DNA of 64,000 bases, from assembly GCA_964491475.1 (NCBI GenBank), contig CAZBFO010000004.1, positions 3,290 through 67,289 on the forward strand, in the 5' to 3' direction. The position numbers and the translations under genes are program-made. This document shows, piece by piece, positions 1 to 64,000 of this stretch. This stretch comes from an uncultured Gammaproteobacteria bacterium. Lineage in GTDB: Bacteria > Patescibacteriota > Patescibacteriia > SG8-24. The notes under the pieces are model-generated. The model was not told where the DNA came from and searched no databases. It worked only from the letters and a program-made list of their open reading frames with translations. Position 1 is the stretch's first letter. The number at the start of each line of letters is the position of its first letter.

Positions 1-262
1 CGAAGAAGCGCTTTTCGTCAACTAAAAGACCCCGCATGACGTCCAAGTTTTGGCTCTTTCCAGTCGGACCCTGCCTCGGCAGTGCCGAGAGCGCGTCGGG
101 CGCCTGGTTCGGCCTCGAGTAGGTTCAGGTGAACCGCCCAAGGACGAGCTTCCGCGTCCGGCAACAGGTCGCTGGAATTCTCTGGCGTCCGCCACAGCGG
201 CCGCCAATAGCGAATCCCTCCAAACAAAGAGTGTCCCAAAACTTTTTCGTGTGCGAGGCCTA

Positions 263-291
263 CCTAAAAGGTATCTCCGTTTGGAGATACC
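263..291 (-). terminator. rho-independent terminator after amidotransferase gene
   Basis: perfect 9-bp inverted repeat ggtatctcc / ggagatacc with 4-nt loop, followed on the minus strand by a U-run (cttttagg); lies just 3' of the 327..1076 minus-strand CDS. Confidence 0.5.
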
Positions 292-326
292 TTCAAGGGT
301 CGTTGGTGGATAGGCTGTGTACTTCC

Positions 327-1076
327 CTATCGCTGCAGCACCACGCGGTCGATGAAGCGTTCGAGAATGGCTTCAGCGTCGGGCGACTCCTGCAGTTTTG
401 CCGCGATCGCGTCTGCGGCGGCCTTCTGTGACGGGTCCTGTTGGACGCGCAGCGCCAGGCCGCGCTCGTAATCCGCCTTGCTGCGCTCCGGATGGAACTG
501 CACGCCGTAGACGTCGGTGCCAGGAATGGCGAAGGCCTGCACGGGACACAATTCGCTGAATGCCAGCACCACGGCGCCGGCCGGCGGCGCGGTGATGCAG
601 TCATGGTGCGCGCATTGCGCCTTGAAGGTGAACGGCGCGTCGGCGAACAGCAGATCGGTGAAGGAGTCGTCGGAGGTGGTGATGTCGTAAGTGCCGCGCT
701 CCTCCTTGGCGTGGTCGCGCACGACCTTGCCGCCGAAGATGTGGGCCAGAAACTGCGCGCCGAAGCAGATGCCGAGGACGGGAATCTTCTTGGCGCGCGC
801 CGCTTTGGCCACCTCGGCCAGCGCTGCACCGTTTGGCATTTCTTCCCAAACGGATTTCTTCGAGCCTCCGATGACCAGCGCGTGGACGCCATCGAGCATC
901 GACAGGGTCGGTGCGGTGTCGTGCACGTTGACGAAGCGCATCTGCTGTTCCGTCAGCTTGAAGGCGCGAAGGAACGAATCGACGTCGATTCGTTGCGCTT
1001 CTTCCGTATCATTGAACAGGAACGCCAGTACCTTCACCCGTTCCCGCGACATTCCCATAGCCATAGCGATCGGCAT
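327..1076 (-). CDS. class I glutamine amidotransferase (GATase1) domain protein
   Basis: 249-aa ORF; GATase1 signature ...IPVLGICFGAQFLA... (catalytic Cys in G-x-C-x-G) and later ...VYGVQFHPE... His/Glu pair. Confidence 0.8.
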   Translation of the reverse strand: MPIAMAMGMSRERVKVLAFLFNDTEEAQRIDVDSFLRAFKLTEQQMRFVNVHDTAPTLSMLDGVHALVIGGSKKSVWEEMPNGAALAEVAKAARAKKIPVLGICFGAQFLAHIFGGKVVRDHAKEERGTYDITTSDDSFTDLLFADAPFTFKAQCAHHDCITAPPAGAVVLAFSELCPVQAFAIPGTDVYGVQFHPERSKADYERGLALRVQQDPSQKAAADAIAAKLQESPDAEAILERFIDRVVLQR

Positions 1077-1086
1077 CTCTGCGCGG

Positions 1087-1569
1087 TTACTTGTTGTTGG
1101 GAGCGTTGACCGGCGCAGGAGCCTTCACGTCGCCGTAGCTGCAGCCTGCGGCCCGCGCGAGATCCTCGAGCGTCTGCTCGCCGGTCTTCTCGGTACCGTC
1201 GGCGAATCGCCAGGTCGGATAGCCCTTGATGTTGTTGTCCTTGCATATCTGGGTCTGCTGGCTGTTGTCGCCGGGGACCGCGCACTCCACGTAAGCGACG
1301 TTCTTGAATGCTGCCGTGCCGAAGTCCTTCTTCTGCTGCGCGCAGTGGGGACACCACGAAGCGCCGAACATCTTCACGCCCTTTTCGGTGAGGCATTGCG
1401 CGAGCGCGACCTTGTCGTCTCCGTTCGAAGCAGCGCTGCCGCCCTCCTGCTTACCCGTATCTTCGGCAGGCTTGCTGGCCAGCTTGGCAACGACAAGACC
1501 GCCGAGCACGATGACGACTGCCGCGACGACGAGGGTAGCATTGCTGATTTTTGGTTTGCCTGGAGCCAT
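1087..1569 (-). CDS. membrane-anchored thioredoxin-fold protein (thiol:disulfide oxidoreductase-like)
   Basis: trimmed to internal Met (MAPGKPKIS...). N-terminal hydrophobic anchor ATLVVAAVVIVLGGLVVAKLA followed by thioredoxin active site W-C-P-H-C; 10 nt upstream of amidotransferase gene (operon). Confidence 0.7.
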   Translation of the reverse strand: MAPGKPKISNATLVVAAVVIVLGGLVVAKLASKPAEDTGKQEGGSAASNGDDKVALAQCLTEKGVKMFGASWCPHCAQQKKDFGTAAFKNVAYVECAVPGDNSQQTQICKDNNIKGYPTWRFADGTEKTGEQTLEDLARAAGCSYGDVKAPAPVNAPNNK

Positions 1570-1593
1570 AAAAAAGAAGTGATTGATAAGGAT

Positions 1594-1623
1594 TTTATAA
1601 CATGTACTACGCCGTAAAGACAA
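1594..1623 (-). promoter_or_regulatory. candidate sigma70-like promoter for trx-like/amidotransferase operon
   Basis: on minus strand reads TTGTCT - 17 nt - TTATAAAAT in an AT-rich island just upstream of the 1569 start; would give a near-leaderless transcript. Confidence 0.3.
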
Positions 1624-1786
1624 GAAAAGGTGCCAGGGTTCGCAACTCGAAACAGTTCGAGGTCGCCAACGCTGACACCTGCTCAAAGAGGAGAAAAATT
1701 ATCCTCAACCAAGGAACCATGCTCACGACAAAGCATGGTTATGCTAGCACCGTGCTAGGCACTCGCAAGGGCAAATCTGTGGATAG

Positions 1787-1812
1787 AAAAATGCGACGCG
1801 TGCGCGTCGCAT
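1787..1812 (-). terminator. rho-independent terminator after ndk
   Basis: 10-bp stem atgcgacgcg / cgcgtcgcat with 2-nt loop, followed on minus strand by UUUU. Confidence 0.5.
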
Positions 1813-1818
1813 TCCGGA

Positions 1819-2316
1819 CTACTTCTTGATGGTGAACTTGGTGTACGAAGGCGCGTGACTGACCAATTCCTCTGGCTTGAACCAGACGCCGACTTCCACC
1901 GGAGCCTCTTCCACCGAACCGGAGGCATGGATCAGGTTGAACACGCCGATGTTGTTGGCGTCCGCGTACTTGAACGAGACATGGGCGTAGTCGCCGCGGA
2001 TGGTGCCGGGAGCGGCCGACTTGGGCTCGGTGGCGCCGACCATCTTGCGGACCACTTCGACGATCTCGATGCCCTCGAGGACGATGGCCACGATGGGTCC
2101 GGAGGTGATCATGTCGACCATCAGCTCGCGGACCTTTTCGCCGCGGCGCTGGGCCAGGTCGTCGGTGTAGTGCTGCTTGGCGGTGTCCTTCTCGGACACC
2201 AATAGCTTCATGCCGACGATGGACGCACCGACGCGCTCGAAGCGCGTGATGATTTCTCCGATGATGCCGCGCTCGAGCGCGTCGGGCTTGAGCAGGACGA
2301 GTGTGCGCTGAATCAT
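1819..2316 (-). CDS. ndk: nucleoside diphosphate kinase
   Basis: trimmed to Met of MIQRTLVLLKPDALERG...; NDK motifs LVLLKPD, GxxxxxR, NIIHGSD-like (NLIHASGS); ATG confirmed (cat at 2314-2316). Confidence 0.9.
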   Translation of the reverse strand: MIQRTLVLLKPDALERGIIGEIITRFERVGASIVGMKLLVSEKDTAKQHYTDDLAQRRGEKVRELMVDMITSGPIVAIVLEGIEIVEVVRKMVGATEPKSAAPGTIRGDYAHVSFKYADANNIGVFNLIHASGSVEEAPVEVGVWFKPEELVSHAPSYTKFTIKK

Positions 2317-2479
2317 ATATGCAGTGCGGTTTCGTTGGATAAGTTTGACCCGAGTATACGCAAAAGCGCCGAATCGTTCAAGGGCGTCGGCCCGACGCAC
2401 CGGCGTTGACAAACCTTCCGGTTTGCGGCATTCTTGGCGGTCGCATTCTCGCGACGACAAGACTACAAGGAGTTCATCA

Positions 2480-3100
2480 ATGCGGAAATCGTTCGTTTTC
2501 CTGGCCAGCCTGGCCGCAGCCGTGCCGTGCGCCTCGACCGCCGCTGCCGACACCGCGTTCAACGTCGAGCCGATCGTGGCGCTGGAATCGACCAAACAAG
2601 CCGACCCCTCCGTCGAGGGATCGCTAGCGCACGTCTTTCAGGACTCCAAGTTCGGCGTGTCCGGCTTCTGGTGGGTCACGAAGGATTGGGCAGAGTTCCA
2701 CGGCGGCCCCACCTACGCATTCGCCTCCTGGCTGACGCTGGGCGCGGACCTAGGCGTGGAACAGGACGGTCAGAACGGCCTAGGAGGCCGCTATGCGGTC
2801 AACGCCTGGATCAGCAAAGGCGACTTCTCCGCCTCCGGCTGCTTTGAGTGGGGCAAGCCGGTCATGCGCGGCGAATGGAGCAACGCCTGGTACGATGCCC
2901 AGATCACCTACACGCCGTTCGCCCGCTTCACCGGCGGCGCGCGTGCGCGTCGGGCCATCGGCATCGGCCCCTACGTGCAGGTCAACGTGCCCGAGGTGAA
3001 CACCAAGCTGTGGCTGCTATGGGCCGCTGCCGATCCGGGACGACCCCCCGCTCCCCCGTTCTCCTCGGCGTTGTTCGGACTGACCTTCGAGTTCAAGTGA
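2480..3100 (+). CDS. secreted hypothetical protein (Trp/Gly-rich, C-terminal aromatic residue)
   Basis: trimmed to MRKSFVFLASLAAAVPCASTAAAD signal peptide; mature part rich in W/G/A with ...GLTFEFK C-terminus; no recognisable enzymatic motif. Confidence 0.55.
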   Translation: MRKSFVFLASLAAAVPCASTAAADTAFNVEPIVALESTKQADPSVEGSLAHVFQDSKFGVSGFWWVTKDWAEFHGGPTYAFASWLTLGADLGVEQDGQNGLGGRYAVNAWISKGDFSASGCFEWGKPVMRGEWSNAWYDAQITYTPFARFTGGARARRAIGIGPYVQVNVPEVNTKLWLLWAAADPGRPPAPPFSSALFGLTFEFK

Positions 3101-3105
3101 CGGCA

Positions 3106-3129
3106 CCGGCGCTTTGCGCCGGTTTTTTA
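3106..3129 (+). terminator. rho-independent terminator
   Basis: stem ccggcgc / gcgccgg, 3-nt loop, then TTTTTTA; immediately after stop of 2480..3100. Confidence 0.5.
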
Positions 3130-3999
3130 TTTGTCCGTTTTCTCCACGTGCGCTTCATCCTTCCCGACAACCACGCGGACGCTACCGTCCTTGTCGGTCC
3201 GGTACGCCTTGGCACCGACCGCCCGTAAGCGTAACAGCGTGACCGGCGCAGGGTGGCCGAACTTGTTCTTCGCGCCAAGCGACATGATCGCTTCCTGCGG
3301 ACGCACCGCGCGAAGAAACTCCGGAGAGCTGGAGGTGCGGCTCCCGTGATGTCCGACCTTCAGCACGTCGGCCGCCAATGGCACCCCAGATGACAGAAGC
3401 GCTTTCTCGACCGCTGCCGTGGCGTCGCCCATAAGCAGGATGGCGGCGCGTGCGGAAGACGCCTTCTCTGCCGTCACGCGCAGCACGACCGATTCGGTGT
3501 TGGCGTCCTTGGTGATGACTTCCGGAAAACGTCGGTTGGGCCAGAGCACGTCGGCACGTCCGCAGCCGGAGACGTCGATGCTGTCGCCGTCGTGCACGAC
3601 GGACGTCTGCGCTCCTGACGCGCGAACGGCAGCCAGAAGCGCCCGGTATTCCGGCGTGTCGGATGCCCCCCCGGAAGTGTAGAAGTGCAGCACGCGATAG
3701 CGCCCGAACACGCCGATGAGCCCGAAGTAATGGTCGGCGTGCGGATGGGTGAGCACGACTGCCTCGATGGTGCGGTCGAAGAACGGCATGGCCTGCCCAA
3801 GCCGGGAAAGCACGGTGTCGTCCGGCCCGCCGTCGACCAGAAGTTGCCGGTTGCCGCATTGCAGCAGAATGGCGTCGCCTTGGCCGACGTCAAACACGGT
3901 GGCGGTGAACCTACGGTCGGGCAGGACAAGGACGGCGAGCAGCGCCAGCGCTGCCGCTACGATCACGAGACGAATTGCGAAGATGATGTTGCGTTTCAT
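3127..3999 (-). CDS. comEC: ComEC C-terminal metallo-beta-lactamase-fold domain protein
   Basis: starts MKRNIIFAIRLVIVAAALALLAVLVL (TM helix) then MBL motifs ...DVGQGDAILLQ..., THPHADHYFG, KVGHHGS; ATG (cat 3997-3999) overlaps stop (tca 3996-3998) of the upstream comEC ORF. Confidence 0.8.
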   Translation of the reverse strand: MKRNIIFAIRLVIVAAALALLAVLVLPDRRFTATVFDVGQGDAILLQCGNRQLLVDGGPDDTVLSRLGQAMPFFDRTIEAVVLTHPHADHYFGLIGVFGRYRVLHFYTSGGASDTPEYRALLAAVRASGAQTSVVHDGDSIDVSGCGRADVLWPNRRFPEVITKDANTESVVLRVTAEKASSARAAILLMGDATAAVEKALLSSGVPLAADVLKVGHHGSRTSSSPEFLRAVRPQEAIMSLGAKNKFGHPAPVTLLRLRAVGAKAYRTDKDGSVRVVVGKDEAHVEKTDK

Positions 4000-5576
4000 A
4001 GTTCCCGTTTGCGCAGCGCAAGCCGCAATAAGATAAGTATCGCCGCCATCGCCAAAGATTCGGCAGCGGTCGTTTGGAGATGCATCGGCGGCATCAGCGC
4101 CGCGCCGGTCGCGGCGAAGAAGCGCATCGCCTTCGTGGCCGCTGCCGTCGCCAACGCGAAGGGCAGTCCGAGCGGCGACCACAGTGCCCCCAATGCCAGG
4201 GTCAGCGCACCTGTCGCCGTGGCCAAAGGCACCAGCGGCACGATCAGCATGTTCACCGGCAATGCCGCGATCGGGAGCAAGCCAAAATCGTGCAGCTCGA
4301 TGGGCAACGTGGCGACCGTCGCCGACAAAGTCTCCGCGCAGGCGGAACGGATGCCGAAAGATTCCGGCAGCCAACCGAGACGCTTGGCAAACGGTTTTCC
4401 GAAGGCACGCATGCCGACCACCGCCGCAAAGGACAGCCTGAAGCCGACGTCGCTCGCGGCGGCAAGCGGATCCAGCGCCAGCATTACCGCCGCGACCAGC
4501 AAAAGCGGCTGCCAGCCGGCATTGCGGCGCCCAAGCAGCGAAGCCGCCACGGCCGCGCCGCCCATCAGCGCGGCGCGAACCGCAGGGGCGCCTGCACCGG
4601 ACAGCAGCGCGAATACGGTCACGAACGCCGCCACCGCGACCGCCGCCGACTTCCGCCGCAAAAGGCAGAACGCGAACAGGCCAAAGGCGAAGTTGGCCAC
4701 GAGCGACACGTTGTAGCCGGACACTGCCAGCACATGCGACGTGCCCGTGGCGCGAAAGTCGCCCACGACCTCTCGCGGCACGCCGCCGGTGTCACCGATG
4801 AGCAGGCCCAGTACGAACGACGCGTCAGGTTCGGGAATCAGCCCATAGATGACGGAGCGAATGCCGTTTTTGAAACCCAGCAGCCCGTTTGCGAAGCCGT
4901 TGCGGCCCTGCGCCGTGACCGTCGGCGGCGACCGCGGAGCGCAGTGCCAAACGTTTGGCACACCTCGGGCGGCCGTCATTCCCTCCTGCGGAAATACCTT
5001 GCAGGTCCAGGTCAGTACGTCGCCGATTGCGGCATCTGGAGCGCGTGACAGGGTCAGTGCGAATTCGCCGTCCACGCTTTTGCGGCCGCCGGCGTATCCT
5101 TGCCCGAATGCGCCCGCATCGGGAAAAACGAAAACGCGATCCATCACGATGGTCGCGCCCTTGACCGTCAATTTCGGTTCCCGTGCAAGACGGCCCTCGT
5201 ATCGTGCCTGCCAACGCGGCGGTTCCGTCGCCGAACCTGGGGCGGAAACGGATGCGTCGAACCGGGCGACCCCTGCAGTTGCTGCGGCAATCAGCAAAAT
5301 CGGGAATCGTACCCTCGGCATGCCTCGCCAAACCGCTGCGGTTGCGAACAGCGCCAGCGCCGCGGGACCGAGCATTTCCGGCACGCTCCATCGCCTGACG
5401 TCCCAACTGTGCAGCAACACGGCCGCAACGAAGGCCGAAGCGGTCAGCAGCAGCGTTTTTGACGGCGAGGCGGAGAGACGGTCGTAGGTGGCGGGCATAG
5501 CCGCCACCGCATACCATGCCGCCGGAAAAACATGCAAGCGCAACAAAAAAGCCCCGCGTGTTGCGGGGCTCGCCAT
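3996..5576 (-). CDS. comEC: ComEC N-terminal part (DUF4131/OB-fold plus competence membrane domain)
   Basis: contains hallmark ComEC competence-domain motifs ...GLLIGDTGGVP... and ...GTSHVLAVSGYNVSLV... within a polytopic membrane region; start trimmed to MASPATRG (5576), alternative MPATYDRL (5498); ORF track extends spuriously to 6215. Confidence 0.7.
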   Translation of the reverse strand: MASPATRGAFLLRLHVFPAAWYAVAAMPATYDRLSASPSKTLLLTASAFVAAVLLHSWDVRRWSVPEMLGPAALALFATAAVWRGMPRVRFPILLIAAATAGVARFDASVSAPGSATEPPRWQARYEGRLAREPKLTVKGATIVMDRVFVFPDAGAFGQGYAGGRKSVDGEFALTLSRAPDAAIGDVLTWTCKVFPQEGMTAARGVPNVWHCAPRSPPTVTAQGRNGFANGLLGFKNGIRSVIYGLIPEPDASFVLGLLIGDTGGVPREVVGDFRATGTSHVLAVSGYNVSLVANFAFGLFAFCLLRRKSAAVAVAAFVTVFALLSGAGAPAVRAALMGGAAVAASLLGRRNAGWQPLLLVAAVMLALDPLAAASDVGFRLSFAAVVGMRAFGKPFAKRLGWLPESFGIRSACAETLSATVATLPIELHDFGLLPIAALPVNMLIVPLVPLATATGALTLALGALWSPLGLPFALATAAATKAMRFFAATGAALMPPMHLQTTAAESLAMAAILILLRLALRKREL

Positions 5577-5578
5577 GG

Positions 5579-6010
5579 TCAGCGCGGCGAAGATGAGCTG
5601 GGTGCCGCTGCCGGAGAACCGGGCAGGACATATTCGCCGCGCGCGGGATCGTAGGCGCGCGTGCGAATTGCCGTGCAAGTCTCGCGGGTCAGGCCGACCT
5701 CGCGGTAGGCGGTCTCCCAGTCGCCGCCCATCACCTGAACCCGATTGTACATGTTGGAGAGATGGACCAGATGGCCGCTGCGCTCGCTGGTCCAGTAGAT
5801 GCCGTCCGAGTGCTCCTCGTTGGAGATCGAGACGTTGTGCAGCTCCCAGCAGCGAAACGGCTTGCCGGTGTTGTCCATCTGGACGACGACCCAGTCGGCG
5901 CCGAAGCTCTGCGCGCTGCATGACGAGCAGTCGCGCTGAAATCCCGCGCAGCCGACGAGCAGAAGGCCGAACACTACGGTGCCCAGGCGGGAAATGAACG
6001 GTTTTTTCAC
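5579..6010 (-). CDS. hypothetical lipoprotein
   Basis: GTG start (cac 6008-6010) preceded by GGAGAA SD; N-terminus VKKPFISRLGTVVFGLLLVGC with lipobox LLVGC; Cys-containing ~120-aa mature domain. Confidence 0.5.
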   Translation of the reverse strand: MKKPFISRLGTVVFGLLLVGCAGFQRDCSSCSAQSFGADWVVVQMDNTGKPFRCWELHNVSISNEEHSDGIYWTSERSGHLVHLSNMYNRVQVMGGDWETAYREVGLTRETCTAIRTRAYDPARGEYVLPGSPAAAPSSSSPR

Positions 6011-6117
6011 GATGTTCTCCTTGTGACGCGGCGCATCCCTCCTTGATGAGGAAAGCTGCCGGACACGAGAAGCTACCAAGAAAAGGCGCTTCCGTCAAGA
6101 CCCGCAGGACCGCAACG

Positions 6118-6495
6118 TCAGAAATGTCGCGGCGGCGCATGGCGCGCAGGCGGCACATGCCTGCGTGACGGCGGCGAGTAATGGTGGCGATGATGCCACG
6201 GCGGCGGATAGCCATGGCGATACCCCCAGGTAATGCCCGGCCGATGCACGTAGACGCCGCCGGTGTAGACGTAGTAGCCGTAGTACGGACCGGTCACCCA
6301 ACGGCAGTTCGGGTACCAGATGCCGTCGGCCCAGCAGCCGCCGTCGGGGTAGGTGTAGACGTAGCCGGGCGTGACCACGTAGACCGGGCGCGGCGGTTCC
6401 GGTTCGACCACGATGCTCGAGGTTTCCGAGACGAGGCAGCCGGCCGAAAGCACGGCCAAAGCCGCAAAAAGGAGTACTGGCGAAAGGCTTCTCAT
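6118..6495 (-). CDS. small Tyr/Gly/Pro/His-rich lipoprotein
   Basis: MRSLSPVLLFAALAVLSAGC lipobox; mature part is low-complexity (YVVTPGYVYTYPDGG..., GPYYGYYVYTGGVYVH, HHRHHY); GGAGG SD 8 nt upstream of ATG. Confidence 0.5.
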   Translation of the reverse strand: MRSLSPVLLFAALAVLSAGCLVSETSSIVVEPEPPRPVYVVTPGYVYTYPDGGCWADGIWYPNCRWVTGPYYGYYVYTGGVYVHRPGITWGYRHGYPPPWHHRHHYSPPSRRHVPPARHAPPRHF

Positions 6496-6555
6496 GAAAA
6501 CGCCTCCGCAACCACCGTACAGGTTTTTGGGGGAAAAGCAATCCTGCCGGCATAC

Positions 6556-6583
6556 GAAAAATGACCGCGCCGTTCGCGGTCAT
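6556..6583 (-). terminator. rho-independent terminator
   Basis: 9-bp stem atgaccgcg / cgcggtcat, loop ccgtt, minus-strand U-run; directly after stop of 6585..7304. Confidence 0.45.
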
Positions 6584-6584
6584 C

Positions 6585-7304
6585 TTATCGTTCGTCCTCC
6601 CAGGTCATGCCCTGTTCGACGCTGAAGTCCTCGTGGTCGCAGGTCTCGTCGCTGGTGACCTCGCGGCGCACCACGCGGATGTGCCGCTGGCTGACGATGG
6701 GCGTCATGATCATCACCTCGGGGGTGAAGAAGGTCTTGGGCAGCCTGGCCGGCGCGTTCGACTTGGCCAGCCAGTGCGTGCCTTCGGGAAGATCGACGCG
6801 ACGATAGTGCGCCTTGAAGTCCTTGAGCGGGACGATGCTGTCCCAATACTTTTGGAAGGCGCCGCGGTAGCGGTCGAGCCCCGTCTGGTTGGCACCGATG
6901 AACGGAATCAGCGCGGAGATGAAGTCCATGTCGCCGACGTAGGCCTCTTCCGGATCGATCTGCAGTTCAAGAATGTAGCGCTCGCGGCGGAACGGGAAGC
7001 GCGGCGTCTCGTCGGTGGGCGTGGCGTAGACCGCACCGAGGCGGCTGACGCCGCGATCGACCAGCCGCTTGGGCCGGTGCCGGTCGAGCAGTTCCATTTC
7101 GGCGCGCATGTCGGGGTGGCGGGTTTCGGCGGGAGGGACCGACAAACCCTCGCGGATGATGCGCATGACCTCGTCGAGAGAGCATTCGCGATAGACCGAA
7201 ACGTAGTGCTTCGGCACGTCGGCAAGGCCGGTACCGAGCATGACGCTCCAGTCGATGGTCGCGCCATCGTAGGCGCTATACAAGCCGTCGGCTCGTTGTC
7301 CCAT
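6585..7304 (-). CDS. hypothetical protein (co-transcribed with leuS)
   Basis: 239-aa ORF beginning 8 nt downstream of leuS stop; no motif I can assign. Confidence 0.5.
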   Translation of the reverse strand: MGQRADGLYSAYDGATIDWSVMLGTGLADVPKHYVSVYRECSLDEVMRIIREGLSVPPAETRHPDMRAEMELLDRHRPKRLVDRGVSRLGAVYATPTDETPRFPFRRERYILELQIDPEEAYVGDMDFISALIPFIGANQTGLDRYRGAFQKYWDSIVPLKDFKAHYRRVDLPEGTHWLAKSNAPARLPKTFFTPEVMIMTPIVSQRHIRVVRREVTSDETCDHEDFSVEQGMTWEDER

Positions 7305-7312
7305 AGATGCTT

Positions 7313-9718
<2,406 letters not shown>

Positions 9719-9781
9719 AAAAGCGGTTCAAGAAACGTCATCTTTGCACCTTTGGCGTGAAAAGACCAGCCGATAGGCAGT

Positions 9782-10201
9782 TCAGCGTTTTCCTTGGTCG
9801 GAACGGTAGGTTTTGAAATCATTGCCATGCGCCATGTAGTGCAGCAGCTGCACGAATTCGATGAAGGCGCCGATCAGGAAACCGATTGCCGTAAAGAGGG
9901 CCAAAGTGGCTAGGACCGTCGGAAACAGGTCCTGAACGCGTTGCCCGATCAACCCCCACGAAGAGCTTATGCCGGCAAGCAGCCCGAGCGCCGTCCCCCA
10001 GAAGATCGACCACAGCCGTCGAGAATGCAGCAGGCCGGCGATGATGCCGAAGACGATCGCCAGCGGCGGCACCAAGGCCAAATCCGTCGTCGGGGTGCCC
10101 ACGTCGAGGCCGGCGACGGTCAAAATGACTGCTACCAGAGCCGTGGCGGCCAGTCCGGTCGCCGTGGGATTCCAATGCGCTTTGGCTTTATTCGCAGGCA
10201 T
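9782..10201 (-). CDS. hypothetical integral membrane protein (4 TM)
   Basis: 139 aa with four hydrophobic segments; upstream of leuS same strand. Confidence 0.45.
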   Translation of the reverse strand: MPANKAKAHWNPTATGLAATALVAVILTVAGLDVGTPTTDLALVPPLAIVFGIIAGLLHSRRLWSIFWGTALGLLAGISSSWGLIGQRVQDLFPTVLATLALFTAIGFLIGAFIEFVQLLHYMAHGNDFKTYRSDQGKR

Positions 10202-10293
10202 AAGGCCAGTATACCATCATTGACACGGCGCAGGCCGCACAGTACGGTGCAACCGGCTCATTCTCAAGGCAAAAAACAAAGAAAGGTGCCGTT

Positions 10294-11127
10294 ATGAACG
10301 CACGCGCATGCCTCGCGTTCGCGGCAGCGATGCCGCTTTTGCTGCTGGCCTCCGAGGCCAAGGCCGACGAGGAGGACGCCCACGCCTTTTTCGAACGGAC
10401 GCACCCGGTGCGGTTCCGTTCGGGTTTCACCTATTCGTCTGCCAGCCACGAAGGGCTCGAGCTGCAACACGCCGACGCCTTCGTGGGCATTGGCTACGAC
10501 TGGTCGCGGCTGCTTTCGCTGCACGCCGACCTGCACTACGGCACGACGCGGTTCGCCTACAAGTCGAGCCTCGATGACAGCCTGGCGGTCGATGGACGCT
10601 TTTCGACCCCGCTGGACGTTTCGGGCTCCTCCGGCCTGACGCTGCATCTGATGCGGCAAAAGCCGTTCTGGGCAGATTTCGAAACGGAGTTCGAATCGTC
10701 GCTGTTCAACTCCGCGCCGAAAATCAGTTCGTTGAGCATCACTACGCCGCAAGGCGTCTTCGATGTCGCGCCGTACGCGCAACGGCAGACCACGCTCTCG
10801 ACGTCCTGGTACAGGTTGCGAGTCGGCACCGTCTTCGGCGCACGATTCGGACCGGTCGAACCGCAGCTGGGACTGGCGTTCGAGTACGTGCACGCCGCGA
10901 TGGACGTGAAGCTCAATGCCGACAGCCGCGACTCGCTCTCCATGCTCGGACACGACTCCGGCATGGTCGAGAACCCCCATTCGGCGGGATTCTTCCACGT
11001 GCTGCTGACGCCCGGCGTCGACCTTCACCTGGGAAAGCGTGACGCCATCGGCATCGGCGGATCGTTCGCTCCTGGCGCGAGCATCGACTCGTTCGGCGGA
11101 CAGCTGCTCTTCCGGCATCGGTTCTGA
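10294..11127 (+). CDS. secreted hypothetical protein, paralog 1 of tandem triplet
   Basis: signal peptide MNARACLAFAAAMPLLLLASEAKA; C-terminal ...VDLHLGKRDAIGIGGSF...LLFRHRF shared with next two genes. Confidence 0.55.
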   Translation: MNARACLAFAAAMPLLLLASEAKADEEDAHAFFERTHPVRFRSGFTYSSASHEGLELQHADAFVGIGYDWSRLLSLHADLHYGTTRFAYKSSLDDSLAVDGRFSTPLDVSGSSGLTLHLMRQKPFWADFETEFESSLFNSAPKISSLSITTPQGVFDVAPYAQRQTTLSTSWYRLRVGTVFGARFGPVEPQLGLAFEYVHAAMDVKLNADSRDSLSMLGHDSGMVENPHSAGFFHVLLTPGVDLHLGKRDAIGIGGSFAPGASIDSFGGQLLFRHRF

Positions 11128-11282
11128 ACCGGCCCCGCTTCATGCGGGGCTTTTTTTCTGCCGCCCGTTGACCTCCTCACGCCCCCTATGTACCGTATTC
11201 TCATAGTCCTTTGTCCGAACCCTCGGCCAGGCTACGCAGTCAAAATAGGCTCATTTCAGCCCAACCACAGTACCGAGGTTCA

Positions 11283-12095
11283 ATGAAACCCATTGCCGGC
11301 ATCGCGCTCGTCGCGGCGCTCGCCTTCGCCAAAGAGGCGCGCGCCGACGACACATCCGCGGCATCTTCAGTACGCCTGGAGACGGGTTTCGGAACGTGGA
11401 TTTCCCACGGATCCGACAGCAGCCTCCGCCAGGCCCGCTTCACGCTCGCACCGGAGTTCGATTACGCCAACAGGCTCCGCATCGCGCCGTTCGTGCGGAT
11501 GACCAGCACGGAGATCGACCTGCTGCAGAAGAACAACATGGAGTTCGACGCCTCGCTGATGCTCCCGTGGCAGCCGTCGCTGGGAGCCCGCGTCTCGTAC
11601 GACCTCTTCCGGGCATGGCGCCTGCACTTCATCCTTCAGGGGGAATTTGAGACGCCGCTCGGCGAAAACCGCGCGCGCATCGAGACGTTCACTCCCAAGG
11701 GCAAGATCGCCAACCAGCAGATCGACCTGGAGGCGTTGCGCAACCACGTCACCATCGATCACCGCTGGCGCTCCCTCCAGGGAGCGCTGCGGGTGAAGGG
11801 CGACTTCGGCTGGGTGCATCCGTACGTCGATCTCGGATACCTGTCCATCGACGGTCGTCTGGCGGTCAACTTCGACGCCACCTCGACGACGATGCTGAAG
11901 GGGGCGAACCTGTCGCCCGACCGGCACTACGACGCCGGCGGCAACTCGCTCTTCTACATGGCCGGAACGGAAATCGACCTCGGCAAGGGGTTCCAGCTCC
12001 GTCTCAACGGCACCATGATTCCTTCGGGTCATCGCACGTTTTACGCGGGAGAGGCGTTCCTCGTCATCCCGCTCAACCTTCACTTCGGAAACTAG
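11283..12095 (+). CDS. secreted hypothetical protein, paralog 2
   Basis: trimmed to MKPIAGIALVAALAFAKEARA signal peptide; shares ...GDFGWVHPYVDLG... and ...IDLGKGFQLRLNGT...FYAGEAFLVIPL... with paralog 3. Confidence 0.55.
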   Translation: MKPIAGIALVAALAFAKEARADDTSAASSVRLETGFGTWISHGSDSSLRQARFTLAPEFDYANRLRIAPFVRMTSTEIDLLQKNNMEFDASLMLPWQPSLGARVSYDLFRAWRLHFILQGEFETPLGENRARIETFTPKGKIANQQIDLEALRNHVTIDHRWRSLQGALRVKGDFGWVHPYVDLGYLSIDGRLAVNFDATSTTMLKGANLSPDRHYDAGGNSLFYMAGTEIDLGKGFQLRLNGTMIPSGHRTFYAGEAFLVIPLNLHFGN

Positions 12096-12203
12096 GCGGC
12101 TCCCCTCTTTGGGGGCCGTTTTTGTTTTCGTTTGACAGGGCTGCTGCAGCCGCTACCGTGAGTGCAGAGTGCTCTTTGCCCGTCGCCTCGAAAGGAGGGC
12201 GCC

Positions 12204-12941
12204 GTGACACGAACGTTTGGCGTCGTGCTCCTTTTTGCGTTCACCGTGGCGACGCGCGCGCAAGCGGCGGACCCGCCCGAATCCCTGCATCCGGACGAAT
12301 GCGTCATTTCGTCCAGCGCCCCGCAGCCGCCCAACTACGGATTTTCCGTTTCGTTTCCGCCCTGCCTGGTGCCTCGGTGGTCGCCGGTCGCAGCCGTCGC
12401 GGCAAACGACAACCGCAGGCTCCTGGCTGTCCCCCTGTCGGAGGAAAAAAAGGGGCCGCCGCCGGCACCGATCGTCGAGCAGCCCGGCCTGATTCCCATC
12501 CTCGCCGCTAACGGTGCCCTGCTTCGAAGCGACCTGTCATTGCCGGTGCTGAACCTGGTGGGCAGGACGCTGCTTCCCAAGACCTTCCCCAAGTTCGTCA
12601 GTCTCGAAAAGGACTGGCGCACCTCGCAGGGGCTGCTCCGGTTGCACGCGAACATCGGACGGGTGCACCCCTTCGTCGAGGGCAGCATGATCGTCGTCGA
12701 CGGGCGCATCATCAACCTGCTCCTCTCCGACCCGAACCCGTCGCCGGTGCTGCGCGAGGATCGCCGGGTGTCCGAACTGCTGTTCCTGGGCGCGGCGCGA
12801 TCGCCGTATTGGTTCGGCGGCGTCATCATCGACCTCGGCAAGGGATTCGCCGTCGGCATCGGCGGTACCGCGCTGTACGTCGACCGCCCTTTTTACGCCG
12901 GCGCGCTCATCCTGACGGTTCCGCTGGCCCCCCAACGCTGA
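12204..12941 (+). CDS. secreted hypothetical protein, paralog 3
   Basis: GTG start after AAAGGAGGG SD; signal VTRTFGVVLLFAFTVATRAQA; ...IGRVHPFVEGS... and ...IDLGKGFAVGIGGT...FYAGALILTVPL... Confidence 0.5.
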   Translation: MTRTFGVVLLFAFTVATRAQAADPPESLHPDECVISSSAPQPPNYGFSVSFPPCLVPRWSPVAAVAANDNRRLLAVPLSEEKKGPPPAPIVEQPGLIPILAANGALLRSDLSLPVLNLVGRTLLPKTFPKFVSLEKDWRTSQGLLRLHANIGRVHPFVEGSMIVVDGRIINLLLSDPNPSPVLREDRRVSELLFLGAARSPYWFGGVIIDLGKGFAVGIGGTALYVDRPFYAGALILTVPLAPQR

Positions 12942-12976
12942 ACTGAAAAGCGGCCCCTTTGCGGGAGCCGCCTTTT

Positions 12977-13915
12977 TTATTCTCCGCGCTCCTTCATTTC
13001 CATCGCCTCGACGTACCGCTGGGCGTCCAGCGCCGCCGCGCATCCGCTGCCGGCCGCAGTGATGGCCTGCCGATACTTCCAATCGGCCACGTCGCCTGCC
13101 ACGAACACGCCGGAAACGTTGGTTTCCGAGACGTTCTTGGTCTTGATGTAACCGCGCTCGTCGAGCTCGATGACGCCCTTGAACAGGTCCACGCTGGGCA
13201 CCAGCCCGATGGCCAGGAACATGCCGTCGCAGGCCAGGTCGCGGGTGTCCCCCGCCACCGAATCCTTCAGGCGCAGGCCGGTGACGTGCCCGGCATCGAC
13301 GCCCAGCACTTCCTCGACGGCGACATTGAAGATGAACTCGATCTTGGGATTCATCTTGCAGCGCTCGGCCATGATCTTAGAGGCGCGCAGCTTGTCGGTG
13401 CGGACCAGCACGTACACCTTGGAGGCGAAGCGCGCGATGAACATGGCTTCCTCCATGGCAGAGTCGCCGCCGCCGACCACGGCGACCACCTTGTTCTTGA
13501 AGAAGAAGGCGTCGCAGGTGGCGCAGGCCGAGATGCCCTTGCCCCACAGCGCCTCCTCGCTGGGTATGCCGAGCTTGCGGTGCATCGCGCCAGTGGAAAT
13601 GATGACCGTCTTGGCCTCCTCCGTGCGGTTGCCGGCGGTGACCTTGAGCGGCGTCGACGAGAAGTCGATGGCGGTGACGTTCTCGCTGACCAGCTCGGCG
13701 CCGAAGCGCTTGGCCTGCTCGCGCATCTCGCCCATCAGCTCCGGTCCCAATATGCCCTTGGCGAATCCCGGATAGTTCTCGACGTCCGTGGTGGTCATGA
13801 GCTGGCCGCCGTAGGTGACGCCTTCGAATACCAGCGGTTTGAGGTCGGCGCGTCCGGCATAGACGGCTGCGGTGTAGCCGGCAGGACCGGCGCCGATGAT
13901 GATGACGTTTCGCAT
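12977..13915 (-). CDS. trxB: thioredoxin-disulfide reductase
   Basis: 312 aa; FAD motif IIGAGPAGYTAA, redox-active CATCD, NADPH motif VVGGGDSAMEEA. Confidence 0.95.
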   Translation of the reverse strand: MRNVIIIGAGPAGYTAAVYAGRADLKPLVFEGVTYGGQLMTTTDVENYPGFAKGILGPELMGEMREQAKRFGAELVSENVTAIDFSSTPLKVTAGNRTEEAKTVIISTGAMHRKLGIPSEEALWGKGISACATCDAFFFKNKVVAVVGGGDSAMEEAMFIARFASKVYVLVRTDKLRASKIMAERCKMNPKIEFIFNVAVEEVLGVDAGHVTGLRLKDSVAGDTRDLACDGMFLAIGLVPSVDLFKGVIELDERGYIKTKNVSETNVSGVFVAGDVADWKYRQAITAAGSGCAAALDAQRYVEAMEMKERGE

Positions 13916-13919
13916 AGCG

Positions 13920-14240
13920 TTACATTGCCTTCTTCAGGGCTTCCAAATACTTCTCCTTGGTCTGCGTGCCGACCAGCTGCGCGACCACCTTGCCGCCCTT
14001 GAAGACCATCACGGCGGGAATGCTCATGATGCCGAACTGCTGCGACAACGACGTGTTCTCGTCTACGTTGACCTTGCCGACCTTGGCGCCCTTGCCGTCG
14101 AGTTCGGCGGCGATTTCCTCGATCATCGGGCCGATCATGCGGCACGGGCCGCACCACGGGGCCCAGAAGTCGACCATGACGGGCACCGGCGACTTGAGGA
14201 CTTCGGCGTCAAAGTTTTCTTGGGTGAAAGTGTTGGCCAT
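13920..14240 (-). CDS. trxA: thioredoxin
   Basis: trimmed to [17 protein letters not shown]...; WCGPC active site; 106 aa; ORF track N-terminal extension is spurious. Confidence 0.95.
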
Positions 14241-14344
14241 AAGTTTGATGATAAGTAGGGTGGGACCGAAGTATAAATCCGAGGACCAAAAAGGGGAAGT
14301 GCGTACATCGTACCACTTCCCCCTCCCCTGCTCCATCAGGGATT

Positions 14345-16342
14345 TTACGCCGTAAACACGAGCTTCTTCTCGCGGCGCTCTTCCTTGAATACCTCCAGGC
14401 GATCGCCGACCAGCGCCGGGCGGCGGATGGAAACCTTGAGACCGCACTCCTGGCCCATGCGGACCTCCTTGGTGTCCTGCTTGCCGGACTGCAGTTGGAG
14501 GATCTTGCCTTCGTCGACCGGGTCCGTGCCGCGGTAGACCACGACGTTGGCGCCCGGTTCCAGATGGCCGTCGGTGACGCGGCCGCCGATGACGTGGCCG
14601 GTCTTGTCGCTGCGGAAGATGGCCAGCACCTCGAGCTTGCCGAGGTCGGTGCGGATGACTTCTGCCGGCACCAGGGCCTGCAGGCGCTTCTTCACCTCGT
14701 CGAACAGCTCGTAGATGATCTTGTACTGGAGCACGTCGACCTTCTTGTCGCGGGCGTAAATCTGCGCCTCGCGCGTGACGTTGACGTTGAATGCCATGAC
14801 GACGCCGCCGGTGGCCTCTGCGCGCGAGACATCGCCGTCGGAGACGTTGCCGAGGCCGCGACCGACGATGGCCACGCCGACTTCCTCGGACTTGTATTTC
14901 TCGAGCGTGCCGACGATGGCCTCGAGCGAACCCAACGCGTCGGTTTTCAAGACGACGTTCAGGAACTTCTTGCCGCCCTCCTTTTCTTCCTCCTGCTTGG
15001 AGAACGAGGTCGGAGCCGTCTGCTTCTCGACGGTGTATTGCTTCTTGAGCTTGTTCAGGGCGCTGGCGTCTTCGGGGACCTGGACGATGTCTCCCACCTG
15101 CGGGGCCACCTTGAAGCCGATGACCTTCACCGGCGTGCCGGGGACGGCCTTTTCGACCAGCTTGCCGTTCCAATCCTTCATGGCACGGACGCGGCCGTAC
15201 AGGTTGCCGGCAATGGCCAGCTCCTGGTTGCGGCGAAGCGTGCCGGACTGCACCAAAGCCGTGGCGACCGGGCCTTCGCCCTTGTCGATGTGCGACTCGA
15301 TGATGGTGCCGATGGCCAAGCGGTCAGGGTTGGCTTTGACCTTTTCGGGGTCCAAGTCGGCTGTCAGCAAAATCATGTCGAGCAGCTGCTCCACGCCCGC
15401 ACCGGTCTTGGCAGACACCGGAACAAAGGTGACCTTGCCGCCCCATTCTTCGGGAATGACGTTCTTTTCGGACAACTGGGTCTTCACCAGCTGCAAGTCC
15501 ACGCCCGGCTTGTCCATCTTGTTGAGCGCGACGACGAAGGGAATCTTGGCGGCCTCGATGATCTTGATGACTTCGACCGTCTGGGGCTGCACGCCGTCAT
15601 CGGCGGCGACGACCAAAATGGCCACGTCGGCGACGCGCGCGCCGCGCGAGCGCATGACGGTAAAGGCCTCATGGCCCGGGGTGTCGATGAAGGTGATGTT
15701 GCGGCCGTTGCGCTCCACCTGGTACGCGCCGATGTGCTGGGTGATGCCGCCGGCTTCGCCCTTGGCGACGTTCTGGGTGCGAATCCTGTCCAACAGCGAG
15801 GTCTTGCCATGGTCGACGTGACCCATCACGACCACGACCGGCGGGCGGGGCTTGAGCTTGTGGGCTTCCTCGGCCTCCAGCATGGTCTTGAGGTCGTCAG
15901 CCGACATGCTCCCCTCTGCCTGCTGGTCCTTCTCGGCTTCCCGGCTGACGCCGTAACCTAAGTCCTCGGCCACGATGCTGGCCGTCTCGAAATCGATGCG
16001 CTCGTTGATGGTGGCGAGGATGCCGTTCTTCATCAGCTCGGCGATCACCAAGTTGAGCGGCAGCGCCATCTTGGCGGCGAAGTCGCGGACGGTGATGACC
16101 TTGGGCAGCTCGATCGATTTTACCTGCGCGATGGCCTCCTCCTTGATCTTCTCCTCCTTCTGGTACTTCACCTTGAGGCGGTCGAGCTTCCGCATCTCGG
16201 ACCACTTTTCCATGATCTTGTTGACCAGGCGGTCGTCGACCTTGATGGCCTTGCGACCGACGTCAAAACCGAGCATCGGGAGTTTTTCTCGAAGCTCTTC
16301 GGGGTTGGTGCGGAGTCGGCGGGCAAGTTCGGAGATGTTCAT
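14345..16342 (-). CDS. infB: translation initiation factor IF-2 (short form)
   Basis: 665 aa; G-domain [24 protein letters not shown]; C-terminal IF2 beta-barrel domains. Confidence 0.95.
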
Positions 16343-16439
16343 GTGAGGACGGAGGGATGGACGGAATGCCGCTTATGTGGGTGAATACTATAGTTAAGCT
16401 GGCCTTGCGTCAATGGCTTGAGCCCATTATTTAGCCAAA

Positions 16440-17120
16440 ATGGACGGTTTTCTCCTCATCGACAAACCGGCCGGAATCACCTCGTTCGGCGTAATCGCTA
16501 GGTTGCGCCGCATTACGGGGGTCCGCCGCATCGGCCACGCCGGCACCCTCGACCCGTTCGCCACGGGCCTTTTGATCGTGGGCGTGGGCCGAGGAGCCAC
16601 CAAGCACCTGGCCGACTACCTCGGTCAGCGCAAAACTTACGAAGCCGTGGCCGTGCTCGGCGCCACCACGGTCACCCAAGACAAGGACAGCAACGTCGTT
16701 CCCACCGAAGGCGCGACGATGCCGACCGAGGAGGAAATTCGCGCCGCGCTCCCCCGCTTCACCGGCGAACTGTCCCAAACGCCGCCGATGTTCTCGGCCA
16801 AGAAAATCGACGGCAAACGGCTGTACGAGCTGGCACGCGAAGGGGTAGAGGTAGACCGCAAGTCCGTCACCGTTACCATATACGACTTGGAAATGCTCTC
16901 GTACCAGCCGCCCAAGCTCTCCTTCCGCACGACCGTTTCTGCCGGTACCTACGTCCGCACGTTGGCGCACGACATCGGCGCAGCCCTCGGCTGTGGCGCG
17001 TACCTCGAAGCGCTCCGCCGCACCAAGATCGGCGACTATGCCGTCGAAAACGCGTCGACGCTCGATGCGCTGACCGCGGACAACTGGCAGGCGCGTCTCT
17101 TGCCGATCGTTTCGCGGTAA
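16440..17120 (+). CDS. truB: tRNA pseudouridine(55) synthase
   Basis: 226 aa; catalytic motif GHAGTLDPFATGLL; no PUA domain (short form). Confidence 0.9.
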   Translation: MDGFLLIDKPAGITSFGVIARLRRITGVRRIGHAGTLDPFATGLLIVGVGRGATKHLADYLGQRKTYEAVAVLGATTVTQDKDSNVVPTEGATMPTEEEIRAALPRFTGELSQTPPMFSAKKIDGKRLYELAREGVEVDRKSVTVTIYDLEMLSYQPPKLSFRTTVSAGTYVRTLAHDIGAALGCGAYLEALRRTKIGDYAVENASTLDALTADNWQARLLPIVSR

Positions 17121-17199
17121 AAATGCCGGTGGAGCGACTGGACTCGACGGCGAGTTATTGCTATCTTCCCCACCGCGTTCTTTCGCCCAAGGAGGGCAA

Positions 17200-17925
17200 A
17201 TGAAGCAGGCGACGAAGGAAACCGTGTACAAAGTGCTGGTGGCTGCCGCGATGGTCACGCCGCCCTGGAACGTCTTCTGGTGGACCGTGGGCGGCATCGT
17301 CTATGCCGTCAGCGGCGGAAAAGGCTGGGACACATCCGGCGACGGCGCCCTGGCCGTGGTGATCGGCGCGCCGGTCACGCTGCCGATGCTGCCGTTCATG
17401 CTGCTCAAGGATCGGCGCGAACTGCGGGAACGTGAAAAGCGACAGGCGCTCTACGCGAAAGCGGCCACGTGGATCGCGACGGAGCTTGCCAGGAGCGGCA
17501 TCGCGGTCCAAAAACACGGTGCCGGCTTCATGGGCGTCGACGTCACGGCGACGCCAGACGGTCCCAGCCAAGAGAACGAACATGCCGTGATCTACGCGCT
17601 GGCGGTGCGCCGTTTCGCGTCCGAAGGACTGACCATCGACGAAATCTGCGAACGCGCGGAGCCGCTGCACACCCTCGACCGCACCTGGGCCAAGGTCAAC
17701 GGCTTCACGGCCTGGGCCGAAGAGGTCTTCACCAAGAACTGCGTCGACTGCGGCCAACGGCTGTCGCTCGGCTGGTTCTTCGGAGGAGCGGCCGACGGCA
17801 TGCGAAGGCTGGAAAGTCGGCATCGTTCCCGCATCGCCCTCAAGGACGGCAGCGAACGGGTCGTCGACGGCCACATCTGCCGGGAATGCCTGGAAAAAAT
17901 CGACTACCGCTTCATCAGCAGCTGA
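17200..17925 (+). CDS. hypothetical membrane protein with C-terminal Cys4 zinc-ribbon-like motif
   Basis: ATG at 17200 after AAGGAGGG SD; two N-terminal TM segments; CVDCGQ...CRECLEK at C-terminus. Confidence 0.5.
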   Translation: MKQATKETVYKVLVAAAMVTPPWNVFWWTVGGIVYAVSGGKGWDTSGDGALAVVIGAPVTLPMLPFMLLKDRRELREREKRQALYAKAATWIATELARSGIAVQKHGAGFMGVDVTATPDGPSQENEHAVIYALAVRRFASEGLTIDEICERAEPLHTLDRTWAKVNGFTAWAEEVFTKNCVDCGQRLSLGWFFGGAADGMRRLESRHRSRIALKDGSERVVDGHICRECLEKIDYRFISS

Positions 17926-17944
17926 ACGGAACCGACCCCAAACG

Positions 17945-17976
17945 AAAACGACGGCGCTTGCCGTCGTTTTTTCTTT
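17945..17976. terminator. bidirectional rho-independent terminator
   Basis: stem cgacggc / gccgtcg with gctt loop, A-run on one side and T-run on the other; sits between convergent genes 17200..17925 (+) and 17988..19511 (-). Confidence 0.5.
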
Positions 17977-17987
17977 TTCGTCTTGCG

Positions 17988-19511
17988 CTAGTTCGCCAGG
18001 AAGATCGTCTTGAGCGCGTCGTACACGGGCTTCTTGCTGCCGTCGTAACGGTACATGCCGAAGAAGTTTTCGGTAGTGACCGTCGAGGTGCCCAAGTCGG
18101 TGTAGGTGTGCCAGAAGAATCCCCCGATCAGCGGGTCGGCCAAGGACAGCGACAGCGCCTCCCTGCCGATGGCCGCCTGCAGGTCCTCGCTCACGTGATC
18201 CGGGCTGTTGGCAAGGTTGTAGTCGGCGGTCGTGGCGAGCGCGCCGGGACCGTTCGTCGGAGCGCCGACCTCGGTGATCCAGATCTTCTTGGTGCCGTCG
18301 CCGTTGCCGTTCATGATGCTGCGGAGGCTGACGCTGGTACTTGACATCTGCTGCCAGGCGTTCCATTCGGCTTTATACGAAGGGAGCACCGGGAACGAGT
18401 ACGGGTGGAAGGCGACTGCATCCATCGAGGGACCGACGCCCAAGGCGTAGGCCTGGGACAGGAAGTCGCGCGGCGAAACGTCGCCGTTGCCGGTCGCGGC
18501 CGGGGCCAGACCGCCGAGCAGCACGGTTGCCGAAGGGTCGCTCTTGCGAACCGCCGGCGCCGCCAGCTTCAGCAGGGCGACGTAATCGGCGACCGCCGAA
18601 GGCGACTGCCAGAAGACGTGCACGTTCTCCTCGTTCCAAATCTCATAGGCGTGCACGCCCATCGGGGCGTAGCGAGCCGCGGCAGTGCCGGCGAATGTGG
18701 CGAACGCGGCAGGATCAGCGGGAGCGCAGCGCGGTGCCGTGCAACCCGATGCGCGAGCCCAAGCCGGCGAGTAGGCCACGACGGCCAACGGCTTCAAACC
18801 ATGCGCGATCGCGGCTTTCACGAAGGTGTCAGGGCCGGTCCAGCTGAAGGAGGCGCTGCTGGTCTGCTGCACTTCGCTCCAGTCGATGTCGAAGCGCACC
18901 CAGGTGACGCCCATCGAGACCATGTCGTTGAGGCGGTTGTTCATCTCGGTGCTCGACAGTCCCATCATGGTCGTGCCGACGGCCATGCCGAAAGGATGCG
19001 TCGAAGCGCTGGAGGCGACCAGCGTGCCGCTGATGGGAGCGGTGCCGGTGCCCGAACCGGAGGTCGGCGCCGTGTTCGTGTTGGTCGGGACGGTATTGGT
19101 ATTGGTCGGCGCCGTGTTGGCGTTGACGACGACCGTGTTGGCGTTTGCGGGAGAAGTATTCGTATTGGTCGGCGCGGGAGAGGGCGTGATCGGAGCGGTA
19201 ACGGGAGAAGTGGCGGGCTTGCGGTAACGCGTACGGGCGTATGTTGCGGCGCGCAGCACCTCTTCCTCGCTGGTGTCGAGGCCGTTCAGCCTGTCCGCCA
19301 GCTTTTTCAGCGCGGACACTTCGGTAGGAACCGCAGCCACGCTCTGGACGCGCGGCAGATCGGATACATCGGGCAGCTCGGGTGCGCGCACCGCCTGCTG
19401 AAGAAGGACGGCCACGGCCGCAATGGTAAAAAGGGCCACTAAACCGTATGCAGCCCCGTTGCGCCATCGCGTGTTGTCCGACGAACGTCGCTCTTGTGGT
19501 GTGTTTGGCAT
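17988..19511 (-). CDS. membrane-anchored glycoside hydrolase, GH5/GH39-like (PslG-like endoglycanase candidate)
   Basis: trimmed to MPNTPQERR...; N-terminal TM AAYGLVALFTIAAVAVLL; Thr/Asn/Pro repeat stalk; (beta/alpha)8 hydrolase motifs ...HAYEIWNEEN... (acid/base Glu) and ...IWITEVG... (nucleophile Glu). Confidence 0.7.
   Translation of the reverse strand: MPNTPQERRSSDNTRWRNGAAYGLVALFTIAAVAVLLQQAVRAPELPDVSDLPRVQSVAAVPTEVSALKKLADRLNGLDTSEEEVLRAATYARTRYRKPATSPVTAPITPSPAPTNTNTSPANANTVVVNANTAPTNTNTVPTNTNTAPTSGSGTGTAPISGTLVASSASTHPFGMAVGTTMMGLSSTEMNNRLNDMVSMGVTWVRFDIDWSEVQQTSSASFSWTGPDTFVKAAIAHGLKPLAVVAYSPAWARASGCTAPRCAPADPAAFATFAGTAAARYAPMGVHAYEIWNEENVHVFWQSPSAVADYVALLKLAAPAVRKSDPSATVLLGGLAPAATGNGDVSPRDFLSQAYALGVGPSMDAVAFHPYSFPVLPSYKAEWNAWQQMSSTSVSLRSIMNGNGDGTKKIWITEVGAPTNGPGALATTADYNLANSPDHVSEDLQAAIGREALSLSLADPLIGGFFWHTYTDLGTSTVTTENFFGMYRYDGSKKPVYDALKTIFLAN
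19062..19175 (-). repeat. in-frame tandem repeat encoding PTNTNT/ANANT linker
   Basis: DNA shows repeated gtgttggt/gtattggt units; translates to PAPTNTNTSPANANTVVVNANTAPTNTNTVPTNTNTAPT within the GH5-like protein. Confidence 0.7.
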
Positions 19512-19537
19512 ACGTGTCCGGTTAAGTGTCCTTTTTG

Positions 19538-21982
19538 TCAGGATAGCACGGCGTTTTGCCTCGATAAAGCTGCCGATTTCCGGCTTAAAACGTACAGTAT
19601 CAGGCCGCAGAGCGCCGTGATGGCGTTTCCGACGATCCAAGCGAAACCGATGCCGGCGAGGCCAAAGCGGAGGAAGGCGTTGGCAAAACCGATGAGGGCG
19701 GCAGCATACACGACGTTGGTGATGACCAAAGCTTTCAGGTTCTTGCTGATGCGGAATAGCGCCGTATAGAAGGACACGATCGCCACGGGCACGCACGCCA
19801 AGGTGATGAGGTCCAAAAAGCGAATGCCGCCGGTGCCGTAGTTCTTGCCGAACATTCGCAGCAGCCACTCGCCGAAGAGCAGCAGGAAAGCCGCGGCGGC
19901 GGCCAAGGCAGGCGCCATGATTCCGATCGCCTTTCGGATATGCCGCTTCAGTTCGGTCTGATCGTGAGAACCCTCGGCGAACAGCGAACGAGTAGTGGCC
20001 CAAGCGACGGTATAGAGCATGTTGCCTATCATCATCACGACGTAAAAATAGGCGGAGCTTGCGGGACCGAGCCTGTTGGTGATCAGAATCGGCAAATACG
20101 TCACCGGAATCAGGTTGAATGCGCCGGCGAAATAATTGCCGGCGCAGTACTTTGCCACCAGTTTTATGACACGGCCGTCCAGCCGCAACTGCGGCCGGTA
20201 TCCCATGTGCCGAATCAGCGCAGCCATGCTCAACGTGAACCCGATGACCTGCGCGAGCGCTGCGGCCAGGTAGATGCCGGTGGCGCCAAGGCTGACGAAA
20301 AACAGCGGGAACATCATCTTGGCGAAGCTGAAGATGGTGTTGATTGCCAGGGTATATTCCGCCTTGCGGTAGGCGAGGAAAACCGAATCCGTGATGATGT
20401 TCAGCGCCATCAGGATGGCGAAGAGCACGAACGCCGCGCTGTACAACGGCGACTGGCGCACGAACGTCAGGCTCGGCGAAATCAGGTGTACGAGCGCGAT
20501 GAAACCGGACGCCAGCAGGAGGGCAGTGACGCTCACCACCAAAAAGCCGGTATTGAGCTTCTGGTTGCGAGTTTCGGACGTCGGAAGGAAGCGCACGAAG
20601 GCCATGTCGAAACCGGCCAGCGAGAGCGTGGCGATCAGGTTCATGATGGCGATCAGCGTTGTCGCCACGCCGATGTCCGCCGCGCCGTACAGGCGGGCAT
20701 TGATGAGCCAGAAGAAGAAACCGAAACCGGCCATCACGGCAGTCGCAAGCATGAGGCAGAGCGAATTCCGAAACAGCACGTCAGCGGAGAGCCTTTCGAG
20801 CAAGGACGGGACGATCCGGCGCAGCCCGCCCTTTCGCCGCACGCCCGTGGCCTCAATGCAGACGGCCTCGAGTTTTTTGGTAGCGGCAAGCCAGCTGCAG
20901 CTGCGTTCGACGTGACGCCGGGCGCGCTCCCCCATCTCCTTGCGCAGGGCGGAGTCAGCAAGAAGCGGAGCGATCGCCGCGGCCAGCGCCTCTGGAGACT
21001 CCGGCTGCGCGTAAGTGACGTTGTCGCCGAACTCCTCCCGCATTCCGCCGATGTCGGCAATGACGACTGCCTTTCCGCAAGCCAAATACTCGTAGACCTT
21101 GAAGGGAGATGTCGCCCCGGCGCGTATCCCGATCGGATAACAGATGCAGATGTCCGAGCTGCCGATGATTGCCGGCACTTCGGCATGAGCGACCGGCGGA
21201 TGCAGCCCGATGCGGTCGGCGAACGGCGAAGCGGCTACGAGCGATGCGATGCGCGGGCCCTCCGGGCCTTTGCCGGTGATGGAAAATCGGACGTCCGCGC
21301 GGCCGGCGCAGACGATTTCTGCGGCTTTCACGATATGCTCCACGCCTTGCCACGAAGCAAAGCTGCCGACATAGCCTACGACGATTTCTCCGTGGGTCGG
21401 TTTTGGCATCGGCTTGAAGACGTCAGTGTCGACGCCGCTCGAAACGAAGGTCACGCGATCGGCGGGAATGCCGTAGGTTGAGATGACGTGATCGCGAATG
21501 CCGGCGGTCACGCCGATCATTCTCTGGGAGTTTCTGAAATTGAAGAGTTCAAGCGCATGAAAGACGCGCAGAGCGGACAGCAACCGGTTGACCGCGCCTT
21601 TGTTGAAGCGGGCGTCATCGCCATACCTGCTGTTCACCTCCTGAACGATAGGCACGCCGAACGCCCTGGCCACGAGGGTCGGGACGAAAAGAAGGTGGCT
21701 GTGCCGAGAATAGATGAAATCTGGACGGCGAAGAACGATTTCGACGCCGAGCCTGACGAGCAATGACAGCTGATAAAACACCGCGAGCATCGCCCGTGGC
21801 GTACGAATGAGCACCGTGTCGATCGGTGCCAGGTACGGGCGCGTACCCGTCTTCGGCGCGAACAGGACCACTCGATGGCCGAGCAGCCTGAAATTACGGC
21901 ACACCTCCAGCACGTGCACGGCCGGAGCGAAGTCGTCATTGAAGTCGAAATCGGTGGTGTAGACGATGTTCATGCGACTCAT
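19538..21982 (-). CDS. fusion protein: GT4 glycosyltransferase + MOP-superfamily (Wzx-like) polysaccharide flippase
   Basis: N-terminal ~390 aa GT-B/GT4 (…GYVGSFASWQGVEH…, EYLACGKAVVIADIGGMRE); C-terminal ~420 aa with ~12 TM helices typical of polysaccharide biosynthesis/Wzx flippases. Confidence 0.75.
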   Translation of the reverse strand: MSRMNIVYTTDFDFNDDFAPAVHVLEVCRNFRLLGHRVVLFAPKTGTRPYLAPIDTVLIRTPRAMLAVFYQLSLLVRLGVEIVLRRPDFIYSRHSHLLFVPTLVARAFGVPIVQEVNSRYGDDARFNKGAVNRLLSALRVFHALELFNFRNSQRMIGVTAGIRDHVISTYGIPADRVTFVSSGVDTDVFKPMPKPTHGEIVVGYVGSFASWQGVEHIVKAAEIVCAGRADVRFSITGKGPEGPRIASLVAASPFADRIGLHPPVAHAEVPAIIGSSDICICYPIGIRAGATSPFKVYEYLACGKAVVIADIGGMREEFGDNVTYAQPESPEALAAAIAPLLADSALRKEMGERARRHVERSCSWLAATKKLEAVCIEATGVRRKGGLRRIVPSLLERLSADVLFRNSLCLMLATAVMAGFGFFFWLINARLYGAADIGVATTLIAIMNLIATLSLAGFDMAFVRFLPTSETRNQKLNTGFLVVSVTALLLASGFIALVHLISPSLTFVRQSPLYSAAFVLFAILMALNIITDSVFLAYRKAEYTLAINTIFSFAKMMFPLFFVSLGATGIYLAAALAQVIGFTLSMAALIRHMGYRPQLRLDGRVIKLVAKYCAGNYFAGAFNLIPVTYLPILITNRLGPASSAYFYVVMMIGNMLYTVAWATTRSLFAEGSHDQTELKRHIRKAIGIMAPALAAAAAFLLLFGEWLLRMFGKNYGTGGIRFLDLITLACVPVAIVSFYTALFRISKNLKALVITNVVYAAALIGFANAFLRFGLAGIGFAWIVGNAITALCGLILYVLSRKSAALSRQNAVLS

Positions 21983-24900
21983 CGGTAAACGCGGGAATCG
22001 CCGTTGTCGTAGAGACGGTCCTTTTGCTCGTCCAGGAAGTCGACCGGATAGCTGTAGAAAAAGGAGGAGTCGTTGTAGTCCGTGGCGCTGACGCGCTTGT
22101 GGATGTTGGCGTAGCCGAGGAAGACGTAGGCGTACTTGCGCACGAGGCCCGGATAAATGTCGAAGAGCACGTTCGTGCCAGCGATGCTGCTCACCTTGCT
22201 GGAAAGAAAGCGGTCGGATTGCACGCTCGCCTGGTACTCGAAGTGCGGGTCATTCGACTTTATTTCGGAAAGCCATTCCACGCCGAGCACTTCCCCGCGA
22301 TGAAGGTAATACTCATCGTAGTAGTCTCCGGAATTGTTCAGGTGCAGCTGCGGTCCGTAGGCTCCCAACGCCTGGGTAAACACGCCGGTCGACGAGTACA
22401 GGAAGACGACCGCCATGACGGCGCCGATGCCGATCCTGACGCGATCGCTTGCGCCCAACGGCCACGCCAGGCTGCCGAGCACGATGAAGATGCCCATGAA
22501 AACCAGGGACTGTTCGAAGGCCCGCATGATGCCGTATTCGACGGAAAGCACGGGGAGAAGCACCAAGGCCAAAATGAACAGCAGGCTGGCGATCGCCATG
22601 AGACCGTATTCGAGGTCGAGCTTGCGCCGCAGGAACCGCCGACCCAGCAGGCAGGCGCCCATGCCGACGAAAATGAGGATTTGCAGCAGCTTGGCGGTGC
22701 CCTGCCTGAAATCGTAGTTGAACGCGGCCACATCGACCCCCAGCGACTGCAACCATCGTCCGACGGGCGTCAGCTCGAGGACGACCGGCTTGGAGGCGGT
22801 CACTTCGTCCTTACGGTATTCGGCCGGCGCGAAAAACGTTCCCGGCAATTCCCTGCCGCGCGCCTTCTCGACCACCTTGTTCTGATATTCGGCGAGCAGC
22901 TCGGCCGGCGTTTGGCTCTTGTGCCACGAGAAGAGGCTGTAAAGCACCGTCCCCGATTGCGCGTCCTCACGGACATTGCTGCGCATGACGGCGACGGTCT
23001 TTACGACGACGCGGTACAGGCTGTTCGAAGACGTGTCGGTCAGCACGCTGCTCCAAAGAAAGCTGGCACCGCCCAAAATGATGACGACCGGAACCGTAAT
23101 CACGTAACCCCTCGGAACCGGCCCTGACGGCGTGAGGGCGACGCCCGCCCGCTTGAACCATCCCCACTTCGCCAAAAGACGGACGATGGGCCGGGTGAAA
23201 AGCAGGATGAGCATCAGCAAGATGACCGTGTACGTGGTTGAATAGTGCGACAGCACCAAACCAAATCCCAGCGACACGAACAGCCGTCTGCGCAGCTTGA
23301 GCGAAATGTCGGTGGCGAAGGCCAAGTACGTCATTATCGCCACGAACATGAAGGCGATCTCCTGGCGGTCCAGCATGGGCATGTCCCCGAAGAAGGTCGG
23401 AAACGCCATGAAATAGATCGCGTTCATGACCGCCAGCGTCGAAGACACGAATCGGCGCGTGGTAAGGTACAGGACGCTCGGAACGGTCGCGAAGAGGATT
23501 TGAAAGAAGACCTTGTACGCGTACGGGTCGGAAAACTTGAGCGTGCGCGCAAACATCACCGGCAGAATCGTGATGCTGATGCAGGCGTTGTAGGCGTCGT
23601 GAAAGTTCGCGATGGACCAGTAGCCGTTATGTTTCGTCAGCTGGAATACGCGGAATTCGCGCTGCACGTCGTGGCCGGTCGTAAACCAGCCGCGAAGCGA
23701 GGTCATGAAGAGCAGGGAGAGCCCCATGAAGAACAGGGCCGTCGCGACGGCGTCGGGATGAATGCGCTTTGCGCGCCACATCAGAAGGCCCGCGTACGCC
23801 CCGATGCCCACGAGCATCGCGTAGGTCAGCCACGAGCTGCCGCCGTTGTTGAGCAGGATGGCCCCGAAGGCGCTCATCGCCACGAATACCGACGGGAAAA
23901 ACGCCAAAACGACATCACCGGTTTTTCCCAGGAACGAGAAATCGAATGGCACGTATTCGACCTTCGCGCGCAGGATGCAGACGATGGCCAGGGCATAGAC
24001 CAGCAACGTGGTCTCAATCAATATGTACGGTCCGTACAGCGGTTGCGCGATGCCCAGCAACGGAAAGACGGTGTTGCCCAAAAGGCCCGCCAGCATGAGC
24101 TCAAGAACGCCGAAACCGATGACCAGGCTCAAGCTGCCCCACAACGGCATGCTCTTGAGGCGGATGGCCAAGACCGTCAAATAGCCCGGCACCAGAACCA
24201 GCGAAAGGAACCCGACGATGTTCAGCATCTGATAACTGTTGAACTGCAAAGCCGACAGCACCGTAAAAGCCGACCAGGCCAGCATGGCCGCGGCCAGGCC
24301 GCCGAATGCAGGAGCGCGGTCGAGGACGGCGGGACGCGCCTTGGCGGCAACGCCGTCATACGCTGCTTGAATCCGCCCGACGAAAACGTCGACGGTATGG
24401 AGTCTCGCCTTTGCCGCGCTGGCGCGCGACAAATCCGAAAGCAGGCGCTTCTTCTCCCAAAGCATCTCGATGACCTGGACGAACTGCTCGACATACGGCT
24501 CGTTGACCAGGATGCCCGTGTCGCCCAACAGGCCCGCAATGCCGCTGACGTTGGTGCCTACGACCGGCAACCCTCCGGCCATCGCCTCCAAGACGACCAG
24601 AGGCGTACCGCCTTCGCGATCGGAAGAAATCAGCAGCATGTCGTTCGATGCGTGATAGGCCTTCATCTCGGCGTCATTCTTGCTGCCGACGAACGTCACG
24701 TTGTGACGAGAGTGCTCGGCCACCAGCTTTTCGAGCGCCCGCCGCTCTTCACCGTCGCCCACGACCGTCAGATGCGCCGGTACTTTCAGTTGCGCAACGG
24801 CCTCGATCAGGCGTTCGACGCGTTTCTGGCGCGCCAGACGCCCGACGTACAAAAGGCGGAAGACGTCCTCGTGCGGCACGTAATCGCGCCGTACGAAAAA

Positions 24901-25461
24901 GTCCGCTTTGACGGCGTTAGGGATGATCGAGATGCGATCGGACCGCACGCCGTATTTTTTTTGCAGGACGGACGCCTGATCCTCTGCGCAGACGATGATC
25001 CGGCTGGCACCGCGGAACAGCGGCACCCACGCAAGTCGCTTGTAGAGGAGAAACAGCGTGCCGAACGGGCCAGAGGGACCGACATCGAGATGAAAGTGAA
25101 CCACGTACCGGAGATTCCTCACCCGAGCGGCAAGCATGACCAGCTCCGGCCAATAGGCCTGCGAAAGATGCAGATGCAAAATGCTGTCCTTCGGGAGCTT
25201 CATGAGCTCCCAAAAAAGTCCCGGAGCAAAAGGCGTGTGCGCGAATTCGAAGCTTGCCAGCCGCTTGACGGTCAGGTTCCCGACGGTATTGCTGCCGCGC
25301 CGATCGCCTTGCGAGGACGCCAAAACGAGGACGCGATGGCCCGCCGCGGCCATGGCCTCCGCGATCGTGCGCGCCACGCGCTCCAAGCCGCCGACGTACG
25401 GCGGATAGTGCGGGCTAAGATGTACCAAAAGCGGCTGCTTGCTCATATTCACGAAAGGCAA
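21979..25461 (-). CDS. fusion protein: GT4 glycosyltransferase + ~770-aa polytopic membrane domain of unknown function (GT-C-like/DUF2206-like candidate)
   Basis: N-terminal GT4 (…LLYVGRLARQKRVERL…, PLVVLEAMAGGLPVVGTNVSGIAG); then >15 predicted TM helices and a C-terminal ~120-aa soluble domain. Confidence 0.7.
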   Translation of the reverse strand: MPFVNMSKQPLLVHLSPHYPPYVGGLERVARTIAEAMAAAGHRVLVLASSQGDRRGSNTVGNLTVKRLASFEFAHTPFAPGLFWELMKLPKDSILHLHLSQAYWPELVMLAARVRNLRYVVHFHLDVGPSGPFGTLFLLYKRLAWVPLFRGASRIIVCAEDQASVLQKKYGVRSDRISIIPNAVKADFFVRRDYVPHEDVFRLLYVGRLARQKRVERLIEAVAQLKVPAHLTVVGDGEERRALEKLVAEHSRHNVTFVGSKNDAEMKAYHASNDMLLISSDREGGTPLVVLEAMAGGLPVVGTNVSGIAGLLGDTGILVNEPYVEQFVQVIEMLWEKKRLLSDLSRASAAKARLHTVDVFVGRIQAAYDGVAAKARPAVLDRAPAFGGLAAAMLAWSAFTVLSALQFNSYQMLNIVGFLSLVLVPGYLTVLAIRLKSMPLWGSLSLVIGFGVLELMLAGLLGNTVFPLLGIAQPLYGPYILIETTLLVYALAIVCILRAKVEYVPFDFSFLGKTGDVVLAFFPSVFVAMSAFGAILLNNGGSSWLTYAMLVGIGAYAGLLMWRAKRIHPDAVATALFFMGLSLLFMTSLRGWFTTGHDVQREFRVFQLTKHNGYWSIANFHDAYNACISITILPVMFARTLKFSDPYAYKVFFQILFATVPSVLYLTTRRFVSSTLAVMNAIYFMAFPTFFGDMPMLDRQEIAFMFVAIMTYLAFATDISLKLRRRLFVSLGFGLVLSHYSTTYTVILLMLILLFTRPIVRLLAKWGWFKRAGVALTPSGPVPRGYVITVPVVIILGGASFLWSSVLTDTSSNSLYRVVVKTVAVMRSNVREDAQSGTVLYSLFSWHKSQTPAELLAEYQNKVVEKARGRELPGTFFAPAEYRKDEVTASKPVVLELTPVGRWLQSLGVDVAAFNYDFRQGTAKLLQILIFVGMGACLLGRRFLRRKLDLEYGLMAIASLLFILALVLLPVLSVEYGIMRAFEQSLVFMGIFIVLGSLAWPLGASDRVRIGIGAVMAVVFLYSSTGVFTQALGAYGPQLHLNNSGDYYDEYYLHRGEVLGVEWLSEIKSNDPHFEYQASVQSDRFLSSKVSSIAGTNVLFDIYPGLVRKYAYVFLGYANIHKRVSATDYNDSSFFYSYPVDFLDEQKDRLYDNGDSRVYR

Positions 25462-27731
25462 TCGGAAATGAGCGCTCGGTACTGCGCCACCTGCGCGGCC
25501 ATGCCGTACTTGGTGCGGGCCTTGCGGACGCCGTTGGCGGCGAGATGCCGGGCAAAGGGCTCGTCGCTCAACACGCGGCGAATGGCGGCGGCAAGCGCGG
25601 ACTCGTCGCCGGGAGTCACCAGCAGGCCGTCTTCGCCGTCGGCGATGACCTGCGGGATGCCGCCGACGTTCGAACCGATGACCGGGCGGCCGCTGGCCAT
25701 GGCCTCGATGAGAACGATGCCGAACGCTTCGGCGCCCGTGAGCGACGGCAGCGTCAACGCGCTGCTGCGGCGGTACGCCCGCACCAGTTCGTCGCCGAGC
25801 ATCGGACCGGAAAAGATGACGTTCCGCTCGATGCCGAGATCCTTGGCCATGGCACGATAGCGCGGCACGGCGTCTCCGCCGCCGACCAATTCCAATTTGG
25901 CGTCGGGAATCGACCGCGCGACGAGCTTCATGGCGCGAAGCAGCGCCGCAATCCCCTTCCAGGAAGAGGTCTCCTCGATGCGGCCCACGAACAGCACCGT
26001 CTTGCTGCCGGACGGCAGCGGGGTAGCGGCGAAACGTTCATCATCCACGGAGGGAGGGATGTCGTGCACCTTGGCGCGGAACTCCGGAAAGGCGCTCTCG
26101 AAATATTTGGTCGAAATGGCGACGATCGCCCGCGCCTTCTTGAACAGCAGGCGCAGCACGTACTGTTCGTACGCCCAAATCACGGCATCGATCGGGTAGC
26201 GGCCCTTGCGCATGCTGCCGGCGTGATACGTCACCAAGACGGGCGTCTGGCCTGCGGCCATGGCAGCCACGTCGGCGATGAAGGGCACCGGGGAGTGCGC
26301 GTGAACGAGTTGCGGCTTGGCGAATCGGAAGAGCTTGCGCAGCCAGAAGTACCACATCGGATTGACCGGCGTGTTCGACACGCGGAAGGCCGTCGGCAGA
26401 CGGTGCACGGTCATGCCGTCGATGACGTCCTGGCGGTAACCGGCGCCGTCGTGATTGCTGGTAATCACGCTGACGTCGCAGTCGCCGGATCGCTGCAGCC
26501 GGCGGGAAAGCTCGTAGGAGTAATTCTCGAGGCCTCCGATCTTCGGGTAGAAGTACGGAACGACCACGGCAATGCGCGTTTTGCCCGGAACCCCTTCCGG
26601 AAGGGCGCCGCGCAAAAACGCCTCGTACGCCGCGGCGCGCGATTCCCACATGTAGGCGGCGCCGATCTTGGCGCGTCCGGCGGCTCCCATCGCGGCGGCC
26701 AGGGCGTCGTCCTTGAGCAACCGCGTTATCCGTGCGGCAAAGGCGGGCGCGTCTCCCGGAGCGCAGGTGAAACCGTTTACGCCGTCCTCCACCAGACCGC
26801 TGCCGATTTTGCCGCAGACCACGGGCAGCCCGCAGCTCATTGCCTCGAGCACCACCATCGAGAAGCTGTCGTTGTGCGTCGGCAGGCAGAACACGCGTGA
26901 CTCCTGATATGCGCGCACCAATGCGGCCCCTTCGGCCTTGCCGTAAAAACGCACGGCCCCCGCAAGACCGAGCAGGCGTATTCGCTCCTCATGTTCCGAA
27001 CGCATGTCGCCGTCTCCGACCACCAGCAGGCGTGCCGCAGGAATCTCGGCGGCCACCGGCACGAAGGCGTCGATCAGCGTTTGCAGGCCCTTGTGCTGTT
27101 CCGAACGTCCCAAGCCGCCCACGAACAGCACCGTCGGTTCGGGTTTCCGGCTGCCGGCCGCAGGAACGAAAACGGAACCGTCGACGGCGGGCGTGACGGT
27201 CGTGCTCTTGTACCTGTAGGCGCGCAAAAAGTCGTTGCGCACGGCATCCGACGAGCAGATAATGCGGTCGGCGCGGCGCAGCAGCAGGGGCAGGAGCACT
27301 TTTTCGTATGCCCAAATGACCGGATCGACCCAGCGGTTGCCCTTGCGCATGCTCAAGCCGTGATAGGTCACGACGACCGGCGTCTTGCCGGCGACGAGCG
27401 AGGCGATGTCACCGATGCCGGGGACGGGCATGTGCACGTTGATGACGGCAGGGCGAAGTTCCCGGATGATGCGCCTGATCTTGAACGGCCACAGGAACGC
27501 AAAAGGCATGTTCGACCATTTACAGGCGTAGGCCAGCTTATGCACGGTGATGCCGTCGACCGCGGCGATCTCGTCCTTGCCGAAACGGGCGCCGGATGTG
27601 ACAAAGGTGACCTTCCAACCATGCGTTGCCCGCAGCCGCTTGGCCATTGCCAGGGCATAACGCTCCAACCCTCCGCCGTTCGGCGGAAAGTAAGGCGTGA
27701 CGAACAGGATGTTCGTTTGTTCCTGGCGCAT
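25449..27731 (-). CDS. tandem double GT4 glycosyltransferase
   Basis: two complete GT-B/GT4 units (…VLFVGGLGRSEQHKGL…SMVVLEAMSCGLPVV… and …VLFVGRIEETSSWKGI…GIVLIEAMASGRPVIGSNVGGIP…). Confidence 0.8.
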   Translation of the reverse strand: MRQEQTNILFVTPYFPPNGGGLERYALAMAKRLRATHGWKVTFVTSGARFGKDEIAAVDGITVHKLAYACKWSNMPFAFLWPFKIRRIIRELRPAVINVHMPVPGIGDIASLVAGKTPVVVTYHGLSMRKGNRWVDPVIWAYEKVLLPLLLRRADRIICSSDAVRNDFLRAYRYKSTTVTPAVDGSVFVPAAGSRKPEPTVLFVGGLGRSEQHKGLQTLIDAFVPVAAEIPAARLLVVGDGDMRSEHEERIRLLGLAGAVRFYGKAEGAALVRAYQESRVFCLPTHNDSFSMVVLEAMSCGLPVVCGKIGSGLVEDGVNGFTCAPGDAPAFAARITRLLKDDALAAAMGAAGRAKIGAAYMWESRAAAYEAFLRGALPEGVPGKTRIAVVVPYFYPKIGGLENYSYELSRRLQRSGDCDVSVITSNHDGAGYRQDVIDGMTVHRLPTAFRVSNTPVNPMWYFWLRKLFRFAKPQLVHAHSPVPFIADVAAMAAGQTPVLVTYHAGSMRKGRYPIDAVIWAYEQYVLRLLFKKARAIVAISTKYFESAFPEFRAKVHDIPPSVDDERFAATPLPSGSKTVLFVGRIEETSSWKGIAALLRAMKLVARSIPDAKLELVGGGDAVPRYRAMAKDLGIERNVIFSGPMLGDELVRAYRRSSALTLPSLTGAEAFGIVLIEAMASGRPVIGSNVGGIPQVIADGEDGLLVTPGDESALAAAIRRVLSDEPFARHLAANGVRKARTKYGMAAQVAQYRALISDCLS

Positions 27732-27742
27732 ATCGTGAATGA

Positions 27743-28441
27743 TTACGGCAGCTCCGCGTTAATGACGCAGCGCACGTCCGAGGCGGCGGCAATGTGCGCG
27801 AAGACGCGTTCCAGCCTTCGCCAATCGCCGTTCTTTTCGATTTCCCAAGAATGGCCCCAGAGGTGGAACGCGGAACCTTCGGCACAGGCTTTGTCGAAAA
27901 GCGCATTGGCCAGTTTGTCCCAGTTGAGATAGCAGCGCAGGAACTTGCCGGGGCCGACGGCACGCAGGATGGCGAGAGCGTCGGACCAATGTCGGTAGGC
28001 GTGAACGGTCGTGGTCAGCGCGAAGCGGTTGGCATCGGCCGCAGGACCGAAGCGGCGCACGGTGCGTGCCAGGGTGAACCCCGCCTCTGCCGCCATGGCT
28101 TCGTGCCGAGCTGAAAAATCCCCGCAGGGATAGCAGAACGAGGTGACCGGCCTGCCGGTGACGCGTTCGAGGTATTCGCGCGACTCGCGCATTTCCTCCA
28201 GTGCCCGATCATCGGGAATACGCGAAATGCGCGGATGGGTCATAGTATGCGCGCCGATCTCGGCCTCCGCGGCCAACGCGCGAATCTGCTGGTCGGTCAG
28301 GCGGTCATCCGGAGCCACTTCCCTGCTCCGCGGAGCCACGTAGAACGTCCCCTTAAGGCCGTATTTCCGCAGCAAAGCAAGCACTTTCAGATCGAGCTTG
28401 TGCCCGTCATCCCAGCTTGTCGTCACTGCGGTTCGTTTCAT
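27743..28441 (-). CDS. polysaccharide deacetylase (NodB/CE4 family)
   Basis: TSWDDGH motif (Asp-Asp metal/catalytic pair), later His residues; 232 aa. Confidence 0.8.
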   Translation of the reverse strand: MKRTAVTTSWDDGHKLDLKVLALLRKYGLKGTFYVAPRSREVAPDDRLTDQQIRALAAEAEIGAHTMTHPRISRIPDDRALEEMRESREYLERVTGRPVTSFCYPCGDFSARHEAMAAEAGFTLARTVRRFGPAADANRFALTTTVHAYRHWSDALAILRAVGPGKFLRCYLNWDKLANALFDKACAEGSAFHLWGHSWEIEKNGDWRRLERVFAHIAAASDVRCVINAELP

Positions 28442-28446
28442 AGGTT

Positions 28447-30294
28447 TCAGCCGAATACGCGCTGCAGGCTGCCGGCGACCTTCTGCCAGTCGTAGCGCTC
28501 GATGTCCTGACGGGGGCGCAAGTCGTCGCGCGTGGCGAGCACCTGGAGCATCTTCGAAGCCAGGGCGTCGACGTCGGGAGTCACCAGAAACCCGTTGACC
28601 CCTTCGCTGATCAGTTCCTTGGCGGCGTTGTTTTCATGTTCGGTGGTTATGACCGGAATGTCGGCGGCGTTCGCCTCGACCACCACCAGGCCGAAGCCTT
28701 CGCGGACGGACGGCAGCACCAGCATCTTCGACGCCTTCATCTTGGCGTAGACGTCCTCTGCGCCTTCGATGGCGCCGTAGAAGGTCACGTTTTCCTCCAG
28801 GCCGAGCTCGGCAACCAGCGCCTGCAGCTTCTGCCGCTCCGGACCGACGCCGACGATGGCCGTGCGGAACTGCGGATGAATCATCTTCACCGTCGCGGTG
28901 GCGCGAATCAGCAGGTCGACGTTCTTGTGGTCGATCAGTCGGCCGACGTAAATGGCGTCGCTGCCTTCCGCCGCGGGAACGGCGGCAGTGATACTCTCGA
29001 GGTCGGCGCCCAGCGGCACCGTCACGATTTCACAGCGCACGTTCTCCAGGCGCAGGCGGCGCGTGGTGTGCTCGGAGTTGGAGATGATGACGTCCGGCAG
29101 GCGCATGGAAAGGCTCTCCACGGCGTGACCGAGGAGGCCGGAGACGCCGCCCAGATAGTGCTTCCAATAGGCGCGTCCCCAGACTTCATGCCAGGTGGCG
29201 TGCAGCTTTTTGCCGCGCACCCAAGTGGCCAGGCGGGCGCCGAGCAGCGGGAAGAACGGCATGTGGTCGACGTCGATCACGTCAAACTTGGCGAAGGCCA
29301 GCTTCAGCGAGGCCAGCCCGAAGCACAGCGCCTGCAAAATGGAGCGGCGGCCGTTCACGTACATCGGACGATGGCCGCAGAGCGCGTGGTAGCGGATGCC
29401 GTCCACGACCTTGATCTTCGGGCCTTCCCACCACTGCATGGTGTAGATGCGCACTTCGCAGTCGTCGGAGACCATGCGGCGGGCGATCTCGTACAGGCGC
29501 TTCTCCTTGCCGCCCTGATGGAACGGCATGACGGCGTCGGACACGAACGCCAGGGTGCGGACGTCCGGCTTTTCCGGTTCCCAAACGAGCACGCGCAGGA
29601 ACATCGACATGATGCGCGCGCCGTCGGTGAGCGGGTTCAGGTTGCTTTCGCCGGCGCGGGCGTCGTAGCTGATGGGGACGCAGTAAATCTCCTCGCCCAG
29701 CCTGGCCATCTTGGTGACCATCTCCATCTCGATCGAGAAGTCGGTCGACTTGAGGTGCGGGGCGAGACGGAGCAGCGACTCGCGCTTCCAGGCGAAGTAG
29801 CCGGTCAGCACGTCGGTCACGTTGGCGCCATAAAAATAGCGGACCAGGTGCGAGAAGATCCAGTTGCCGATGCGGTTGACGGCGCCCATCGAACCTTCGG
29901 AAATGCGGCCCGCGAGGCGCGAACCGATGACCACGCTGCAAAAGCCGGAATCGAGCGGTTCAACCAGGCGCAGCACCTCTTCGGGGCGGTAGGTGTCGTC
30001 GCCGTCGAGCATCACCACGTAGTCGGCGTCGTTCTGGGCGACGTACTCGAAGCCGTGGCGGATGGCGTTGCCCTTGCCCTTCTTGTCTTCGGACAGCACC
30101 GTGGCGCCGTTCTCGCGGGCGATCTCGGCGGTACGGTCCTTGGAGTTGTTGTCGATGACGATGACCTCGAGCTCGTAGCCGAAAGCCGCAAGGCGCTCCT
30201 TGGGGAACTTGCGGATGACCGAAGCGATGCCCTGCTCTTCGTTGTAGCAAGGGATCAGGACCGCGATTTTCTTTTTCACGTCCGGTTGATGCAT
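28447..30294 (-). CDS. fusion protein: GT2 (polyprenyl-phosphate sugar synthase, DPM1/GtrB-like) + GT4 glycosyltransferase
   Basis: N-terminal GT-A: IPCYNEE, VIDNNSKDRT, VVMLDGDDT (DxD); C-terminal GT-B/GT4: …AIYVGRLIDHKNVDLL…GLVVVEANAADIPVITT…. Confidence 0.8.
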   Translation of the reverse strand: MHQPDVKKKIAVLIPCYNEEQGIASVIRKFPKERLAAFGYELEVIVIDNNSKDRTAEIARENGATVLSEDKKGKGNAIRHGFEYVAQNDADYVVMLDGDDTYRPEEVLRLVEPLDSGFCSVVIGSRLAGRISEGSMGAVNRIGNWIFSHLVRYFYGANVTDVLTGYFAWKRESLLRLAPHLKSTDFSIEMEMVTKMARLGEEIYCVPISYDARAGESNLNPLTDGARIMSMFLRVLVWEPEKPDVRTLAFVSDAVMPFHQGGKEKRLYEIARRMVSDDCEVRIYTMQWWEGPKIKVVDGIRYHALCGHRPMYVNGRRSILQALCFGLASLKLAFAKFDVIDVDHMPFFPLLGARLATWVRGKKLHATWHEVWGRAYWKHYLGGVSGLLGHAVESLSMRLPDVIISNSEHTTRRLRLENVRCEIVTVPLGADLESITAAVPAAEGSDAIYVGRLIDHKNVDLLIRATATVKMIHPQFRTAIVGVGPERQKLQALVAELGLEENVTFYGAIEGAEDVYAKMKASKMLVLPSVREGFGLVVVEANAADIPVITTEHENNAAKELISEGVNGFLVTPDVDALASKMLQVLATRDDLRPRQDIERYDWQKVAGSLQRVFG

Positions 30295-30303
30295 ACGTCG
30301 TCG

Positions 30304-30738
30304 CTAGATGGTCCGAGGAAGGGTGAAGTGAATCGATCGTCCGAAGTCCGGCAGATCGACGAAGAACTCGACTTTCGGCGAGGCAGCCGTGAAGAAGTAC
30401 TTCTGCTCGATCAGCTGCTTCTCCCCGTCCGGAATCGTCACCGTCGTCTCCGTCAGCGTCGTGACCGGCCGGTTGCCGTTCTGCATGGTGACGCGGTAGC
30501 GGTAGTCGACCTGCCGACCCTCGAGGTTACGGATGTAAAAGCGGAATGTCAGGAAACTGCCCTCTTGGATGGCCGTCATGGCGGGCAAGTTGTCGTCAAA
30601 GTACAGCTCGGTGAGACGTTCCTCTTTCGGCCACAGGTTCAGCTTGGTCAGTTCGTTTTTGAGGTAGCCGGTCTCGACGGCATACGCAAAAGCCGAAAGC
30701 ATGATCACACCGGCAAAAATGGCGATGATTCGACGCAT
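30304..30738 (-). CDS. small membrane-anchored hypothetical protein (first gene of glycan locus)
   Basis: ATG at 30738 (MRRIIAIFAGVIMLSAFAYA TM anchor); ~125-aa extracytoplasmic domain; 10 nt upstream of GT2-GT4 gene. Confidence 0.45.
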   Translation of the reverse strand: MRRIIAIFAGVIMLSAFAYAVETGYLKNELTKLNLWPKEERLTELYFDDNLPAMTAIQEGSFLTFRFYIRNLEGRQVDYRYRVTMQNGNRPVTTLTETTVTIPDGEKQLIEQKYFFTAASPKVEFFVDLPDFGRSIHFTLPRTI

Positions 30739-31189
30739 AACGGCCCGAAAAATAAGGCGAAAGACGACGCCTACACTTACCACGAATTTGTCGCTGTGTC
30801 AAGCCAATCCTTGGTCGTGTTGACCCTCCCAAACCCCCGTGCTACCTTGAAAACAGGTACGTTCATATTCAATCCTGCGAGAAATGACCGAAGGGTGGCC
30901 GCAAACTGCAGTTCTGGCGTGGCAACCCTGTGACGATATGAGGAATTCGACCAATGGTAATCCTGAATGGGCACACGCGGTAATCGAGACGTTCGTCCCG
31001 GGCGCACTTGCCTCGGAAAAGACGGACGGTGAGCGTGACGTAAACAGCCCGGAACAAGCAAAAACAAACGCCTGATACCCTTCAGGCGTGCTTGCCATTG
31101 CGACAACCTGCATATCGCGCACGCCTTCCGGCGTCGCTTGCCGTCGCTGACGGCACGGCCGAAACCTCGCAGGAATGTAGAGGTTTTTT

Positions 31190-32779
31190 ATGTCCCCAGT
31201 TATCGCCGCAATCGTCGCGCTCGCCGTGGGCGCAGGCATCGGTTACGTCTACCGCAAGTCGGTGGCGCTCCAGCAGACCGATTCCGCAGAGTCCAAAGCT
31301 ACCAAAATGCTGGCCGAAGCCGAGGCCAAAGCGCTCAAGCTGACCGCCGAAGCCGAAGCCAAAGTCTCCACGGCCTCCAAAGAGGCCGAAGCCAAGAGCC
31401 AGCAGATGATCATCGAGGCCCAAGGCAAGGCCATCAAGATGAACGAGGAATCCAAGATCGAGGACGAGAACCGCCGAAAGGAATTGCGCGTCATCCAGGC
31501 CAAACTGGCCAAAATCGAGGAGGATCTGGCCGTGAAGATTTCCAACGCCCAGCGCAAGAGCGAGGACCTCGACGGCAAGCTCGCCAAAGCCGCCGAAACG
31601 CAGAAGGAAGTCGACGAGCTGAAGGCCCAACAGGTCACCAAGCTCGAACAGGTTGCCTCGCTCTCGCGCGACGAAGCCAAGGAAATCCTGTTCAAGGAAG
31701 TCGAAGGCCTGGCTGCCGAGGAGTTCGACAGCCGCATGCGCAAGATCGAGAACACCACGGTCGAAGAGCTCGAAAAGAAGTCTCGCGCCCTGCTCGGCCT
31801 GGTCATTCAGCGCCTGGCTTCGTCCCACTCGGTCGACACCACCACCACGGCGGTCCCGCTCCCCAGCGACGACATGAAGGGCCGTATCATCGGCAAGGAA
31901 GGCCGCAACATCAAGGCGGTCGAACACATGACCGGCTGCGAAATCATCGTCGACGACACCCCAGGCGCCATCACCATCTCCGGCTTCTCCCCCATCCGCC
32001 GCCAAGTCTGCAAGCTGGCCCTGCTCAAGCTGATCGAGGACGGCCGCATCCACCCCGGACGCATCGAAGAAGCCGTCGAGGACGCCAAGAAGGACTTGGC
32101 CGTCGACATCAAGAAGGCCGGCGAAGAAGCGCTCATCGAGCTGGGCGTACCGGTCCACTCTCTGGACCCCAAGCTGGTCCAAATCCTCGGCCGCCTCAAG
32201 TACCGCACCAGCTACGGCCAGAACGTGCTGCGGCACTCCATGGAAGTGGCGCAGCTGTCCGTGCTGATGGCCCAGGAGCTCCACGCTGACGTGAAGGTCT
32301 GCCGGCTGGGTGGCATCCTCCACGACATCGGCAAGGCCGTGGACCACGACGTGCAGGGCGCCCATCCGGAAATCGGCTACAACATCATGAAGAAGTTCGG
32401 CCTGCCGGAAGAAATCTGCTACCAGTCGATCGGCCACCACGAGGACAAGCCGAAGACGCTTGAAGCCATGATCGTGAAGGCCGCCGACGCCATCTCCGGC
32501 GCGCGCCCCGGCGCCCGCAAGGACACCTACGAGCTGTACGTGCAGCGGCTCGAGGAACTCGAGAGCACCGCTTCCAGCTTCCCCGGCGTCGACAAGGTCT
32601 ACGCCATCCAGGCCGGCCGCGAAGTGCGCGTCTTCGTCCAACCGAAGATGGTGGACGACTTCGGCGCCTACCGCCTGGCCCGCGACATCGCCAAGAAGAT
32701 CGAATCCGAACTGAAGTACCCCGGCGAGATTCGCGTGAACGTGATTCGCGAGACTCGCGTGGTGGAGTACGCGAGATAA
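31190..32779 (+). CDS. rny: ribonuclease Y
   Basis: 529 aa; N-terminal TM, long coiled coil, KH domain (IIGKEGRNIK), HD domain (…HDIGK…, …GHHED…). Confidence 0.9.
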   Translation: MSPVIAAIVALAVGAGIGYVYRKSVALQQTDSAESKATKMLAEAEAKALKLTAEAEAKVSTASKEAEAKSQQMIIEAQGKAIKMNEESKIEDENRRKELRVIQAKLAKIEEDLAVKISNAQRKSEDLDGKLAKAAETQKEVDELKAQQVTKLEQVASLSRDEAKEILFKEVEGLAAEEFDSRMRKIENTTVEELEKKSRALLGLVIQRLASSHSVDTTTTAVPLPSDDMKGRIIGKEGRNIKAVEHMTGCEIIVDDTPGAITISGFSPIRRQVCKLALLKLIEDGRIHPGRIEEAVEDAKKDLAVDIKKAGEEALIELGVPVHSLDPKLVQILGRLKYRTSYGQNVLRHSMEVAQLSVLMAQELHADVKVCRLGGILHDIGKAVDHDVQGAHPEIGYNIMKKFGLPEEICYQSIGHHEDKPKTLEAMIVKAADAISGARPGARKDTYELYVQRLEELESTASSFPGVDKVYAIQAGREVRVFVQPKMVDDFGAYRLARDIAKKIESELKYPGEIRVNVIRETRVVEYAR

Positions 32780-32920
32780 GCGCGGCAGGAAAAGCGCTCC
32801 GTAATGGGGCGTTTTTTCGTACCGCCTTCGGGGCCGATCAGTCTTGACTTCAACGGCAAAACGGAGCATGCTCCATGGTCGCCGTCGCCACTTTGGCACG
32901 GCGCGACAAGGAGGCATGCA

Positions 32921-33916
32921 GTGCCGAAAATCCATGATGTCATCGTGATCGGCGGCGGGCCCGCAGGGCTCGCGGCTACTATCAACGCCTCGTCCGAAGG
33001 GCTGGACACCGTGCTGATCGACGCCAACGAGCAGCTCGGCGGCCAAGCCAGCGCCAGCTCGCTGGTCGAGAACTATCCGGGCTTTCCCGAGGGAATCTCG
33101 GGCAAGGAACTGACGGAGAAGTTCATTCATCAGGCCACGCGCTTCGGCGCCATGCAGGTGCGGCCGGTAACGGCGACAGGCATCAGCGTCGACAACGGCG
33201 TGGTCACGGCGACTACGGACGACGCCGAGCATCGTCGCATCCGCGCTCGCGCGGTCATCCTGGCGCTCGGCCTTTCCTACAATCGGCTGTCGGCGCATCG
33301 CGTCGCAGACTTCGTGGGACGCGGCGTCTACTACGGCGGCACGCCCCCGCAGCTCTGGCACGACGCCAAGCACGTCTGCGTAGTCGGCGGGGCCAACTCC
33401 TCCGGCCAAGCGGCGGTGCACCTGGCCAGCCGCGGCTGCGAAGTCACGCTCGTTGCCCGCAGCAAGAGCCTGGAAGACGCCGGCATGTCTAACTACCTGG
33501 TCGAGCGCATCAAGGCCGCCAAGAACATCAAGGTGCTTACCGGCACGGTGATACACGAGGCCGTCGGCGATCAGGAGCTCGAGTCGGTGGTGGTGAGAAG
33601 CATCTTCGAGAACATCACCAACCGAAAAATCGACGTCTGCGCCGTGTGCGTCTTCATCGGCGCCTCGCCAAAAACCTACTGGCTCAACAACGTCGTAGAG
33701 CAGGCGGTCGGACGCGGGTACATCCTCACCGGCAACTTGGTGAAGGCCGACCACGGCCGCCCCATCTACCCGTTCGAAACCTCGCTCCCCGGCGTCTTCG
33801 CCTGCGGAGACGTCCGCGAGGGCTCGACCAAGCGCATCGCCACCGCCGTCGGCGAAGGGTCCATGGCCGTGCAACAGGTGAAGGACTTCATCAGCAAAAG
33901 CAACGAAACACGTTAA
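32921..33916 (+). CDS. FAD-dependent pyridine nucleotide-disulfide oxidoreductase (TrxR-like, lacks CxxC)
   Basis: GTG start after AAGGAGG SD; FAD motif VIVIGGGPAGLAA; second Rossmann VCVVGGANSSGQAAV; GDVREG near C-terminus; no redox-active Cys pair. Confidence 0.7.
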   Translation: MPKIHDVIVIGGGPAGLAATINASSEGLDTVLIDANEQLGGQASASSLVENYPGFPEGISGKELTEKFIHQATRFGAMQVRPVTATGISVDNGVVTATTDDAEHRRIRARAVILALGLSYNRLSAHRVADFVGRGVYYGGTPPQLWHDAKHVCVVGGANSSGQAAVHLASRGCEVTLVARSKSLEDAGMSNYLVERIKAAKNIKVLTGTVIHEAVGDQELESVVVRSIFENITNRKIDVCAVCVFIGASPKTYWLNNVVEQAVGRGYILTGNLVKADHGRPIYPFETSLPGVFACGDVREGSTKRIATAVGEGSMAVQQVKDFISKSNETR

Positions 33917-33923
33917 GTCGCGA

Positions 33924-33955
33924 GCCGGTCTGGCATCATGTCGGACCGGTTTTTC
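33924..33955 (+). terminator. rho-independent terminator
   Basis: stem ccggtc / gaccgg followed by TTTTTC just after stop of 32921..33916. Confidence 0.4.
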
Positions 33956-34043
33956 ATGTGTTGGCGGTTTTTTGTTCCCCAATGGCCCGACCTCCAAGTC
34001 ACCGTATTTCCACCGTCCGAAAAGGGCGTAATAGTGCTAACTG

Positions 34044-34072
34044 TTGGCATAAAAACGACCTTGTGTTACACT
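34044..34072 (+). promoter_or_regulatory. candidate sigma70-like promoter of hup
   Basis: TTGGCA - 17 nt - TACACT; ~115-nt leader to hup ATG. Confidence 0.4.
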
Positions 34073-34187
34073 TTTTCGGCAAGGTGTTCGGAAGGCGGTA
34101 GAGAGGACGGCCAGCATCCGACGCACCGTTACTTAATCATTATTCGTCATTAACGACGGTCGGCGCCCACGCGCCGCCAGATGGAAT

Positions 34188-34472
34188 ATGAACAAAGCAG
34201 AACTCGTCACCAAGCTCGCAGAGAAGGTCGGCATCTCCAAGAAGCAGGCCGAAGACACCATCGAGGCCTTCACCGACACCGTCATGCAGACCCTCAAGGC
34301 CGGTGGCGAAGTCACCATCGCCGGTTTCGGCGCTTTCTCGGCCAAGCAGCGCGCCGGCCGCATGGGCGTCAACCCGCAGAATCCTTCCGAAAAGATCCAG
34401 ATTCCTCCGGTCATCGTCCCCAAGTTCAAGGCCGGCAAGGCACTCAAGGACACGCTCAAGGGGAAGGCCTAG
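34188..34472 (+). CDS. hup: DNA-binding protein HU
   Basis: 94 aa; MNKAELV…, GFGAFS…R.GRNP beta-arm signature (AGFGAFSAKQRAGRMGVNPQN). Confidence 0.9.
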   Translation: MNKAELVTKLAEKVGISKKQAEDTIEAFTDTVMQTLKAGGEVTIAGFGAFSAKQRAGRMGVNPQNPSEKIQIPPVIVPKFKAGKALKDTLKGKA

Positions 34473-34487
34473 TCCGTCAAAAACGAA

Positions 34488-34511
34488 AACCCGCCACGTG
34501 GCGGGTTTTTG
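34488..34511 (+). terminator. rho-independent terminator after hup
   Basis: stem cccgcc / ggcggg, loop acgt, then TTTTT. Confidence 0.6.
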
Positions 34512-34581
34512 ATTGCGCCTGCACCGTTGACTTTTCGGTGAAAATCAGTATACTGCGGGAGGCTTTTGCAAGGAGAAAAAC

Positions 34582-34929
34582 GTGGCGAAAGATGAAGTAA
34601 CGTTCAGCAGGAACCTGTCGGTCGGATTCAATGACAGGGGCATGGGCAGGGGTGATTTTGCCGTCGTGCAGAAGGTGGGCGACGAGACCCGACTCGTTGC
34701 CCGCCTGGTCGACATCGGCATCCAGGAGCCCGGCAAGCGCCCTCTCACGGTCGAGGACATCAACCCTGTACGTGAGAACGCCGCGCTCTTTGCTGCCGCG
34801 CCGGAACTCTATGACGCGTGCGTCGACGCGTTGCGTGAAATGCGGGGTTTCCGGGAAGGCGGCAGCCGCGCATTCTCCGAAGAGATCGAGCGGTTGGAAA
34901 AGGCGATCGCCAAGGCGACGCCGCGATGA
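34582..34929 (+). CDS. hypothetical small protein
   Basis: GTG start after AAGGAGA SD; 115 aa, no recognisable motif. Confidence 0.45.
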   Translation: MAKDEVTFSRNLSVGFNDRGMGRGDFAVVQKVGDETRLVARLVDIGIQEPGKRPLTVEDINPVRENAALFAAAPELYDACVDALREMRGFREGGSRAFSEEIERLEKAIAKATPR

Positions 34930-34935
34930 CTAAAA

Positions 34936-34957
34936 ACGGGCCGCTTGGCCCGTTTTT
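34936..34957. terminator. bidirectional terminator between 34582..34929 (+) and proS (-)
   Basis: stem gggcc / ggccc, loop gctt, flanked by A-run and T-run. Confidence 0.5.
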
Positions 34958-34966
34958 CTATTGCCG

Positions 34967-36238
34967 TCATGCTGCAAGGAAGTGCTGGACTTCGGCGGCC
35001 GCGCCGTCAAACGCGACGATGCGCGCTTCGTCCGCAGTGCGAAGCTTCCATTCGACGCCCCCTGCGGCCAAGGTTTTTTCGGAAATCACCAAGCGCACGG
35101 GCAGGCCGATGAGGTCGGCGTCGGCGAACTTTTCGCCGGCGCGGGCATCCTCGCGGTCATCGAACAGCGGTTCGCAGCCGACAGCCGTGAGCGCTCGCTC
35201 CAGTTCTTCGGCGGCGGCACGGACTCGTTCGGCCACGGCGGGATCCTTGGCACCGATCATCACCAGATGCACCGGGAACGGCGCCACGGACTTTGGCCAG
35301 ACCATGCCCTTCTCGTCGTGCGAGGCCTCTACGATGGCTCCGACCAAGCGGGTGATGCCGATGCCGTAACAGCCCATGAAAACGTCCTGCTTGGCGCCGT
35401 CGGCACCCTGCACCTTCAGGTCAAAGGCCTGGGTGAAGCGGTCGCCGAGGTCGAAGATGTTGCCGACCTCGATGCCTTTGCTGGCCTCCAACACTGCGTG
35501 GCATTTGGGACAGGCGTCGCCGACCTTGTCGTTGGAAATTTCGGTGTTCTGGCAGTAGTCGCAGTTGCGGCAGATGATCAGGTTGTCTTCGCCGGCAGGC
35601 GTTTCGATTTGGAACTCGTGCGAGACCTTCTTGGTGAAGGAGCCGCCGGAGGATTCGGTGACGCGCGCGTGCATGCCGCAGCGGGCGAAGGTACGAAGGT
35701 AGCCCTGCTTGCAGCGCTCGTAGAACTGCTCGAAGTCCTCGCGCGAAACGTGGAACGAGTACATGTCCTTCATCAGGAACTCGCGGCCGCGCAGCACGCC
35801 GCTCTTAGCACGCAACTCGTCGCGGAACTTGGTCTGAATCTGGTAGACGGCCACAGGCACGTCCTTGTAAGAGCGCAGGAAGCTCTTCATCAGGGGCGTG
35901 ACCACGTCTTCGGCGGTGGGACCGAGCGCGTATTCCTTGCCGGTCTGGCTGGGAATCCTGAACAGCACGTCCACAGAGTCCCAGCGGCCCGACTGGACCC
36001 AGTTGTCCTTAGGCTGGAGCGCGGTCAAATGCAACTCCTGCCCGCCCAAGCCGTTCATTTCTTCGCGCACGATGTTCTCGACCTTGCGCAGCACGCGCAA
36101 TCCCAGCGGCAGCCAAGCATACGCACCGGCCATGACTTGGTCGACAAAGCCGGCCTGCACCAACAGGCGGGCGTTCACGGAATCCGAATCGGCGGGAATG
36201 GTCTTGGTGGTCTTCGTGAAAAGGCGGGAATAGCGCAT
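34967..36238 (-). CDS. proS: proline--tRNA ligase (minimal form without INS editing domain; zinc-ribbon insertion)
   Basis: 423 aa; class II motif 2 FRDE…R.REF…D, motif 3 GCYGIGITR; CxxC…CxxC (CRNCDYC…CPKC) between motifs 2 and 3; C-terminal anticodon-binding domain. Confidence 0.85.
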   Translation of the reverse strand: MRYSRLFTKTTKTIPADSDSVNARLLVQAGFVDQVMAGAYAWLPLGLRVLRKVENIVREEMNGLGGQELHLTALQPKDNWVQSGRWDSVDVLFRIPSQTGKEYALGPTAEDVVTPLMKSFLRSYKDVPVAVYQIQTKFRDELRAKSGVLRGREFLMKDMYSFHVSREDFEQFYERCKQGYLRTFARCGMHARVTESSGGSFTKKVSHEFQIETPAGEDNLIICRNCDYCQNTEISNDKVGDACPKCHAVLEASKGIEVGNIFDLGDRFTQAFDLKVQGADGAKQDVFMGCYGIGITRLVGAIVEASHDEKGMVWPKSVAPFPVHLVMIGAKDPAVAERVRAAAEELERALTAVGCEPLFDDREDARAGEKFADADLIGLPVRLVISEKTLAAGGVEWKLRTADEARIVAFDGAAAEVQHFLAA

Positions 36239-36360
36239 AACAGTGTCAACGATACCGCCTTGGACACCAACGGTAAAGGGCTTTGGCGCGCGCCGTGCGA
36301 CGTGCTAGAATCCTGAATGTTCGGCCGTCTGGCCGACCGTTTCCTTCACCCTCGCCCCTT

Positions 36361-36684
36361 ATGTGGCCGTTCAAAAAGACGGACGAACATTCTCTCATCC
36401 TGCACAAGCTCCTGCTTGTCCTGTCGGTTCTGACCCTTGCCTCCAGCCTGCTGGTGCTGTTCAAGGTGAAGCTGCTGCTCAAGGAAGAAATGAATATCCG
36501 GGACTCGGTCTCCCAGCTCCAAGCGAACATGCAGCAGCTGGGCGGCAAGATCAACGCCGCCGAACGACGCACCATGCAGGACCGCATGATGCAGCCGATG
36601 CCCATGAACCAGGCCGGCTTTCCCGAAAGGATCGCGCCGACGCCGGCTCCCGCGCCGGCTCCGGTTCCGTCGGCTAAAAAGTAG
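36361..36684 (+). CDS. small membrane-anchored hypothetical protein
   Basis: MWPFKKTDEHSLILHKLLLVLSVLTLASSLLVLF TM then coiled-coil and Pro/Ala-rich tail; ATG at 36361. Confidence 0.4.
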   Translation: MWPFKKTDEHSLILHKLLLVLSVLTLASSLLVLFKVKLLLKEEMNIRDSVSQLQANMQQLGGKINAAERRTMQDRMMQPMPMNQAGFPERIAPTPAPAPAPVPSAKK

Positions 36685-36690
36685 GAATCG

Positions 36691-36716
36691 AAAAACGCCC
36701 GGTCGGGCGTTTTTCT
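36691..36716. terminator. bidirectional rho-independent terminator
   Basis: stem cgccc / gggcg with ggtc loop, A-run upstream, T-run downstream; between convergent 36361..36684 (+) and 36720..36923 (-). Confidence 0.55.
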
Positions 36717-36719
36717 TTA

Positions 36720-36923
36720 TCAGCGGACGAAACGCGTCACTCTTCGCATCTGCATGATCTGCCGGTCGGTGGCTACCGCCACGTAGATGGCGACGCCCAA
36801 CGTGACGACGATGCCCACGACGATGAACGCTTCGATGAACGTGATGCCGCCGCGCAACTCCCCGGCATATGGCGAGTGCGGTGGCGCACGTTTATGCAAG
36901 TCTCCGCGACGGATGATGGACAT
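36720..36923 (-). CDS. pilin-like mini-protein (class III signal-peptide-like: G-ITFIE then hydrophobic helix)
   Basis: 67 aa; MSIIRRGDLHKRAPPHSPYAGELRGG | ITFIEAFIVVGIVVTLGVAIYVAV…; Glu at +5 after Gly-Gly, followed by 20-residue hydrophobic helix as in type IV/Flp prepilins; 6 nt after stop of upstream 509-aa gene. Confidence 0.35.
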   Translation of the reverse strand: MSIIRRGDLHKRAPPHSPYAGELRGGITFIEAFIVVGIVVTLGVAIYVAVATDRQIMQMRRVTRFVR

Positions 36924-36929
36924 CTGGCA

Positions 36930-38459
36930 TCAGTTCCGGATGACGGGGGCTTCTACGCGCACCTCGGCCGTTCCGGCGGTAATGTCGTAAGCCTGGACGG
37001 TATAGATGTAGCTACCGAAGCCGTAATCGGCGGCGTTCAGGGTCGGCGGCAGCGCCTCGGAGAGTGCCTTGTCGAGCAGCGGCGCGAAGCTCTTTTCCGG
37101 GACCACCAAGGCACGGAAGCGCAACGAGAGCGTCAGGGCAAAGGTGGCACCGGACGTACCGACCTTGGGCGCGGTCACGGCGAGCTCCTTCGAGGTGATC
37201 ATGTCGGGGTTGGTCTTTTCGCCGGCAGCGAGCATCGCGGCGAAATTGTCGATTGCCTCTTTGCGCAACTTGTCAGTCAGCGAGGCCTTGGCGGCGTCGA
37301 TGTCGGATTGCGATACGCCGGGTCCGTTGCCCGCGCCGCCCGTCATGGGCGCGTCGCTCTTGGCGGTAATCTGCTTCTGGAGCGCGGGAGACAGGCCGGG
37401 AATTGTGAAGGTCGTCGGACCCAAGTCCCCTTCAGCACCGGGCTGATCCGCATGGACGTTTACCGTCACCGAACCGTTGGCCGGAATCGGAGTAGTCGCG
37501 TTCATTCGGAACAGGACGCCTTCCTTGGAAAGCAGGCGCGTGGTGGCGACGAAGGTGTACTCCTTGGCGGTGGTGTTGACGATGGTCGCCTTGCCGGTCG
37601 ACTTGTCGACCTTGGATGAGGCCGTGCCGGTGGCGGGGAAGGTGCCGCCGGCCTTGCCGTCAGACTCGATCATCCGGGAGGTGATGAACTCCTTGGCGCC
37701 GGGCGTGGCGGGCGCAGCCGTTCCCACCAGCGCGGTAACCGACACGGAAGCGGGCGCCTTCGGTCCGGCGGGAACGTGCTTGGCGACTTGGTTCTGCGCG
37801 CCGGTCGACGGCCTCTTCAGGAACGAGGCGAACGATGGCAGGCCCGACTTTGCCAGGAACATGTACACGCCACCGGCCGCCGCCACGAACAGGACCAGCA
37901 CCAGCACGGCCAAGGCGAAGGTCTTCAGGCCCGAGCGCCGCGACTGCCCGTCGTCGCGATCCATATACGACATCTCGTCATCCCCCTCCTCTTCGGCCAT
38001 CGCCGCGCGCTTCGGCAGGGTGTCGCCGCGCAAGATCGAATCGATCGAAAGGCGCCCGTCGTCGCCGCCGAGAGAGGGCGCGTCGTTGATTTCCCGCGTC
38101 GCCATCTTCGATTTGAGATTCTCGTCGGAACGAAGAATTTCGCCAATCCCCAATCCGAAGTCCGGCTCGTCGCCCTGCTCCGAGCGATCCTGGAAGGCCT
38201 CAAGACGTTTGGCTGCCGCCGCCTTCTTGGCGGCTTCTTGTGCCGAATCCGTGGCCGCCTTCGCGAAGGCAGTCGGCTCCAATGCCGCGCGCTTCGGCCG
38301 CGCTTCTTCTTCGCGGGTCTCGGCAATCGGCTCCGCGTAGGAGGGAATCTCTACCGCCGGCGCCTCGTGCGGCATCTCGGCGGCGGTCATCTCGGCGGCG
38401 GGCTCCTCGACGCGAGTCCGTTTCTTTCGCGATGCTGGTTTTTTGGCTTGCGCGACCAT
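36930..38459 (-). CDS. single-pass membrane protein, charged low-complexity cytoplasmic N-terminus, ~300-aa extracytoplasmic domain
   Basis: 509 aa; residues ~1-180 Ala/Glu/Lys/Asp-rich; TM LKTFALAVLVLVLFVAAAGGVYMFL; extracellular region Thr/Ala/Gly-rich then mixed. Confidence 0.5.
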   Translation of the reverse strand: MVAQAKKPASRKKRTRVEEPAAEMTAAEMPHEAPAVEIPSYAEPIAETREEEARPKRAALEPTAFAKAATDSAQEAAKKAAAAKRLEAFQDRSEQGDEPDFGLGIGEILRSDENLKSKMATREINDAPSLGGDDGRLSIDSILRGDTLPKRAAMAEEEGDDEMSYMDRDDGQSRRSGLKTFALAVLVLVLFVAAAGGVYMFLAKSGLPSFASFLKRPSTGAQNQVAKHVPAGPKAPASVSVTALVGTAAPATPGAKEFITSRMIESDGKAGGTFPATGTASSKVDKSTGKATIVNTTAKEYTFVATTRLLSKEGVLFRMNATTPIPANGSVTVNVHADQPGAEGDLGPTTFTIPGLSPALQKQITAKSDAPMTGGAGNGPGVSQSDIDAAKASLTDKLRKEAIDNFAAMLAAGEKTNPDMITSKELAVTAPKVGTSGATFALTLSLRFRALVVPEKSFAPLLDKALSEALPPTLNAADYGFGSYIYTVQAYDITAGTAEVRVEAPVIRN

Positions 38460-38533
38460 AGTGATGAAGAGGTTACGCCGCTTTCGCCTATCGTCATGTG
38501 CTCCGTAAATAAGGCGGCAGCAGCTTCACAGCC

Positions 38534-38545
38534 AATATACCACAC
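38534..38545 (-). promoter_or_regulatory. candidate extended -10 promoter for 509-aa gene
   Basis: minus strand reads gTGtGGTATATTgg (TG-n-TATATT). Confidence 0.3.
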
Positions 38546-38571
38546 TATGGGAGGGGTCTGCCATCAGAACG

Positions 38572-38603
38572 GAAAAGGGCCTCGCGTGATGACGCGAGAC
38601 CCC
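38572..38603 (-). terminator. rho-independent terminator after response-regulator gene
   Basis: minus-strand hairpin ggggtctcgcg-tcatca-cgcgaggccc followed by UUUUCC. Confidence 0.5.
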
Positions 38604-38626
38604 TGTAACGCCATTTGCCCGGCTGC

Positions 38627-39040
38627 CTACCTCCCCTTTGACATCTGCCCTTTGCCCAGCACCTTGCGAACTTCCTCGATGATGCGGCTGGGGGTCAGGT
38701 TCGCCTTCGTAAGAAAACATTCGGCACCGAGCGCGAGTCCGCGCTTTACTTCGTACGGCTGCCCGAGGTTGGAGAGGATGATGACCGGTATGTTCGCCGT
38801 GCGCGGATTGGCCTTCAGGTCCTTCAGCACCTCGAAGCCGTCCTTGATGGGCAGCACGACGTCAAGCAGGATCAACGACGGCTGACCCTGGATCGCCTTG
38901 TCGAGCCCTTCAATGCCGTCGGCCGCCTGCATCACCTCGAAGCCCTCGATATCCAGCTTGGTGGCGTAGATGTCGCGCAACGACGGTTCATCCTCGATGA
39001 CCAGGATGGTCTGTTTGTTCTTCATGTCACGGTTTTCCAT
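38627..39040 (-). CDS. stand-alone response regulator receiver (CheY-like)
   Basis: ILVIEDEPSLRD…LILLDVVLP…(phospho-acceptor Asp)…VIILSNLG…K; no output domain; 4 nt after sensor kinase stop. Confidence 0.85.
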   Translation of the reverse strand: MENRDMKNKQTILVIEDEPSLRDIYATKLDIEGFEVMQAADGIEGLDKAIQGQPSLILLDVVLPIKDGFEVLKDLKANPRTANIPVIILSNLGQPYEVKRGLALGAECFLTKANLTPSRIIEEVRKVLGKGQMSKGR

Positions 39041-39043
39041 AGG

Positions 39044-41602
39044 TCATGCGTTAACGACGGCAATGCCGTTCTCTGGCGATTGATCGTCTTCTGTCGGGAA
39101 GCTCACCGCAACTGTCGTGCCCACTCCCTCCCGGGATTCGATGGTGATGCGGCCGCCGTGCAGTTCCACCAGGCGCTTGGCCATGTAGAGACCGAGGCCC
39201 GTGCCTTCGACCTCGAAGCCGGTGATGTTCGTCGCCCGGAAGAAGCGCGTGAAGATGCGTTTGGTATCCTCTGCGGGAATGCCGATGCCGCTGTCTTTGA
39301 CGATCACCTTCACGAAACCGCCCTTCTTGCCGTCGTGCCGGACCGCCATCTCCTGACTCACGCGAATCTCCACGAAGCCCTTGGGAAGCGTGTATTTTAC
39401 CGCGTTCGTCACCAAGTTCAGCAGCACCTTCTCCACGTAGACCGCATCTGCCGAGACTTTGGGCGCAGGCTCGGCGGGCCGAGCCCATTTCAGCTCGACA
39501 CCCTTCTTTCGCGCCTCGACCGCCACCTGTCCGGCGACCGCGTCGACGACATCCTCGAGGGCTACGGGAGCCTTGTGCAGCGCCACGCGACCGCGGTCGA
39601 TGAGCATGACGTCCTGCAGGTCCCTGAACAGGTTGCTCAACCGCTGGCTGGTCTGGTGCAGGCGCTCGATCAGCTCCATCTGCTCCTTGTTGAGCCGGCC
39701 CGTGTCGCCGAACCGCATGGCGTCCAGCGTCCAGCGGAAGACGTTCAGCGGGACCCGCAGCTCTCGCGTGGCGTGATCGAGGAAGTCATGCCGTTCCCTT
39801 ACTGCCGCCCGCAGGGCCTGGGTGCGCTCGCCGATCGCCTCGAGCATGTGGTTAAAGGCGGAGGCGAGCTGCCCGACTTCGTCCGGACTGCCGTACTTGA
39901 CCCGGTGGTCGTATTCTTCGCGCTCCACCTTGACAGCGGCGGTGCGAAGTTCGCGAATCGGCCGCAACGTGACCGTCATGCTGAACAGCAGCAGCGCCGT
40001 TATCAGCATGACCGCGAACAGCGTGAGAAGAGCGACCAGCGAAATGATGCGGAACGCCTCCGCATCGAGCGTCCGGTTGGCGACGACCGTGTAAAAGTAG
40101 CCATGCGCCTCACCATCGGAGTCGAAGGTGCGCTCAAGGAAAAAGCTGTTTTCGCCGTCGTCGTAAAAACTGATGCCTCCGGGAAGCACGTGATAACGCA
40201 ATTGGTCCCGAACCGAGCTGTCGACGGCAGGTCCCGCGGAGAAGACGGCGTCCCCGCTGTCCGAGACATAACCGTAGCCTGACGAGCTGATGGGGGCCAC
40301 GGACAGGTATTCGTTGAAATTGAAGGCCGAATCGACGTCGGTGACGATGGCCGCGCCGCGGACGGACCCGTCCGAGGACATGATGGGCTCGGCGGCACGA
40401 AGCACCCAGAGGCCGAACGCGTCATCCTTTTCGATCGAGGCATGCCCCCTGCCGGACAAGGCACGCGCGATGGCGTGCGAGTCGACGAGAAAGCCTCCGA
40501 TGGCGGCGTCTGCGCGAGTGGAGAAAAGGATACGACTGTCACGGTCGACGAGATCGAATACCCGCGTACCATGCACGGGACTGGCCAACTCGTTCAGTTC
40601 CGCCCGCAAGACGGGCACGTCCTCCTTGACGCCCCCCAGCACCGACACCGTCCTGGACATTTCCGCAAAGCGATTGGCTTCGTCAATTTGAGCGAACTGC
40701 CGCAACTTGACCGCTTGGACGAAATACCGCAGGTCGCGCTGCATCGCCACGTGGCGAGCGTTCATGGTGCCCTCCACGAACGACGAGGCGATGACGGCCA
40801 GCATGCCGATGGACAGCAGCCAGATGGCGATGACGTTCATCCCAACCGCTTTGAGCATCAGGCTCTTGCGGAACAGGACGTACGGCCGCAGCCGAACCGC
40901 CTTTTCGGGGTGATCCTCGGTCAGAGCCGCCATGAAGGTCAGGAAAAGGAACGCCAGGTAAGCCGCCATGGACGGGACCACCAACGACGCGGTCTGCAGC
41001 ACCACGGCCAAGATCACCATCAGGTTGAAAAGCATGCCGAAGAGCCCCGCGTTCAGCATCATGCGGTCTGCCGGACCCTGACGTTCACCGACGCCCCGCA
41101 GGCGCGCAAGCGCCGACGACCTGCGTATGACCATGCCCAGCAAGGCGAAAAAGAGCGGCGAGTAGATGACGCACAGCTGCCAAGCCGTGTAGAAGATGAA
41201 GGTCACGCCGTTTGCCTGCGTGGCCATCGGCTTCATGGCCACAAGCATGCAGATGCTGCTCGCGGCAAGGACAGCGGTGCATCCGGTCATCAGCCACCAC
41301 AGGTCCTTCTTGTATCGGCTGAAGTACGCCGCGGCGAGAAAGACCCCTCCCACCGAAGTGAACGCGGAAGACATGCGCAGAGCATCGATGGCCGTCTGGT
41401 CATGCCCGTTTGCCGCCAAGACCTGGCCGCCGAAAGTCGTGGCTGCCGCGAACGCTTGCGTCAAAAAAGCCAAGGAATAAAAAAGGAGCGACCGGGTACG
41501 GCGCACCGCATATTCCTTGGCAAGAACGGCAAAAGCGATGACGGAAACGACCGTCAACGTCATCTCAAAAAAAACGGTGCCGATGGTCGAAAACACAGGC
41601 AT
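39044..41602 (-). CDS. sensor histidine kinase with large multi-TM N-terminal sensor domain
   Basis: 852 aa; ~8 N-terminal TM helices, periplasmic/cytoplasmic linker, HisKA (HATRELRVPLNVF, phospho-His), HATPase_c (N-box LNLVTNAVKYT, G-boxes DSGIGIP, GTGLGL). Confidence 0.85.
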   Translation of the reverse strand: MPVFSTIGTVFFEMTLTVVSVIAFAVLAKEYAVRRTRSLLFYSLAFLTQAFAAATTFGGQVLAANGHDQTAIDALRMSSAFTSVGGVFLAAAYFSRYKKDLWWLMTGCTAVLAASSICMLVAMKPMATQANGVTFIFYTAWQLCVIYSPLFFALLGMVIRRSSALARLRGVGERQGPADRMMLNAGLFGMLFNLMVILAVVLQTASLVVPSMAAYLAFLFLTFMAALTEDHPEKAVRLRPYVLFRKSLMLKAVGMNVIAIWLLSIGMLAVIASSFVEGTMNARHVAMQRDLRYFVQAVKLRQFAQIDEANRFAEMSRTVSVLGGVKEDVPVLRAELNELASPVHGTRVFDLVDRDSRILFSTRADAAIGGFLVDSHAIARALSGRGHASIEKDDAFGLWVLRAAEPIMSSDGSVRGAAIVTDVDSAFNFNEYLSVAPISSSGYGYVSDSGDAVFSAGPAVDSSVRDQLRYHVLPGGISFYDDGENSFFLERTFDSDGEAHGYFYTVVANRTLDAEAFRIISLVALLTLFAVMLITALLLFSMTVTLRPIRELRTAAVKVEREEYDHRVKYGSPDEVGQLASAFNHMLEAIGERTQALRAAVRERHDFLDHATRELRVPLNVFRWTLDAMRFGDTGRLNKEQMELIERLHQTSQRLSNLFRDLQDVMLIDRGRVALHKAPVALEDVVDAVAGQVAVEARKKGVELKWARPAEPAPKVSADAVYVEKVLLNLVTNAVKYTLPKGFVEIRVSQEMAVRHDGKKGGFVKVIVKDSGIGIPAEDTKRIFTRFFRATNITGFEVEGTGLGLYMAKRLVELHGGRITIESREGVGTTVAVSFPTEDDQSPENGIAVVNA

Positions 41603-41722
41603 GCGACCGGCTCGAATAGCAAACGATAACTGGCTTCATTTTACCAAATTTTTGGCCTTTTTAAAAGACCCGTTCTTGCCGAAAGGCAGCCACGGCAAAC
41701 GCCGTCGGCAGCTTGGCATAAA

Positions 41723-41748
41723 GAAAAAACGCATCCCGTAAGATGCGT
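41723..41748 (-). terminator. rho-independent terminator after tRNA-Lys
   Basis: minus-strand hairpin acgcatc-ttacgg-gatgcgt followed by UUUUUUC. Confidence 0.5.
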
Positions 41749-41754
41749 GCTTTC

Positions 41755-41830
41755 TGGTGGATTGGCTGGGGATCGAACCCAGGACCAAACGCTTAAGAGG
41801 CGCTTGCTCTACCAGCTGAGCTACCAATCC
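41755..41830 (-). tRNA. tRNA-Lys (anticodon CUU), CCA encoded
   Basis: reverse complement folds as cloverleaf: acceptor GGATTGG/CCAATCC, D-arm GCTC/GAGC, anticodon stem AGCGC/GCGTT loop CTCTTAA (CUU), T-arm CCTGG-TTCGATC-CCCAG, discriminator A, genomic CCA. Confidence 0.9.
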
Positions 41831-41928
41831 TCGCTTCCGGTCACTTTTTATTGAGTAGCGGCATCGTAGCAAAAGATATGGGACCTGACAAGTCCCCTGG
41901 AGCCGCCTTTCTTTCCCTGCAGGCCGCA

Positions 41929-41957
41929 TTGACCGCCGGTCAGTTTTGTGCTACTTT
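41929..41957 (+). promoter_or_regulatory. candidate sigma70-like promoter of first FGE-family gene
   Basis: TTGACC - 17 nt - TACTTT, ~55 nt upstream of ATG 42013 which has GGAGGG SD. Confidence 0.4.
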
Positions 41958-42012
41958 GGATGGTCGCGAACCGCGATTTCGGCGCGACAACGGGAAGCGG
42001 AGGGTTGTAGCA

Positions 42013-43026
42013 ATGCGAACGCGAAATCTGCTCATTTTCTGCGTTTTTACGGCGTTTTTGACTGGATCGTGTACCTGCAAGAAGTACGGCGGCCTCGAGC
42101 CTGCCAGCGTCGGAAATGACGGCGTCACGGATGCGGGGGCGCCGATCGGCACGACCGATGCGCGGTCCCTTTCCGATCCCCAACGGACGGAAGTCGCGGC
42201 TACGGCCGTGACGGGACGCAAGTACTCCCCCTCCTGTCCGGAGGGAATGAAGGAAGTGTCCGGAGACTACTGCAAAACCGTAGAGCACCGTTGCCTCAAG
42301 GGCCGCGACGCGATCTTCGTCCCTGACGAGGACCATCCTGGCGGTCTCTACGTTCAGAAGACCATCCCTTGGTCTTGCAACAAGGCCGAAGGATGTCCCG
42401 TCCCCTACTACTGCGACAAGTTCGTGGAAGGGTACGCCATCTGCGGCGGCGACGCCAAATCGCTGCGGTTCTGCATCGACGAGTACGAGTACCCCAACGT
42501 CATCGGCCAAAAGCCGGCGGTGATGGTGACCTGGTACGATGCGAAGCAGGCATGTGCCGACGCCGGCAAGCGGCTCTGCGACGACGACGAGTGGGGTCTG
42601 GCCTGCGAAGGTCCGGACCACGTTCCCTACGGCTACGGCTGGGAGCGTGACGCCACCGCCTGCAACATCGACAGGCCGCAGAAAGAGGGCGGCGTGAACA
42701 CCGACGCCCTCGGTTCGTCTGTCGCCGCCGTACGCGAGGCCGAACTCGCCCGGCTCGACCAGCGGGCGCCCATCGGCTCGTTCCCGCGATGCGTGTCGCC
42801 GTACGGAGTACACGACATGACGGGAAACGTGGACGAGTGGGCCAACAACGTCACTCGCGGCGGAAAGCCGTACCGGTCCATCTTCGCCGGCGGCCACTGG
42901 GTCGGCGGCAAGGACGGCGGGGCGCGCAACCGCTGCCGCCCGCGCACGGACAGCCACAGCGAAGGCTTCCGGTTCTATGCCGAAGGCTTCCGCTGCTGCG
43001 CCGACGCCAAGCAGTCCGTGCGCTGA
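42013..43026 (+). CDS. FGE-sulfatase (formylglycine-generating enzyme/SUMF1-like) family lipoprotein
   Basis: trimmed to MRTRNLLIFCVFTAFLTGSC (lipobox); FGE-domain motifs WYDAKQACADAGKRLCDDDEWGLAC, HDMTGNVDEW, GFRCCAD; many Cys. Confidence 0.75.
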   Translation: MRTRNLLIFCVFTAFLTGSCTCKKYGGLEPASVGNDGVTDAGAPIGTTDARSLSDPQRTEVAATAVTGRKYSPSCPEGMKEVSGDYCKTVEHRCLKGRDAIFVPDEDHPGGLYVQKTIPWSCNKAEGCPVPYYCDKFVEGYAICGGDAKSLRFCIDEYEYPNVIGQKPAVMVTWYDAKQACADAGKRLCDDDEWGLACEGPDHVPYGYGWERDATACNIDRPQKEGGVNTDALGSSVAAVREAELARLDQRAPIGSFPRCVSPYGVHDMTGNVDEWANNVTRGGKPYRSIFAGGHWVGGKDGGARNRCRPRTDSHSEGFRFYAEGFRCCADAKQSVR

Positions 43027-43032
43027 AATCGC

Positions 43033-43066
43033 GGGACCGGTCCTGAAAGGGCCGGTCTTTTTTTTG
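43033..43066 (+). terminator. rho-independent terminator
   Basis: stem gaccgg / ccggtc then TTTTTTTT after stop of 42013..43026. Confidence 0.55.
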
Positions 43067-43091
43067 ATTTTCCAAACCGGTTTACCTGAAA

Positions 43092-43117
43092 TAAAAACGC
43101 CCGACGGATGTCGGGCG
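43092..43117 (-). terminator. rho-independent terminator
   Basis: minus-strand hairpin cgcccgac-atcc-gtcgggcg followed by UUUUU after stop of 43125..44009. Confidence 0.55.
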
Positions 43118-43124
43118 AAAGGCG

Positions 43125-44009
43125 TCACTTGGCTTCGGAACAGCAGCGGAAGCCGACCTGGATGCCGGAGTAGGTCTTGTCGTGTTCCGTGGTGGTCGCC
43201 TCGGTGCCGCAGCGGTTGCGGAGGTTCCCCCACCAGCCGCCCTTGAGCCAGCTGCCGCCGTTCGCGCTGCCGTCGGACGAGACCCACTCGTCGACGTTGC
43301 CGGTCATGTCGTGGACGCCGAAGGCGCTCACGCATCCGGAATACTCGCCCGACGGCTTGGAGAAGTTGACGCACGCCTGCCCCTTGATGGGCGCCGGCGT
43401 GCGACCGTATCCCTGCGCGGCGGCGTCGGCCCAGCGCGGCTCTTTGCCGCCCAGGTCGATGCGGCAGGCTTGGCTGTTGCGTTCGGTGCCGTACGGGTAC
43501 GGCTGCCACTTCGGCCCTTGGCAGGCGAAGGTCCACTCGTCGGCGGCGCACAGCCGCTTGCCCTGATCGTGACAGAGCTTCTGGGCTTCGCCCCAGAGGA
43601 CCATCACCTTCGGCGCCTCGCCCGGCTTGTTCGGGTACTCGTAGGCGTCGATGCAGTAGTGCTTCTGGACCGTCGCGCCCTTGCAGGTGCTGGCGGAGAA
43701 ACGCTTGCAGCGGAAGTGGTCGTCAGCGGCCATCCACTCGGCGCAGGTCTCCTTGAGATCGGGACAGTAGGTGCCGCTGATCTCGACCATGTCCGACGGA
43801 CACTTCCCGGAGACGGGCTGTTGCGCCGCCGGAGCCGGATCGGCGGCGACGGTCGCCGGTTCTGCCGGCCGTTCGTTCGTGACGGGTTCGGGAGAACGCG
43901 TCTCGACGGCGGTCTGCGACGCGTCCGCAGGCGGGCTGGTGGGGCTCGAGTGGTTGCAAGCAGCGGCGATGAACAGCGTTGCGGGAATGAGCGGAAGGAC
44001 CTTTCGCAT
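43125..44009 (-). CDS. FGE-sulfatase family lipoprotein (paralog, convergent)
   Basis: trimmed to MRKVLPLIPATLFIAAAC (lipobox); Pro/Ala-rich linker; motifs VLWGEAQKLCHDQGKRLCAADEWTFAC, HDMTGNVDEW, GFRCCSEAK. Confidence 0.75.
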   Translation of the reverse strand: MRKVLPLIPATLFIAAACNHSSPTSPPADASQTAVETRSPEPVTNERPAEPATVAADPAPAAQQPVSGKCPSDMVEISGTYCPDLKETCAEWMAADDHFRCKRFSASTCKGATVQKHYCIDAYEYPNKPGEAPKVMVLWGEAQKLCHDQGKRLCAADEWTFACQGPKWQPYPYGTERNSQACRIDLGGKEPRWADAAAQGYGRTPAPIKGQACVNFSKPSGEYSGCVSAFGVHDMTGNVDEWVSSDGSANGGSWLKGGWWGNLRNRCGTEATTTEHDKTYSGIQVGFRCCSEAK

Positions 44010-44127
44010 TCGGACTCCTTTCACGAGTGCCGTTTAACCCTGCGCAAAAAGGACGGTTTTGGCAAGGGTCTGCCCCAGGCCTTCCGAAAAGGACAAAAAA
44101 CCTCGCAGAAACGCGAGGTTGCGAGGA

Positions 44128-44739
44128 CTACGGTTCGTATATGCGTTGTGCCGGCACTTTCACGACGACTTCGTCGCCGGCATGAATGATGCCGGAGCAG
44201 TATACGGAACCCACGACGCCGCGCCTGCCCATGGCCGCCTTCACGAACTTGGGGGCCAACTTTGGGATGCCGGGATTCTTTGCAGCAATGGCTTCTCCTG
44301 GAACGACGCAGGGTTTGTTTTCACCCCAGACCACCAGCACTGCTGTCCGCGACTGTTCGTCGTTCTTTCGAAAGAACAACATGGTGCCGATCGGCAGGCT
44401 CGTCAGTCGCGGAATGCCGGACAGGATCAGATTTTCTCCGAGACTGCCGTAAGATATCGGCGGCACGTCCATGCCGACCGCAATCTCCTTGAGCTCCTCG
44501 ACCGACACCGCCGAAAACTCCCGATGATTGGCGATTTCGGTCCCCTTTCCGAAACCGAATGACAGCATCCCCTGTTCGCGAGCATCTACCAAGCGCGGTC
44601 CGGCATGTCCGTCTCCGCGCACGCCATGTCCGCGCACGACCTGGATTTTTTCCGCCGATTGCGACACGTGATCGCCGAACGTCGCCGCGACCAGCACCGC
44701 CTCGACCTTGCCCCGCAAAATGAACGCTTCTTTTGTCAC
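44128..44739 (-). CDS. MOSC domain-containing protein
   Basis: GTG start (cac 44737-44739) after AAAGGAG SD; …RGHGVRGDGHAGP…VSVEELKEI…PGQLGENL-like (GSLGENLILSG) and conserved Cys (KPCVVPG) typical of MOSC/YiiM; ORF-track N-terminal extension overlaps tRNA-Arg and is rejected. Confidence 0.6.
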   Translation of the reverse strand: MTKEAFILRGKVEAVLVAATFGDHVSQSAEKIQVVRGHGVRGDGHAGPRLVDAREQGMLSFGFGKGTEIANHREFSAVSVEELKEIAVGMDVPPISYGSLGENLILSGIPRLTSLPIGTMLFFRKNDEQSRTAVLVVWGENKPCVVPGEAIAAKNPGIPKLAPKFVKAAMGRRGVVGSVYCSGIIHAGDEVVVKVPAQRIYEP

Positions 44740-44795
44740 GGTAACTCCTTTTTGCGTTGGCACACAGTATGTCAAGAAAACCGTTTTGTCAACGT

Positions 44796-44818
44796 AAAAA
44801 CGCCAGTGCGCTGGCGTT
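44796..44818 (-). terminator. rho-independent terminator after tRNA-Arg
   Basis: minus-strand hairpin aacgccag-cgca-ctggcgtt followed by UUUUU. Confidence 0.5.
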
Positions 44819-44823
44819 CTTAC

Positions 44824-44898
44824 TGGTGCGGGCGGAGGGATTCGAACCCCCAAAAGCAGCTTCGAAGGCTGCCGTGATATCCATTTCACCACGCCCGC
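44824..44898 (-). tRNA. tRNA-Arg (anticodon UCG), CCA encoded
   Basis: reverse complement: acceptor GCGGGCG/CGCCCGC, D-arm GTGA/TCAC, anticodon stem GCAGC/GCTGC loop CTTCGAA (UCG), 4-nt variable loop, T-arm GGGGG-TTCGAAT-CCCTC, discriminator A, CCA. Confidence 0.9.
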
Positions 44899-44965
44899 GG
44901 GGCTGGTCCGGACTGCCGCCACGTTAGCAAAAAACCGCGGACCTGAAAAGACCCCGAAGGGTCCT

Positions 44966-46045
44966 TTACTTGTTCTTGCCATTGGAGCTGGTGGCGCCTT
45001 CGTTCAGCACGTAATGCTCGGCCACTTCGGCCTCGACGATGCCGTTCTTCACCAAGTGGTCCAAATCCTGCTCAAAGGTGGTCATGCCCTTGCCGGCAGA
45101 AGTCTGCAGCACGTTCACGATCTGGGCCGCCTTGTTTTCGCGGATGAGGTTGGCGACCGCAGAATTGTTGACCAGGATTTCGCGGGCAGCGACGCGACCG
45201 CCGCCGATCTTGGGGAGCAGCTGCTGCGAAATGACGCCGCGGAGCGTCAGTGCCAGCTGGGTGCGGATCTGGTTCTGCTGGTGCGACGGGAAGGCGTCGA
45301 TGAGGCGATTGATGGTCTGCGAGGCGCTGTAGGTGTGCAGCGTGGCGAACACCAAGTGGCCGGTCTCGGCGATGGTCAGGGTGGTGGCGATGGTATCCAT
45401 GTCGCGCATTTCGCCGACCATGACGACGTCGGGGTCCTGGCGCAGGATGTGCTTCAAGGCGTCCGGGAAGGAGATGAAGTCCTGTCCGAACTGGCGCTGG
45501 CGAATGACGGCCTTCTTGGCCTCGAAGATGAACTCGATCGGGTCTTCGAGCGTGATGATGTTGACCGGCTCGCGCATGTTGATGGCGTTGACCATCGAGG
45601 CGAGAGCGGTTGACTTGCCGGAACCGGTCGGACCGGTGACCAGCACCAGGCCGTGCGGAAACTCGGTCATCGCCTGGGCGCTCGGAGGCAGGCCCAGCGA
45701 GCTCATGCTTGGAATGTCGGACGGGATGGTGCGTGCGGCCATGGCCACGTTGCGCCGCTCCCAGTGCACGTTGATGCGAAAGCGCTTGCCTGTCGGAATC
45801 TGATAGGCCACGTCGAGCTCCTTCTGCTCCATGAACACCCGCTTTTCCTGTTCGGTAATGAAGGAGAACACCAGCTCCTCGACGTTCTGGTTGGTGAGCG
45901 CCTTGGCGCCCTCGATGGGCACCAAGTCGCCATTAAGGCGGAGCAGCGGCGGGCGGCCGACCACAAGATGAATGTCGGACGCCCCCTTGGCGACCGCAAT
46001 CTCAAACAAAGTGTTCATCACGTCGAGCGGTGTGCTTGCTGCCAT
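44966..46045 (-). CDS. pilT: type IV pilus retraction ATPase PilT
   Basis: 359 aa; Walker A GPTGSGKST, Asp box, Walker B DVVMVGEMRD, His box TLHT, PilT-specific AIRNLIRE-like motif (AVANLIRENK). Confidence 0.9.
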   Translation of the reverse strand: MAASTPLDVMNTLFEIAVAKGASDIHLVVGRPPLLRLNGDLVPIEGAKALTNQNVEELVFSFITEQEKRVFMEQKELDVAYQIPTGKRFRINVHWERRNVAMAARTIPSDIPSMSSLGLPPSAQAMTEFPHGLVLVTGPTGSGKSTALASMVNAINMREPVNIITLEDPIEFIFEAKKAVIRQRQFGQDFISFPDALKHILRQDPDVVMVGEMRDMDTIATTLTIAETGHLVFATLHTYSASQTINRLIDAFPSHQQNQIRTQLALTLRGVISQQLLPKIGGGRVAAREILVNNSAVANLIRENKAAQIVNVLQTSAGKGMTTFEQDLDHLVKNGIVEAEVAEHYVLNEGATSSNGKNK

Positions 46046-46063
46046 AGTACTCGCACGTTACCA

Positions 46064-46093
46064 CAAAAAAAGACCTCCAGGAAGGTCTTCCTT
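46064..46093 (-). terminator. rho-independent terminator after rnc
   Basis: stem aagacct / aggtctt with U7 run on the minus strand; located between rnc stop and pilT start. Confidence 0.5.
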
Positions 46094-46118
46094 TTGCACA
46101 GGTTCGCGCCCTCGGCGG

Positions 46119-46811
46119 TTACCAGTTCTTCGCCCGCAAGCCTTTTTCGGCCGCGTCGATCTGGGCCTCCTGCTTCGAGGTTCCCACGCCTTGCGCCACC
46201 AGCTCGTCGCCGAGGAATACCCCGACGGTGAACTCCTTGGCATGGTCGGGGCCCTTCTCGCTCATCACGCGGTAGGTAGGCGTGATCCCGGCGGTCTCCT
46301 GCGCCCGTTCTTGGAATCGGCTCTTGGGATCCAAATGCAGCTGATGCTCGAGGATGTGCGGAAGCCTCGACAGAATGAAACGGTTCACAAAGGTGCGTAC
46401 CACTTCGAAACCCTGGTCCAGGTACATGGCGCCTATGACCGCCTCGATGGCGTTGGCCAAAATGTACTGTCGAGCCTTGCTCTGCGCGTCCTTCGACTCG
46501 CCGTGCGACAGGAACAGGTTGGCCTCGATGCCGATCTCGGACGAGATTTCGGCCAGCATCTTGGCATTCACCAGCGCGGCGCGCCAGTTTGTCAGCTCCC
46601 CTTCAGGATTCGGATAGTTGCGGTACAGGTGCTCCGTCACCACCAGTTCCAATACCGCGTCGCCCAAAAACTCCAGCCGCTCGTTGTGGCCGTGCGTGAA
46701 CGTCGGATGCTCGTTGATGTACGAGCGGTGAACAAAAGCCTGCGTCAGCAGCCCCTTGTCCGCCCAAACTACTCCGATCCCGTTTTCGAACTTGGAAAAA
46801 TCCTTCTGCAT
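46119..46811 (-). CDS. rnc: ribonuclease III
   Basis: trimmed to MQKDFSKFE…; RNase III signature ERLEFLGDAVLELVV, dsRBD at C-terminus. Confidence 0.9.
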   Translation of the reverse strand: MQKDFSKFENGIGVVWADKGLLTQAFVHRSYINEHPTFTHGHNERLEFLGDAVLELVVTEHLYRNYPNPEGELTNWRAALVNAKMLAEISSEIGIEANLFLSHGESKDAQSKARQYILANAIEAVIGAMYLDQGFEVVRTFVNRFILSRLPHILEHQLHLDPKSRFQERAQETAGITPTYRVMSEKGPDHAKEFTVGVFLGDELVAQGVGTSKQEAQIDAAEKGLRAKNW

Positions 46812-46974
46812 ACTCGAAGCGTGAAGTCGCCGGCCCGCAGGCCGGTCGACGGCACGGCATCGCCAATCGTCCGTCATCTTTCACTCCCCCGTTTCCCGAG
46901 CGGAAGAAAGATAAGAGACCATTGATGATCCGTATTTTTAATAAGTAAGTGAACGACGCCTACGCCGGCTCTAA

Positions 46975-47115
46975 AGAACGGCCCACCCACCCGAATGCAC
47001 GCTGCGCCCCCGTAGCTTGTACGCGGGGGTGGCAGGGGGTGGGGACCCCGCGAGCGCGCAGTGTCGCCCGCAGGCGACCGAGCACTCGCGGGGTGACCCC
47101 CTGACAGGCCCAGCG
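46975..47115. other. GC-rich structured intergenic element (nested perfect hairpins plus G-tracts) between nusB and rnc
   Basis: gcgcccccg…cgcggggg hairpin; 9-bp perfect IR ccccgcgag…ctcgcgggg enclosing 6-bp IR gtcgcc-cgcag-ggcgac; runs gggggtggcagggggtgggg; no ORF. Confidence 0.4.
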
Positions 47116-47152
47116 CACCCCCTAAGAACGTCAGCGCACCCCGGGAACGCGC

Positions 47153-47668
47153 CTACTCTTCCGACTTCTCCGTAGGCGCCTCCATCGCCTCCGACCCTTC
47201 CTTCGCCTCCTTTTTCTTCTTTTCGATCTTGTCGACCTCCTTGATTTCGCCCTTCACGACCATGTCCTTGTAAATCGCGCCGAGCACGCCGTTCACGAAG
47301 CGCCCCGAAGACTCGCCGCCGAAGGTCTTGGCGAGCTCGATGGCCTCGTTGATGGCCACCTTGGAAGGTATCGTCTCGCTGAACTTCAGCTCCTGCACGC
47401 CGATGCGCAGGATGTTGCGGTCGACGTTGGTGATCTGCTCGATCGGCCAGTCGGGAGCGTACTTGGTGATGATGGTGTCGATCTTCTTGACGTTCTCGAT
47501 GACGCTCTTCACGAGCTCCTCGACGAAACCCTTATCGTCGAAATCGGGAGCGAACTCCTTGAGGTTCGCCTCGATGACGTCGTCGAGCGACTTGGCCTCT
47601 TTGCCGTTGAAGTCCCACTGGTAGAGGGACTGCATGGCGATGGTACGGGCGAGATGGCGGTTAGACAT
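47153..47668 (-). CDS. nusB: transcription antitermination factor NusB with Lys/Glu-rich C-terminal tail
   Basis: [20 protein letters not shown]…; conserved NusB helices; last ~35 aa [29 protein letters not shown]. Confidence 0.85.
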
Positions 47669-47768
47669 ACGAGTGGACGTTAGGAGCGAATGAGCATTGG
47701 TGCGTTAAACATAGCATTTTCCGTCCTGGCACGAAAAGACGCGCGGCGTTGCCACACGTCTCCGGCTA

Positions 47769-48014
47769 TCAGTCGTGCTTGTGACCCTTGTGGTCGTCGT
47801 GATCGTGCTTGGCGACGGCCTTCTTCTTCGACAAGGGGCTCTTGAGCTCCAGGACCTTGCGTCCGGCATAGGTGCCGCAGGACGGGCAGGTGACATGGGG
47901 CAGCATCTGCTCCTTGCACTTGGGGCAGGCGACGAGCACCAGCTTTTTGAGCGCAAAATGCGCGGCGCGGCGGCGCTTGTGCGAGCTAGTTCGGCGATGT
48001 CCAGGGAGACCCAT
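47769..48014 (-). CDS. rpmF: 50S ribosomal protein L32 with His/Asp-rich C-terminal extension
   Basis: RRTSSHKRRRAAHFAL… and CPKC…CPSCG zinc ribbon; extra tail KHDHDDHKGHKHD. Confidence 0.8.
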   Translation of the reverse strand: MGLPGHRRTSSHKRRRAAHFALKKLVLVACPKCKEQMLPHVTCPSCGTYAGRKVLELKSPLSKKKAVAKHDHDDHKGHKHD

Positions 48015-48044
48015 AGTGGCTGCGGAATAACCTATAAATCGAAA

Positions 48045-48073
48045 GTATCGACACTCTACCCAAATGCCCCGGC
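48045..48073 (-). promoter_or_regulatory. candidate sigma70-like promoter of rpmF
   Basis: minus strand: TTGACG - 17 nt - TAGAGT, ~30 nt upstream of rpmF ATG. Confidence 0.4.
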
Positions 48074-48085
48074 GCCGTCAAGGGC

Positions 48086-48110
48086 GAGGGTACGAAAAAC
48101 CGCCCTTTTA
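48086..48110 (-). terminator. rho-independent terminator after lipid-kinase gene
   Basis: minus-strand hairpin ccgccc-ctaaaa-gggcgg followed by UUUUU. Confidence 0.5.
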
Positions 48111-48122
48111 GGGGCGGCAGAG

Positions 48123-49091
48123 TCATCCGACGACGAATGACAGCGTGGGGCCGGACGTAAGCACGTCACGAGTAGTGGGGGCGTTCATTTCCCCGTCCAA
48201 AGTGCAGATGGTCGGTTCCTGGTACTCGATGACCGCGTTCGGCACGGTGGTGTCGAAGGTGCGGGGCAGAGGCATGCCGGCCCAGGCGGCGCCCATGCTG
48301 GCCATGTACCCCCAGAACGACATGTTCGACGAACGGAGCATGAAGTGTCCTGGCGCGCTCATGGCGTCGGGAAGCGCCCGGCAGCCGAGACCGACTTCGT
48401 CGACTGCACCGCACATGATGGTGGTGTGCGTCATGTACGGTCCGACGGGCGGATCGTGCCCGTCCGGCAGCGTGATCTTGGCGTGCACCGGCTTGGTGAG
48501 CAGCTGCTTGGACTTGCGGAAGGTCAGCAGCGACCAGAGCTCGTTGCGGAGCGCCTGCAGGATGACCCGCAACGCCCCGCGCGGTCCGCGCACTTCCTTG
48601 TCTTCGTAGTAGCTCTTCAGCAGGTTGACCGGCAGTCCGGAAGCGTACAGGAATCCGAACTCGTCGTTGACGCGAATCGGGTTCAGGTGCGCGACGTTAA
48701 GCGGTCGGCCCGACTGAATCTGCGTGCGCATCCGTTGCGCCATCTTCACGGCGGAATAGCGAGTCAGGCCGAGCACGTTGCCGACGACGTTCATGGTCCC
48801 CGTGGGGATGATCAGGAACTGCGGCAGCGGCTGGTTCGGACTCGCTTCATGCGCGAGCAGGATGCGCGTGATGGTCTGCTTGACCGTCCCGTCGCCGCCG
48901 GCGATGACCACGATGTCCGGCCGGTCGCGATTCAGCTCGATCGCCGCCTCGTCGAGCTCGGCAAGGTCGGCAGTGTTGTAATGGTACGTGGGCGTGGCGA
49001 GAATCTTGCCGATGACGAGCCCCAAGCCCGCGCGCGAGGTGTTCTTCCCCGCGTTGGCATTGGAGACCACGGCAACCTTCGTTTTGGCCAT
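48123..49091 (-). CDS. diacylglycerol/lipid kinase catalytic-domain protein (YegS/BmrU-like)
   Basis: trimmed to MAKTKVAVVSNANAGK…; DAGK_cat motifs …VVIAGGDGTV…, …IIPTGTMNVV…. Confidence 0.75.
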   Translation of the reverse strand: MAKTKVAVVSNANAGKNTSRAGLGLVIGKILATPTYHYNTADLAELDEAAIELNRDRPDIVVIAGGDGTVKQTITRILLAHEASPNQPLPQFLIIPTGTMNVVGNVLGLTRYSAVKMAQRMRTQIQSGRPLNVAHLNPIRVNDEFGFLYASGLPVNLLKSYYEDKEVRGPRGALRVILQALRNELWSLLTFRKSKQLLTKPVHAKITLPDGHDPPVGPYMTHTTIMCGAVDEVGLGCRALPDAMSAPGHFMLRSSNMSFWGYMASMGAAWAGMPLPRTFDTTVPNAVIEYQEPTICTLDGEMNAPTTRDVLTSGPTLSFVVG

Positions 49092-49188
49092 TTTTTCCTC
49101 TGTGTCGTCCGCCTGGCATGTGTGAACGACTTGGCATATATAGCAGGAAAGGGCCGTCACGACAAGGGTCTGGGCGCCATCTGCCGGA

Positions 49189-49217
49189 TTGACATATCCT
49201 GATCCAACGTCTATGGT
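49189..49217 (+). promoter_or_regulatory. sigma70-like promoter of small two-gene operon
   Basis: TTGACA - 17 nt - TATGGT; AGGAG SD 7 nt before ATG 49272. Confidence 0.5.
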
Positions 49218-49271
49218 CAGCGGTCGTCAGAACGTCTGCGGTAACTCGCAGCGCGACGACAGGAGAAAACA

Positions 49272-49529
49272 ATGGACAAGCCCGAGAACCTCGAAAATGC
49301 CCCTGGCACCAAACCGGAATACAGGACGGTGCAATTCAAATTGCTGCTCGACACTTACGTAAAGGTCGGAGAGCTCGCGGAGATGCTCAAGTCCGCCAAC
49401 CGCGCTGACGCCGTCGCCAGGGCCATCGACATCGCCGTGATCGTTGTCAGGTGCATCAAGGCGGGAGGCGACGTCATCCTCGTGCACGACAACGAACGCC
49501 GCGACCGGCTGATCGTGGAAGGACTGTAG
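49272..49529 (+). CDS. hypothetical small protein (85 aa)
   Basis: good promoter and SD; no recognisable motif. Confidence 0.5.
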   Translation: MDKPENLENAPGTKPEYRTVQFKLLLDTYVKVGELAEMLKSANRADAVARAIDIAVIVVRCIKAGGDVILVHDNERRDRLIVEGL

Positions 49530-49534
49530 GAGCC

Positions 49535-49873
49535 ATGTCGAGCAAAAAGGAAAGACGCGCCGCCAAAAAAGTGGCCGAGCGCATCGGATACCGCTGGATG
49601 ATGCGATGCCTCCGTGCGGCCGAAAAGGCGATGGAGAAAGGCCAGGCCAGCGTCGAGGTCATCGTCCACCGCGTCGGCAAATACCGTTACGGCAAGCGGT
49701 ACAAGGCCTTTGTGGCAGCCTGCAAGCCGGCCGCAAAGCACGCGATCGCGATGATGCGCAACGGCAGCTTCCGAGCCGGATTCACCTTTCGCAAGGCGGG
49801 AACGAAAGGCGACACCAAGCTCGAGCGTGCCTATCCCCTGTCCCACAAAGTAATCATCGTCATGCACCTGTAG
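49535..49873 (+). CDS. hypothetical small basic protein (113 aa, Lys/Arg-rich)
   Basis: ATG 5 nt after upstream stop with AGGAG SD; MSSKKERRAAKKVAERIGYRW…; pI clearly basic. Confidence 0.5.
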   Translation: MSSKKERRAAKKVAERIGYRWMMRCLRAAEKAMEKGQASVEVIVHRVGKYRYGKRYKAFVAACKPAAKHAIAMMRNGSFRAGFTFRKAGTKGDTKLERAYPLSHKVIIVMHL

Positions 49874-49933
49874 CGTGACGCGCGCTTCTGCCGCCCCATC
49901 AGGCGGTTTTTCTTTAAGAAGGAAAAACGCGCC

Positions 49934-50575
49934 TCAAGAAGAGACGCGCGAAGGGCGAAAGAAGATTTTCCAGATGACGAACGCGAGCGCGATGCCCGCG
50001 ATGACGTCGACCGCGTAGTGCTGGCGGACGAACACCGTCGAGACGGCGACGAGCCCCGCCCAGACAAGCACGGCAGCCCGCATCGGCCTGACGCAATGTC
50101 CGACGGCGAGCGCGGTCAGGAACGAAAGCGAAACGTGCAGGCTGGGAAAACAGTTGCCGTTCACGTCGAGTCGGTACTGCAGCGTCAGGAGCCGATCGAG
50201 GAGGTCCGTGTCCGACAGCGCCACGCGCGGCGGCGGAAGCGAGACCAGCAGGAACAGAGGTGCGCTCACCAGCACGGCCGCCGTGAACGCGCCGCAGAAA
50301 CGCAGGAAGGTACGCCGGTCGCAGGGCACGAACAGCAGCCCCGCAGGCAGCAGATAGGCAGACGTATACGGCACCACGAAAGCGCTGACGTACGGCGTCC
50401 GCCACACCGGATCCCACGGCAAGGCCGAGGCCGGAGCGTGCGGCAGCATGTTCACGCCAAAGTACACCAGCCCCCAAAGCGCCCAAAGACCGAGAAAAAG
50501 GACGAGTCTCTCCGCGAAGGTCGCTTGCGCGGACGGATTGCGCATCGATGCACCTCCGGACCAACGGTATGGCAA
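49934..50575 (-). CDS. PAP2-family (type 2 phosphatidic acid/undecaprenyl-PP) phosphatase
   Basis: PAP2 motifs KxxxxxxRP-like, PSLH (PSGH), SRxxxxxHxxxD (RQHYAVDVIAG); multiple TM helices. Confidence 0.75.
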   Translation of the reverse strand: MPYRWSGGASMRNPSAQATFAERLVLFLGLWALWGLVYFGVNMLPHAPASALPWDPVWRTPYVSAFVVPYTSAYLLPAGLLFVPCDRRTFLRFCGAFTAAVLVSAPLFLLVSLPPPRVALSDTDLLDRLLTLQYRLDVNGNCFPSLHVSLSFLTALAVGHCVRPMRAAVLVWAGLVAVSTVFVRQHYAVDVIAGIALAFVIWKIFFRPSRVSS

Positions 50576-50612
50576 GCCGAGTCAAAAGAAAAGACCGCCG
50601 CGAAAGCGCCGG

Positions 50613-51155
50613 TCAGTAGTCGATGACGATATGGCTGCCCTGGTTGCGCAGCCATTTGTGAGGATGCCGCAACGGAGCAAGCAGCGTGCGGAGGCTGCGG
50701 CCATGCCCCACGATCATGACCGTCTCGTCGTCATGCTCGATCTTGAGGTCTTCGAGCAGCTCGACCTGGCGGTCGTACACGTCGATGCCGCGCTCGCCGC
50801 CGAAGCGCGTGAAGTCCGCCTGCAGCGCGAGCCTGGCCATGGGAAGGTTGCGAAACCCGCACTTCAGCGCGAATTGCGGGAACGATAACCCGTCGAGCGT
50901 ACCGAAACCGCATTCACGCAGGCGACGGTCGACGGTCACCGTCACACCGACGAGCTCGGCGACGATTTCCGCGGTCTGCATGGAGCGAGCCAGGTCGGAA
51001 CACCAGATGCCGACGAGGCCGTAAGATCGCACGCCTCGCGCGAGTTCCACGGCCTGCTTCCAGCCGGTGTCGTCCAGCGGGATGTCGATGTGACCCTGCA
51101 TCAGGCCGTGCGCGTTGTATGCCGTCCGACAATGCCGCGCGATGACGGTTTTCAT
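50613..51155 (-). CDS. histidine phosphatase family protein (phosphoglycerate mutase-like)
   Basis: trimmed to MKTVIARHC…; RH(C/G)xT.xN N-terminal catalytic His motif and C-terminal …VGHGRSLR…. Confidence 0.7.
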   Translation of the reverse strand: MKTVIARHCRTAYNAHGLMQGHIDIPLDDTGWKQAVELARGVRSYGLVGIWCSDLARSMQTAEIVAELVGVTVTVDRRLRECGFGTLDGLSFPQFALKCGFRNLPMARLALQADFTRFGGERGIDVYDRQVELLEDLKIEHDDETVMIVGHGRSLRTLLAPLRHPHKWLRNQGSHIVIDY

Positions 51156-51230
51156 GCGAGGCCTCCGTTGAAAAAAAGAGCCAGCCAAGCATAACAGCGG
51201 CCACGCCGTCCGTGAAGCAAAACCGCCCCT

Positions 51231-52196
51231 CTATTGGGGCGGTTCTTTCGGGGTCTCGTCGTCTTTTTTTTCCGCTTCAGACTCAACGTCCTTTTCTTCC
51301 AACGCCTCCGTCTTCTCTTCGTCGGGCAGCCTGGCATCCACTTCCTCGTCGGCAACCATCTCTGGTGCCATCGGCACGTGCTCAATTCCCGAAACGGGCT
51401 GGCTCCGCTCGTCGGAGACGATGCTGCCCATGATCAGGAAGTACACGACGGTATAGGCGAACGGGATCGGCAGCGCCATGAAACCGAACAGGATGTTGAT
51501 CAGAATGGGCAACGTCACCGCATGCAGGCCGCAAGCGAACCAAGAGGCGTAGCGCATGTTCACGCGCCACAGCTTGCCGAACAGCCAGGCGAACAGCGAA
51601 TAGACGGCCACGGTCAAGACCGTCGAAGCCAGGAACCCGGCCCAGAACAGCGCCCCAAAAAGCAGGGTGGCAAGCACTAAAATCCAGCCGCCGAAATCGG
51701 ACAGCCATCCCAGAACCATGTATCGGCTCAACGTCAAGTCGGGCAGCGTCCTGAACTCCCGCACTTCCATCGCATCTACCGGATTGCGCACGAACATCGC
51801 GTCACGTCCCAGGAGGATGCCGGCGGTCTTCAGCTTTTCGGGAAACGCGGTGCCCTCGTGAGAGGGATCGACGATGACGTGAAAACTGTCATTACCCAGC
51901 TCATACGGCACCGAAAGCGTGGTCGACAACTGCCCGTGCGAGACGGTGATTGAAGCGGTCTCCGGTAACGTCTTGTAGAGGTAGTCAGACAGGGCCGCCT
52001 TCACCCCCAGCGAAACGGGAACAAAAAGCAGCGTAACGCAGATCGCCAGCGCGAAATGCAGCCGCATCGCATACCACACCGCCTCTTTCACCGGCCGCGT
52101 GCGCACTCCGCGGTAAAACTCCATGTCATAACAGCTCTTCCCCGCCACAGCGAAGAAAGCCCCGATTCCATTGAACATTTTGCGTACGGTATTCAT
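51231..52196 (-). CDS. hypothetical membrane protein with acidic C-terminal tail
   Basis: trimmed to MNTVRKMFNGIG…; ≥5 TM helices; tail …DEEVDARLPDEEKTEALEEKDVESEAEKKDDETPKEPPQ; -10-like TATACT 4 nt upstream of ATG (possible leaderless mRNA). Confidence 0.55.
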   Translation of the reverse strand: MNTVRKMFNGIGAFFAVAGKSCYDMEFYRGVRTRPVKEAVWYAMRLHFALAICVTLLFVPVSLGVKAALSDYLYKTLPETASITVSHGQLSTTLSVPYELGNDSFHVIVDPSHEGTAFPEKLKTAGILLGRDAMFVRNPVDAMEVREFRTLPDLTLSRYMVLGWLSDFGGWILVLATLLFGALFWAGFLASTVLTVAVYSLFAWLFGKLWRVNMRYASWFACGLHAVTLPILINILFGFMALPIPFAYTVVYFLIMGSIVSDERSQPVSGIEHVPMAPEMVADEEVDARLPDEEKTEALEEKDVESEAEKKDDETPKEPPQ

Positions 52197-52267
52197 GTCG
52201 CAAAGTATAGCATAAGCCCCCGCAACGTTCTCGCGGGGGTCCGGCGGGCGCGCGGGGCGCATGTTCA

Positions 52268-52302
52268 GAAAAACCAAAGCCCCGGGAACGTGCCCCGGGG
52301 CT
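52268..52302 (-). terminator. rho-independent terminator after gyrA
   Basis: minus-strand hairpin agccccgggg-cacgtt-ccccggggct followed by UUGGUUUUU. Confidence 0.55.
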
Positions 52303-52315
52303 TCTTGCTGTTCAG

Positions 52316-54808
52316 TTAGACCAGAGTGGCGTTCGCAACTCCGTCCTTGTCCTCCTTGAAGCGCATGATGCGCACGCCCTGCGTGTCGCGCCCGAGCACG
52401 GGCACCTGGGCGATCGGCATGCGGATCATCTGGCCCTTCGAGGAGACGGCGAGCAGGTCGCGTTCCTCCTTGGAATTGACCACCATGCCCATGACGATGG
52501 TGCCGGTCTTGTCGGTCACGTGGGCAGTCTTGATGCCGGAGCCGCCGCGACCCTGGACCTTGTACTGCTCCAGGCCGGTGCGCTTGCCGAAGCCATTCTC
52601 CATGATGATCATCAGCTCGAAGCCGCTCTTCTTTCCGTCGTCCGGTGAAACGACGTCCATGCCCACGACCTTGTCGCGGTTCTTGAGCTTGATGCCGCGC
52701 ACTCCTGCTGCAGCGCGTCCCATGGGGCGCACGTCCTTCTCGGAGAAGCGGATGGACTGGCCCTCGGCGGTGACCACCGAGACTTCTTCCTTGCCGTTGG
52801 TTGGCTTGACCCACTCCAGCAGGTCGTCGCCGTTCAGCTTGATGGCGATCAGGCCGCTGCGGCGCACGTTCTTGAAGTCCTCCAGCGGGGTCTTCTTCAC
52901 GTTGCCCTTGGTGGTGGCCATCATCAGGAACTTGGAGTCCGGCATCTCGTCCGAAGACAGCACTGCCGAGACCTTCTCGCCCGGGGCGAGCTGCAGGAAG
53001 TTCACCATGGCCTGGCCCTTGGAAGTGCGGGAGCCGGCCGGCACGTCGTAGGCCTTCAGCTGGAAGACGCGGCCCTTGGAGGTGAAGAACAGCAGGTCGG
53101 CGTGGGTGTTGGTCGAGAACAGGTGCTCCACGGCGTCCTCTTCCTTGGTCTTCACTCCCGCGACGCCCTTGCCGCCGCGCTCCTGCGTGCGGAAGGTGTC
53201 CGGCGGCAGGCGCTTGATGTAGCCGTCGGCGGTGATGAGCACGATGGTCGGCTCGTTCGGAATCAAATCCTCCGTGGAGAACTGGCCGACGGCGCCGGCG
53301 ACGATCTGGGTGCGGCGGTCCTGGCCGTACTTTTCCTTGAGGCCGGTGACTTCGGTCTTCACGATGCCCAGGATCTTCTTGGGCGACTTGAGAATGGCCT
53401 CGAGCTCGGCGATCAGCGCCTTCACGGCCTTATACTCGTCCTCGATCTTCTTGCGCTCAAGGTTGGCGAGCTGCTGCAGGCGCATGTCCAAGATGGCCTG
53501 GGCCTGGATCTCGGACAGCTTGAACTTCTTGATGAGGTTGAGCTTGGCGTCGTCCTTGTCGGCAGAGGCGCGGATGGTCTTGATGACGGCGTCGAGATTG
53601 TCGAGCGCGATCTTCAGGCCTTCCAAGACGTGGGCGCGGGCCTTGGCCTTGGCGAGGTCGAACTCGGTGCGCTTGCGCACGATCACCTGGCGGTGCGAGA
53701 CGTACTGCTCCAGCGCGCTCTTGAGGTTCAGTACGCGCGGCTGCAAGCCGTCGACCAGCGCCAGCAGGTTCACGTGGTAGGTGTCCTGCAGCTGCGAGTG
53801 GTGGAACAGGGCGTTCAGCACCTTCTTGGGATAAGCATCGCGCTTCAGTTCGATGACGATGCGCACGCCTTCCTTGTTGGACTCGTCGCGCAGGTCGCGG
53901 ATGCCGTCGATCTTCTTGTCGTTGACCAGCTGGGCGATCTTCTCGAGCAGCGCGGCCTTGTTCACCTGGTACGGCACCTCCGTCACCACGATGTTGAACT
54001 GGCCGTTCTTGGTCTCGACGATTTCGGTCTTGGCGCGCATGACGATGCCGCCGCGGCCGGTGGCGTACGCCTGGGCGATGGCCCGCTTGTCGTAAATGAT
54101 GCCTCCGGTCGGGAAGTCCGGACCTTTCACGAACTCGGTGAGGTCGGGAACGGAACAGTCCGGGTTGTCGATGAGGTGGTTGATGGCGTCGACCAGCTCG
54201 TTGAGGTTGTGCGGCGGGATCTTGGTGGCCATGCCGACGGCGATGCCGTCGGAGCCGTTCAAAAGCAGGTTCGGCAGGTTGGCCGGCAGGACGCTCGGCT
54301 CCTTGTGGGTGCCGTCGTAGTTGGGGATCCAGGGCACCGTCTCCTTCTCGATGTCCGCCATCATGTTCTCCGAAATGGACTCGAGCTTGCACTCGGTGTA
54401 ACGCATGGCGGCCGCGCTGTCGCCGTCCATCGAACCGAAGTTACCTTGGCCGAGCACCAGCGGGTAGCGCATGTTGAAGTCCTGCGCCATGCGGACCAAG
54501 GTGTCGTAAATGGCGGCGTCGCCGTGCGGATGGTACTTGCCCATCACTTCGCCGACGACAGTGGCGGACTTGCGGAACTTGGCGGTGTACTTGAGGCCCG
54601 TGTTCCACATCGCGAAAAGCACGCGGCGGTGCACCGGCTTGAGGCCGTCGCGGGCGTCAGGAAGCGCACGCCCGATGATCACGGACATGGCGTAGTCCAA
54701 GTATGATTCCTGCACTTCGTCGCTGATGTTTCGCGCTATGACCTTGTTGGCGGGTTCATCGATAGGGAGGAGCGGCTGGTTCTTGCCGCCGGTGCTTTTG
54801 CTAGGCAT
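52316..54808 (-). CDS. gyrA: DNA gyrase subunit A
   Basis: 830 aa; catalytic region …AAAMRYTE… (active-site Tyr), GyrA-box QRRGGKG-like (QERGGKG), C-terminal beta-pinwheel repeats. Confidence 0.95.
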
Positions 54809-54826
54809 GTCTTTCCGGGTCAGCGG

Positions 54827-55219
54827 TTAGGGAGTTGCGGGAGCATTCACTTTCGTATCGGGGGAGCCGGTGGACGCGTTGGCATTCAGGCCGCTGTTGA
54901 TCTTGGCGCGGAGCTCTTCGATGTTGATGGCGTTGCTGGCGTTGGTGTTGCCGGCCTCCAGCTGGTTGCGAGCCACGGCATTAAGCCGTTCGCGCTGTCT
55001 CTGCAGCAGCTCGACGAACGACTGCGACGAGTCCTGGCCGTCGGCCTTGCGCTCCGATATCCAACGGGACAGCGAAGCATCGCCGGAAGAATCGGCCTTG
55101 AACTTGGCCAGCTGGTGCGGCAGCACGAAGGCCCACAGCGCCACGATGATTGCCGTCGTGCCCCCCACGGAGGCCCACAGTACCAAACGTTTCTTGTGAT
55201 AGTCGTCGAGCTGCGGCAT
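54827..55219 (-). CDS. membrane-anchored hypothetical protein
   Basis: 130 aa; one TM (LVLWASVGGTTAIIVALWAFVL); immediately upstream of gyrA. Confidence 0.45.
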   Translation of the reverse strand: MPQLDDYHKKRLVLWASVGGTTAIIVALWAFVLPHQLAKFKADSSGDASLSRWISERKADGQDSSQSFVELLQRQRERLNAVARNQLEAGNTNASNAINIEELRAKINSGLNANASTGSPDTKVNAPATP

Positions 55220-55230
55220 AGGCGTACTGA

Positions 55231-55884
55231 TTATTGCGGTTCAAGGGTGATGACCTTGGTCTCTTCCTGCGGAAGGTCCTTCTTGGAAATCTTCAGTTTG
55301 GGCAGCGCCTCGATCTTTCCCGTACCCATGGCCTTGAGGAAGGCATCGACTGTTTCCAGCTTGCCGCCCGCGCCGCCGACGCCGTAGTGCATCGGAATGA
55401 TGATGCGAGGTTCGAGCTGGGCCACGACCTCCGCGGCCTGCTTGCCGTTCAGCACGTCGCCGCCGCCCACCGGCACGAACAGGATGTCTACAGAATGGAA
55501 CTCCTCGAGGTGCTTTTCTTCCAACGCATGCTTCAGGTCGCCCAGGTGCACCACGTGGATGTCGCCGATGGTGACGTAGTACATCGTGTTGGTCCCCTTC
55601 TCCTTGCCCTCGACGCTGTCGTGGTAGGTGGAGATGCCCGTGACGAAGGCGTCCTTCACTTCGAATTCGCCGGGACCGCTGATGATGAACGGATTGCCGC
55701 CGACCGCCTCGACGTTGTTGTGGCGGTCATGTTCGTGGCTGACAATGACCAGGTCACCCGTCAGGTTCCGCGGGAGCTTGAAGCCGTCCTGATTGGTGAA
55801 AGGGTCGATGACCACGGAAACCTCGTGGCCGTTGATCGTCTCGGAGATGCGGAAGCAGGAAAAACCGTGCCAGGTGATAAGCAT
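55231..55884 (-). CDS. MBL-fold metal-dependent hydrolase (UPF0173-like)
   Basis: MLITWHGFSCFRI…, HEHDRHN metal-binding His cluster, later …HLGD…, …PMHYG…. Confidence 0.7.
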   Translation of the reverse strand: MLITWHGFSCFRISETINGHEVSVVIDPFTNQDGFKLPRNLTGDLVIVSHEHDRHNNVEAVGGNPFIISGPGEFEVKDAFVTGISTYHDSVEGKEKGTNTMYYVTIGDIHVVHLGDLKHALEEKHLEEFHSVDILFVPVGGGDVLNGKQAAEVVAQLEPRIIIPMHYGVGGAGGKLETVDAFLKAMGTGKIEALPKLKISKKDLPQEETKVITLEPQ

Positions 55885-55998
55885 AAGGTCGAGAAGTTCA
55901 GTGCGCGTTTCGCTGCCAGCGTAACACGCGCGGCACCAAAAGTGAAGCCGTGCAGGTACGAAAAACCGCTCGCGTCAAGGGCGGGCGGTCTTCGATTT

Positions 55999-56724
55999 TC
56001 AGGCTTTCAAAAAGGACGCCAGCGTTCCCTTCCAGTACTCCGTTTCCTGCTCCAGATCGTCCAAATCGGTGTCATTGCCCACCACCGACCAGCCCTCTTC
56101 TATGGTGCGGATGCGCTCCTTGATTTCGGGCTCCCATTTGGCGCTGACGCCGGCCAACCGGCGCAATTCGTCGATTTGCGCGGCTATCTTCTCCTGCCTG
56201 TCGGCATATTGCTTGACCAGCAGCTTGTACTCGTCGCGCTTTTGGGTCGTCACCAGCTGTTCGATCTCCGCGCGGGCGTAGTCACGGGCGATGAACAGCG
56301 CCTGCTCTATGGCCGCAATCTCCTTGGGTTCGAAAAAGCGTTCGAACGGCGATTTTTGCCGCTGCTCGTCTTCGGACTTCACCTTGGGAATGTAGCCGAT
56401 CTTGCCGCCCTCGTGGATGAACCGCTCGTATTTTTGCTTCAGCTCCCCTTCCAGGTTCTCGAGCAAAAACGCCTCTTCGGACGAGTGTCCGTAACGCGCG
56501 TACACGTCTTCGTAGGCCTTGCGGTACGCCCAAGAGTCCTTGCCCAAAGAAACGATAGTCTTCTGAATCTCAAGGTACTTGGTACCCGGCTTCTCCAGGA
56601 ACTGCTGCAGCTTCTTTTCGTAGGCGCGGCGCTTTTCCTTGGAAAAGGTCGGCGGCAAATGCGAGACTGCCAGACGGAGCAGCTCCAGGGTGTAGGTGTA
56701 GGGGTGGAGGGTGGGTTTGGGCAT
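55999..56724 (-). CDS. hypothetical protein (predicted coiled-coil)
   Basis: trimmed to MPKPTLHPYTYTL…; 241 aa, Lys/Glu-rich helical; no motif assigned. Confidence 0.45.
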   Translation of the reverse strand: MPKPTLHPYTYTLELLRLAVSHLPPTFSKEKRRAYEKKLQQFLEKPGTKYLEIQKTIVSLGKDSWAYRKAYEDVYARYGHSSEEAFLLENLEGELKQKYERFIHEGGKIGYIPKVKSEDEQRQKSPFERFFEPKEIAAIEQALFIARDYARAEIEQLVTTQKRDEYKLLVKQYADRQEKIAAQIDELRRLAGVSAKWEPEIKERIRTIEEGWSVVGNDTDLDDLEQETEYWKGTLASFLKA

Positions 56725-56859
56725 AGGCTGACCCCAGTATAACAACAAACGGTCCGGTCCGCACTTGCTCACGAATGCGTATTGATTTTTCCGGCCCCTT
56801 CGTGTTTTCATTGTTGTCGGTCCGCAATAACGCTCCTTACATGAAGAAAGAGGAAACGA

Positions 56860-57879
56860 ATGAGCAAATCCGCTGAACATTTGGCGCGAGAGAAGGAGAG
56901 GATAAACGCGCTGATGCGCGAAGAACGGGAACGAGGCGAGATGTTTTGGCGGTATCGCCATACGCTGCGCGTCGGCGATCCCGTGCTGGTGCGCGGAGAA
57001 GATCCGTGGTCCAGATGCAGTCCAGACCATAAGGCCAAACGGTATCCCGTCGGCAGCCCCGGCGTAATCGTGGGCTTCGCCGTCAGGTCCGTGTGCCGCC
57101 TTAATACGTCGGCCAAGACCAAGCCCGGCATCTACGTCGACCAAGAATGGCCGTTCGTCCGTCTGGCCGGCGCGTCCGACATCCGAAGAATCCGCGCGAA
57201 CCATCTTCAGCTTCTCTCGTACGACGCTGCGACGAGGCTTGAGCTGCAGAGGAAGGAGCACCCGGAACGCGCTCCTTTCCATGGTGATTTCATCTGCGAC
57301 CTGCCTGACACCGAGGTATGGGAGGGCGACATCGTCCGCCCGAAGCCGTGGTTGACGGACAAGGTCCCGGAAGAAGTGGCACGCGATTCGGTTCCCGGCT
57401 TGCCGGGCACCTTCGTCGTCAGTTGGATGAGCTTCGTGGAGCATCCCGGTGACGTTCACGAATCGCTCGGGGCCTCACCGCGATTCACCGTCAGCGACCG
57501 GTTCTTCCGAAAGGGGGGCGGCAGCTTTTACGACTTCCAGCTCGAAGTCGTCGAGCGCGGCAACCTCTGGCGGCGCGCCCACGGCCAACGCGAATCGTAT
57601 CGCGACCTGGAGGAGGAAGCCTTCTTCCTCTATCGCATGGGCGAGCTCGATCCGGCGCCGGAGCACTCCCCCAGCTTCCCCACCAGGGAAGAGGCGGTTG
57701 CCGCCGTCCGCATCGGGCCATGGCATGGCATTCGCTACTACGATGAATTCCTCGACTGGGGAAGCAGTACCGGATATACCGTGATCCGTTATCGCGATGA
57801 CGACACCGGTCGGCGAATCGCCGAAGCGACACTCACGTCCGGCTTCATGATTCCCGGCGATTGCGAACCGCCCGCTTGA
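56860..57879 (+). CDS. hypothetical protein
   Basis: 339 aa; AGAGGAAAcgaATG SD; no motif assigned. Confidence 0.45.
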   Translation: MSKSAEHLAREKERINALMREERERGEMFWRYRHTLRVGDPVLVRGEDPWSRCSPDHKAKRYPVGSPGVIVGFAVRSVCRLNTSAKTKPGIYVDQEWPFVRLAGASDIRRIRANHLQLLSYDAATRLELQRKEHPERAPFHGDFICDLPDTEVWEGDIVRPKPWLTDKVPEEVARDSVPGLPGTFVVSWMSFVEHPGDVHESLGASPRFTVSDRFFRKGGGSFYDFQLEVVERGNLWRRAHGQRESYRDLEEEAFFLYRMGELDPAPEHSPSFPTREEAVAAVRIGPWHGIRYYDEFLDWGSSTGYTVIRYRDDDTGRRIAEATLTSGFMIPGDCEPPA

Positions 57880-57884
57880 AACAC

Positions 57885-57915
57885 GCCTCCTTCGGCCGAC
57901 GAAGGAGGTTTTTCT
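57885..57915 (+). terminator. rho-independent terminator
   Basis: stem cctccttcg / cgaaggagg, loop gccga, then TTTTTC. Confidence 0.55.
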
Positions 57916-57924
57916 TTGCTGAAT

Positions 57925-57953
57925 TTCGTCACAGAGACGCCCCCTTGACCGCA
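57925..57953 (+). promoter_or_regulatory. candidate sigma70-like promoter of rpsA
   Basis: TTGACC - 17 nt - TATACT; ~115-nt leader. Confidence 0.45.
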
Positions 57954-58074
57954 ACCGCCATCTCCCCTATACTCCCACAGACTTTAATTCAGTCATTCTC
58001 GAGGCCTGTCTGTGGCTTCGGGAGCTCCATGGTCTGCTTATGCGGGCGACGGGGTTAAGCGATTTTTTTCGTAT

Positions 58075-59202
58075 ATGAGCACTAAAGAAAAGTTGAGGCT
58101 GGCCGATCTTCTTGAAGACAAGGCGTTCCTGATGATTCCCAAGCAGGGCGATGTGGTGAAGGGCAAGGTCATTTCCGTTTCCAAGAACGAGGTCCGCATC
58201 GATATCGAGAACTACCGCACCGGCGTGGTCCGCGGCCGCGAAATCGCCGACCCCTCGCGCGTCTTTGCCGACGTACAGGCCGGTGACTCCGTTGAGGCCA
58301 CCGTCGTCGACCTCGAAAACGAGGCGGGCGAAGTCGAACTGTCCTTCCGCTTTGCGGGTCACCGCAAGGCCTGGGACATGCTCCAGGACCTGTTCCGCTC
58401 GGGTGAAACCGTGGCCGTGAAGGTCCTCGAGGCTTCCAAGGGCGGCTTGCTGGTCAAGCTGAACCACATCTCGGGCTTCCTCCCCGTCTCGCAGCTCGCT
58501 CCGGACAACTACCCGCGCGTGGCCGGCGGCGACAAGTCCAAGATTCTCGAGAAGCTGAAGACCTTCACCGGAAAGTCGATGGACGTCCGCGTCATCGACG
58601 TCAACGAGGGCGAAGAGAAGCTCATCGTTTCCGAGAAGGCCGTCTGGGAAGACAAGCAGAAGAACGTCATTTCCAAGTTCAAGGTCGGTGACACCGTCGA
58701 AGGAGAAGTTTCCGCGCTCGCCGACTTCGGCGCGTTCGTGAAGTTCGACATCCTCGAGGGTCTCGTCCACATCTCGGAGATCGCCTGGCAGCGCATCGAC
58801 CACCCGCGCGACATCCTCAAGGTCGGCGACACGGTCAAGGCCGAAATCATCGGCATCGAGGGCTCCAAGATCTTCCTCTCCATGAAGAAGCTCGTCGAGG
58901 ACCCCTGGAAGCGCGTCGGCGACAAGTACAAGGTCGGCGAGAAGGTCATGGGCAAGGTCCTCAAGATCAACCCCTTCGGCTTCTTCGTCGAATTGGATCC
59001 GGAGATTCACGGCCTGGCCCACATTTCCGAGCTGTCCTCCAAGCCGGTCGCCGACCCGGGCGAAATCGCCAAGGCCGGCGAGACCCGCGAGTTCATGATC
59101 GTCTCCATCGAACCCGAACAGCACCGCCTCGGCCTCTCCATCAAGGCGCTCACCGAAAAGCCCGCCAAGAAGGAAGAGAAGAGCGAGGAAGCGGCGGCGT
59201 AA
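58075..59202 (+). CDS. rpsA: 30S ribosomal protein S1 (four S1 domains)
   Basis: trimmed to MSTKEKLRLADL…; four repeats of the S1 OB-fold (…GDVVKGKV…, …GETVAVKVLE…, …GDTVEGEVSALADFGAFVKF…, …GEKVMGKVLKINPFGFFVEL…). Confidence 0.85.
   Translation: MSTKEKLRLADLLEDKAFLMIPKQGDVVKGKVISVSKNEVRIDIENYRTGVVRGREIADPSRVFADVQAGDSVEATVVDLENEAGEVELSFRFAGHRKAWDMLQDLFRSGETVAVKVLEASKGGLLVKLNHISGFLPVSQLAPDNYPRVAGGDKSKILEKLKTFTGKSMDVRVIDVNEGEEKLIVSEKAVWEDKQKNVISKFKVGDTVEGEVSALADFGAFVKFDILEGLVHISEIAWQRIDHPRDILKVGDTVKAEIIGIEGSKIFLSMKKLVEDPWKRVGDKYKVGEKVMGKVLKINPFGFFVELDPEIHGLAHISELSSKPVADPGEIAKAGETREFMIVSIEPEQHRLGLSIKALTEKPAKKEEKSEEAAA
59146..59202 (+). repeat. direct repeat DR-L (3' end of rpsA)
   Basis: 57 nt gcgctcaccgaaaagcccgccaagaaggaagagaagagcgaggaagcggcggcgtaa; ~89% identical to 61234..61290. 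Confidence 0.7.
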
Positions 59203-59217
59203 CAGCCAACACAGTAC

Positions 59218-59247
59218 GAAAGCCCCGTCTGAGGACGGGGCTTTTTA
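59218..59247 (+). terminator. rho-independent terminator after rpsA
   Basis: stem agccccgtc / gacggggct, loop tgag, then TTTTT. Confidence 0.6.
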
Positions 59248-59370
59248 CTAACTTGATTACTGAGGAGATTTCCGAGCATCAACTGCGAGTCGAACGTGTT
59301 ACTGGTTTCGGCAGTATTTGTTATGCTTGCACCGAACTTAATCTTTAACGATAGACGTCACCATCTCCTT

Positions 59371-60174
59371 ATGAGCCAGTTCGATAATCCGCAAAGCCCT
59401 GAATACAGGGAAAACATGAAAATGCGGGTAGAGAGCGTCCGCAAGTCGGTTGAAGCGAACGCGGAGCGCGTTGCTTCGGCGGGCGAATGGCCAGCGCACA
59501 TCAAGCCCGGATCCCTGCTTGAACGTATTCCCAAGGAGGGGGAGAAAAACGCTCCCGGCTTTGATGCGGGCATAGCTGCAGCTCTCGACTTGATCCCAAA
59601 GGACAAGCAGGACCTGTCGGCGCATCTTCATGCGAACTACACCAAAGATGCGGTGCTCCGAGTGAGAAAAGAAATTGCGGAACTGGATCCAGATTCCCAG
59701 ACCGCATGGTGGCTGGCAGCCTGCGCCATTTGCAAAGAGGGTGACGTCGACACTGAACAGTTCTTGCGACAAATCGACGACTTCAAGAAGCTCGCCGCTG
59801 ATCCCCAGCTCCGGGAGCAGGCGGCTAAAAAAGAATATGAGCACATAACGAGCGCATTCACGATGAAGGATGGCGTTCCTTATGGTGAAAAGGACGGCAG
59901 CATACAGGGCGCATATATTGCCGGACATCCCTTCGGCTCGACGTACTCCGAAAAATACGGTCTCTATTTCGTGGGTACGTACGAGGACTCGCTCGGCCTT
60001 GAGGACTTCAAATGGTCGGATGAAAAGGACGAGAAGGGCAGGCCAAAAAGTGGACCAGTGTTCGGCAGCAAGCAGTTCGTAAAATGCGCCAGCGAGGAAG
60101 AGTGGAAACGCGTCATGGAAGTCGTCAAGGCCAAACTGCCTGACACCGAGGGGGAAGATTCGACCGTTAAATGA
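59371..60174 (+). CDS. hypothetical protein A of islet (shares AGH-[PL]-FG motif with B)
   Basis: 268 aa from ATG 59371 (alternative GTG 59296 would add a hydrophobic N-terminus); …GAYIAGHPFGSTYSEKYGLYFVG…. Confidence 0.45.
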   Translation: MSQFDNPQSPEYRENMKMRVESVRKSVEANAERVASAGEWPAHIKPGSLLERIPKEGEKNAPGFDAGIAAALDLIPKDKQDLSAHLHANYTKDAVLRVRKEIAELDPDSQTAWWLAACAICKEGDVDTEQFLRQIDDFKKLAADPQLREQAAKKEYEHITSAFTMKDGVPYGEKDGSIQGAYIAGHPFGSTYSEKYGLYFVGTYEDSLGLEDFKWSDEKDEKGRPKSGPVFGSKQFVKCASEEEWKRVMEVVKAKLPDTEGEDSTVK

Positions 60175-60181
60175 TTCTGCT

Positions 60182-61228
60182 ATGGGCGAAAGACCAGGGT
60201 ACGTTCCCGAAGAAGAAATGACGAAAATGCACGAGGATGCCCTTGAGGTGAATAAGGAGCTCGATGACGTTTTGGCCGAAGGAAAGTACGTGGAAGTACA
60301 GGAGACGGCCAACAAGATAATCAAAAAGCGCGATCTGGCTTCGTCATTTAGCAAAGAAATGGCGACAGCGCTTACGGGGCTGCCTGAAGGCAAGAAGCCG
60401 ACGATGGCCCTCAATGAGAAGGGCATCGCCAATATGTACATGGCGGGACATCTTTTCGGCAAGGATTTCACCATGGAGAACATCGCCAAATGCCTTGTCG
60501 AAGGCGAAGAGGTCACCGACAAGATGAAGCACGGTGCGGAGGGGTCGCGATATTTCAAAATCGACATCCCACATGGTGCCGGCCTGCCGGGCCGCTTTGT
60601 CGTCCCGCAGGAAAGCGGCACGCCCCTTGCGGAACACGTCGCTAACTGGAATCAAAATTGCGAATACAAGTTCAGGCACGGCAACCTTGCTCCCGTAATC
60701 AAGAAGAAGGACATTCCAGACTGGCTCATCGATTACGAGTCGACTTTTTACGTGATCGTCGAGAAGAACCAGCTGCCGGATGGCAAGCTGCAGGTTGCCG
60801 ACGGCCCGACAGAAAACGATCCTGAAGGAAGTTGGCTCATCTCGACGGTCCACTACGGCCAGCCTTCGCGAATCAAACCGCGACCCCCGCGAGAACCGAA
60901 GTGGGACGAATTGAAGAAAGATCCGGCAGCCTCGATGGATGCCGTCGTTGCCTACCTGAAGCAGCAAAGCAAGTACCAGCGGGACTATGACAACTGGAAC
61001 GACGAGCAGAAGAGGGTGGTCTTCGTCGATCTTGAAGCAGAAGGCGTCGGCCAAAGCAGCGTGAAAGATCGACCGAGGGCTGCCGAAAATGCAAGCGACA
61101 CGACTGCCGTACGCCTCGCCGAGATGGAGGGTGATAACGTTGCGTTGCGCAAAATGCTGATGGAAGCCCTGGGTGAAATCAAGCAGCTACGCGCAGATGT
61201 CAAGGGAATGAAGACAAGGCAAAAGTGA
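60182..61228 (+). CDS. hypothetical protein B of islet (paralogous N-terminal region, C-terminal coiled coil)
   Basis: 348 aa; …ANMYMAGHLFGKDFTMENIAKCLVEG…; C-terminal …LAEMEGDNVALRKMLMEALGEIKQLRADVKGMK. Confidence 0.45.
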   Translation: MGERPGYVPEEEMTKMHEDALEVNKELDDVLAEGKYVEVQETANKIIKKRDLASSFSKEMATALTGLPEGKKPTMALNEKGIANMYMAGHLFGKDFTMENIAKCLVEGEEVTDKMKHGAEGSRYFKIDIPHGAGLPGRFVVPQESGTPLAEHVANWNQNCEYKFRHGNLAPVIKKKDIPDWLIDYESTFYVIVEKNQLPDGKLQVADGPTENDPEGSWLISTVHYGQPSRIKPRPPREPKWDELKKDPAASMDAVVAYLKQQSKYQRDYDNWNDEQKRVVFVDLEAEGVGQSSVKDRPRAAENASDTTAVRLAEMEGDNVALRKMLMEALGEIKQLRADVKGMKTRQK

Positions 61229-61233
61229 GCGGT

Positions 61234-61290
61234 GTGCTCGACGAAAAGCCCGCCGAGAAGGAAGAGAAGGGCGAGGAAGCCGCGGCGTAA
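61234..61290 (+). repeat. direct repeat DR-R (degenerate copy of rpsA 3' end)
   Basis: gtgctcgacgaaaagcccgccgagaaggaagagaagggcgaggaagccgcggcgtaa; would encode …EKPAEKEEKGEEAAA* vs rpsA …EKPAKKEEKSEEAAA*. Confidence 0.7.
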
Positions 61291-61304
61291 ATCCGTAGCA
61301 AGCG

Positions 61305-61331
61305 AAAAGCCGCCCGATGAGGGCGGTTTTT
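61305..61331 (+). terminator. rho-independent terminator after DR-R
   Basis: stem ccgccc / gggcgg, loop gatga, then TTTTT. Confidence 0.55.
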
Positions 61332-61431
61332 CGTGTCCGCGAGTCTTCGGCCTCAACCCGACACCATTGACGCGTCCGCGTTTTTTGGTTACCGTTCCGG
61401 GTGGTCTTTCACTCGAAAGGAATAGGAAACA

Positions 61432-62136
61432 GTGGAATGGTTTGCAGCGATGCTGCTGACGTTCTGGCATGCCGCTGAGAGGCTTTCCGGACGGCTGCGA
61501 CGACAAGGGAGACGGATGCTCCCGGCCAAGGAGCCTCGCGTTCGCGTGTACTTGCCGCAAGCCTTCTTTGGCGGCCAACGCACGCGGACCGCTGTGCACG
61601 AGGCGGGTCACGCCGTGCTCGCATGGGAAGCGCGCTGCGTAATGGACGTCACGTCGGCGCAGATCGTCGCCGATGACGACGAACGGAGCGCCGGTCTGGT
61701 CAAATACCGTTCAAGGCTGCCGGTCATAGCGCGGGACAATTGGGAACAGGTTTCCATTTGCCTCGCGGGGCTCGCCGCAGAAGTGACGATGTACGGCTCT
61801 TGCCAGAAGGGCGGAGCCGAAGACGACATTCGAAGCGCCCGAGAACTCGTGGACGAGATTTACCAGGGCGAGCGCGGGTATTTCGGCAGTTCGGCCTGCC
61901 CCTGGAACGAGGAGGCGGACAAAGCTCCCTCCATCGCCGGGACGGTGTACGGAGACGACGAAAGGTCGCGCAAGAACGAGATCATCGATTCCTGCTATCG
62001 TCACGCGCTCGCCAAGATTCGCGAACATCGGCATCTGTTCGATGCCGTTGCCGCCGCGCTCGATCAAAAAGGGCGTTTGGACCAGGACGAACTTGCCACG
62101 CTTCTGGGCGAACGTCAGTGGTACCTCTTCCGCTGA
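61432..62136 (+). CDS. stand-alone FtsH-like M41 zinc-metallopeptidase domain protein (no AAA ATPase, no TM)
   Basis: HEXXH zinc site in TAVHEAGHAVLAWE (FtsH: TAYHEAGHA), downstream …GLAAEVTMYG… and third-ligand region …ARELVDE…; 234 aa. Confidence 0.55.
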   Translation: MEWFAAMLLTFWHAAERLSGRLRRQGRRMLPAKEPRVRVYLPQAFFGGQRTRTAVHEAGHAVLAWEARCVMDVTSAQIVADDDERSAGLVKYRSRLPVIARDNWEQVSICLAGLAAEVTMYGSCQKGGAEDDIRSARELVDEIYQGERGYFGSSACPWNEEADKAPSIAGTVYGDDERSRKNEIIDSCYRHALAKIREHRHLFDAVAAALDQKGRLDQDELATLLGERQWYLFR

Positions 62137-62154
62137 CATGACCGGCCTTACGCG

Positions 62155-62186
62155 GCGCACGGGAATTCCCGTGCGCTTTTCTTTTT
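62155..62186 (+). terminator. rho-independent terminator
   Basis: stem gcgcacggg / cccgtgcgc, loop aatt, then TTTTCTTTTT. Confidence 0.55.
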
Positions 62187-62218
62187 GCGGAAAATGCCAG
62201 AAACACGGGGCCTGATTT

Positions 62219-62243
62219 AGTTAGTGTTGACAGTACACTAACT
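62219..62243. promoter_or_regulatory. 25-bp perfect palindrome (candidate operator) overlapping a TTGACA -35-like hexamer upstream of pnuC
   Basis: AGTTAGTGT-TGACAGT-ACACTAACT; 43 nt upstream of pnuC ATG (62286). Confidence 0.4.
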
Positions 62244-62285
62244 ACGGCATACGGTGAGGGCATAAAGTCATTAACCCCCGCACGT

Positions 62286-62960
62286 ATGGCAAAACGCCTC
62301 TTCCCGACCGCGCTCGCGTCCGCATCCGTCCTGCTCACCGTCGCCTCCTGGCGGCACTGGGTTTCGCTCGACCTTACCGAAACGCTCGGCTTCGTGACCG
62401 GCGCCTGGTGCGTCTGGCTCACCGTCAAGGAAGACGTGCTGAACTGGCCCATCGGGATCGCCAACGCGGCCTTCTACGTCGTCGTGTTCCTGCGCGCCAA
62501 GCTGTTCGCCGACATGTCGCTGCAAGTGCTCTATGTCATCCTCGGATTTCTCGGGTGGTACTGGTGGCTGAAGGGCGGCGAGAAAAAGACCGAACTTTTG
62601 GTGACCGCGACTCCCCTCGTGGAATGGGCCTGGCTGCTGCCGGTGTCAGCCCTGTGCACCTGGGGCATGACGCTGTACCTCCGAAGCATCGCCGACGCCG
62701 CGCCGTTCCTGGATGCGCTGACGACGGTGATGAGCCTGGTGGCGCAATATCTGCTCACCAAGAAGTACATTGAGAACTGGCTCGTCTGGATTTCTGCCGA
62801 CGTCATTTACATCGGCCTGTACGCCTGGAAGGGGCTGCCGCTCACCAGCGCGCTCTACTTCATCTTCCTGTGCATGTGCGTCGCGGGACTCAAGGAGTGG
62901 AAGCGATCGCTCGCCGCGCCGCGGCAGGTAACCGCCGAAACGTATGCCGAAGCGATTTGA
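62286..62960 (+). CDS. pnuC: nicotinamide riboside transporter PnuC
   Basis: 224 aa, 7-8 TM; PnuC signatures …GFLGWYWWLKG… and …NWLVWISADVIYIGLY…. Confidence 0.85.
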   Translation: MAKRLFPTALASASVLLTVASWRHWVSLDLTETLGFVTGAWCVWLTVKEDVLNWPIGIANAAFYVVVFLRAKLFADMSLQVLYVILGFLGWYWWLKGGEKKTELLVTATPLVEWAWLLPVSALCTWGMTLYLRSIADAAPFLDALTTVMSLVAQYLLTKKYIENWLVWISADVIYIGLYAWKGLPLTSALYFIFLCMCVAGLKEWKRSLAAPRQVTAETYAEAI

Positions 62961-63972
62961 GCATGGCGTGGTCATAGGAAAATTCCTGCCGCCGCATCGG
63001 GGACACAAGTTCCTGATCGACACGGCCGCGGCGCAGTGCGAAAGCGTCACCGTCATCGTCTGCGACAAGGCCGGACAGCCGATTCCCGGCGAGCGCCGCG
63101 CCTCTTGGCTGCGCGAAATCCATCCGGGGACGCGCGTGATCCGCTTCGATGACGTGCTCGCGGACGACGACACGCCTGGCTGGGCCAAGGCTACCGTCGA
63201 CCTGCTCGGCGGCGCTCCCGACGCCGTGTTTTCTTCCGAAGACTACGGGCCCGGATACGCCGCAGCGATGGGTTGCGCGCACGTGATGGTGGACCGAGCC
63301 CGCACCGCCTTCCCCGTTTCGGGCACGTCAATACGACGCGATCCGCTGGCACAGTGGCAATTCCTGGAACCGTGCGTGCGTGCGCATTTCGCCAGGCGCG
63401 TCTGCGTGCTCGGCGCCGAATCCACCGGCACCACGACCATGGCCCGTGCGCTTGCCGAAAAATACCGCACCGTCTGGGCCCCGGAATACGGCCGCGTCTT
63501 TTCGGAAGGCAAATACGCCGCCGGCGATCCCGCCTGGAGCACTGCGGAGTTCGTGCACATCGCCGAGCAGCAATCGGCGATGGAAGACTGGCTGGCACGC
63601 TCGGCCAACAAGCTGGTGGTCTGCGACACCGACCCGTTTGCCACGACCATCTGGCATGAACGCTACATGGGCAGGCCGTCTGCGGCGGTCAAGGCGATTG
63701 CCGACGCGCGGCGTTACGACCTCTACCTGCTGACTGCCGACGACATCCCGTTCGTGCAGGACGGCACCAGGGACGGCGAACATCTGCGCAACTGGATGCA
63801 CGGCCGTTTTGAGGAGGCGCTGGCGGCCAGCGGACGCCCGTATGTGGTCCTGCGCGGAACGCACGCGGAACGGCTGCGGGAAGCATCGGCGCTGATTGAC
63901 GGGCTGCTGTCTGAGGTTTCTCGTGCCTGTGCTATCCTGTCTCCATGCGCAACCGCCCCCATGCCATTCTGA
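62944..63972 (+). CDS. nadR: bifunctional NMN adenylyltransferase / ribosylnicotinamide kinase (NadR-like, no HTH domain)
   Basis: N-terminal nucleotidyltransferase motif GKFLPPHRGH (HxGH); C-terminal P-loop GAESTGTTT and …VCDTD… ; overlaps pnuC by 17 nt. Confidence 0.8.
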   Translation: MPKRFEHGVVIGKFLPPHRGHKFLIDTAAAQCESVTVIVCDKAGQPIPGERRASWLREIHPGTRVIRFDDVLADDDTPGWAKATVDLLGGAPDAVFSSEDYGPGYAAAMGCAHVMVDRARTAFPVSGTSIRRDPLAQWQFLEPCVRAHFARRVCVLGAESTGTTTMARALAEKYRTVWAPEYGRVFSEGKYAAGDPAWSTAEFVHIAEQQSAMEDWLARSANKLVVCDTDPFATTIWHERYMGRPSAAVKAIADARRYDLYLLTADDIPFVQDGTRDGEHLRNWMHGRFEEALAASGRPYVVLRGTHAERLREASALIDGLLSEVSRACAILSPCATAPMPF

Positions 63973-64000
63973 TCGTCTTCGTCTTCAGCTGGATGCTTAC

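What the first reader, a model, noticed from the sequence alone, without database searches (positions are those of the whole stretch)
17988..30738. Compact 13-kb glycan/EPS locus built almost entirely from unusual glycosyltransferase fusion proteins
Seven minus-strand genes are packed with overlaps or gaps of 13 nt or less, which suggests a single operon. Together they encode one GT2 and six GT4 domains, plus a putative GT-C-like membrane domain.

These domains are spread over only four polypeptides: GT2-GT4, GT4-GT4, GT4 fused to a 770-aa polytopic membrane domain, and GT4 fused to a Wzx-type flippase. The locus also holds a NodB/CE4 deacetylase, a membrane-anchored GH5/GH39-like hydrolase (a PslG-like trimming enzyme) and a small anchored protein.

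The usual partners of a Wzx pathway are absent from the window: no priming phosphoglycosyl transferase (WbaP/WecA-like), no Wzy, no Wzz/PCP and no export protein. The fused domains may therefore substitute for them. The combination of sugar-adding, deacetylating and glycan-cleaving activities suggests a partially de-N-acetylated, processed surface polymer that has not been characterised.
Basis: partly seen in the sequence, partly recalled or inferred. Interest (0 to 1): 0.8.

Follow-up and report, generated by a model that had tools for sequence, protein, structure and literature searches.

The report
Conserved envelope-glycan operon with fused glycosyltransferases
This is a real seven-gene operon, one copy of an unstudied sugar-chain assembly line shared by ultra-small Patescibacteria, Actinomycetota and Chloroflexota, which probably starts on a lipid monophosphate carrier and ends with a new family of membrane glycosyltransferase (DUF2206).

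Summary
Seven co-directional genes (17988-30738, minus strand) encode one GT2 domain and five GT4 domains (not six). They also encode a CE4 deacetylase, a 783-aa DUF2206 membrane domain, a Wzx-type flippase domain, a PslG-like hydrolase and a small DUF1616-like anchored protein.

The locus is not a one-off. The same module recurs around DUF2206 in Patescibacteria, Actinomycetota and Chloroflexota. In 51 loci with full flanks, GT2 and GT4 are present in 51 and Wzx in 49. The domains are split into polypeptides differently in each lineage.

No phosphoglycosyl transferase was detected beside DUF2206 in any of 80 loci. The GT2 belongs to the DPMS/AglJ/ArnC polyprenyl-monophosphate class, so an initiating enzyme is probably present. 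The deacetylase is cytoplasmic.

Best model (inferred): an archaeal Agl-like pathway in which an oligosaccharide is built on polyprenyl-P, flipped, and transferred by the GT-C. The main rival is a three-component GT2/flippase/GT-C decoration system. I found no paper on DUF2206.

The parts
30304..30738 (-). g1: 144-aa N-terminally anchored small protein, DUF1616-like. It is the first gene of the operon.
   Evidence: One predicted TM at aa 4-22. Weak Pfam DUF1616 hit, 19.7 bits, below cutoff. Detected in 37 of the 80 related loci, usually opening the module. Conserved motif TELYF..LP...F.F.IHN.E...Y.Y.V.
29575..30294 (-). g2 N-terminal domain (aa 1-240): GT2 of the polyprenyl-phosphate glycosyltransferase class (DPMS/AglJ/ArnC-like). 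Proposed initiating enzyme.
   Evidence: Pfam Glycos_transf_2 at 91 bits. NCBIfam AglJ TIGR04182 at 198 bits and Dol-P-hexose transferase at 109 bits, both below the equivalog cutoffs. Nearest PDB entries are P. furiosus DPMS 5mlz (E 8e-13, aligned over aa 8-241) and ArnC. Motifs DGDD97, GSR124, TDVLTG160 and GES215 are present.
28447..29532 (-). g2 C-terminal domain: GT4a (GT-B fold, nucleotide-sugar dependent, cytoplasmic).
   Evidence: Pfam Glyco_transf_4 plus Glycos_transf_1, E 2e-36. A GT2-GT4 fusion is also seen in 9 related loci.
27743..28441 (-). g3: CE4 (NodB-type) deacetylase, predicted cytoplasmic.
   Evidence: Pfam Polysacc_deac_1 at 73 bits. No TM or signal sequence. Motifs WDDG10, HTMTH65, YPCG104 and LWGH194 are present. 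Fused to GT4 domains in 21 ORFs among relatives. Weak HfsH and NodB hits.
25449..27731 (-). g4: GT4b-GT4c double glycosyltransferase (760 aa).
   Evidence: Two full GT4 units in Pfam. This is the commonest fusion in relatives, found in 25 of 80 loci and in about 70 proteins of about 745 aa.
24331..25446 (-). g5 N-terminal domain: GT4d (cytoplasmic).
   Evidence: Pfam GT4 over aa 18-342. A GT4-DUF2206 fusion is present in about 14 other proteins and 9 loci.
21979..24330 (-). g5 C-terminal domain (783 aa): DUF2206, a polytopic GT-C fold glycosyltransferase. Proposed extracytoplasmic transferase of the pathway.
20813..21982 (-). g6 N-terminal domain: GT4e (cytoplasmic).
   Evidence: Pfam GT4 over aa 20-364. 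NCBIfam TIGR04063 at 115 bits.
19538..20812 (-). g6 C-terminal domain (424 aa): Wzx-type MOP-superfamily flippase.
   Evidence: Pfam Polysacc_synt is only 18.5 bits for this protein, but orthologues pass the cutoff at 46 bits. AF2 model has pLDDT 84.7. Best Foldseek PDB match is WzxE lipid III flippase (TM-score 0.77-0.79), followed by MATE and MurJ.
17988..19511 (-). g7: membrane-anchored extracytoplasmic clan GH-A hydrolase (PslG-like) with a Thr/Asn/Pro-rich linker.
   Evidence: TM at aa 19-37 and linker at about aa 100-165. Pfam Cellulase at 25.8 bits. Nearest PDB entry is PslG, E 2.3e-17 over aa 178-502. The WNEEN292 and ITEVG412 motifs carry the typical acid/base and nucleophile Glu residues.
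17944..17971 (.). GC-rich hairpin between the end of g7 and the convergent gene 17158-17925. Likely bidirectional terminator marking the operon end.
   Evidence: Terminator-like site with 12 pairs and a T-run on the + strand, with a weaker site on the - strand. Consensus match only.
30739..31189 (.). Intergenic region between g1 and the divergent RNase Y gene. Presumed promoter region of the operon.
   Evidence: This is the only long non-coding gap bordering the seven genes. No sigma-70-type consensus was found, so this is positional inference only.

Best explanation
The seven genes form one operon. It is a local version of a conserved module that builds a cell-envelope glycoconjugate.

Proposed mechanism:
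(1) The DPMS/AglJ-like GT2 domain transfers a first sugar, probably an N-acetylhexosamine or hexose, from a nucleotide sugar to polyprenyl monophosphate on the cytoplasmic face.
(2) The five GT4 domains extend this lipid-linked sugar into an oligosaccharide. The cytoplasmic CE4 enzyme de-N-acetylates one residue between glycosyl-transfer steps.
(3) The Wzx-type domain flips the lipid-linked oligosaccharide.
(4) The DUF2206 GT-C domain transfers it to an acceptor on the outer face, either a wall polymer, a protein or a lipid, or joins units together. Its active site is in an extracytoplasmic loop carrying the invariant H-D...E motif.
(5) The anchored PslG-like hydrolase trims or releases the product.

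The fusions (GT2-GT4, GT4-GT4, GT4-GT-C, GT4-Wzx) are lineage-specific packaging of enzymes that work as one membrane-associated assembly line.

Shown here: gene content, domain families, folds, conservation of the module, and variability of the fusions. Inferred: the lipid carrier, the order of steps, the donor of the GT-C, the acceptor and the sugars.
For: -
- GT2, GT4, Wzx and DUF2206 co-occur almost invariably. In 51 loci with full 20-kb context from three phyla, GT2 is in 51, GT4 in 51, Wzx in 49, GH5-like in 41 and CE4 in 39.
- GT4 domains are found fused to each of the other three core parts: GT2-GT4 (9 loci), GT4-DUF2206 (9 loci), and GT4-Wzx or Wzx-GT4 (window, L036, L071, P0249, P0260, P0291, P0320). 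GT2-Wzx also occurs (P0368). This ties all parts to a single pathway.
- Gene order is largely colinear: GT2, then GT4, then CE4, then GT4s, then DUF2206.
- Only one flippase was identified in the window's seven-gene operon. That fits a single lipid-linked intermediate.
- No WecA- or WcaJ-type PGT lies within 10 kb of DUF2206 in 80 loci, and none was found among the window ORFs scanned.
- The GT2 keeps the DxD, catalytic Asp and C-terminal GES motifs aligned with P. furiosus DPMS.
- From my own knowledge: Haloferax AglJ and Methanococcus AglK start N-glycans on dolichyl monophosphate, and the GT-C enzyme AglB transfers them.
- The CE4 is cytoplasmic, with no TM or signal sequence and fusions to GT4.
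Against: - No biochemical or expression data exist.
- The GT2 scores below the AglJ equivalog cutoff (198 against 325 bits).
- A PGT encoded elsewhere in the genome cannot be excluded, because only 64 kb is available.
- The PGT search used two E. coli seeds with jackhmmer. The same method failed to link E. coli WzxC to the Wzx orthologues, so its sensitivity is limited.
- Known GT-C enzymes that transfer oligosaccharides are STT3/AglB/PglB-type. DUF2206 lacks their WWDYG motif.
- Most GT-C enzymes use polyprenyl-P-monosaccharide donors, which favours the rival model.
- A MOP/MATE flippase can serve a monosaccharide-lipid donor (PMC11127046).
Confidence: 0.45

Rival explanations
1. Three-component decoration or extension system plus a separate cytoplasmic glycan. 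The GT2 makes a polyprenyl-P-monosaccharide, the MOP-family protein flips that donor, and the DUF2206 GT-C adds single sugars outside the cell. This would resemble GtrB/GtrA/GtrC, ArnC/ArnT, Ppm1/Pmt, the GT136 system, or the Ppm1/GT-C steps of lipomannan and GPI synthesis. The GT4 domains and CE4 would build the acceptor, for example a glycolipid or lipoglycan core, on another lipid.
For: - The invariant trio of GT2, MOP flippase and GT-C is exactly the three-component signature described in PMC11127046. In that system a MATE-family flippase serves a polyprenyl-P-pentose donor.
- The nearest structural neighbours include Pmt4, ArnT, AftA, ALG9/12 and PIG-M, all of which use monosaccharide-lipid donors.
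- Some homologues hit Pfam PMT_2.
- The hydrolase has a Thr/Pro-rich linker of the kind that Pmt enzymes O-glycosylate.
- The combination of GT4, deacetylase, flipping and GT-C parallels GPI and PIM/LAM logic (from my own knowledge).
Against: - The module would then need a second export route for the GT4-built glycan, and none was identified among the domains surveyed.
- GT2-GT4 fusions and the colinear gene order suggest the GT2 product is handed directly to a GT4.
- GT4 domains are fused to the flippase and to the GT-C as well.
Confidence: 0.3
2. Conventional undecaprenyl-diphosphate pathway primed by a PGT encoded elsewhere, such as a housekeeping WecA/TagO-like enzyme. GT2 and the GT4s add sugars, Wzx flips the repeat unit, and DUF2206 replaces Wzy and/or the ligase. 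The product would be a secondary cell-wall polymer or EPS (Psl-like or SCWP-like), with PslG-like trimming.
For: - The overall gene set resembles Psl (GT2, three GT4s, PslG, Wzx).
- Pyruvyl transferases occur in about 20 of 80 related modules, as in pyruvylated wall polymers.
- A GH5 orthologue carries peptidoglycan-binding domains (L029).
- TagO/WecA genes are often unlinked from their glycan loci (from my own knowledge).
Against: - The GT2 is specifically of the polyprenyl-monophosphate acceptor class, not a typical chain-extending GT2.
- No PGT was found next to any of the 80 modules.
- No GT-C enzyme is known to act as a Wzy-type polymerase.
Confidence: 0.15
3. The fusions, especially the unique GT4-Wzx order, are assembly or frameshift artefacts or decaying pseudogenes, and the locus is not functional as read.
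For: The GT4-then-Wzx order was found only in this genome, both among the 1.84 billion representative proteins (top 150 hits) and in the word-indexed search.
Against: - All seven ORFs are intact, with full-length domain matches on both sides of every junction.
- A separately generated assembly in the Logan collection (SRR12313479), possibly of the same reads, is identical over 5,468 nt. It calls the same 760-, 1155- and 814-aa products.
- The other three fusion types recur in many genomes.
- Wzx-GT4 fusions in the opposite order exist.
- The topology is compatible, with cytoplasmic GT4 domains on the cytoplasmic termini of Wzx and the GT-C.
- GC3 is 0.73-0.88 across the genes, as in the neighbouring housekeeping genes.
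Confidence: 0.03

Closest known systems
Archaeal Agl N-glycosylation (Haloferax volcanii AglJ/G/I/E-AglR-AglB; Methanococcus voltae AglK-AglC-AglB)
   Same: - A DPMS-like GT2 puts the first sugar on a polyprenyl (dolichyl) monophosphate. AglJ is the best NCBIfam hit for the window's GT2.
- Soluble or peripheral GTs extend the glycan.
- A Wzx-like flippase (AglR) flips it.
   Different: - The extenders here are GT4, not GT2.
- DUF2206 lacks the WWDYG motif of AglB/STT3/PglB and has about 6 extra N-terminal TM helices.
- A cytoplasmic CE4 and an extracellular PslG-like hydrolase are added.
- The hosts are bacteria.
- The acceptor is unknown.
Three-component extracytoplasmic glycosylation systems (GtrA/GtrB/Gtr*, ArnC/ArnEF/ArnT, CsbB/GtcA/YfhO, GacI/GacL, the GT136 pentofuranose system of PMC11127046)
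   Same: The trio of a polyprenyl-P-sugar synthase GT2, a flippase (MATE/MOP in the GT136 system) and a GT-C enzyme is the invariant core here too.
   Different: - Those systems have no set of 3-6 GT4 domains, CE4 or hydrolase.
- Their parts are not fused to other GTs.
- Their flippase is usually a small GtrA/SMR protein.
- Their GT2 has its own TM anchor, whereas here it is fused to a GT4 instead.
Pseudomonas aeruginosa Psl (Wzx/Wzy-dependent exopolysaccharide)
   Same: Psl has one GT2 (PslC), three GT4s (PslF/H/I), a Wzx-like PslK and the endoglycosidase PslG. PslG is the nearest solved relative of g7.
   Different: - Psl has a WbaP-type PGT (PslA), a Wzy-like PslJ, and the PCP/OPX export proteins PslE and PslD. 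None was found here.
- Psl has no GT-C and no CE4.
Caulobacter holdfast pathway (HfsH) and rhizobial NodB
   Same: A cytoplasmic CE4 deacetylase acts on a lipid-linked or nascent oligosaccharide before export through a Wzx. Weak HfsH and NodB NCBIfam hits were found.
   Different: - Holdfast synthesis is PGT-primed (HfsE).
- It uses Wzy polymerases and an OPX/PCP export apparatus.
- It has no GT-C.
Mycobacterial PIM/LM/LAM and eukaryotic GPI-anchor biosynthesis
   Different: - The deacetylase family differs (PIG-L, not CE4).
- Those pathways have no Wzx and no hydrolase.
- DUF2206 is a distinct GT-C family.
- The lipid acceptor here is unknown.

Membership tests
GT-C superfamily of membrane glycosyltransferases (for the DUF2206 domain) | GT-C fold: a polytopic helical core shared with OST, PMT, ArnT, ALG and Aft enzymes | tested here: met
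GT-C superfamily of membrane glycosyltransferases (for the DUF2206 domain) | Conserved acidic residue(s) in an extracytoplasmic loop directly after a TM helix | tested here: inconclusive
   D221 and E225 (motif TGHD.Q.E) are invariant in 57 sequences. They lie in the loop 212-296, which is predicted to be outside by helix count and the positive-inside rule. Equivalence to catalytic Asp residues of known GT-C enzymes was not mapped residue by residue.
GT-C superfamily of membrane glycosyltransferases (for the DUF2206 domain) | Uses a polyprenyl-phosphate-linked sugar donor | not testable with these tools
   Supported only by invariable co-occurrence with a DPMS-like GT2 (51 of 51 loci).
STT3/AglB/PglB oligosaccharyltransferases (GT66) | WWDYG motif and a C-terminal periplasmic domain with DK/MI motif | tested here: not met
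   There is no WWD in g5 or in the family consensus. No sequence-level PDB hit was found. The similarity is in fold only, so DUF2206 is not filed as an OST.
Wzx / polysaccharide-transport (PST) family of the MOP superfamily (for the g6 C-terminal domain) | Match to Pfam Polysacc_synt or Polysacc_synt_3 above the gathering score | tested here: inconclusive
   The window protein scores 18.5 bits against a 28.2 cutoff. Orthologues at 45-50% identity score 36-52 bits and pass.
Wzx / polysaccharide-transport (PST) family of the MOP superfamily (for the g6 C-terminal domain) | 12-TM MOP fold | tested here: met
   AF2 model has pLDDT 84.7. The top Foldseek hits are WzxE 9g9p and 9g9n (TM-score 0.77-0.79, prob 1.00), followed by MATE and MurJ.
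Polyprenyl-phosphate glycosyltransferases of GT2 (DPMS/DPM1, AglJ/AglK, GtrB, ArnC, PpgS) | Closest relatives are members of this class, with alignment across the whole catalytic domain including the DxD, catalytic Asp and C-terminal GES(K) motifs | tested here: met
   NCBIfam scores: AglJ 198 bits, Dol-P-hexose transferase 109, PpgS 57, ArnC 45. PDB: DPMS 5mlz E 8e-13 over aa 8-241, followed by ArnC. Motifs are at positions 97, 160 and 215.
Polyprenyl-phosphate glycosyltransferases of GT2 (DPMS/DPM1, AglJ/AglK, GtrB, ArnC, PpgS) | Reaches an equivalog-level score for a named enzyme | tested here: not met
   198 bits against the AglJ cutoff of 325, and 109 against 375 for the halobacterial Dol-P-hexose transferase. 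The class assignment holds; the specific enzyme and sugar are unknown.
Polyprenyl-phosphate glycosyltransferases of GT2 (DPMS/DPM1, AglJ/AglK, GtrB, ArnC, PpgS) | C-terminal TM helices anchoring the enzyme (present in GtrB, ArnC and PfDPMS; absent in human DPM1) | tested here: not met
   No TM segment is predicted in g2. The domain is followed by a GT4 instead. Membrane association would have to come from interface helices or partner proteins.
Wzx/Wzy-dependent polysaccharide pathway | Initiating phosphoglycosyl transferase (WecA/MraY-type PF00953 or WbaP/PglC-type PF02397) | tested here: not met
   None was found among about 37 window ORFs scanned with Pfam. Jackhmmer with E. coli WecA and WcaJ gave no hit in the six-frame ORFs of 80 related loci plus the window. 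Sensitivity is limited, and the rest of the genome was not seen.
Wzx/Wzy-dependent polysaccharide pathway | Wzy polymerase and a Wzz/PCP chain-length regulator | tested here: not met
   No such Pfam family was found in the scanned ORFs. WzzE gave no jackhmmer hit. Wzy is too divergent for a firm negative.
CE4 (NodB-type) deacetylases | Polysacc_deac_1 domain with the Asp-Asp and His-x-x-x-His metal/catalytic motifs | tested here: met
   73 bits. WDDG at aa 10 and HTMTH at aa 65.
Clan GH-A hydrolases, PslG-like (GH39/GH5) | (beta/alpha)8 catalytic domain with an N-E acid/base motif and a T-E nucleophile motif | tested here: met
   Pfam Cellulase at 25.8 bits, above the 23.5 cutoff. PslG E 2.3e-17. 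WNEEN at aa 292 and ITEVG at aa 412. The CAZy family (GH5 versus GH39) was not resolved.

The most novel reading that the evidence does not exclude
The locus represents a previously unrecognised, ancient envelope-glycan pathway of monoderm 'Terrabacteria' (Patescibacteria, Actinomycetota, Chloroflexota). The pathway would be archaeal in style:
- The glycan is started on polyprenyl monophosphate by a DPMS-like GT2, without any phosphoglycosyl transferase.
- It is extended by GT4s, with a cytoplasmic de-N-acetylation step.
- It is flipped by a Wzx.
- It is transferred en bloc, or polymerised, by a new GT-C family (DUF2206) that is neither an STT3-type OST nor a Wzy.

In Patescibacteria it could be the main surface glycan at the epibiont-host interface.
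Probability: 0.35. Interest if true: 0.8.

Novelty: new variant of a known kind. Interest (0 to 1): 0.62.

Why it matters
Glycosylation in Saccharibacteria and other Patescibacteria is explicitly described as unexplored (bioRxiv 10.1101/2024.11.25.624915). Their surface is what contacts the host bacterium.

This module gives a concrete, conserved candidate pathway. It assigns a fold and a probable role to DUF2206, a domain of unknown function with at least 625 detected homologues and no literature. It also suggests that bacteria can build complex lipid-linked glycans without a phosphoglycosyl transferase, as some archaea do.

The variable fusion patterns act as natural 'Rosetta stone' evidence for which enzymes work together. 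The module also occurs in cultured actinomycetes (Streptomyces specialis, S. gilvus, Actinoplanes liguriensis), so the hypothesis is directly testable by genetics and lipid-linked-oligosaccharide mass spectrometry.

Tried and rejected
- **Artefact hypothesis for the fusions.** Rejected. The ORFs are intact, a separately generated Logan assembly is identical, and the same fusions recur elsewhere.
- **Sequence search of the DUF2206 domain against PDB.** Nothing found, so fold comparison was needed.
- **PGT, Wzz and Wzx search in 80 loci with E. coli WecA, WcaJ, WzzE and WzxC as jackhmmer seeds.** No hits except for WcaK. WzxC also missed the true Wzx orthologues, so these negatives are only moderately informative.
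- **Recent transfer from actinobacterial hosts.** Not supported. In an NJ tree of DUF2206 domains the window sequence nests among Patescibacteria (a rough tree with no support values).
- **Literature.** No paper mentions DUF2206. The only DUF1616 mention is an N-glycosylated Haloferax membrane protein. Nothing was found on Saccharibacteria flippases or GT-C enzymes.
- **Other dead ends.** Fold search against afdb50 was unavailable. The sigma-70 promoter scan found nothing in the locus.
- **Organism identity.** It is therefore inferred from the closest homologues (Saccharimonadales, Adlerbacteria) and from gene content.


Full report
**1. What is in the sequence**

Between 17988 and 30738 the minus strand carries seven consecutive ORFs:
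- g1, 30304-30738, 144 aa
- g2, 28447-30294, 615 aa
- g3, 27743-28441, 232 aa
- g4, 25449-27731, 760 aa
- g5, 21979-25446, 1155 aa
- g6, 19538-21982, 814 aa
- g7, 17988-19511, 507 aa

The spacings are 9, 5, 11 and 2 nt, then a 4-nt ATGA overlap, then 26 nt. GC3 is 0.73-0.88, as in the neighbouring housekeeping genes.

The block is bounded upstream by a 450-nt gap and the divergent RNase Y gene. Downstream, a GC-rich hairpin (17944-17971) faces a convergent gene. The flanks encode IF-2, TruB, LeuRS, thioredoxin reductase, a class II aaRS, GyrA, RNase III, ComEC and a PilB-type ATPase.

**2. Domain content**

Pfam and NCBIfam give:
- g2 = GT2 + GT4
- g3 = CE4
- g4 = GT4 + GT4
- g5 = GT4 + DUF2206 (61 bits, cutoff 35.6)
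- g6 = GT4 + a polytopic C-terminal domain
- g7 = TM anchor + Thr/Asn/Pro-rich linker + clan GH-A domain
- g1 = TM anchor + a weak DUF1616-like domain

That makes one GT2 and five GT4 domains.

The nearest solved relative of g7 is PslG (E 2.3e-17). The typical N-E and T-E catalytic motifs are present. The CE4 has the Asp-Asp and His-x-x-x-His motifs but no signal peptide or TM segment.

**3. The two membrane domains**

*DUF2206 domain.* It has no sequence-level match in the PDB. With a 57-sequence alignment, AlphaFold2 gave a confident model (pLDDT 86, pTM 0.91).

The family has an invariant T-G-H-D-x-Q-x-E motif. By helix counting from the cytoplasmic GT4 fusion point and the positive-inside rule, this motif lies in an extracytoplasmic loop. 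The family lacks the WWDYG motif of STT3-type oligosaccharyltransferases.

DUF2206 is therefore a GT-C enzyme of its own family, not an OST by membership.

*g6 C-terminal domain.* It is below the Pfam threshold by itself (18.5 bits). Its orthologues pass. Its model (pLDDT 84.7) matches the WzxE lipid III flippase best (TM-score 0.77-0.79), then MATE and MurJ.

**4. Are the fusions real?**

Yes, for four reasons.
- All junctions are flanked by full-length domain matches.
- A separately generated assembly in the Logan collection (SRR12313479), possibly of the same reads, is identical to the window over 5,468 nt. It calls the same 760-, 1155- and 814-aa products.
- GT2-GT4, GT4-GT4 and GT4-DUF2206 fusions recur in many other genomes.
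- The GT4-then-Wzx order of g6 was found only in this genome, even in an exhaustive search of 1.84 billion representatives. However, Wzx-then-GT4 fusions exist (P0249, P0260, P0291, P0320, L036). So do Wzx fusions to GT2, pyruvyl transferase and an AMP-binding enzyme.

**5. The locus is one instance of a conserved module**

A scan of 185,579 species genomes with the DUF2206 alignment found 350 relatives, and 80 loci were retrieved. I tiled the window's eleven domains over six-frame ORFs of these loci.

The same set recurs: a DUF1616-like protein, GT2, several GT4, CE4, DUF2206, Wzx and a GH5-like hydrolase. The order is usually the same.

Carriers include:
- Patescibacteria (Saccharimonadia, Adler-, Kaiser- and Yonathbacteria, Paceibacteria)
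- Actinomycetota (Acidimicrobiia, Streptosporangiaceae, Frankiaceae, Streptomyces specialis, S. gilvus, Actinoplanes liguriensis)
- Chloroflexota (Ktedonobacteraceae)
- A few MAGs labelled Gammaproteobacteria or Acidobacteriota

In the 51 loci with full 20-kb context, GT2 and GT4 are present in 51, Wzx in 49, the hydrolase in 41 and CE4 in 39.

The partition into polypeptides differs from genome to genome. L002, a Saccharimonadales MAG, has GT2 | GT4 | CE4-GT4 | GT4-GT4-DUF2206 | GT4 | Wzx | GH5. L020 has three GT4 domains fused to DUF2206. Standalone DUF2206 proteins of about 785 aa are the norm.

The interesting object is therefore the module. The window's fusions are one packaging of it.

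In a rough NJ tree, the window's DUF2206 nests among Patescibacteria. Its closest homologues are from Saccharimonadales and Adlerbacteria. The window's 62% G+C is higher than that of the related patescibacterial loci, which range from 39 to 55%.

**6. The 'missing' partners**

No WecA/MraY-type or WbaP-type phosphoglycosyl transferase, Wzy or Wzz was found among about 37 window ORFs. Jackhmmer with E. coli WecA, WcaJ and WzzE found nothing in any of the 80 loci. The caveat is that the same approach missed the Wzx orthologues with WzxC.

However, the GT2 domain is not a generic GT2.
- Its best family matches are AglJ (198 bits), a halobacterial dolichyl-phosphate hexose transferase, PpgS and ArnC.
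- Its nearest solved structures are Pyrococcus dolichyl-phosphate mannose synthase and ArnC. The alignment to DPMS spans the whole catalytic domain, including the DxD, catalytic Asp and C-terminal G-E-S motifs.

This class charges polyprenyl monophosphate with a sugar. An initiating, lipid-charging enzyme is therefore present, but of the monophosphate type. The scores are below the equivalog cutoffs, so the sugar is unknown.

**7. How it most likely works**

*Best model (confidence about 0.45).* GT2 makes polyprenyl-P-sugar. The five GT4 domains extend it, and the cytoplasmic CE4 de-N-acetylates a residue on the way. Wzx flips the lipid-linked oligosaccharide. The DUF2206 GT-C transfers it to an envelope acceptor. 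The anchored PslG-like enzyme trims or releases the product.

Arguments for this model:
- The four core parts co-occur invariably.
- GT4 domains are found fused to each of GT2, GT-C and Wzx.
- The gene order is colinear.
- Only one flippase was identified.
- No PGT was found.
- From my own knowledge, there is an archaeal precedent: AglJ and AglK prime on dolichyl monophosphate, and the GT-C enzyme AglB transfers the glycan.

*Main rival (about 0.30).* GT2, the MOP flippase and the GT-C form a three-component system that adds single sugars outside the cell, as reviewed and extended in PMC11127046, where a MATE-type flippase carries the lipid-monosaccharide donor. The GT4s and CE4 would build the acceptor.

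This fits the donor preference of most GT-C enzymes. It leaves the export of the GT4 product unexplained.

*Third reading (about 0.15).* A distal PGT primes a conventional diphosphate pathway, with DUF2206 standing in for Wzy or the ligase.

*Hints that the product is wall-associated.* The hydrolase orthologue in L029 carries peptidoglycan-binding domains. About a quarter of the modules carry a pyruvyl transferase.

None of these steps has experimental support. The carrier, sugars, order of steps and acceptor are all inferences.

**8. Comparison with known systems and novelty**

The module shares logic with:
- archaeal Agl N-glycosylation
- three-component GT-C glycosylation systems
- Psl
- the holdfast pathway (cytoplasmic CE4 HfsH)
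- PIM/LAM and GPI synthesis

It is a member of none of them. It lacks the OST motif, the PGT, Wzy and PCP of Wzx/Wzy systems, and the small flippase and TM-anchored GT2 of Gtr-type systems.

No paper in the searchable library mentions DUF2206. A recent preprint calls Saccharibacteria glycosylation unexplored.

I rate it a new variant of a known kind: a lipid-linked glycan assembly line with a new GT-C family and probably PGT-independent initiation. Interest is about 0.6.

Noticed in passing
L032 12356-13720; L029 12316-13617; L025 12282-15461; L044 13856-16552; P0252: About 20 of 80 related modules carry a polysaccharide pyruvyl transferase (PS_pyruv_trans, WcaK/CsaB-like) between DUF2206 and Wzx. 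It is sometimes fused to the Wzx. The window has the GT4e-Wzx gene at that position and no pyruvyl transferase, so the glycan probably differs between lineages.
   Followed up: partly
P0237-P0243; L005 13442-15664; L045 8866-11076: The closest Wzx homologues (about 50% identity) are about 700 aa: a Wzx plus a conserved C-terminal extension of about 280 aa with no Pfam family. There is only a sub-threshold RimK-like ATP-grasp hint (15 bits). L030 and L068 carry extensions of about 600 aa.
   Followed up: partly
L050 1158-3950 / P0335; P0282; P0368: Wzx proteins of this subfamily are also fused to an AMP-binding (adenylating) enzyme, to an exosortase (EpsH) domain, and to a GT2. Flippases fused to cytoplasmic tailoring enzymes seem to be a recurrent theme.
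   Followed up: no
L029 16137-18311: The hydrolase orthologue of one relative carries two PG_binding_1 domains and an fn3 domain ahead of the GH5-like domain. This points to a peptidoglycan-associated site of action.
   Followed up: no
window 1-64000 compared with L002-L045: The window is 57-66% G+C (about 62% in the locus). Related patescibacterial loci are 39-55%. No Shine-Dalgarno-like motif precedes any of the seven genes. The organism is inferred, not shown, to be a Saccharimonadia-like patescibacterium.
   Followed up: partly
window 48123-49160 (-) and 49934-50575 (-): A DAGK_cat lipid kinase and a PAP2-family phosphatase lie about 20 kb from the operon. The PAP2 enzyme could recycle polyprenyl diphosphate or phosphate, but this was not examined.
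   Followed up: no
window 41851-43026 (+) and 43125-44024 (-): Two adjacent proteins carry FGE-sulfatase (formylglycine-generating-enzyme-like) domains, next to tRNA-Lys (41755-41830). Their function here is unknown.
   Followed up: no
window 36930-38459 (-): A 509-aa ORF has only a marginal Baseplate_J hit (20.6 bits, just below the cutoff). Several neighbouring ORFs have no Pfam match: 10294-11127, 12162-12941, 17158-17925 and 55999-57459.
   Followed up: no
window 62286-63972 (+): A PnuC-type nicotinamide mononucleotide transporter is followed by an AAA_28/NadR-like protein. This is consistent with a scavenging, host-dependent lifestyle.
   Followed up: no
L027 19674-21959; L054 and L073 around 10000-12300: One Yonathbacteria locus has a second, divergent DUF2206 gene about 7 kb downstream of the first. 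In L054, L055 and L073 the DUF2206 match is split into two stretches, and in L055 into two ORFs. This may reflect frameshifts or divergence.
   Followed up: no

Follow-up and report, generated by a model that had tools for sequence, protein, structure and literature searches.

Does an open reading frame that appears to join a glycosyltransferase to a polysaccharide flippase encode a genuine single-chain protein and, if so, how might such a protein have arisen and what might it do? The question is raised by a gene on the reverse strand, at positions 19538..21982 (-), of the 64,000-nucleotide stretch of DNA analysed here, to which we refer as the window. In our assessment the gene probably encodes a genuine bifunctional membrane protein that belongs to a conserved, Patescibacteria-type cell-surface glycan cluster and has a putative function in the assembly and export of the glycan.

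Integrity of the fused gene

The gene starts with ATG, runs without an internal stop through 814 codons and ends in a stop codon at 19538-19540; its start shares 4 nt (ATGA) with the stop of the upstream gene. Two Logan assemblies (SRR12313479 and SRR12313480) share with the window stretches of 16.2 kb and 5.6 kb at 100% identity that include the junction between the two halves, and gene calling yields the same 814-aa protein on two contigs from Logan and one from NCBI. Recovery of the same DNA from two runs that were assembled independently makes an assembly error unlikely. A full-length AlphaFold2 model (pLDDT 92.8, pTM 0.67) consists of a GT-B beta/alpha domain (residues 1-379), a linker (383-389) and then 12 transmembrane (TM) helices, with no interface predicted between the GT4 and flippase domains; together with the uninterrupted reading frame, it bears out the single 814-aa chain proposed in the initial annotation. 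Both halves appear to retain the conserved residues of their families and neither is unusually divergent, mean identity to orthologues being 0.41 (range 0.39-0.48) for the GT4 half and 0.49 (range 0.49-0.60) for the flippase half. The gene is represented by one population only, and the two runs from that population bear consecutive accessions.

Identity of the two domains

The N-terminal half (aa 1-380; 20843..21982 (-)) is a GT4 glycosyltransferase domain of the GT-B, retaining type, which we designate GT4e. It matches both Pfam half-domains of this family well above their cut-offs, namely Glyco_transf_4 (PF13439) at residues 21-187 (E 5.9e-17, 62.6 bits versus a cut-off of 28.5) and Glycos_transf_1 (PF00534) at residues 197-356 (E 1.3e-20, 74.1 bits versus 26.4). 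In the full-length model, strands and helices alternate through residues 1-379 to form two Rossmann-like beta/alpha domains, with pLDDT mostly >90, and a profile of GT4e orthologues matches the solved GT4 enzymes MshA, PimA, BshA and PglA with E values of 1e-30 to 3e-42. The assignment as a cytoplasmic GT-B enzyme of family GT4, made at the outset from the sequence, thus agrees with both Pfam half-domains and with the predicted fold. In the orthologue alignment (A4) the domain retains the clade motifs GS(F/L)xxWQG and TSPFKVYEYLACG, and E298, the probable second E of the EX7E motif in the C-domain, is invariant. GT4 enzymes usually carry GR...KG, with basic side chains that contact the donor's phosphate, in place of the first of these motifs; since GS(F/L)xxWQG occurs in the entire orthologue clade, it is a trait of the clade and not a sign of decay in the fusion.

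The C-terminal half (aa 390-814; 19541..20815 (-)) is assigned as a Wzx-type MOP/PST flippase domain from the Pfam matches of its homologues, its AlphaFold2 model and its fold match to WzxE. Tested directly against profiles, this half alone gives sub-threshold matches only, to SpoVB and to Polysacc_synt (PF01943; E 0.0015, 18.4 bits versus a cut-off of 28.2, over profile positions 2-254 of 274). Its 74 homologues (27-55% identity) mostly carry precomputed PF01943 and/or PF13440 matches, and stand-alone proteins annotated as "oligosaccharide flippase", which score above the Pfam cut-off, are 40-55% identical to it. A Pfam scan of alignment A1 (40 rows, comprising the query half and 39 homologues at 24-54% identity) found PF01943 in 36 rows and PF13440 in 34. 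A search of PDB chains with the sequence profile of the flippase family returned no match and, the direct profile tests being sub-threshold as well, a comparison of folds was needed. The AlphaFold2 model of the C-half is all-helical (pLDDT 92.8, pTM 0.88), with an amphipathic helix at 390-399 followed by the 12 TM helices, and its top PDB match in Foldseek is WzxE (9g9p_A; E 1.3e-9, TM 0.75/0.79 over 418 columns), followed in rank by MATE and MurJ structures. The comparison with MOP profiles that the initial annotation had put forward as a test is therefore borderline for this sequence by itself and positive by way of the homologues and the fold, and the 12-TM Wzx-like domain that it described stands.

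WzxE, the lipid III flippase of E. coli (PDB 9G9P/9G9N; PMC11706664), and the flippase of the window share the 12-TM MOP fold, built from two six-helix bundles, at about 16% sequence identity, and the flippase of the window, like WzxE and the Wzx/PST flippases, is encoded in a glycan-assembly cluster; unlike WzxE, it has a 380-aa GT4 enzyme covalently attached at TM1. Lys and Arg residues number 22 on the predicted cytoplasmic side of the flippase versus 6 outside, and both termini of WzxE are cytoplasmic (PMC11706664), which together place the GT4 domain at the cytoplasmic face beside TM1. Both termini of the flippase are accordingly only predicted to be cytoplasmic, a topology compatible with a tethered GT4 enzyme.

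The junction

The halves meet in the linker VRRKGGLRR (aa 381-389; 20816..20842 (-)), close to the position near nt 20800 that had been proposed, and pLDDT falls to <50 at residues 383-389. The stops of GT4 orthologues map onto codons 380-384 and the starts of flippase homologues onto codons 386-391, with one at 398. Alignment A5, obtained in local MAFFT trials, replaced A2 and A3, which misplaced the GT4 homologues, and still leaves the GT4 C-terminus partly misaligned.

That the junction falls exactly at the stops and starts of stand-alone orthologues invites the reading that a stop was lost very recently, or by sequence error, and that two proteins are still made or needed, with translation of the flippase beginning internally, for example at GTG-381. 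This codon is in frame and has GAGG 8 nt upstream, codon 383 is CGA, a single transition from TGA, and the architecture stands alone: of the best 150 matches drawn from 1.84 billion representatives, the only one that is full-length with GT4 preceding the flippase is the protein itself. We nevertheless consider such a reading very improbable. The DNA is identical in the two independently assembled read sets and the NCBI contig, and stable fusions are common elsewhere in the same flippase clade. The GAGG carries no weight as evidence for a start at GTG-381 because the true starts of the cluster lack a Shine-Dalgarno (SD) motif and an SD-like 4-mer occurs by chance at 3 of the 65 in-frame start-capable codons; codons 386-391, where the homologues begin, contain no ATG, GTG or TTG. 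What joins the GT4 enzyme to the cytoplasmic N-terminus (TM1) of the flippase is a disordered in-frame tether of about 7-10 residues.

Unfused relatives and a proposed origin of the fusion

In relatives, the GT4 enzyme and the flippase are encoded by separate, adjacent and convergent genes of a conserved Patescibacteria glycan cluster. Ten syntenic loci (L003, L005, L008, L009, L010, L013, L014, L017, L046 and L054) share the gene order GH5(-), flippase(+), variable enzyme(-), DUF2206(-) and GT4s(-), and a CE4(-) gene was detected in three of them. The variable position next to the flippase is occupied by a GT4e orthologue (34-40% identity, E 1e-72 to 1e-95) in L009, L013, L046 and L054, from Saccharimonadia and Adlerbacteria metagenome-assembled genomes; as in the fused gene, orthologous GT4 and flippase sequences adjoin within the same cluster, but here they are separate and lie tail to tail on opposite strands. 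The flippases of L013, L046 and L054 bear, instead of a GT4 fusion, an unannotated C-terminal extension of ~270-600 aa. A relationship of the ~290-aa extension of the ~700-aa flippases to the TupA-like ATP-grasp protein that adjoins the flippase in L005 was ruled out, no blastp match being found. Elsewhere among the relatives the domains of the cluster have been recombined, as CE4-GT4 in L003 and as GT4-GT4-DUF2206 in P0162.

From this arrangement we infer that the flippase gene was turned to become co-directional with the GT4 gene and that the GT4 stop was then lost over a spacer of 3-8 codons. A search for inverted repeats around the flippase segment, as the footprint of an inversion, found short imperfect matches only, probably due to chance. 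A co-directional flippase is also seen in L011, where a pyruvyl-transferase-flippase fusion occupies the identical syntenic position.

Other fusions within the flippase clade

Fusions of this kind had been called rare, which holds for the particular order of domains, unique among the best 150 matches, and does not hold for the clade as a whole: an extra domain is present in 13 of 80 species-representative loci, and GT4 fusions exist in the reverse order. The latter (P0076/P0219, P0085, P0113 and P0142, all metagenomic) combine the same flippase clade (33-40% identity) with a GT4 domain, as in the window, but carry it behind TM12, at the cytoplasmic C-terminal end, by longer linkers; they are fusion events independent of that in the window. 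In P0076 (836 aa), the reversed partner belongs to the GT4e clade itself (35% identity, E 4e-55). Automatic annotation at JGI names the reversed fusions 'glycosyltransferase.../O-antigen/teichoic acid export membrane protein'.

Other partners of the clade include, in front of the flippase, GT2 (P0190), pyruvyl transferase (L011/P0078; behind the flippase in P0108, P0124 and P0138), an AMP-binding domain (Ktedonobacteria L067 and L086) and exosortase (DPANN archaea L029, L030 and L042) and, behind it, a hexapeptide acyltransferase (P0066-68). In all of them one cytoplasmic end of the flippase bears an enzyme or a processing domain, the principle also seen in the window; the chemistry of the partner differs, and in none is the GT4e clade at the N-terminus. 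Judged by sequence comparison, then, the fusion is less exceptional than was initially held, the flippase clade having been joined repeatedly to what appear to be late-acting enzymes; new is the GT4-then-flippase order with the GT4e clade, enzyme-flippase fusions in the same clade being already known. We found no biochemical characterisation of a flippase-GT4 fusion in the searchable literature, in line with the initial annotation, and nothing relevant there on natural Wzx-GT fusions, DUF2206 or the glycan clusters of Saccharibacteria.

The glycan cluster and a proposed role of the fused protein

The cluster in the window begins with a GT2-GT4 fusion protein (615 aa; 28447..30294 (-); PF00535 plus the GT4 families), followed by a CE4 polysaccharide deacetylase with no signal peptide in its translation (232 aa; 27743..28441 (-); PF01522), a tandem GT4-GT4 protein matching each GT4 family twice (760 aa; 25449..27731 (-)) and, immediately upstream of the fused gene, a GT4-DUF2206 membrane protein (1155 aa; 21979..25446 (-); Pfam GT4 plus PF09971). 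The last of these, the sole large outside-facing membrane protein of the cluster, is probably a GT-C-type transferase, as many DUF2206 homologues carry PF13231 (PMT_2, a GT-C family); the same GT4-DUF2206 fusion occurs in at least 12 of the top 120 matches. Downstream lies a membrane-anchored GH5-like glycoside hydrolase (507 aa; 17988..19511 (-)), identified by a weak Pfam Cellulase match (E 1.7e-5), anchored by a TM segment at its N-terminus and containing a linker rich in Thr, Asn and Pro; its position next to the flippase is conserved in relatives. Summed over the cluster there are seven cytoplasmic GT domains, six of them GT4 and one GT2. No priming phosphoglycosyl transferase of the WecA/WbaP type was found by Pfam in the cluster genes and 29 further open reading frames of the window, and the gene for such an enzyme may lie in another part of the genome. 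Wzy polymerase (Wzy_C) and Wzz/PCP co-polymerase likewise had no Pfam match among the scanned reading frames of the window, so that the cluster, unlike those of canonical Wzx, has a GT-C-like DUF2206 protein in place of Wzy/Wzz partners.

This genomic context suggests that the putative flippase translocates a lipid-linked oligosaccharide. The CE4 deacetylase and the GT2 and GT4 enzymes of the cytoplasm would together assemble a lipid-linked glycan at the inner face of the membrane, and the tethered GT4, lineage-variable and probably late-acting, would attach its sugar to this glycan next to the flippase's cytoplasmic entrance; with WzxE as a model, that entrance would open on a central cavity walled by TM1-2 and TM7-8. 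The flippase would then turn the glycosylated product outward, where the GT-C-like DUF2206 protein would transfer or extend the glycan and the anchored GH5-like enzyme would trim it. Fusion would fix a 1:1 stoichiometry and keep modification and export side by side. A coupling of the final glycosylation to translocation is plausible in light of the gene position and the pattern of fusion partners.

A different substrate is conceivable, in that the fusion may be real and the GT4 enzyme not the last to act, the MOP domain supplying a simple lipid-linked sugar or glycolipid, and no completed repeat unit, to the DUF2206 enzyme outside, much as in three-component GT2/flippase/GT-C glycosylation systems or in glycolipid export. 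The missing priming transferase, Wzy and Wzz among the scanned reading frames would fit this, as would the GT2 domain at the start of the cluster, PMT_2 on the DUF2206 homologues and the presence of the lipid-acceptor enzymes PimA and PimB among the GT4 relatives. We think it unlikely, however: seven cytoplasmic GT domains and a cytoplasmic deacetylase point to an oligosaccharide assembled before flipping, the top fold match, WzxE, is an oligosaccharide-lipid flippase, and the known small-sugar flippases of three-component systems (GtrA and ArnE/F) are, to our knowledge, none of them MOP proteins.

The tether might also secure nothing beyond co-expression and recruitment to the membrane, with neither channelling nor gating, small streamlined genomes fusing adjacent pathway genes readily. 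The cluster contains a run of four consecutive fusion genes (GT2-GT4, GT4-GT4, GT4-DUF2206 and GT4-flippase), relatives split or recombine the same domains, and the short disordered linker and lack of a predicted interface would suit a neutral origin. The partners of the flippase are, on the other hand, non-random, being variable decorating enzymes that are encoded beside it and joined to it in either order in distant lineages, and we therefore rate a neutral fusion as possible, if somewhat unlikely. A stronger form of the coupling that we favour is offered as speculation, and we regard it as doubtful: the many fusions of the clade, in either order, to neighbouring decorating enzymes would reflect a rule that Wzx-type flippases generally contact the last-acting cytoplasmic enzyme, and the TM1 tether, at the mouth of the cavity, would then be a completion checkpoint that passes only finished lipid-linked units.

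Glycosyl transfer and translocation are combined in one polypeptide in synthase-type systems, such as BcsA and hyaluronan synthase, and in MurJ with accessory domains. In the synthases the growing polymer is extruded through a TM channel of the GT2 domain itself, whereas the protein of the window does no more than tether a GT-B enzyme to a flippase that handles lipid-linked glycans by alternating access.

Implications

As a domain fusion of well-known families in one lineage, the protein is of moderate immediate surprise. How Wzx recognises finished repeat units, and whether it forms complexes with the GTs that complete them, is still debated on genetic grounds and not on the basis of isolated complexes; natural fusions provide Rosetta-stone evidence for GT-Wzx contacts, and this one is a real but modest hint that late glycan assembly is tied to export. 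The protein of the window is a single-chain GT-flippase open to expression, splitting and comparison and, if the notion of a completion checkpoint is true, it would offer, as a GT-Wzx complex locked covalently by nature, a subject for structural and kinetic work on how Wzx chooses completed substrates. The fusion also draws attention to a widespread, unstudied glycan cluster of Patescibacteria and DPANN-like organisms; in these organisms the cell surface mediates an episymbiotic way of life.

Sequence support for the fused gene

The gene at 19538-21982 (-) is a single unbroken open reading frame of 814 codons that begins with ATG; this start shares four bases (ATGA) with the stop of the gene upstream. 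The identical 814-aa protein is also recorded on a 132,653-bp contig at NCBI and in two Logan assemblies of public sequencing runs, SRR12313479 (19.4 kb contig) and SRR12313480 (5.6 kb contig), which match the window at 100% identity across 16,254 and 5,575 bases, respectively, both spanning the junction. Because identical DNA was recovered in assemblies of different runs, a one-off assembly or base-calling error at the fusion is unlikely; the two runs and the NCBI contig are probably samples of one population. The initial annotation placed a GT4 glycosyltransferase and a Wzx-like flippase on one chain. This is confirmed, its reading of the two domains is supported, and the fusion is real within the reach of sequence data.

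The two halves and their junction

Residues 20-374 match both GT4 halves in Pfam well over threshold (PF13439, E 5.9e-17; PF00534, E 1.3e-20), and a profile of the GT4 orthologues matches the solved GT4 enzymes MshA, PimA, BshA, PglA and WaaG (E 3e-42 to 3e-16), which confirms the N-terminal half as a GT-B glycosyltransferase. Its nearest relatives stand alone, with lengths of 367-406 aa and 37-44% identity. In an alignment with stand-alone orthologues (A4), the window GT4 keeps the clade signature motifs VGYVGS(F/L)xxWQG and TSPFKVYEYLACG as well as the invariant Glu298, and its divergence from the orthologues is no greater than theirs among themselves. A basic GR...KG donor-phosphate motif is usual in GT4 enzymes. 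The entire orthologue clade has GS(F/L)xxWQG in its place, at residues 204-214 (gene part 20843-21982 (-)), a substitution that may reflect an unusual donor or binding mode.

The expected match of the C-terminal half to MOP-family profiles was borderline for the sequence alone and held by way of its homologues and fold. Residues 382-814 scored 18.4 bits against Polysacc_synt (cut-off 28.2) and matched SpoVB weakly, and the flippase family profile matched no PDB sequence. The 74 database homologues (27-55% identity) are in the majority stand-alone proteins of ~415 aa whose database annotation is either oligosaccharide flippase or O-antigen/teichoic acid export protein; in a 40-row alignment of the flippase half and its homologues (A1), PF01943 was found in 36 rows and PF13440 in 34. 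From this alignment AlphaFold2 gives a confident, all-helical model (pLDDT 92.8, pTM 0.88). The PDB structure that it matches best by fold is WzxE, the flippase of lipid III (9g9p_A; E 1.3e-9, TM-score 0.75/0.79, 418 columns); MATE transporters and MurJ come next. When the helices are delimited as in the model, 22 Lys and Arg residues fall on the predicted cytoplasmic side versus 6 outside, so that the termini are predicted to be cytoplasmic, as are those of WzxE (PMC11706664), and the GT4 domain is therefore predicted to lie on the correct, cytoplasmic side.

Many flippases of the clade are longer, ~700 aa (1059 aa in locus L013), and carry a conserved C-terminal extension of ~270-600 aa that has no Pfam match (loci L013, L014, L015, L017, L046 and L054; database proteins P0008, P0010, P0022 and P0034). 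The TupA-like ATP-grasp that lies beside the flippase in L005 shows no blastp match to it, which rules out that identity; the extension is an unannotated cytoplasmic domain.

In the full-length model (pLDDT 92.8, pTM 0.67) the last helix of the GT-B domain (residues 364-379) is followed by a low-confidence linker (383-389, pLDDT <50), a short helix (390-399) and TM1 (from 402). In A4, the GT4 orthologues encoded as separate genes have their stops at window codons 380-384; separately encoded flippases begin at codons 386-391, apart from one that begins at 398. The linker is thus taken to be what was once a short spacer, a few codons long. A single transition would turn codon 383 (CGA) into TGA, and we infer that the fusion was born by stop-codon loss. 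Codon 381, an in-frame GTG that has GAGG 8 bases upstream, might be read as an internal start for a separate flippase. This is unpersuasive: none of the six cluster gene starts (19511, 21982, 25446, 27731, 28441 and 30294, minus strand) has a recognisable Shine-Dalgarno motif, and such a 4-mer occurs by chance at 3 of 65 in-frame start-capable codons.

The cluster and its relatives

The fused gene is the fifth of six in a co-directional cluster (all (-)) that encodes, in order, GT2-GT4 (615 aa), a CE4 deacetylase without signal peptide (232 aa), GT4-GT4 (760 aa), GT4-DUF2206 (21979-25446, 1155 aa), GT4-flippase and a membrane-anchored GH5-like hydrolase (17988-19511, 507 aa). Four of these are fusions (21979-30294 plus GT4-flippase). 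The hydrolase is anchored in the membrane at its N-terminus, and its linker (TNTNTSPANANT...TNTNTVPTNTNTAP) is of low complexity and rich in Thr, Asn and Pro; the enzyme adjoins the flippase in all related loci and is at times duplicated (L011, L054). GT4-DUF2206 fusions of ~1150 aa recur in at least 12 of the best 120 matches. DUF2206 homologues frequently match PMT_2 (GT-C family), and sequence similarity suggests that this membrane domain is an outside-acting polyprenyl-linked glycosyltransferase; a literature search on it found nothing. Since a priming phosphoglycosyl transferase, Wzy and Wzz were sought in the scanned window ORFs and not found, this is not a canonical Wzx/Wzy pathway. The cluster is closer in kind to systems of flipping followed by GT-C transfer.

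RNase Y (31190-32779 (+), 529 aa in the gene call of L001) flanks the cluster on one side and TruB (16440-17120) and IF-2 (14345-16342) on the other. The other genes of the window are housekeeping: ComEC (3996-6215), LeuRS (7313-9718), a histidine kinase (39044-41602), a type II/IV secretion ATPase (44966-46045), GyrA (52316-54808) and an S1 protein (58012-59202). Rfam matches are limited to two tRNA genes, 41758-41830 (-) and 44827-44898 (-). Long antisense ORFs are numerous (GC 62%), and a 971-aa ORF without family match, 31082-33997 (-), antisense to RNase Y, is probably a spurious high-GC ORF.

The cluster is kept in MAGs of Saccharimonadia, Adlerbacteria and other Patescibacteria, in the order GH5(-), flippase(+), variable enzyme(-), DUF2206(-), GT4s(-), with CE4(-) detected in 3 of 10 compared loci. 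An orthologue of the window GT4 (34-40% identity, E 1e-72 to 1e-95) takes the variable position in L009, L013, L046 and L054, lying tail to tail with the flippase; the slot holds a pyruvyl transferase in L003 and a TupA-like ATP-grasp plus GT in L005. The window departs from this solely in its flippase, which runs in the same direction as the other genes and is fused. The co-directional arrangement recurs in L011, where a pyruvyl transferase is joined to the flippase N-terminus. No repeat footprint of a flippase inversion was found in the window. Relatives also split or recombine cluster domains, as in CE4-GT4 (L003) and GT4-GT4-DUF2206 (P0162, 1512 aa).

How unusual is the fusion?

An exhaustive HMMER scan covered 1.84 billion cluster representatives, with architecture read from the best 150 matches; among these, the protein itself was the only full-length GT4-then-flippase match. 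The matches listed include four fusions in the opposite order, which JGI automatic annotation calls dual-function proteins; one of the four, P0076, has the same GT4 clade as its partner (35% identity, E 4e-55). In further fusions the flippase clade is joined to GT2, pyruvyl transferase (both orders), an AMP-binding enzyme, exosortase and hexapeptide acyltransferase. The exosortase fusions come from MAGs of Woesearchaeota and Nanoarchaeota (DPANN archaea; L029, L030, L042) and the AMP-binding-enzyme fusions (~940 aa) from Ktedonobacteria (L067, L086; including the complete genome AP024096). Among 80 species-representative genomes, 13 loci have an extra domain on the flippase, GT4 in none of them. 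In the searchable literature we found no paper describing or testing any enzyme-flippase fusion of this clade. The view that the fusion is rare and biochemically uncharacterised thus stands for its order, unique among the best 150 matches, and for the literature, but not for the kind: order and partner are new, and the enzyme-flippase fusion is a recurring, uncharacterised kind.

A possible role

The sequence data show two intact conserved domains in frame, compatible topology, a conserved neighbourhood and repeated independent fusions. The following scheme is proposed. The cluster would assemble a lipid-linked oligosaccharide at the cytoplasmic side of the membrane, and the GT4 on its tether, encoded in the variable slot adjoining the flippase, would add a late, lineage-specific sugar close to the transporter's cytoplasmic entrance; in WzxE, TM1 is one of the helices that line the cavity (PMC11706664). 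The tether may bring channelling or co-expression only. The product would next be flipped; the GT-C-like DUF2206 enzyme would use it, and the GH5-like hydrolase would trim it.

Follow-up and report, generated by a model that had tools for sequence, protein, structure and literature searches.

The locus described here raises the question of what a very large membrane domain does when it is fused to a cytoplasmic glycosyltransferase of family GT4. The gene lies in a window, the whole stretch of 64,000 nucleotides that was analysed, and all positions refer to it. A preliminary description had proposed that the domain is the GT-C partner of a DPM1-like GT2 from the same operon.

The operon and its fusion gene

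The fusion gene is part of a tight seven-gene operon (17988..30738). The features are as follows, with residues of the fusion protein numbered on its open reading frame.

17944..17971, no strand: probable terminator of the operon, a GC-rich 12-bp hairpin with runs of T on both strands that lies between convergent genes
17988..19511, minus: membrane-anchored PslG-like glycoside hydrolase (clan GH-A), last operon gene
19538..21982, minus: GT4 (20828..21982) fused to a Wzx/PST-type MOP flippase (19538..20827)
21979..25446, minus: GT4–GT-C fusion gene, 1155 aa from ATG; the reading frame reaches TTG at 25461
24337..25446, minus: its cytoplasmic GT4 (GT-B, retaining), aa 6–375 (Pfam Glycos_transf_1 and Glyco_transf_4)
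23764..24336, minus: extra N-terminal six-helix membrane module before the GT-C core, aa 376–566 (AF2)
22387..23763, minus: predicted GT-C core of 11 transmembrane (TM) helices, aa 567–1025 (Foldseek, PMT_2 matches of homologues, topology)
23530..23697, minus: first extracytoplasmic loop of the core, aa 589–644, motif SLRGW..TGHD.QRE
23668–23670, minus: codon of D598
23359..23385, minus: second outside acidic/basic cluster, D693 ... R699 Q700 E701
22732..23040, minus: 103-aa outside insert within the core
21982..22386, minus: C-terminal extracytoplasmic alpha/beta domain, aa 1026–1160, within the Pfam DUF2206 match
25449..27731, minus: GT4–GT4 double glycosyltransferase (Pfam)
27743..28441, minus: cytoplasmic CE4 polysaccharide deacetylase, no signal peptide
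28447..29559, minus: GT4 domain joined to the GT2 (Pfam)
29560..30294, minus: DPM1/AglJ/ArnC-like GT2 domain, aa 1–245 of a 615-aa GT2–GT4 protein, no TM helix
30304..30738, minus: operon gene 1; its 144-aa product has a single TM anchor and, outside, a beta-rich domain (motif PE..TELYF; weak match to DUF1616)

The open reading frame 21979..25461 on the minus strand is present exactly as first described, with 1160 codons counted from TTG. A database protein of 100% identity has 1155 aa and begins at the ATG at 25446, which sits 2 nt past the stop of the upstream gene and is probably the start of the fusion gene, giving 1155 aa. The identical protein is encoded in an independent Logan assembly (L081), and GT4–DUF2206 fusions at 41–44% identity recur in at least 10 other database proteins; the fusion is therefore no assembly artefact. 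Such fusions are also found in 9 of 80 related loci. In the GT4 half, Pfam matches cover aa 23–347 (Glycos_transf_1, E 7e-28; Glyco_transf_4, E 7e-21), relatives in the PDB are BshA, WaaG and WbnH, and the domain is orthologous to the gene immediately 5′ of DUF2206 in 42 of the 80 loci. The gene is predicted to encode a bifunctional enzyme, in which an N-terminal cytoplasmic GT4 Leloir glycosyltransferase is joined to a 17-helix membrane domain.

The GT2 half of the protein encoded at 28447..30294 carries the motifs IPCYNEE and LDGDD, and the proposed DPM1-type signature (CYNEE/DGDD) is borne out by its relatives. The NCBIfam model AglJ matches at 198 bits (E 1.7e-58), below its equivalog cut-off of 325, and the C-terminal part of the model is replaced by the GT4. 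The closest solved relatives are the Pyrococcus Dol-P-Man synthase PfDPMS (E 8e-13, residues 8–241) and ArnC (E 1e-10). Among the other members, the start of the GT4–flippase gene and the stop of the GT-C gene overlap by 4 nt, 23 of 25 flippase homologues match Polysacc_synt, and the hydrolase matches PslG in the PDB at E 1.2e-17. Two operon proteins match DUF2206 and DUF1616, Pfam families which we take to be described mainly from archaea. A 971-aa reading frame further upstream, at 31082..33997 on the minus strand, was rejected as an operon member, being a shadow antisense to RNase Y.

Fold and putative active site of the membrane domain

The membrane domain (aa ~376–1160) has 17 TM helices by both hydropathy and AlphaFold, and the same two methods place a 103-aa insert and a 135-aa C-terminal alpha/beta domain on the outside, in agreement with the earlier estimate of more than 15 helices and a C-terminal soluble domain. 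In the topology model the N-terminus is inside, and the fused GT4 is therefore cytoplasmic. Lys and Arg in short loops amount to 19.2 per 94 residues inside versus 0.8 per 23 outside. All 53 loop positions conserved at 90% or more lie outside, and none inside.

The comparison with GT-C families gave a Pfam match to DUF2206 at aa 925–1159 (61 bits, cut-off 35.6). PMT_2 was matched by all 7 homologues searched at 25–32 bits, about at its cut-off, at positions ~275–390, within the GT-C core region. This is the sole sequence-level GT-C signal, and the families concerned use single-sugar donors; a profile search against the PDB found no sequence-level link to any solved GT-C enzyme, and hhalign against E. 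coli ArnT gave a weak alignment in the same register (E 0.13).

At the structural level, the AF2 model of the membrane domain (pLDDT 88.5, pTM 0.92) was compared with the PDB by Foldseek, and the matches with probability 1.00 are all GT-C enzymes (STT3A/B, AftA, yeast Stt3, DPY19, PglB), with ArnT at rank 12 (probability 0.80). GT-C matches become ~100-fold better once the six-helix module (AF2 helices 8–191, domain numbering) is removed. With the core alone (model pLDDT 87.2) there are 20 matches at E ≤ 1e-3, GT-C enzymes fill the first 22 ranks, and the best match reaches E 1.7e-7 with a query-normalised TM-score of 0.47; STT3 and PglB stand far higher in the list than ArnT and PMT. Across the searches the GT-C enzymes matched are STT3, PglB, AftA, DPY19, AftD and ArnT, at modest TM-scores of 0.41–0.48. 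As modelled, the last 11 helices and the two outside soluble parts form a glycosyltransferase of GT-C fold. It belongs to DUF2206, an uncharacterised family that is mentioned in no paper in the literature searched. Most family members are stand-alone proteins of ~785 aa that lack the GT4, and the family is frequent in Actinomycetota.

Conservation was assessed in 78 sequences from several phyla at 31–50% identity. D598, E602, R590, K650, R699, H739 and R980 are invariant, and so are G596, W615 and C627, which share the first outside loop of the core with R590, D598 and E602. The second cluster is nearly as constant (D693 in 77/78, R699 and Q700 in 78/78, E701 in 76/78). The motif NN.G.YYD.YY of the C-terminal domain lies directly past the last TM helix, with Tyr of its YYD in 67–72 and Asp in 66 of the 78. 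Candidate active-site residues come from the first (D598, E602) and second (D693/R699/E701) outside loops of the core, joined by H739 and R980, and the model places the putative active site on the outer face of the membrane. An acidic motif had been anticipated in the first extracytoplasmic loop: the invariant D598 and E602 do face outside, but their loop is the first of the GT-C core and not of the protein, because the core starts only past the six-helix module. The domain thus looks like neither a transporter nor a non-glycosyltransferase family lacking an outside acidic motif; its fold and these residues fit the proposed GT-C partner.

Related loci

Co-occurrence was counted in the 50 loci whose flanks reach 8 kb or more on each side. 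The GT2 is found in 46 of them (upstream and on the same strand in 40), so that the proposed partners exist as a gene pair in 46 of 50; a Wzx-type flippase is equally frequent (46), ahead of the PslG-like hydrolase (39) and the deacetylase (30). The 144-aa gene adjoins the GT2 on its upstream side in about 31 loci. GT4 genes occur in 78 of the 80 loci of the wider set, and no minimal GT2 and GT-C pair free of GT4s was found among them. The membrane domain had been called the only candidate for the GT-C role in the operon; its GT-C fold holds, but a second polytopic domain exists, namely the flippase. No further conserved polytopic family was found in the related loci.

Within ±10 kb, the related loci share neither a conserved initiating phosphoglycosyl transferase nor a conserved Wzy. 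A single-sequence search over the same distance found a WcaJ-type enzyme in 1 of 81 sources and a WecA-type enzyme in none, a search so insensitive that its WzxC query found no flippases. PEP-dependent pyruvyl transferases, typical modifiers of repeat units, are accessory genes in 14–18 loci. Fusions track the gene order (GT2–GT4, GT4–deacetylase, GT4–GT4, and one to three GT4s with DUF2206). Collinear order and fusions reflect functional coupling, not the order of steps.

Proposed donor and mechanism

The membrane domain is very probably a GT-C enzyme whose polyprenyl-phosphate-linked donor is tied to the GT2. We infer the following route, including its lipid carrier, the order in which the steps run, the acceptor and a donor that is transferred en bloc. 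The AglJ/DPM1-like GT2 would load a hexose onto polyprenyl phosphate; the five GT4 domains and the CE4 deacetylase would lengthen and modify the lipid-linked glycan on the cytoplasmic face; the Wzx-type flippase domain would flip it; the GT-C would transfer the polyprenyl-phosphate-linked glycan en bloc to a growing chain, as Wzy does, or to an envelope acceptor; and the PslG-like hydrolase would trim or release the polymer. The complete route is proposed tentatively, as somewhat short of probable. We slightly favour it over a close ArnC/ArnT-like rival because the GT2, flippase and hydrolase are conserved, while no initiating phosphoglycosyl transferase or Wzy is.

The gene content resembles that of Wzx/Wzy loci such as Pseudomonas psl (PslA initiator, PslC GT2, PslF/H/I GT4, PslK Wzx, PslJ Wzy, PslG hydrolase), with a GT2, several GT4s, a Wzx-type flippase, a membrane-anchored PslG-like hydrolase and repeat-unit modifiers (the deacetylase and, in some loci, a pyruvyl transferase). 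Unlike psl, the operon has no PslA/WbaP-type initiator and no Wzy-type polymerase, and the fold matches of the DUF2206 domain include no Wzy, WaaL or SEDS structure; by analogy, the GT2 and the GT-C would take the places of initiator and Wzy. A precedent for GT2-primed assembly may be seen in the Agl route of Haloferax volcanii (AglJ, AglG/I/E, AglR, AglB, AglD/AglS), where AglJ, the best family match of the GT2, puts the first sugar on the monophosphate carrier Dol-P, other enzymes extend it, and the glycan is flipped and transferred by AglB (PMC3871713). The flippase shares the Polysacc_synt family with AglR, and here, as in the Agl route, a GT-C would perform the final outside step. The operon differs in being bacterial, in extending with GT4s, in a GT-C that is no AglB homologue by sequence, and in a GT2 that falls under the AglJ cut-off with its C-terminal part exchanged. 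We know of no precedent in Bacteria for polyprenyl-monophosphate-linked oligosaccharides or for a GT-C block polymerase. The PMT_2 signal, judged from sequence, also counts against en bloc transfer and points to a single-sugar donor.

The rival reading, quite possible and in line with that signal, has the GT2 make a polyprenyl-phosphate monosaccharide that is flipped and serves the GT-C as a source of single sugars. These would be added outside to a glycan or glycolipid built by the GT4s, as a side branch in the manner of GtrB/GtrC, ArnC/ArnT and GT136-like systems, or processively in the manner of Ppm1 with MptA/EmbC-like enzymes. Single-sugar transfer outside is the usual job of bacterial GT-C enzymes, and both a DPM1/ArnC-type GT2 and the GT-C fold are at hand, as is the weak ArnT alignment. 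Known three-component systems (GtrA/B/C, ArnC/ArnT/ArnEF, CsbB/YfhO and the GT136 system, whose flippase is of the MATE/MOP type) likewise co-encode a DPM1-like GT2, a flippase and a GT-C, and MOP/MATE flippases can serve polyprenyl-P-sugar donors in such systems (PMC11127046). These systems are, however, add-ons to a complete main pathway, whereas the trio here is inseparable from three to five GT4s, deacetylase and hydrolase; a GT4-built acceptor would be left with no conserved initiator, exporter or second flippase, and polymerase or ligase in the cluster. Unlike GtrB and ArnC, the GT2 has no TM helices, and it is fused to a GT4, as are the GT-C and the flippase; the structural ranking places STT3/PglB above ArnT/PMT; and cytoplasmic deacetylation and pyruvylation suggest that most of the product is the unit built by the GT4s.

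Actinomycetota, where the family is common, possess GT4, Ppm1 and GT-C lipoglycan pathways, which also speaks for single-sugar transfer. The mycobacterial PIM/LM/LAM and arabinan machinery (PimA/PimB GT4; Ppm1 GT2; PimE/MptA/EmbC/AftA/AftD GT-C) similarly combines cytoplasmic GT4s, a TM-less polyprenyl-P-sugar synthase and outside GT-C enzymes, of which AftA and AftD are among the structural matches. Its genes, however, are dispersed and show no sequence similarity, and to our knowledge these pathways as now described include no MOP flippase and no PslG-like hydrolase.

It is unlikely that the GT-C works like AglB and PglB, moving a flipped oligosaccharide once onto a protein (for instance one of the surface or S-layer) without a polymer being formed. 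The oligosaccharyltransferases (GT66, GT-C_A) are the best structural match, over nearly the whole core and the C-terminal domain (E 1.7e-7 to 1e-4), with which the domain shares acidic residues in outside loops 1 and 2 and a soluble domain past the last TM helix, and would share an outward active site and a flipped polyprenyl-(P)P-linked glycan donor; the YYD motif lies at the position of WWDYG, and the operon has an AglJ-like GT2, an AglR-family flippase and archaeal-type DUF families. Yet there is no detectable sequence similarity to STT3, PglB or AglB, WWDYG itself is absent and YYD is not invariant, the core counts 11 helices against their 13, and the six-helix module, 103-aa insert and cytoplasmic GT4 are additional. 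The conserved PslG-like endoglycanase points to a polysaccharide and not a glycoprotein, and no acceptor protein is conserved except, as a candidate, the 144-aa protein. A transporter, a Wzy/WaaL/SEDS-type polymerase or a mere anchor or scaffold for the GT4 is highly improbable: the six-helix module has no assigned function and POT/MFS transporters appear among low-ranking Foldseek matches, but at probability <0.3 and TM-score ~0.1, while WaaL, RodA, FtsW and Wzy are absent from the top 50, most family members have no GT4 to anchor, and the outside-only conservation, with invariant D, E, R and H, is unexpected for an anchor.

For the favoured GT2-primed route, the pyruvyl transferases and the PslG-like hydrolase, as in exopolysaccharide operons, favour a polymer of repeat units. 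The GT-C would be the terminal, outside-acting step of a self-contained envelope-glycan operon that is conserved across several bacterial phyla, occurring in Patescibacteria, as here, and also in Actinomycetota and Chloroflexota.

Organization of the operon and its fused genes

The operon consists of seven minus-strand genes that are tightly packed, with gaps of 2–26 nt and one 4-nt overlap. These genes and their plus-strand neighbors are listed below; L081 is a related locus from an independent Logan assembly.

Genes of the operon and its flanks (window coordinates, strand, product and basis)
30304..30738, minus: 144-aa protein with a transmembrane (TM) anchor; weak DUF1616 match
28447..30294, minus: GT2-GT4 protein; domain matches, IPCYNEE and LDGDD motifs
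27743..28441, minus: CE4 deacetylase, cytoplasmic; domain matches
25449..27731, minus: GT4-GT4 protein; domain matches
21979..25446, minus: GT4-DUF2206 protein; domain matches, identical database protein
19538..21982, minus: GT4 fused to a flippase; Pfam scans, including homologues
17988..19511, minus: membrane-anchored PslG-like hydrolase; closest solved relative PslG
31190..32779, plus: RNase Y; L081 gene calls
32804..33916, plus: TrxR-like gene, a real gene under the 971-aa shadow ORF
16440..17120, plus: TruB; L081 gene calls
17158..17925, plus: 241-aa gene; L081 gene calls

Counted from a TTG codon, the ORF of the GT4-DUF2206 protein (21979..25461, minus strand) has 1160 codons. The identical database protein, P0001, has 1155 aa and begins with an ATG at 25446, 2 nt past the stop codon of the upstream gene. 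In the ORF numbering, Pfam places a GT4 domain at aa 23–347 and DUF2206 (PF09971) at aa 925–1159, the latter with 61.2 bits against a gathering cut-off of 35.6, and PF09971 is carried by all 120 proteins among the matches listed from the homologue search. Hydropathy and the AlphaFold model agree on a very large polytopic domain that extends from aa ~376 to the C-terminus. The preliminary description had reported a giant fusion of a GT4 to a membrane domain, and these matches confirm it. An assembly error is ruled out, since L081 contains the identical protein and operon.

To collect relatives, a single genome of each species was scanned; this yielded 223, and 80 loci were taken for neighborhood analysis. 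Other GT4-DUF2206 fusions recur, with 41–44% identity to the window protein. The fused GT4 is the orthologue of the gene directly upstream of DUF2206 in 42 of the 80 loci, where stop and start codons often overlap, so the fusion was created by loss of a stop codon. GT4 enzymes usually contain an E-x7-E motif. The fused GT4 reads REGGTPLVVLE (E-x8-E; aa ~281–291, approximately 24600..24640), unlike the GT4 of the GT2-GT4 protein, which has the canonical spacing (REGFGLVVVE).

The flippase domain of the window matches Polysacc_synt weakly (E 0.0017), while 23 of 25 homologues match this Pfam family, down to E 2.4e-15; a search of the PDB with the flippase profile gave no match. The GT4-Wzx flippase fusion was seen in none of the 80 related loci; most of these have the flippase as a gene of its own, which frequently lies on the other strand. 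The hydrolase gene encodes 507 aa (17988..19511) rather than the 671-aa ORF, and was earlier labeled "GH5-like". Its closest solved structure is that of PslG, the hydrolase of the Psl exopolysaccharide (PDB 4zn2/5bx9; E 1.2e-17, with the match covering the entire catalytic domain). The hydrolase features an N-terminal TM anchor and a low-complexity linker rich in Thr, Asn and Pro (aa ~100–170, about 19002..19214). The 144-aa protein has one TM anchor and an outside β-rich domain with the motifs PE..TELYF and F.F.I.N.E (alignment A3, 31 loci), and in different phyla its gene directly precedes that of the GT2.

The hydrolase gene and the 241-aa gene converge on a perfect, GC-rich hairpin of 12 bp with T runs on both strands (17944..17971), which is probably a bidirectional terminator that closes the operon. 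Three minus-strand ORFs, 31082..33997 (971 aa), 17161..18366 (401 aa) and 16431..17297 (288 aa), are shadow ORFs and not operon members: they have no Pfam matches and no homologues in related loci, and are contradicted by the L081 gene calls. Housekeeping genes around the cluster include those for IF-2, LeuRS, GyrA and ComEC. A 509-aa ORF (36930..38459, minus strand) has a weak Baseplate_J match just under the gathering score (E 3e-4) and could be what is left of a phage or of a contractile-injection element.

Fold, topology and candidate active site of the membrane domain

With only the membrane domain as query, a search gave 254 relatives, the majority of them stand-alone "DUF2206 domain-containing" Patescibacteria proteins of ~785 aa. 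Many of these also carry PMT_2 (PF13231), a GT-C family. The PMT_2 matches in seven homologues score 25–32 bits against a cut-off of 26.1, at positions ~275–390; in the window protein there is none, even at E ≤ 10. An hhalign comparison with E. coli ArnT was not significant (E 0.13), and the membrane-domain profile gave chance matches only (E > 1) to PDB sequences, with no oligosaccharyltransferase (OST) among them.

An AlphaFold model built from alignment A1 (61 sequences) reached a pLDDT of 88.5 and a pTM of 0.92, and its fold matches that of solved GT-C enzymes. Every probability-1.00 match in a Foldseek search of the PDB is a GT-C enzyme (STT3A, STT3B, AftA, yeast Stt3, DPY19 and PglB); ArnT ranks 12th. 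The remaining matches, which include POT and MFS transporters, have probabilities below 0.3 and TM-scores of ~0.1. The register of the PMT_2 matches led us to suspect that the GT-C core starts at the seventh helix. A core-only model (domain residues 192–785; pLDDT 87.2) improved the best E-value from 1.3e-5 to 1.7e-7, the number of matches at E ≤ 1e-3 from 7 to 20, and the query-normalized TM-score from 0.36 to 0.47. The top 22 matches of the core are all GT-C (STT3, PglB, AftA, DPY19, AftD and ArnT), followed by ALG9, Pmt4 and AftB. Because the GT-C matches improve once the core is modeled alone, the first six helices are taken as an add-on module. The GT-C identity proposed from the sequence is thus supported by the match of the AlphaFold model to GT-C enzymes in the PDB. 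No WaaL, RodA, FtsW or Wzy-type structure is among the top 50 matches of either model, and on the Foldseek results of both models a transporter or a Wzy/WaaL-type enzyme is rejected.

The predicted topology has 17 model helices, with the N-terminus inside. Short inside loops contain 19.2 K+R per 94 residues versus 0.8 per 23 in short outside loops, and the loop positions that are at least 90% conserved number 53 outside and 0 inside. With this predicted topology, the fused GT4 is cytoplasmic and the conserved surface faces outward. Across 78 sequences with 31–50% identity from Patescibacteria, Actinomycetota, Chloroflexota and others, R590, G596, D598, E602, W615, C627, K650, R699, Q700, H739 and Y740 are invariant (ORF numbering), as are W803, P970, Y976, R980 and G1045, while D693 (77 of 78) and E701 (76 of 78) are nearly so. 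D598 and E602 (GHD.QRE) lie within the first outside loop of the core, which spans 56 residues with two short helices and is predicted to be outside by the positive-inside rule; D693...R699-Q700-E701 are in the outside loop that follows. Two short helices are likewise a feature of the first external loop in GT-C enzymes. A conserved acidic motif expected in the first extracytoplasmic loop is therefore present, but in the first loop of the core and not of the whole protein. D598/E602 may correspond to the Asp that is catalytic in PglB or ArnT. The models thus assign DUF2206 to the GT-C fold and map a putative active site to the outside.

The window protein is a member of Pfam DUF2206 and very probably works as GT-C enzymes do. 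Membership of GT66 (STT3/AglB/PglB) is rejected: there is no sequence match, the core has 11 TM helices versus 13, and WWDYG is missing, with only a partly conserved YYD at the analogous position. The borderline PMT_2 matches in homologues and the insignificant ArnT alignment do not lead us to file the window protein under ArnT/PMT (GT83/GT39). Nor does it belong to the Wzy/WaaL/SEDS polymerases and ligases, which form families GT119–GT135 (PMC10920833), as it has no such fold match in the top 50 and a phmmer search with WcaD, an insensitive one, found nothing.

The GT2 neighbor and the conserved cassette

The best NCBIfam match of the GT2 domain is AglJ (198 bits, E 1.7e-58; under the 325-bit equivalog cut-off), and the second is a dolichyl-phosphate hexose transferase model (E 1e-31). 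Its closest solved structure is the Pyrococcus Dol-P-Man synthase, PfDPMS (E 8e-13, residues 8–241 including the interface-helix region), and three ArnC entries follow at E about 1e-10. These matches, together with the IPCYNEE and LDGDD motifs, bear out the DPM1/GtrB/ArnC-type signature that had been described; by sequence, the domain is of this type, with a GT-A domain and a DxD motif, and polyprenyl-P sugar synthases are its nearest known relatives. Neither the GT2-GT4 protein nor its stand-alone orthologues of ~250 aa, which have an amphipathic segment at the end, showed a TM segment, whereas GtrB, ArnC and PfDPMS have C-terminal TM helices. Human DPM1 and M. smegmatis Ppm1 are DPM1-type members that lack TM helices, so that missing helices do not exclude polyprenyl-P synthase activity.

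The DUF2206 family comprises 4851 representatives at 50% identity. Among CPR bacteria, the loci represent Saccharimonadia, Paceibacteria and further groups; outside CPR they are from Streptomyces, Actinoplanes, Pseudonocardia, a Mycobacterium, Acidimicrobiia, Thermoleophilia, Ktedonobacteria and a few others. Fifty loci have flanks of 8 kb or more on each side. Of these, 46 contain the GT2 (40 of them upstream on the same strand), 46 the flippase, 39 the hydrolase and 30 the deacetylase; about 31 of all 80 loci encode the small TM-anchored protein. GT4 domains mostly number 3–5 per locus. Clustering of all neighborhood ORFs revealed no further conserved family and no other conserved polytopic membrane protein. 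In phmmer searches, a WcaJ-type phosphoglycosyl transferase was found in one of 81 sources and ArnC-like GT2s in 65. E. coli WzxC, WcaD (Wzy), WecA, ArnT and ArnE/F had no match in the loci, but WzxC missed known flippases too, so these negatives carry little weight and only the WcaJ and ArnC results are informative. It is very probable that the membrane domain is an outer-face glycosyltransferase of GT-C fold, functionally tied to a DPM1/AglJ-like polyprenyl-phosphate GT2 and a Wzx-type flippase.

Accessory genes in the loci, missing from the window in the second case, encode GalE and pyruvyl transferases (PF04230; 14–18 loci, such as L009:13491-14750 and L013:12358-13647). A 408-aa family with a CxxCxxC-like motif and no Pfam match, also missing from the window, sometimes occurs in tandem (L011:17442-18668 and 18885-20108). 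Fusions vary between lineages and keep the gene order: GT2-GT4, GT4-deacetylase, deacetylase-GT4, GT4-GT4 and one to three GT4s with DUF2206, up to ~1980 aa. Mega-fusions of two or three GT4s with DUF2206 are found at L017:6986-12370, L028:7754-12328 and L012:3481-8328; the database proteins P0334 (1980 aa), P0321 (1905 aa) and P0248 (1783 aa) have their domains in gene order, an assembly-line-like trend.

The flanks of the window have no synteny with those of the 80 loci. The nearest relatives of the window GT-C protein are from Saccharimonadales (about 50% identity), while those of GyrA (52316..54808, minus strand) are from Patescibacteria of the Parcubacteria, Uhrbacteria and Magasanikbacteria type (70–88% identity). 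The flanks and this mismatch both suggest that the cassette moves laterally. By its GyrA, the host is a CPR bacterium, with a high GC content of 62%.

The sugar donor and the meaning of the cassette

From its context, with the GT2 in 46 of the 50 loci with full flanks, the GT-C protein would use a polyprenyl-phosphate-linked sugar donor. The core of the preliminary proposal, a lipid-linked donor made by the GT2 and used by a GT-C partner, is supported by this co-occurrence and by the fold; its ArnC/ArnT-type form is one of two models.

The model that we slightly and tentatively favor is the en bloc transfer of a GT2-primed glycan. The GT4s and the deacetylase would build the unit, the flippase would flip it, and the GT-C enzyme would move it en bloc, either as a polymerase or onto an envelope acceptor, after which the PslG-like hydrolase would trim or release the polymer. 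In the first step the GT2 would prime the lipid carrier, which is the role of AglJ in Haloferax (PMC3871713). This model is preferred because each conserved gene is used exactly once and nothing further is needed. The GT2-GT4 fusions, the higher rank of OSTs than of ArnT and PMT among the fold matches, and cytoplasmic deacetylation and pyruvylation are counted in its favor. Deacetylation and pyruvylation are typical of repeat units.

Alternatively, the GT2 may supply a polyprenyl-P-monosaccharide that the GT-C enzyme adds outside, as in ArnC/ArnT, GtrB/GtrC, GT136, and Ppm1 with MptA/EmbC; this is possible, with a slightly smaller share of our confidence. It is favored by the PMT_2 signal in homologues and by two points of precedent. 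To our knowledge, all bacterial DPM1-type GT2/GT-C pairs use single-sugar donors, while PglB takes an oligosaccharide without such a GT2 partner, and we know of no bacterial precedent for oligosaccharides on polyprenyl monophosphate. The single-sugar donor is less favored since the acceptor built by the GT4s would be left without an initiator, exporter or polymerase in all of the scattered, apparently self-contained cassettes. The GT136 three-component system employs a MATE flippase (PMC11127046), and synthase, flippase and GT-C are all present in the window operon. Such systems are add-ons to a separately complete glycan pathway, whereas here no separate initiator, polymerase or exporter for an acceptor is conserved within ±10 kb of the loci. 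A purely OST-like variant of donor transfer is improbable, and non-catalytic or other roles of the membrane domain are at least as improbable.

The en bloc reading can be carried further, with considerable doubt, to a self-contained, laterally mobile polysaccharide pathway on "archaeal" chemistry in monoderm-type phyla (Patescibacteria, Actinomycetota and Chloroflexota). The AglJ-like GT2, in place of a phosphoglycosyl transferase, would start the repeat units on polyprenyl monophosphate, and after Wzx-type flipping the DUF2206 GT-C would polymerize them or transfer them en bloc, replacing Wzy or WaaL. In this reading GT2 and GT-C would form a matched pair that substitutes for the phosphoglycosyl transferase/Wzy pair, and the in-order fusions, up to ~1980 aa, would represent an assembly-line-like megasynthase.

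A literature search for DUF2206 and PF09971 found nothing relevant and no publication naming DUF2206. DUF2206 is a GT-C family without a characterized member, distinguished by its extra N-terminal six-helix module and its setting in a conserved glycan cassette that is initiator-less and Wzy-less; the window protein is further distinguished by its lineage-specific fusion to the upstream cytoplasmic GT4. The fold, the mapped outside site and the partner set give this sizeable family a concrete, testable function and make it a candidate new CAZy family, once assayed. The cluster is among the few envelope-glycan systems common to ultra-small Patescibacteria and cultivable Actinomycetota (Streptomyces, Actinoplanes and Pseudonocardia), whose homologues offer a route into a CPR surface polymer. 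Should the en bloc model prove true, this would be the first bacterial pathway to swap the initiating phosphoglycosyl transferase and Wzy for a GT2/GT-C pair.
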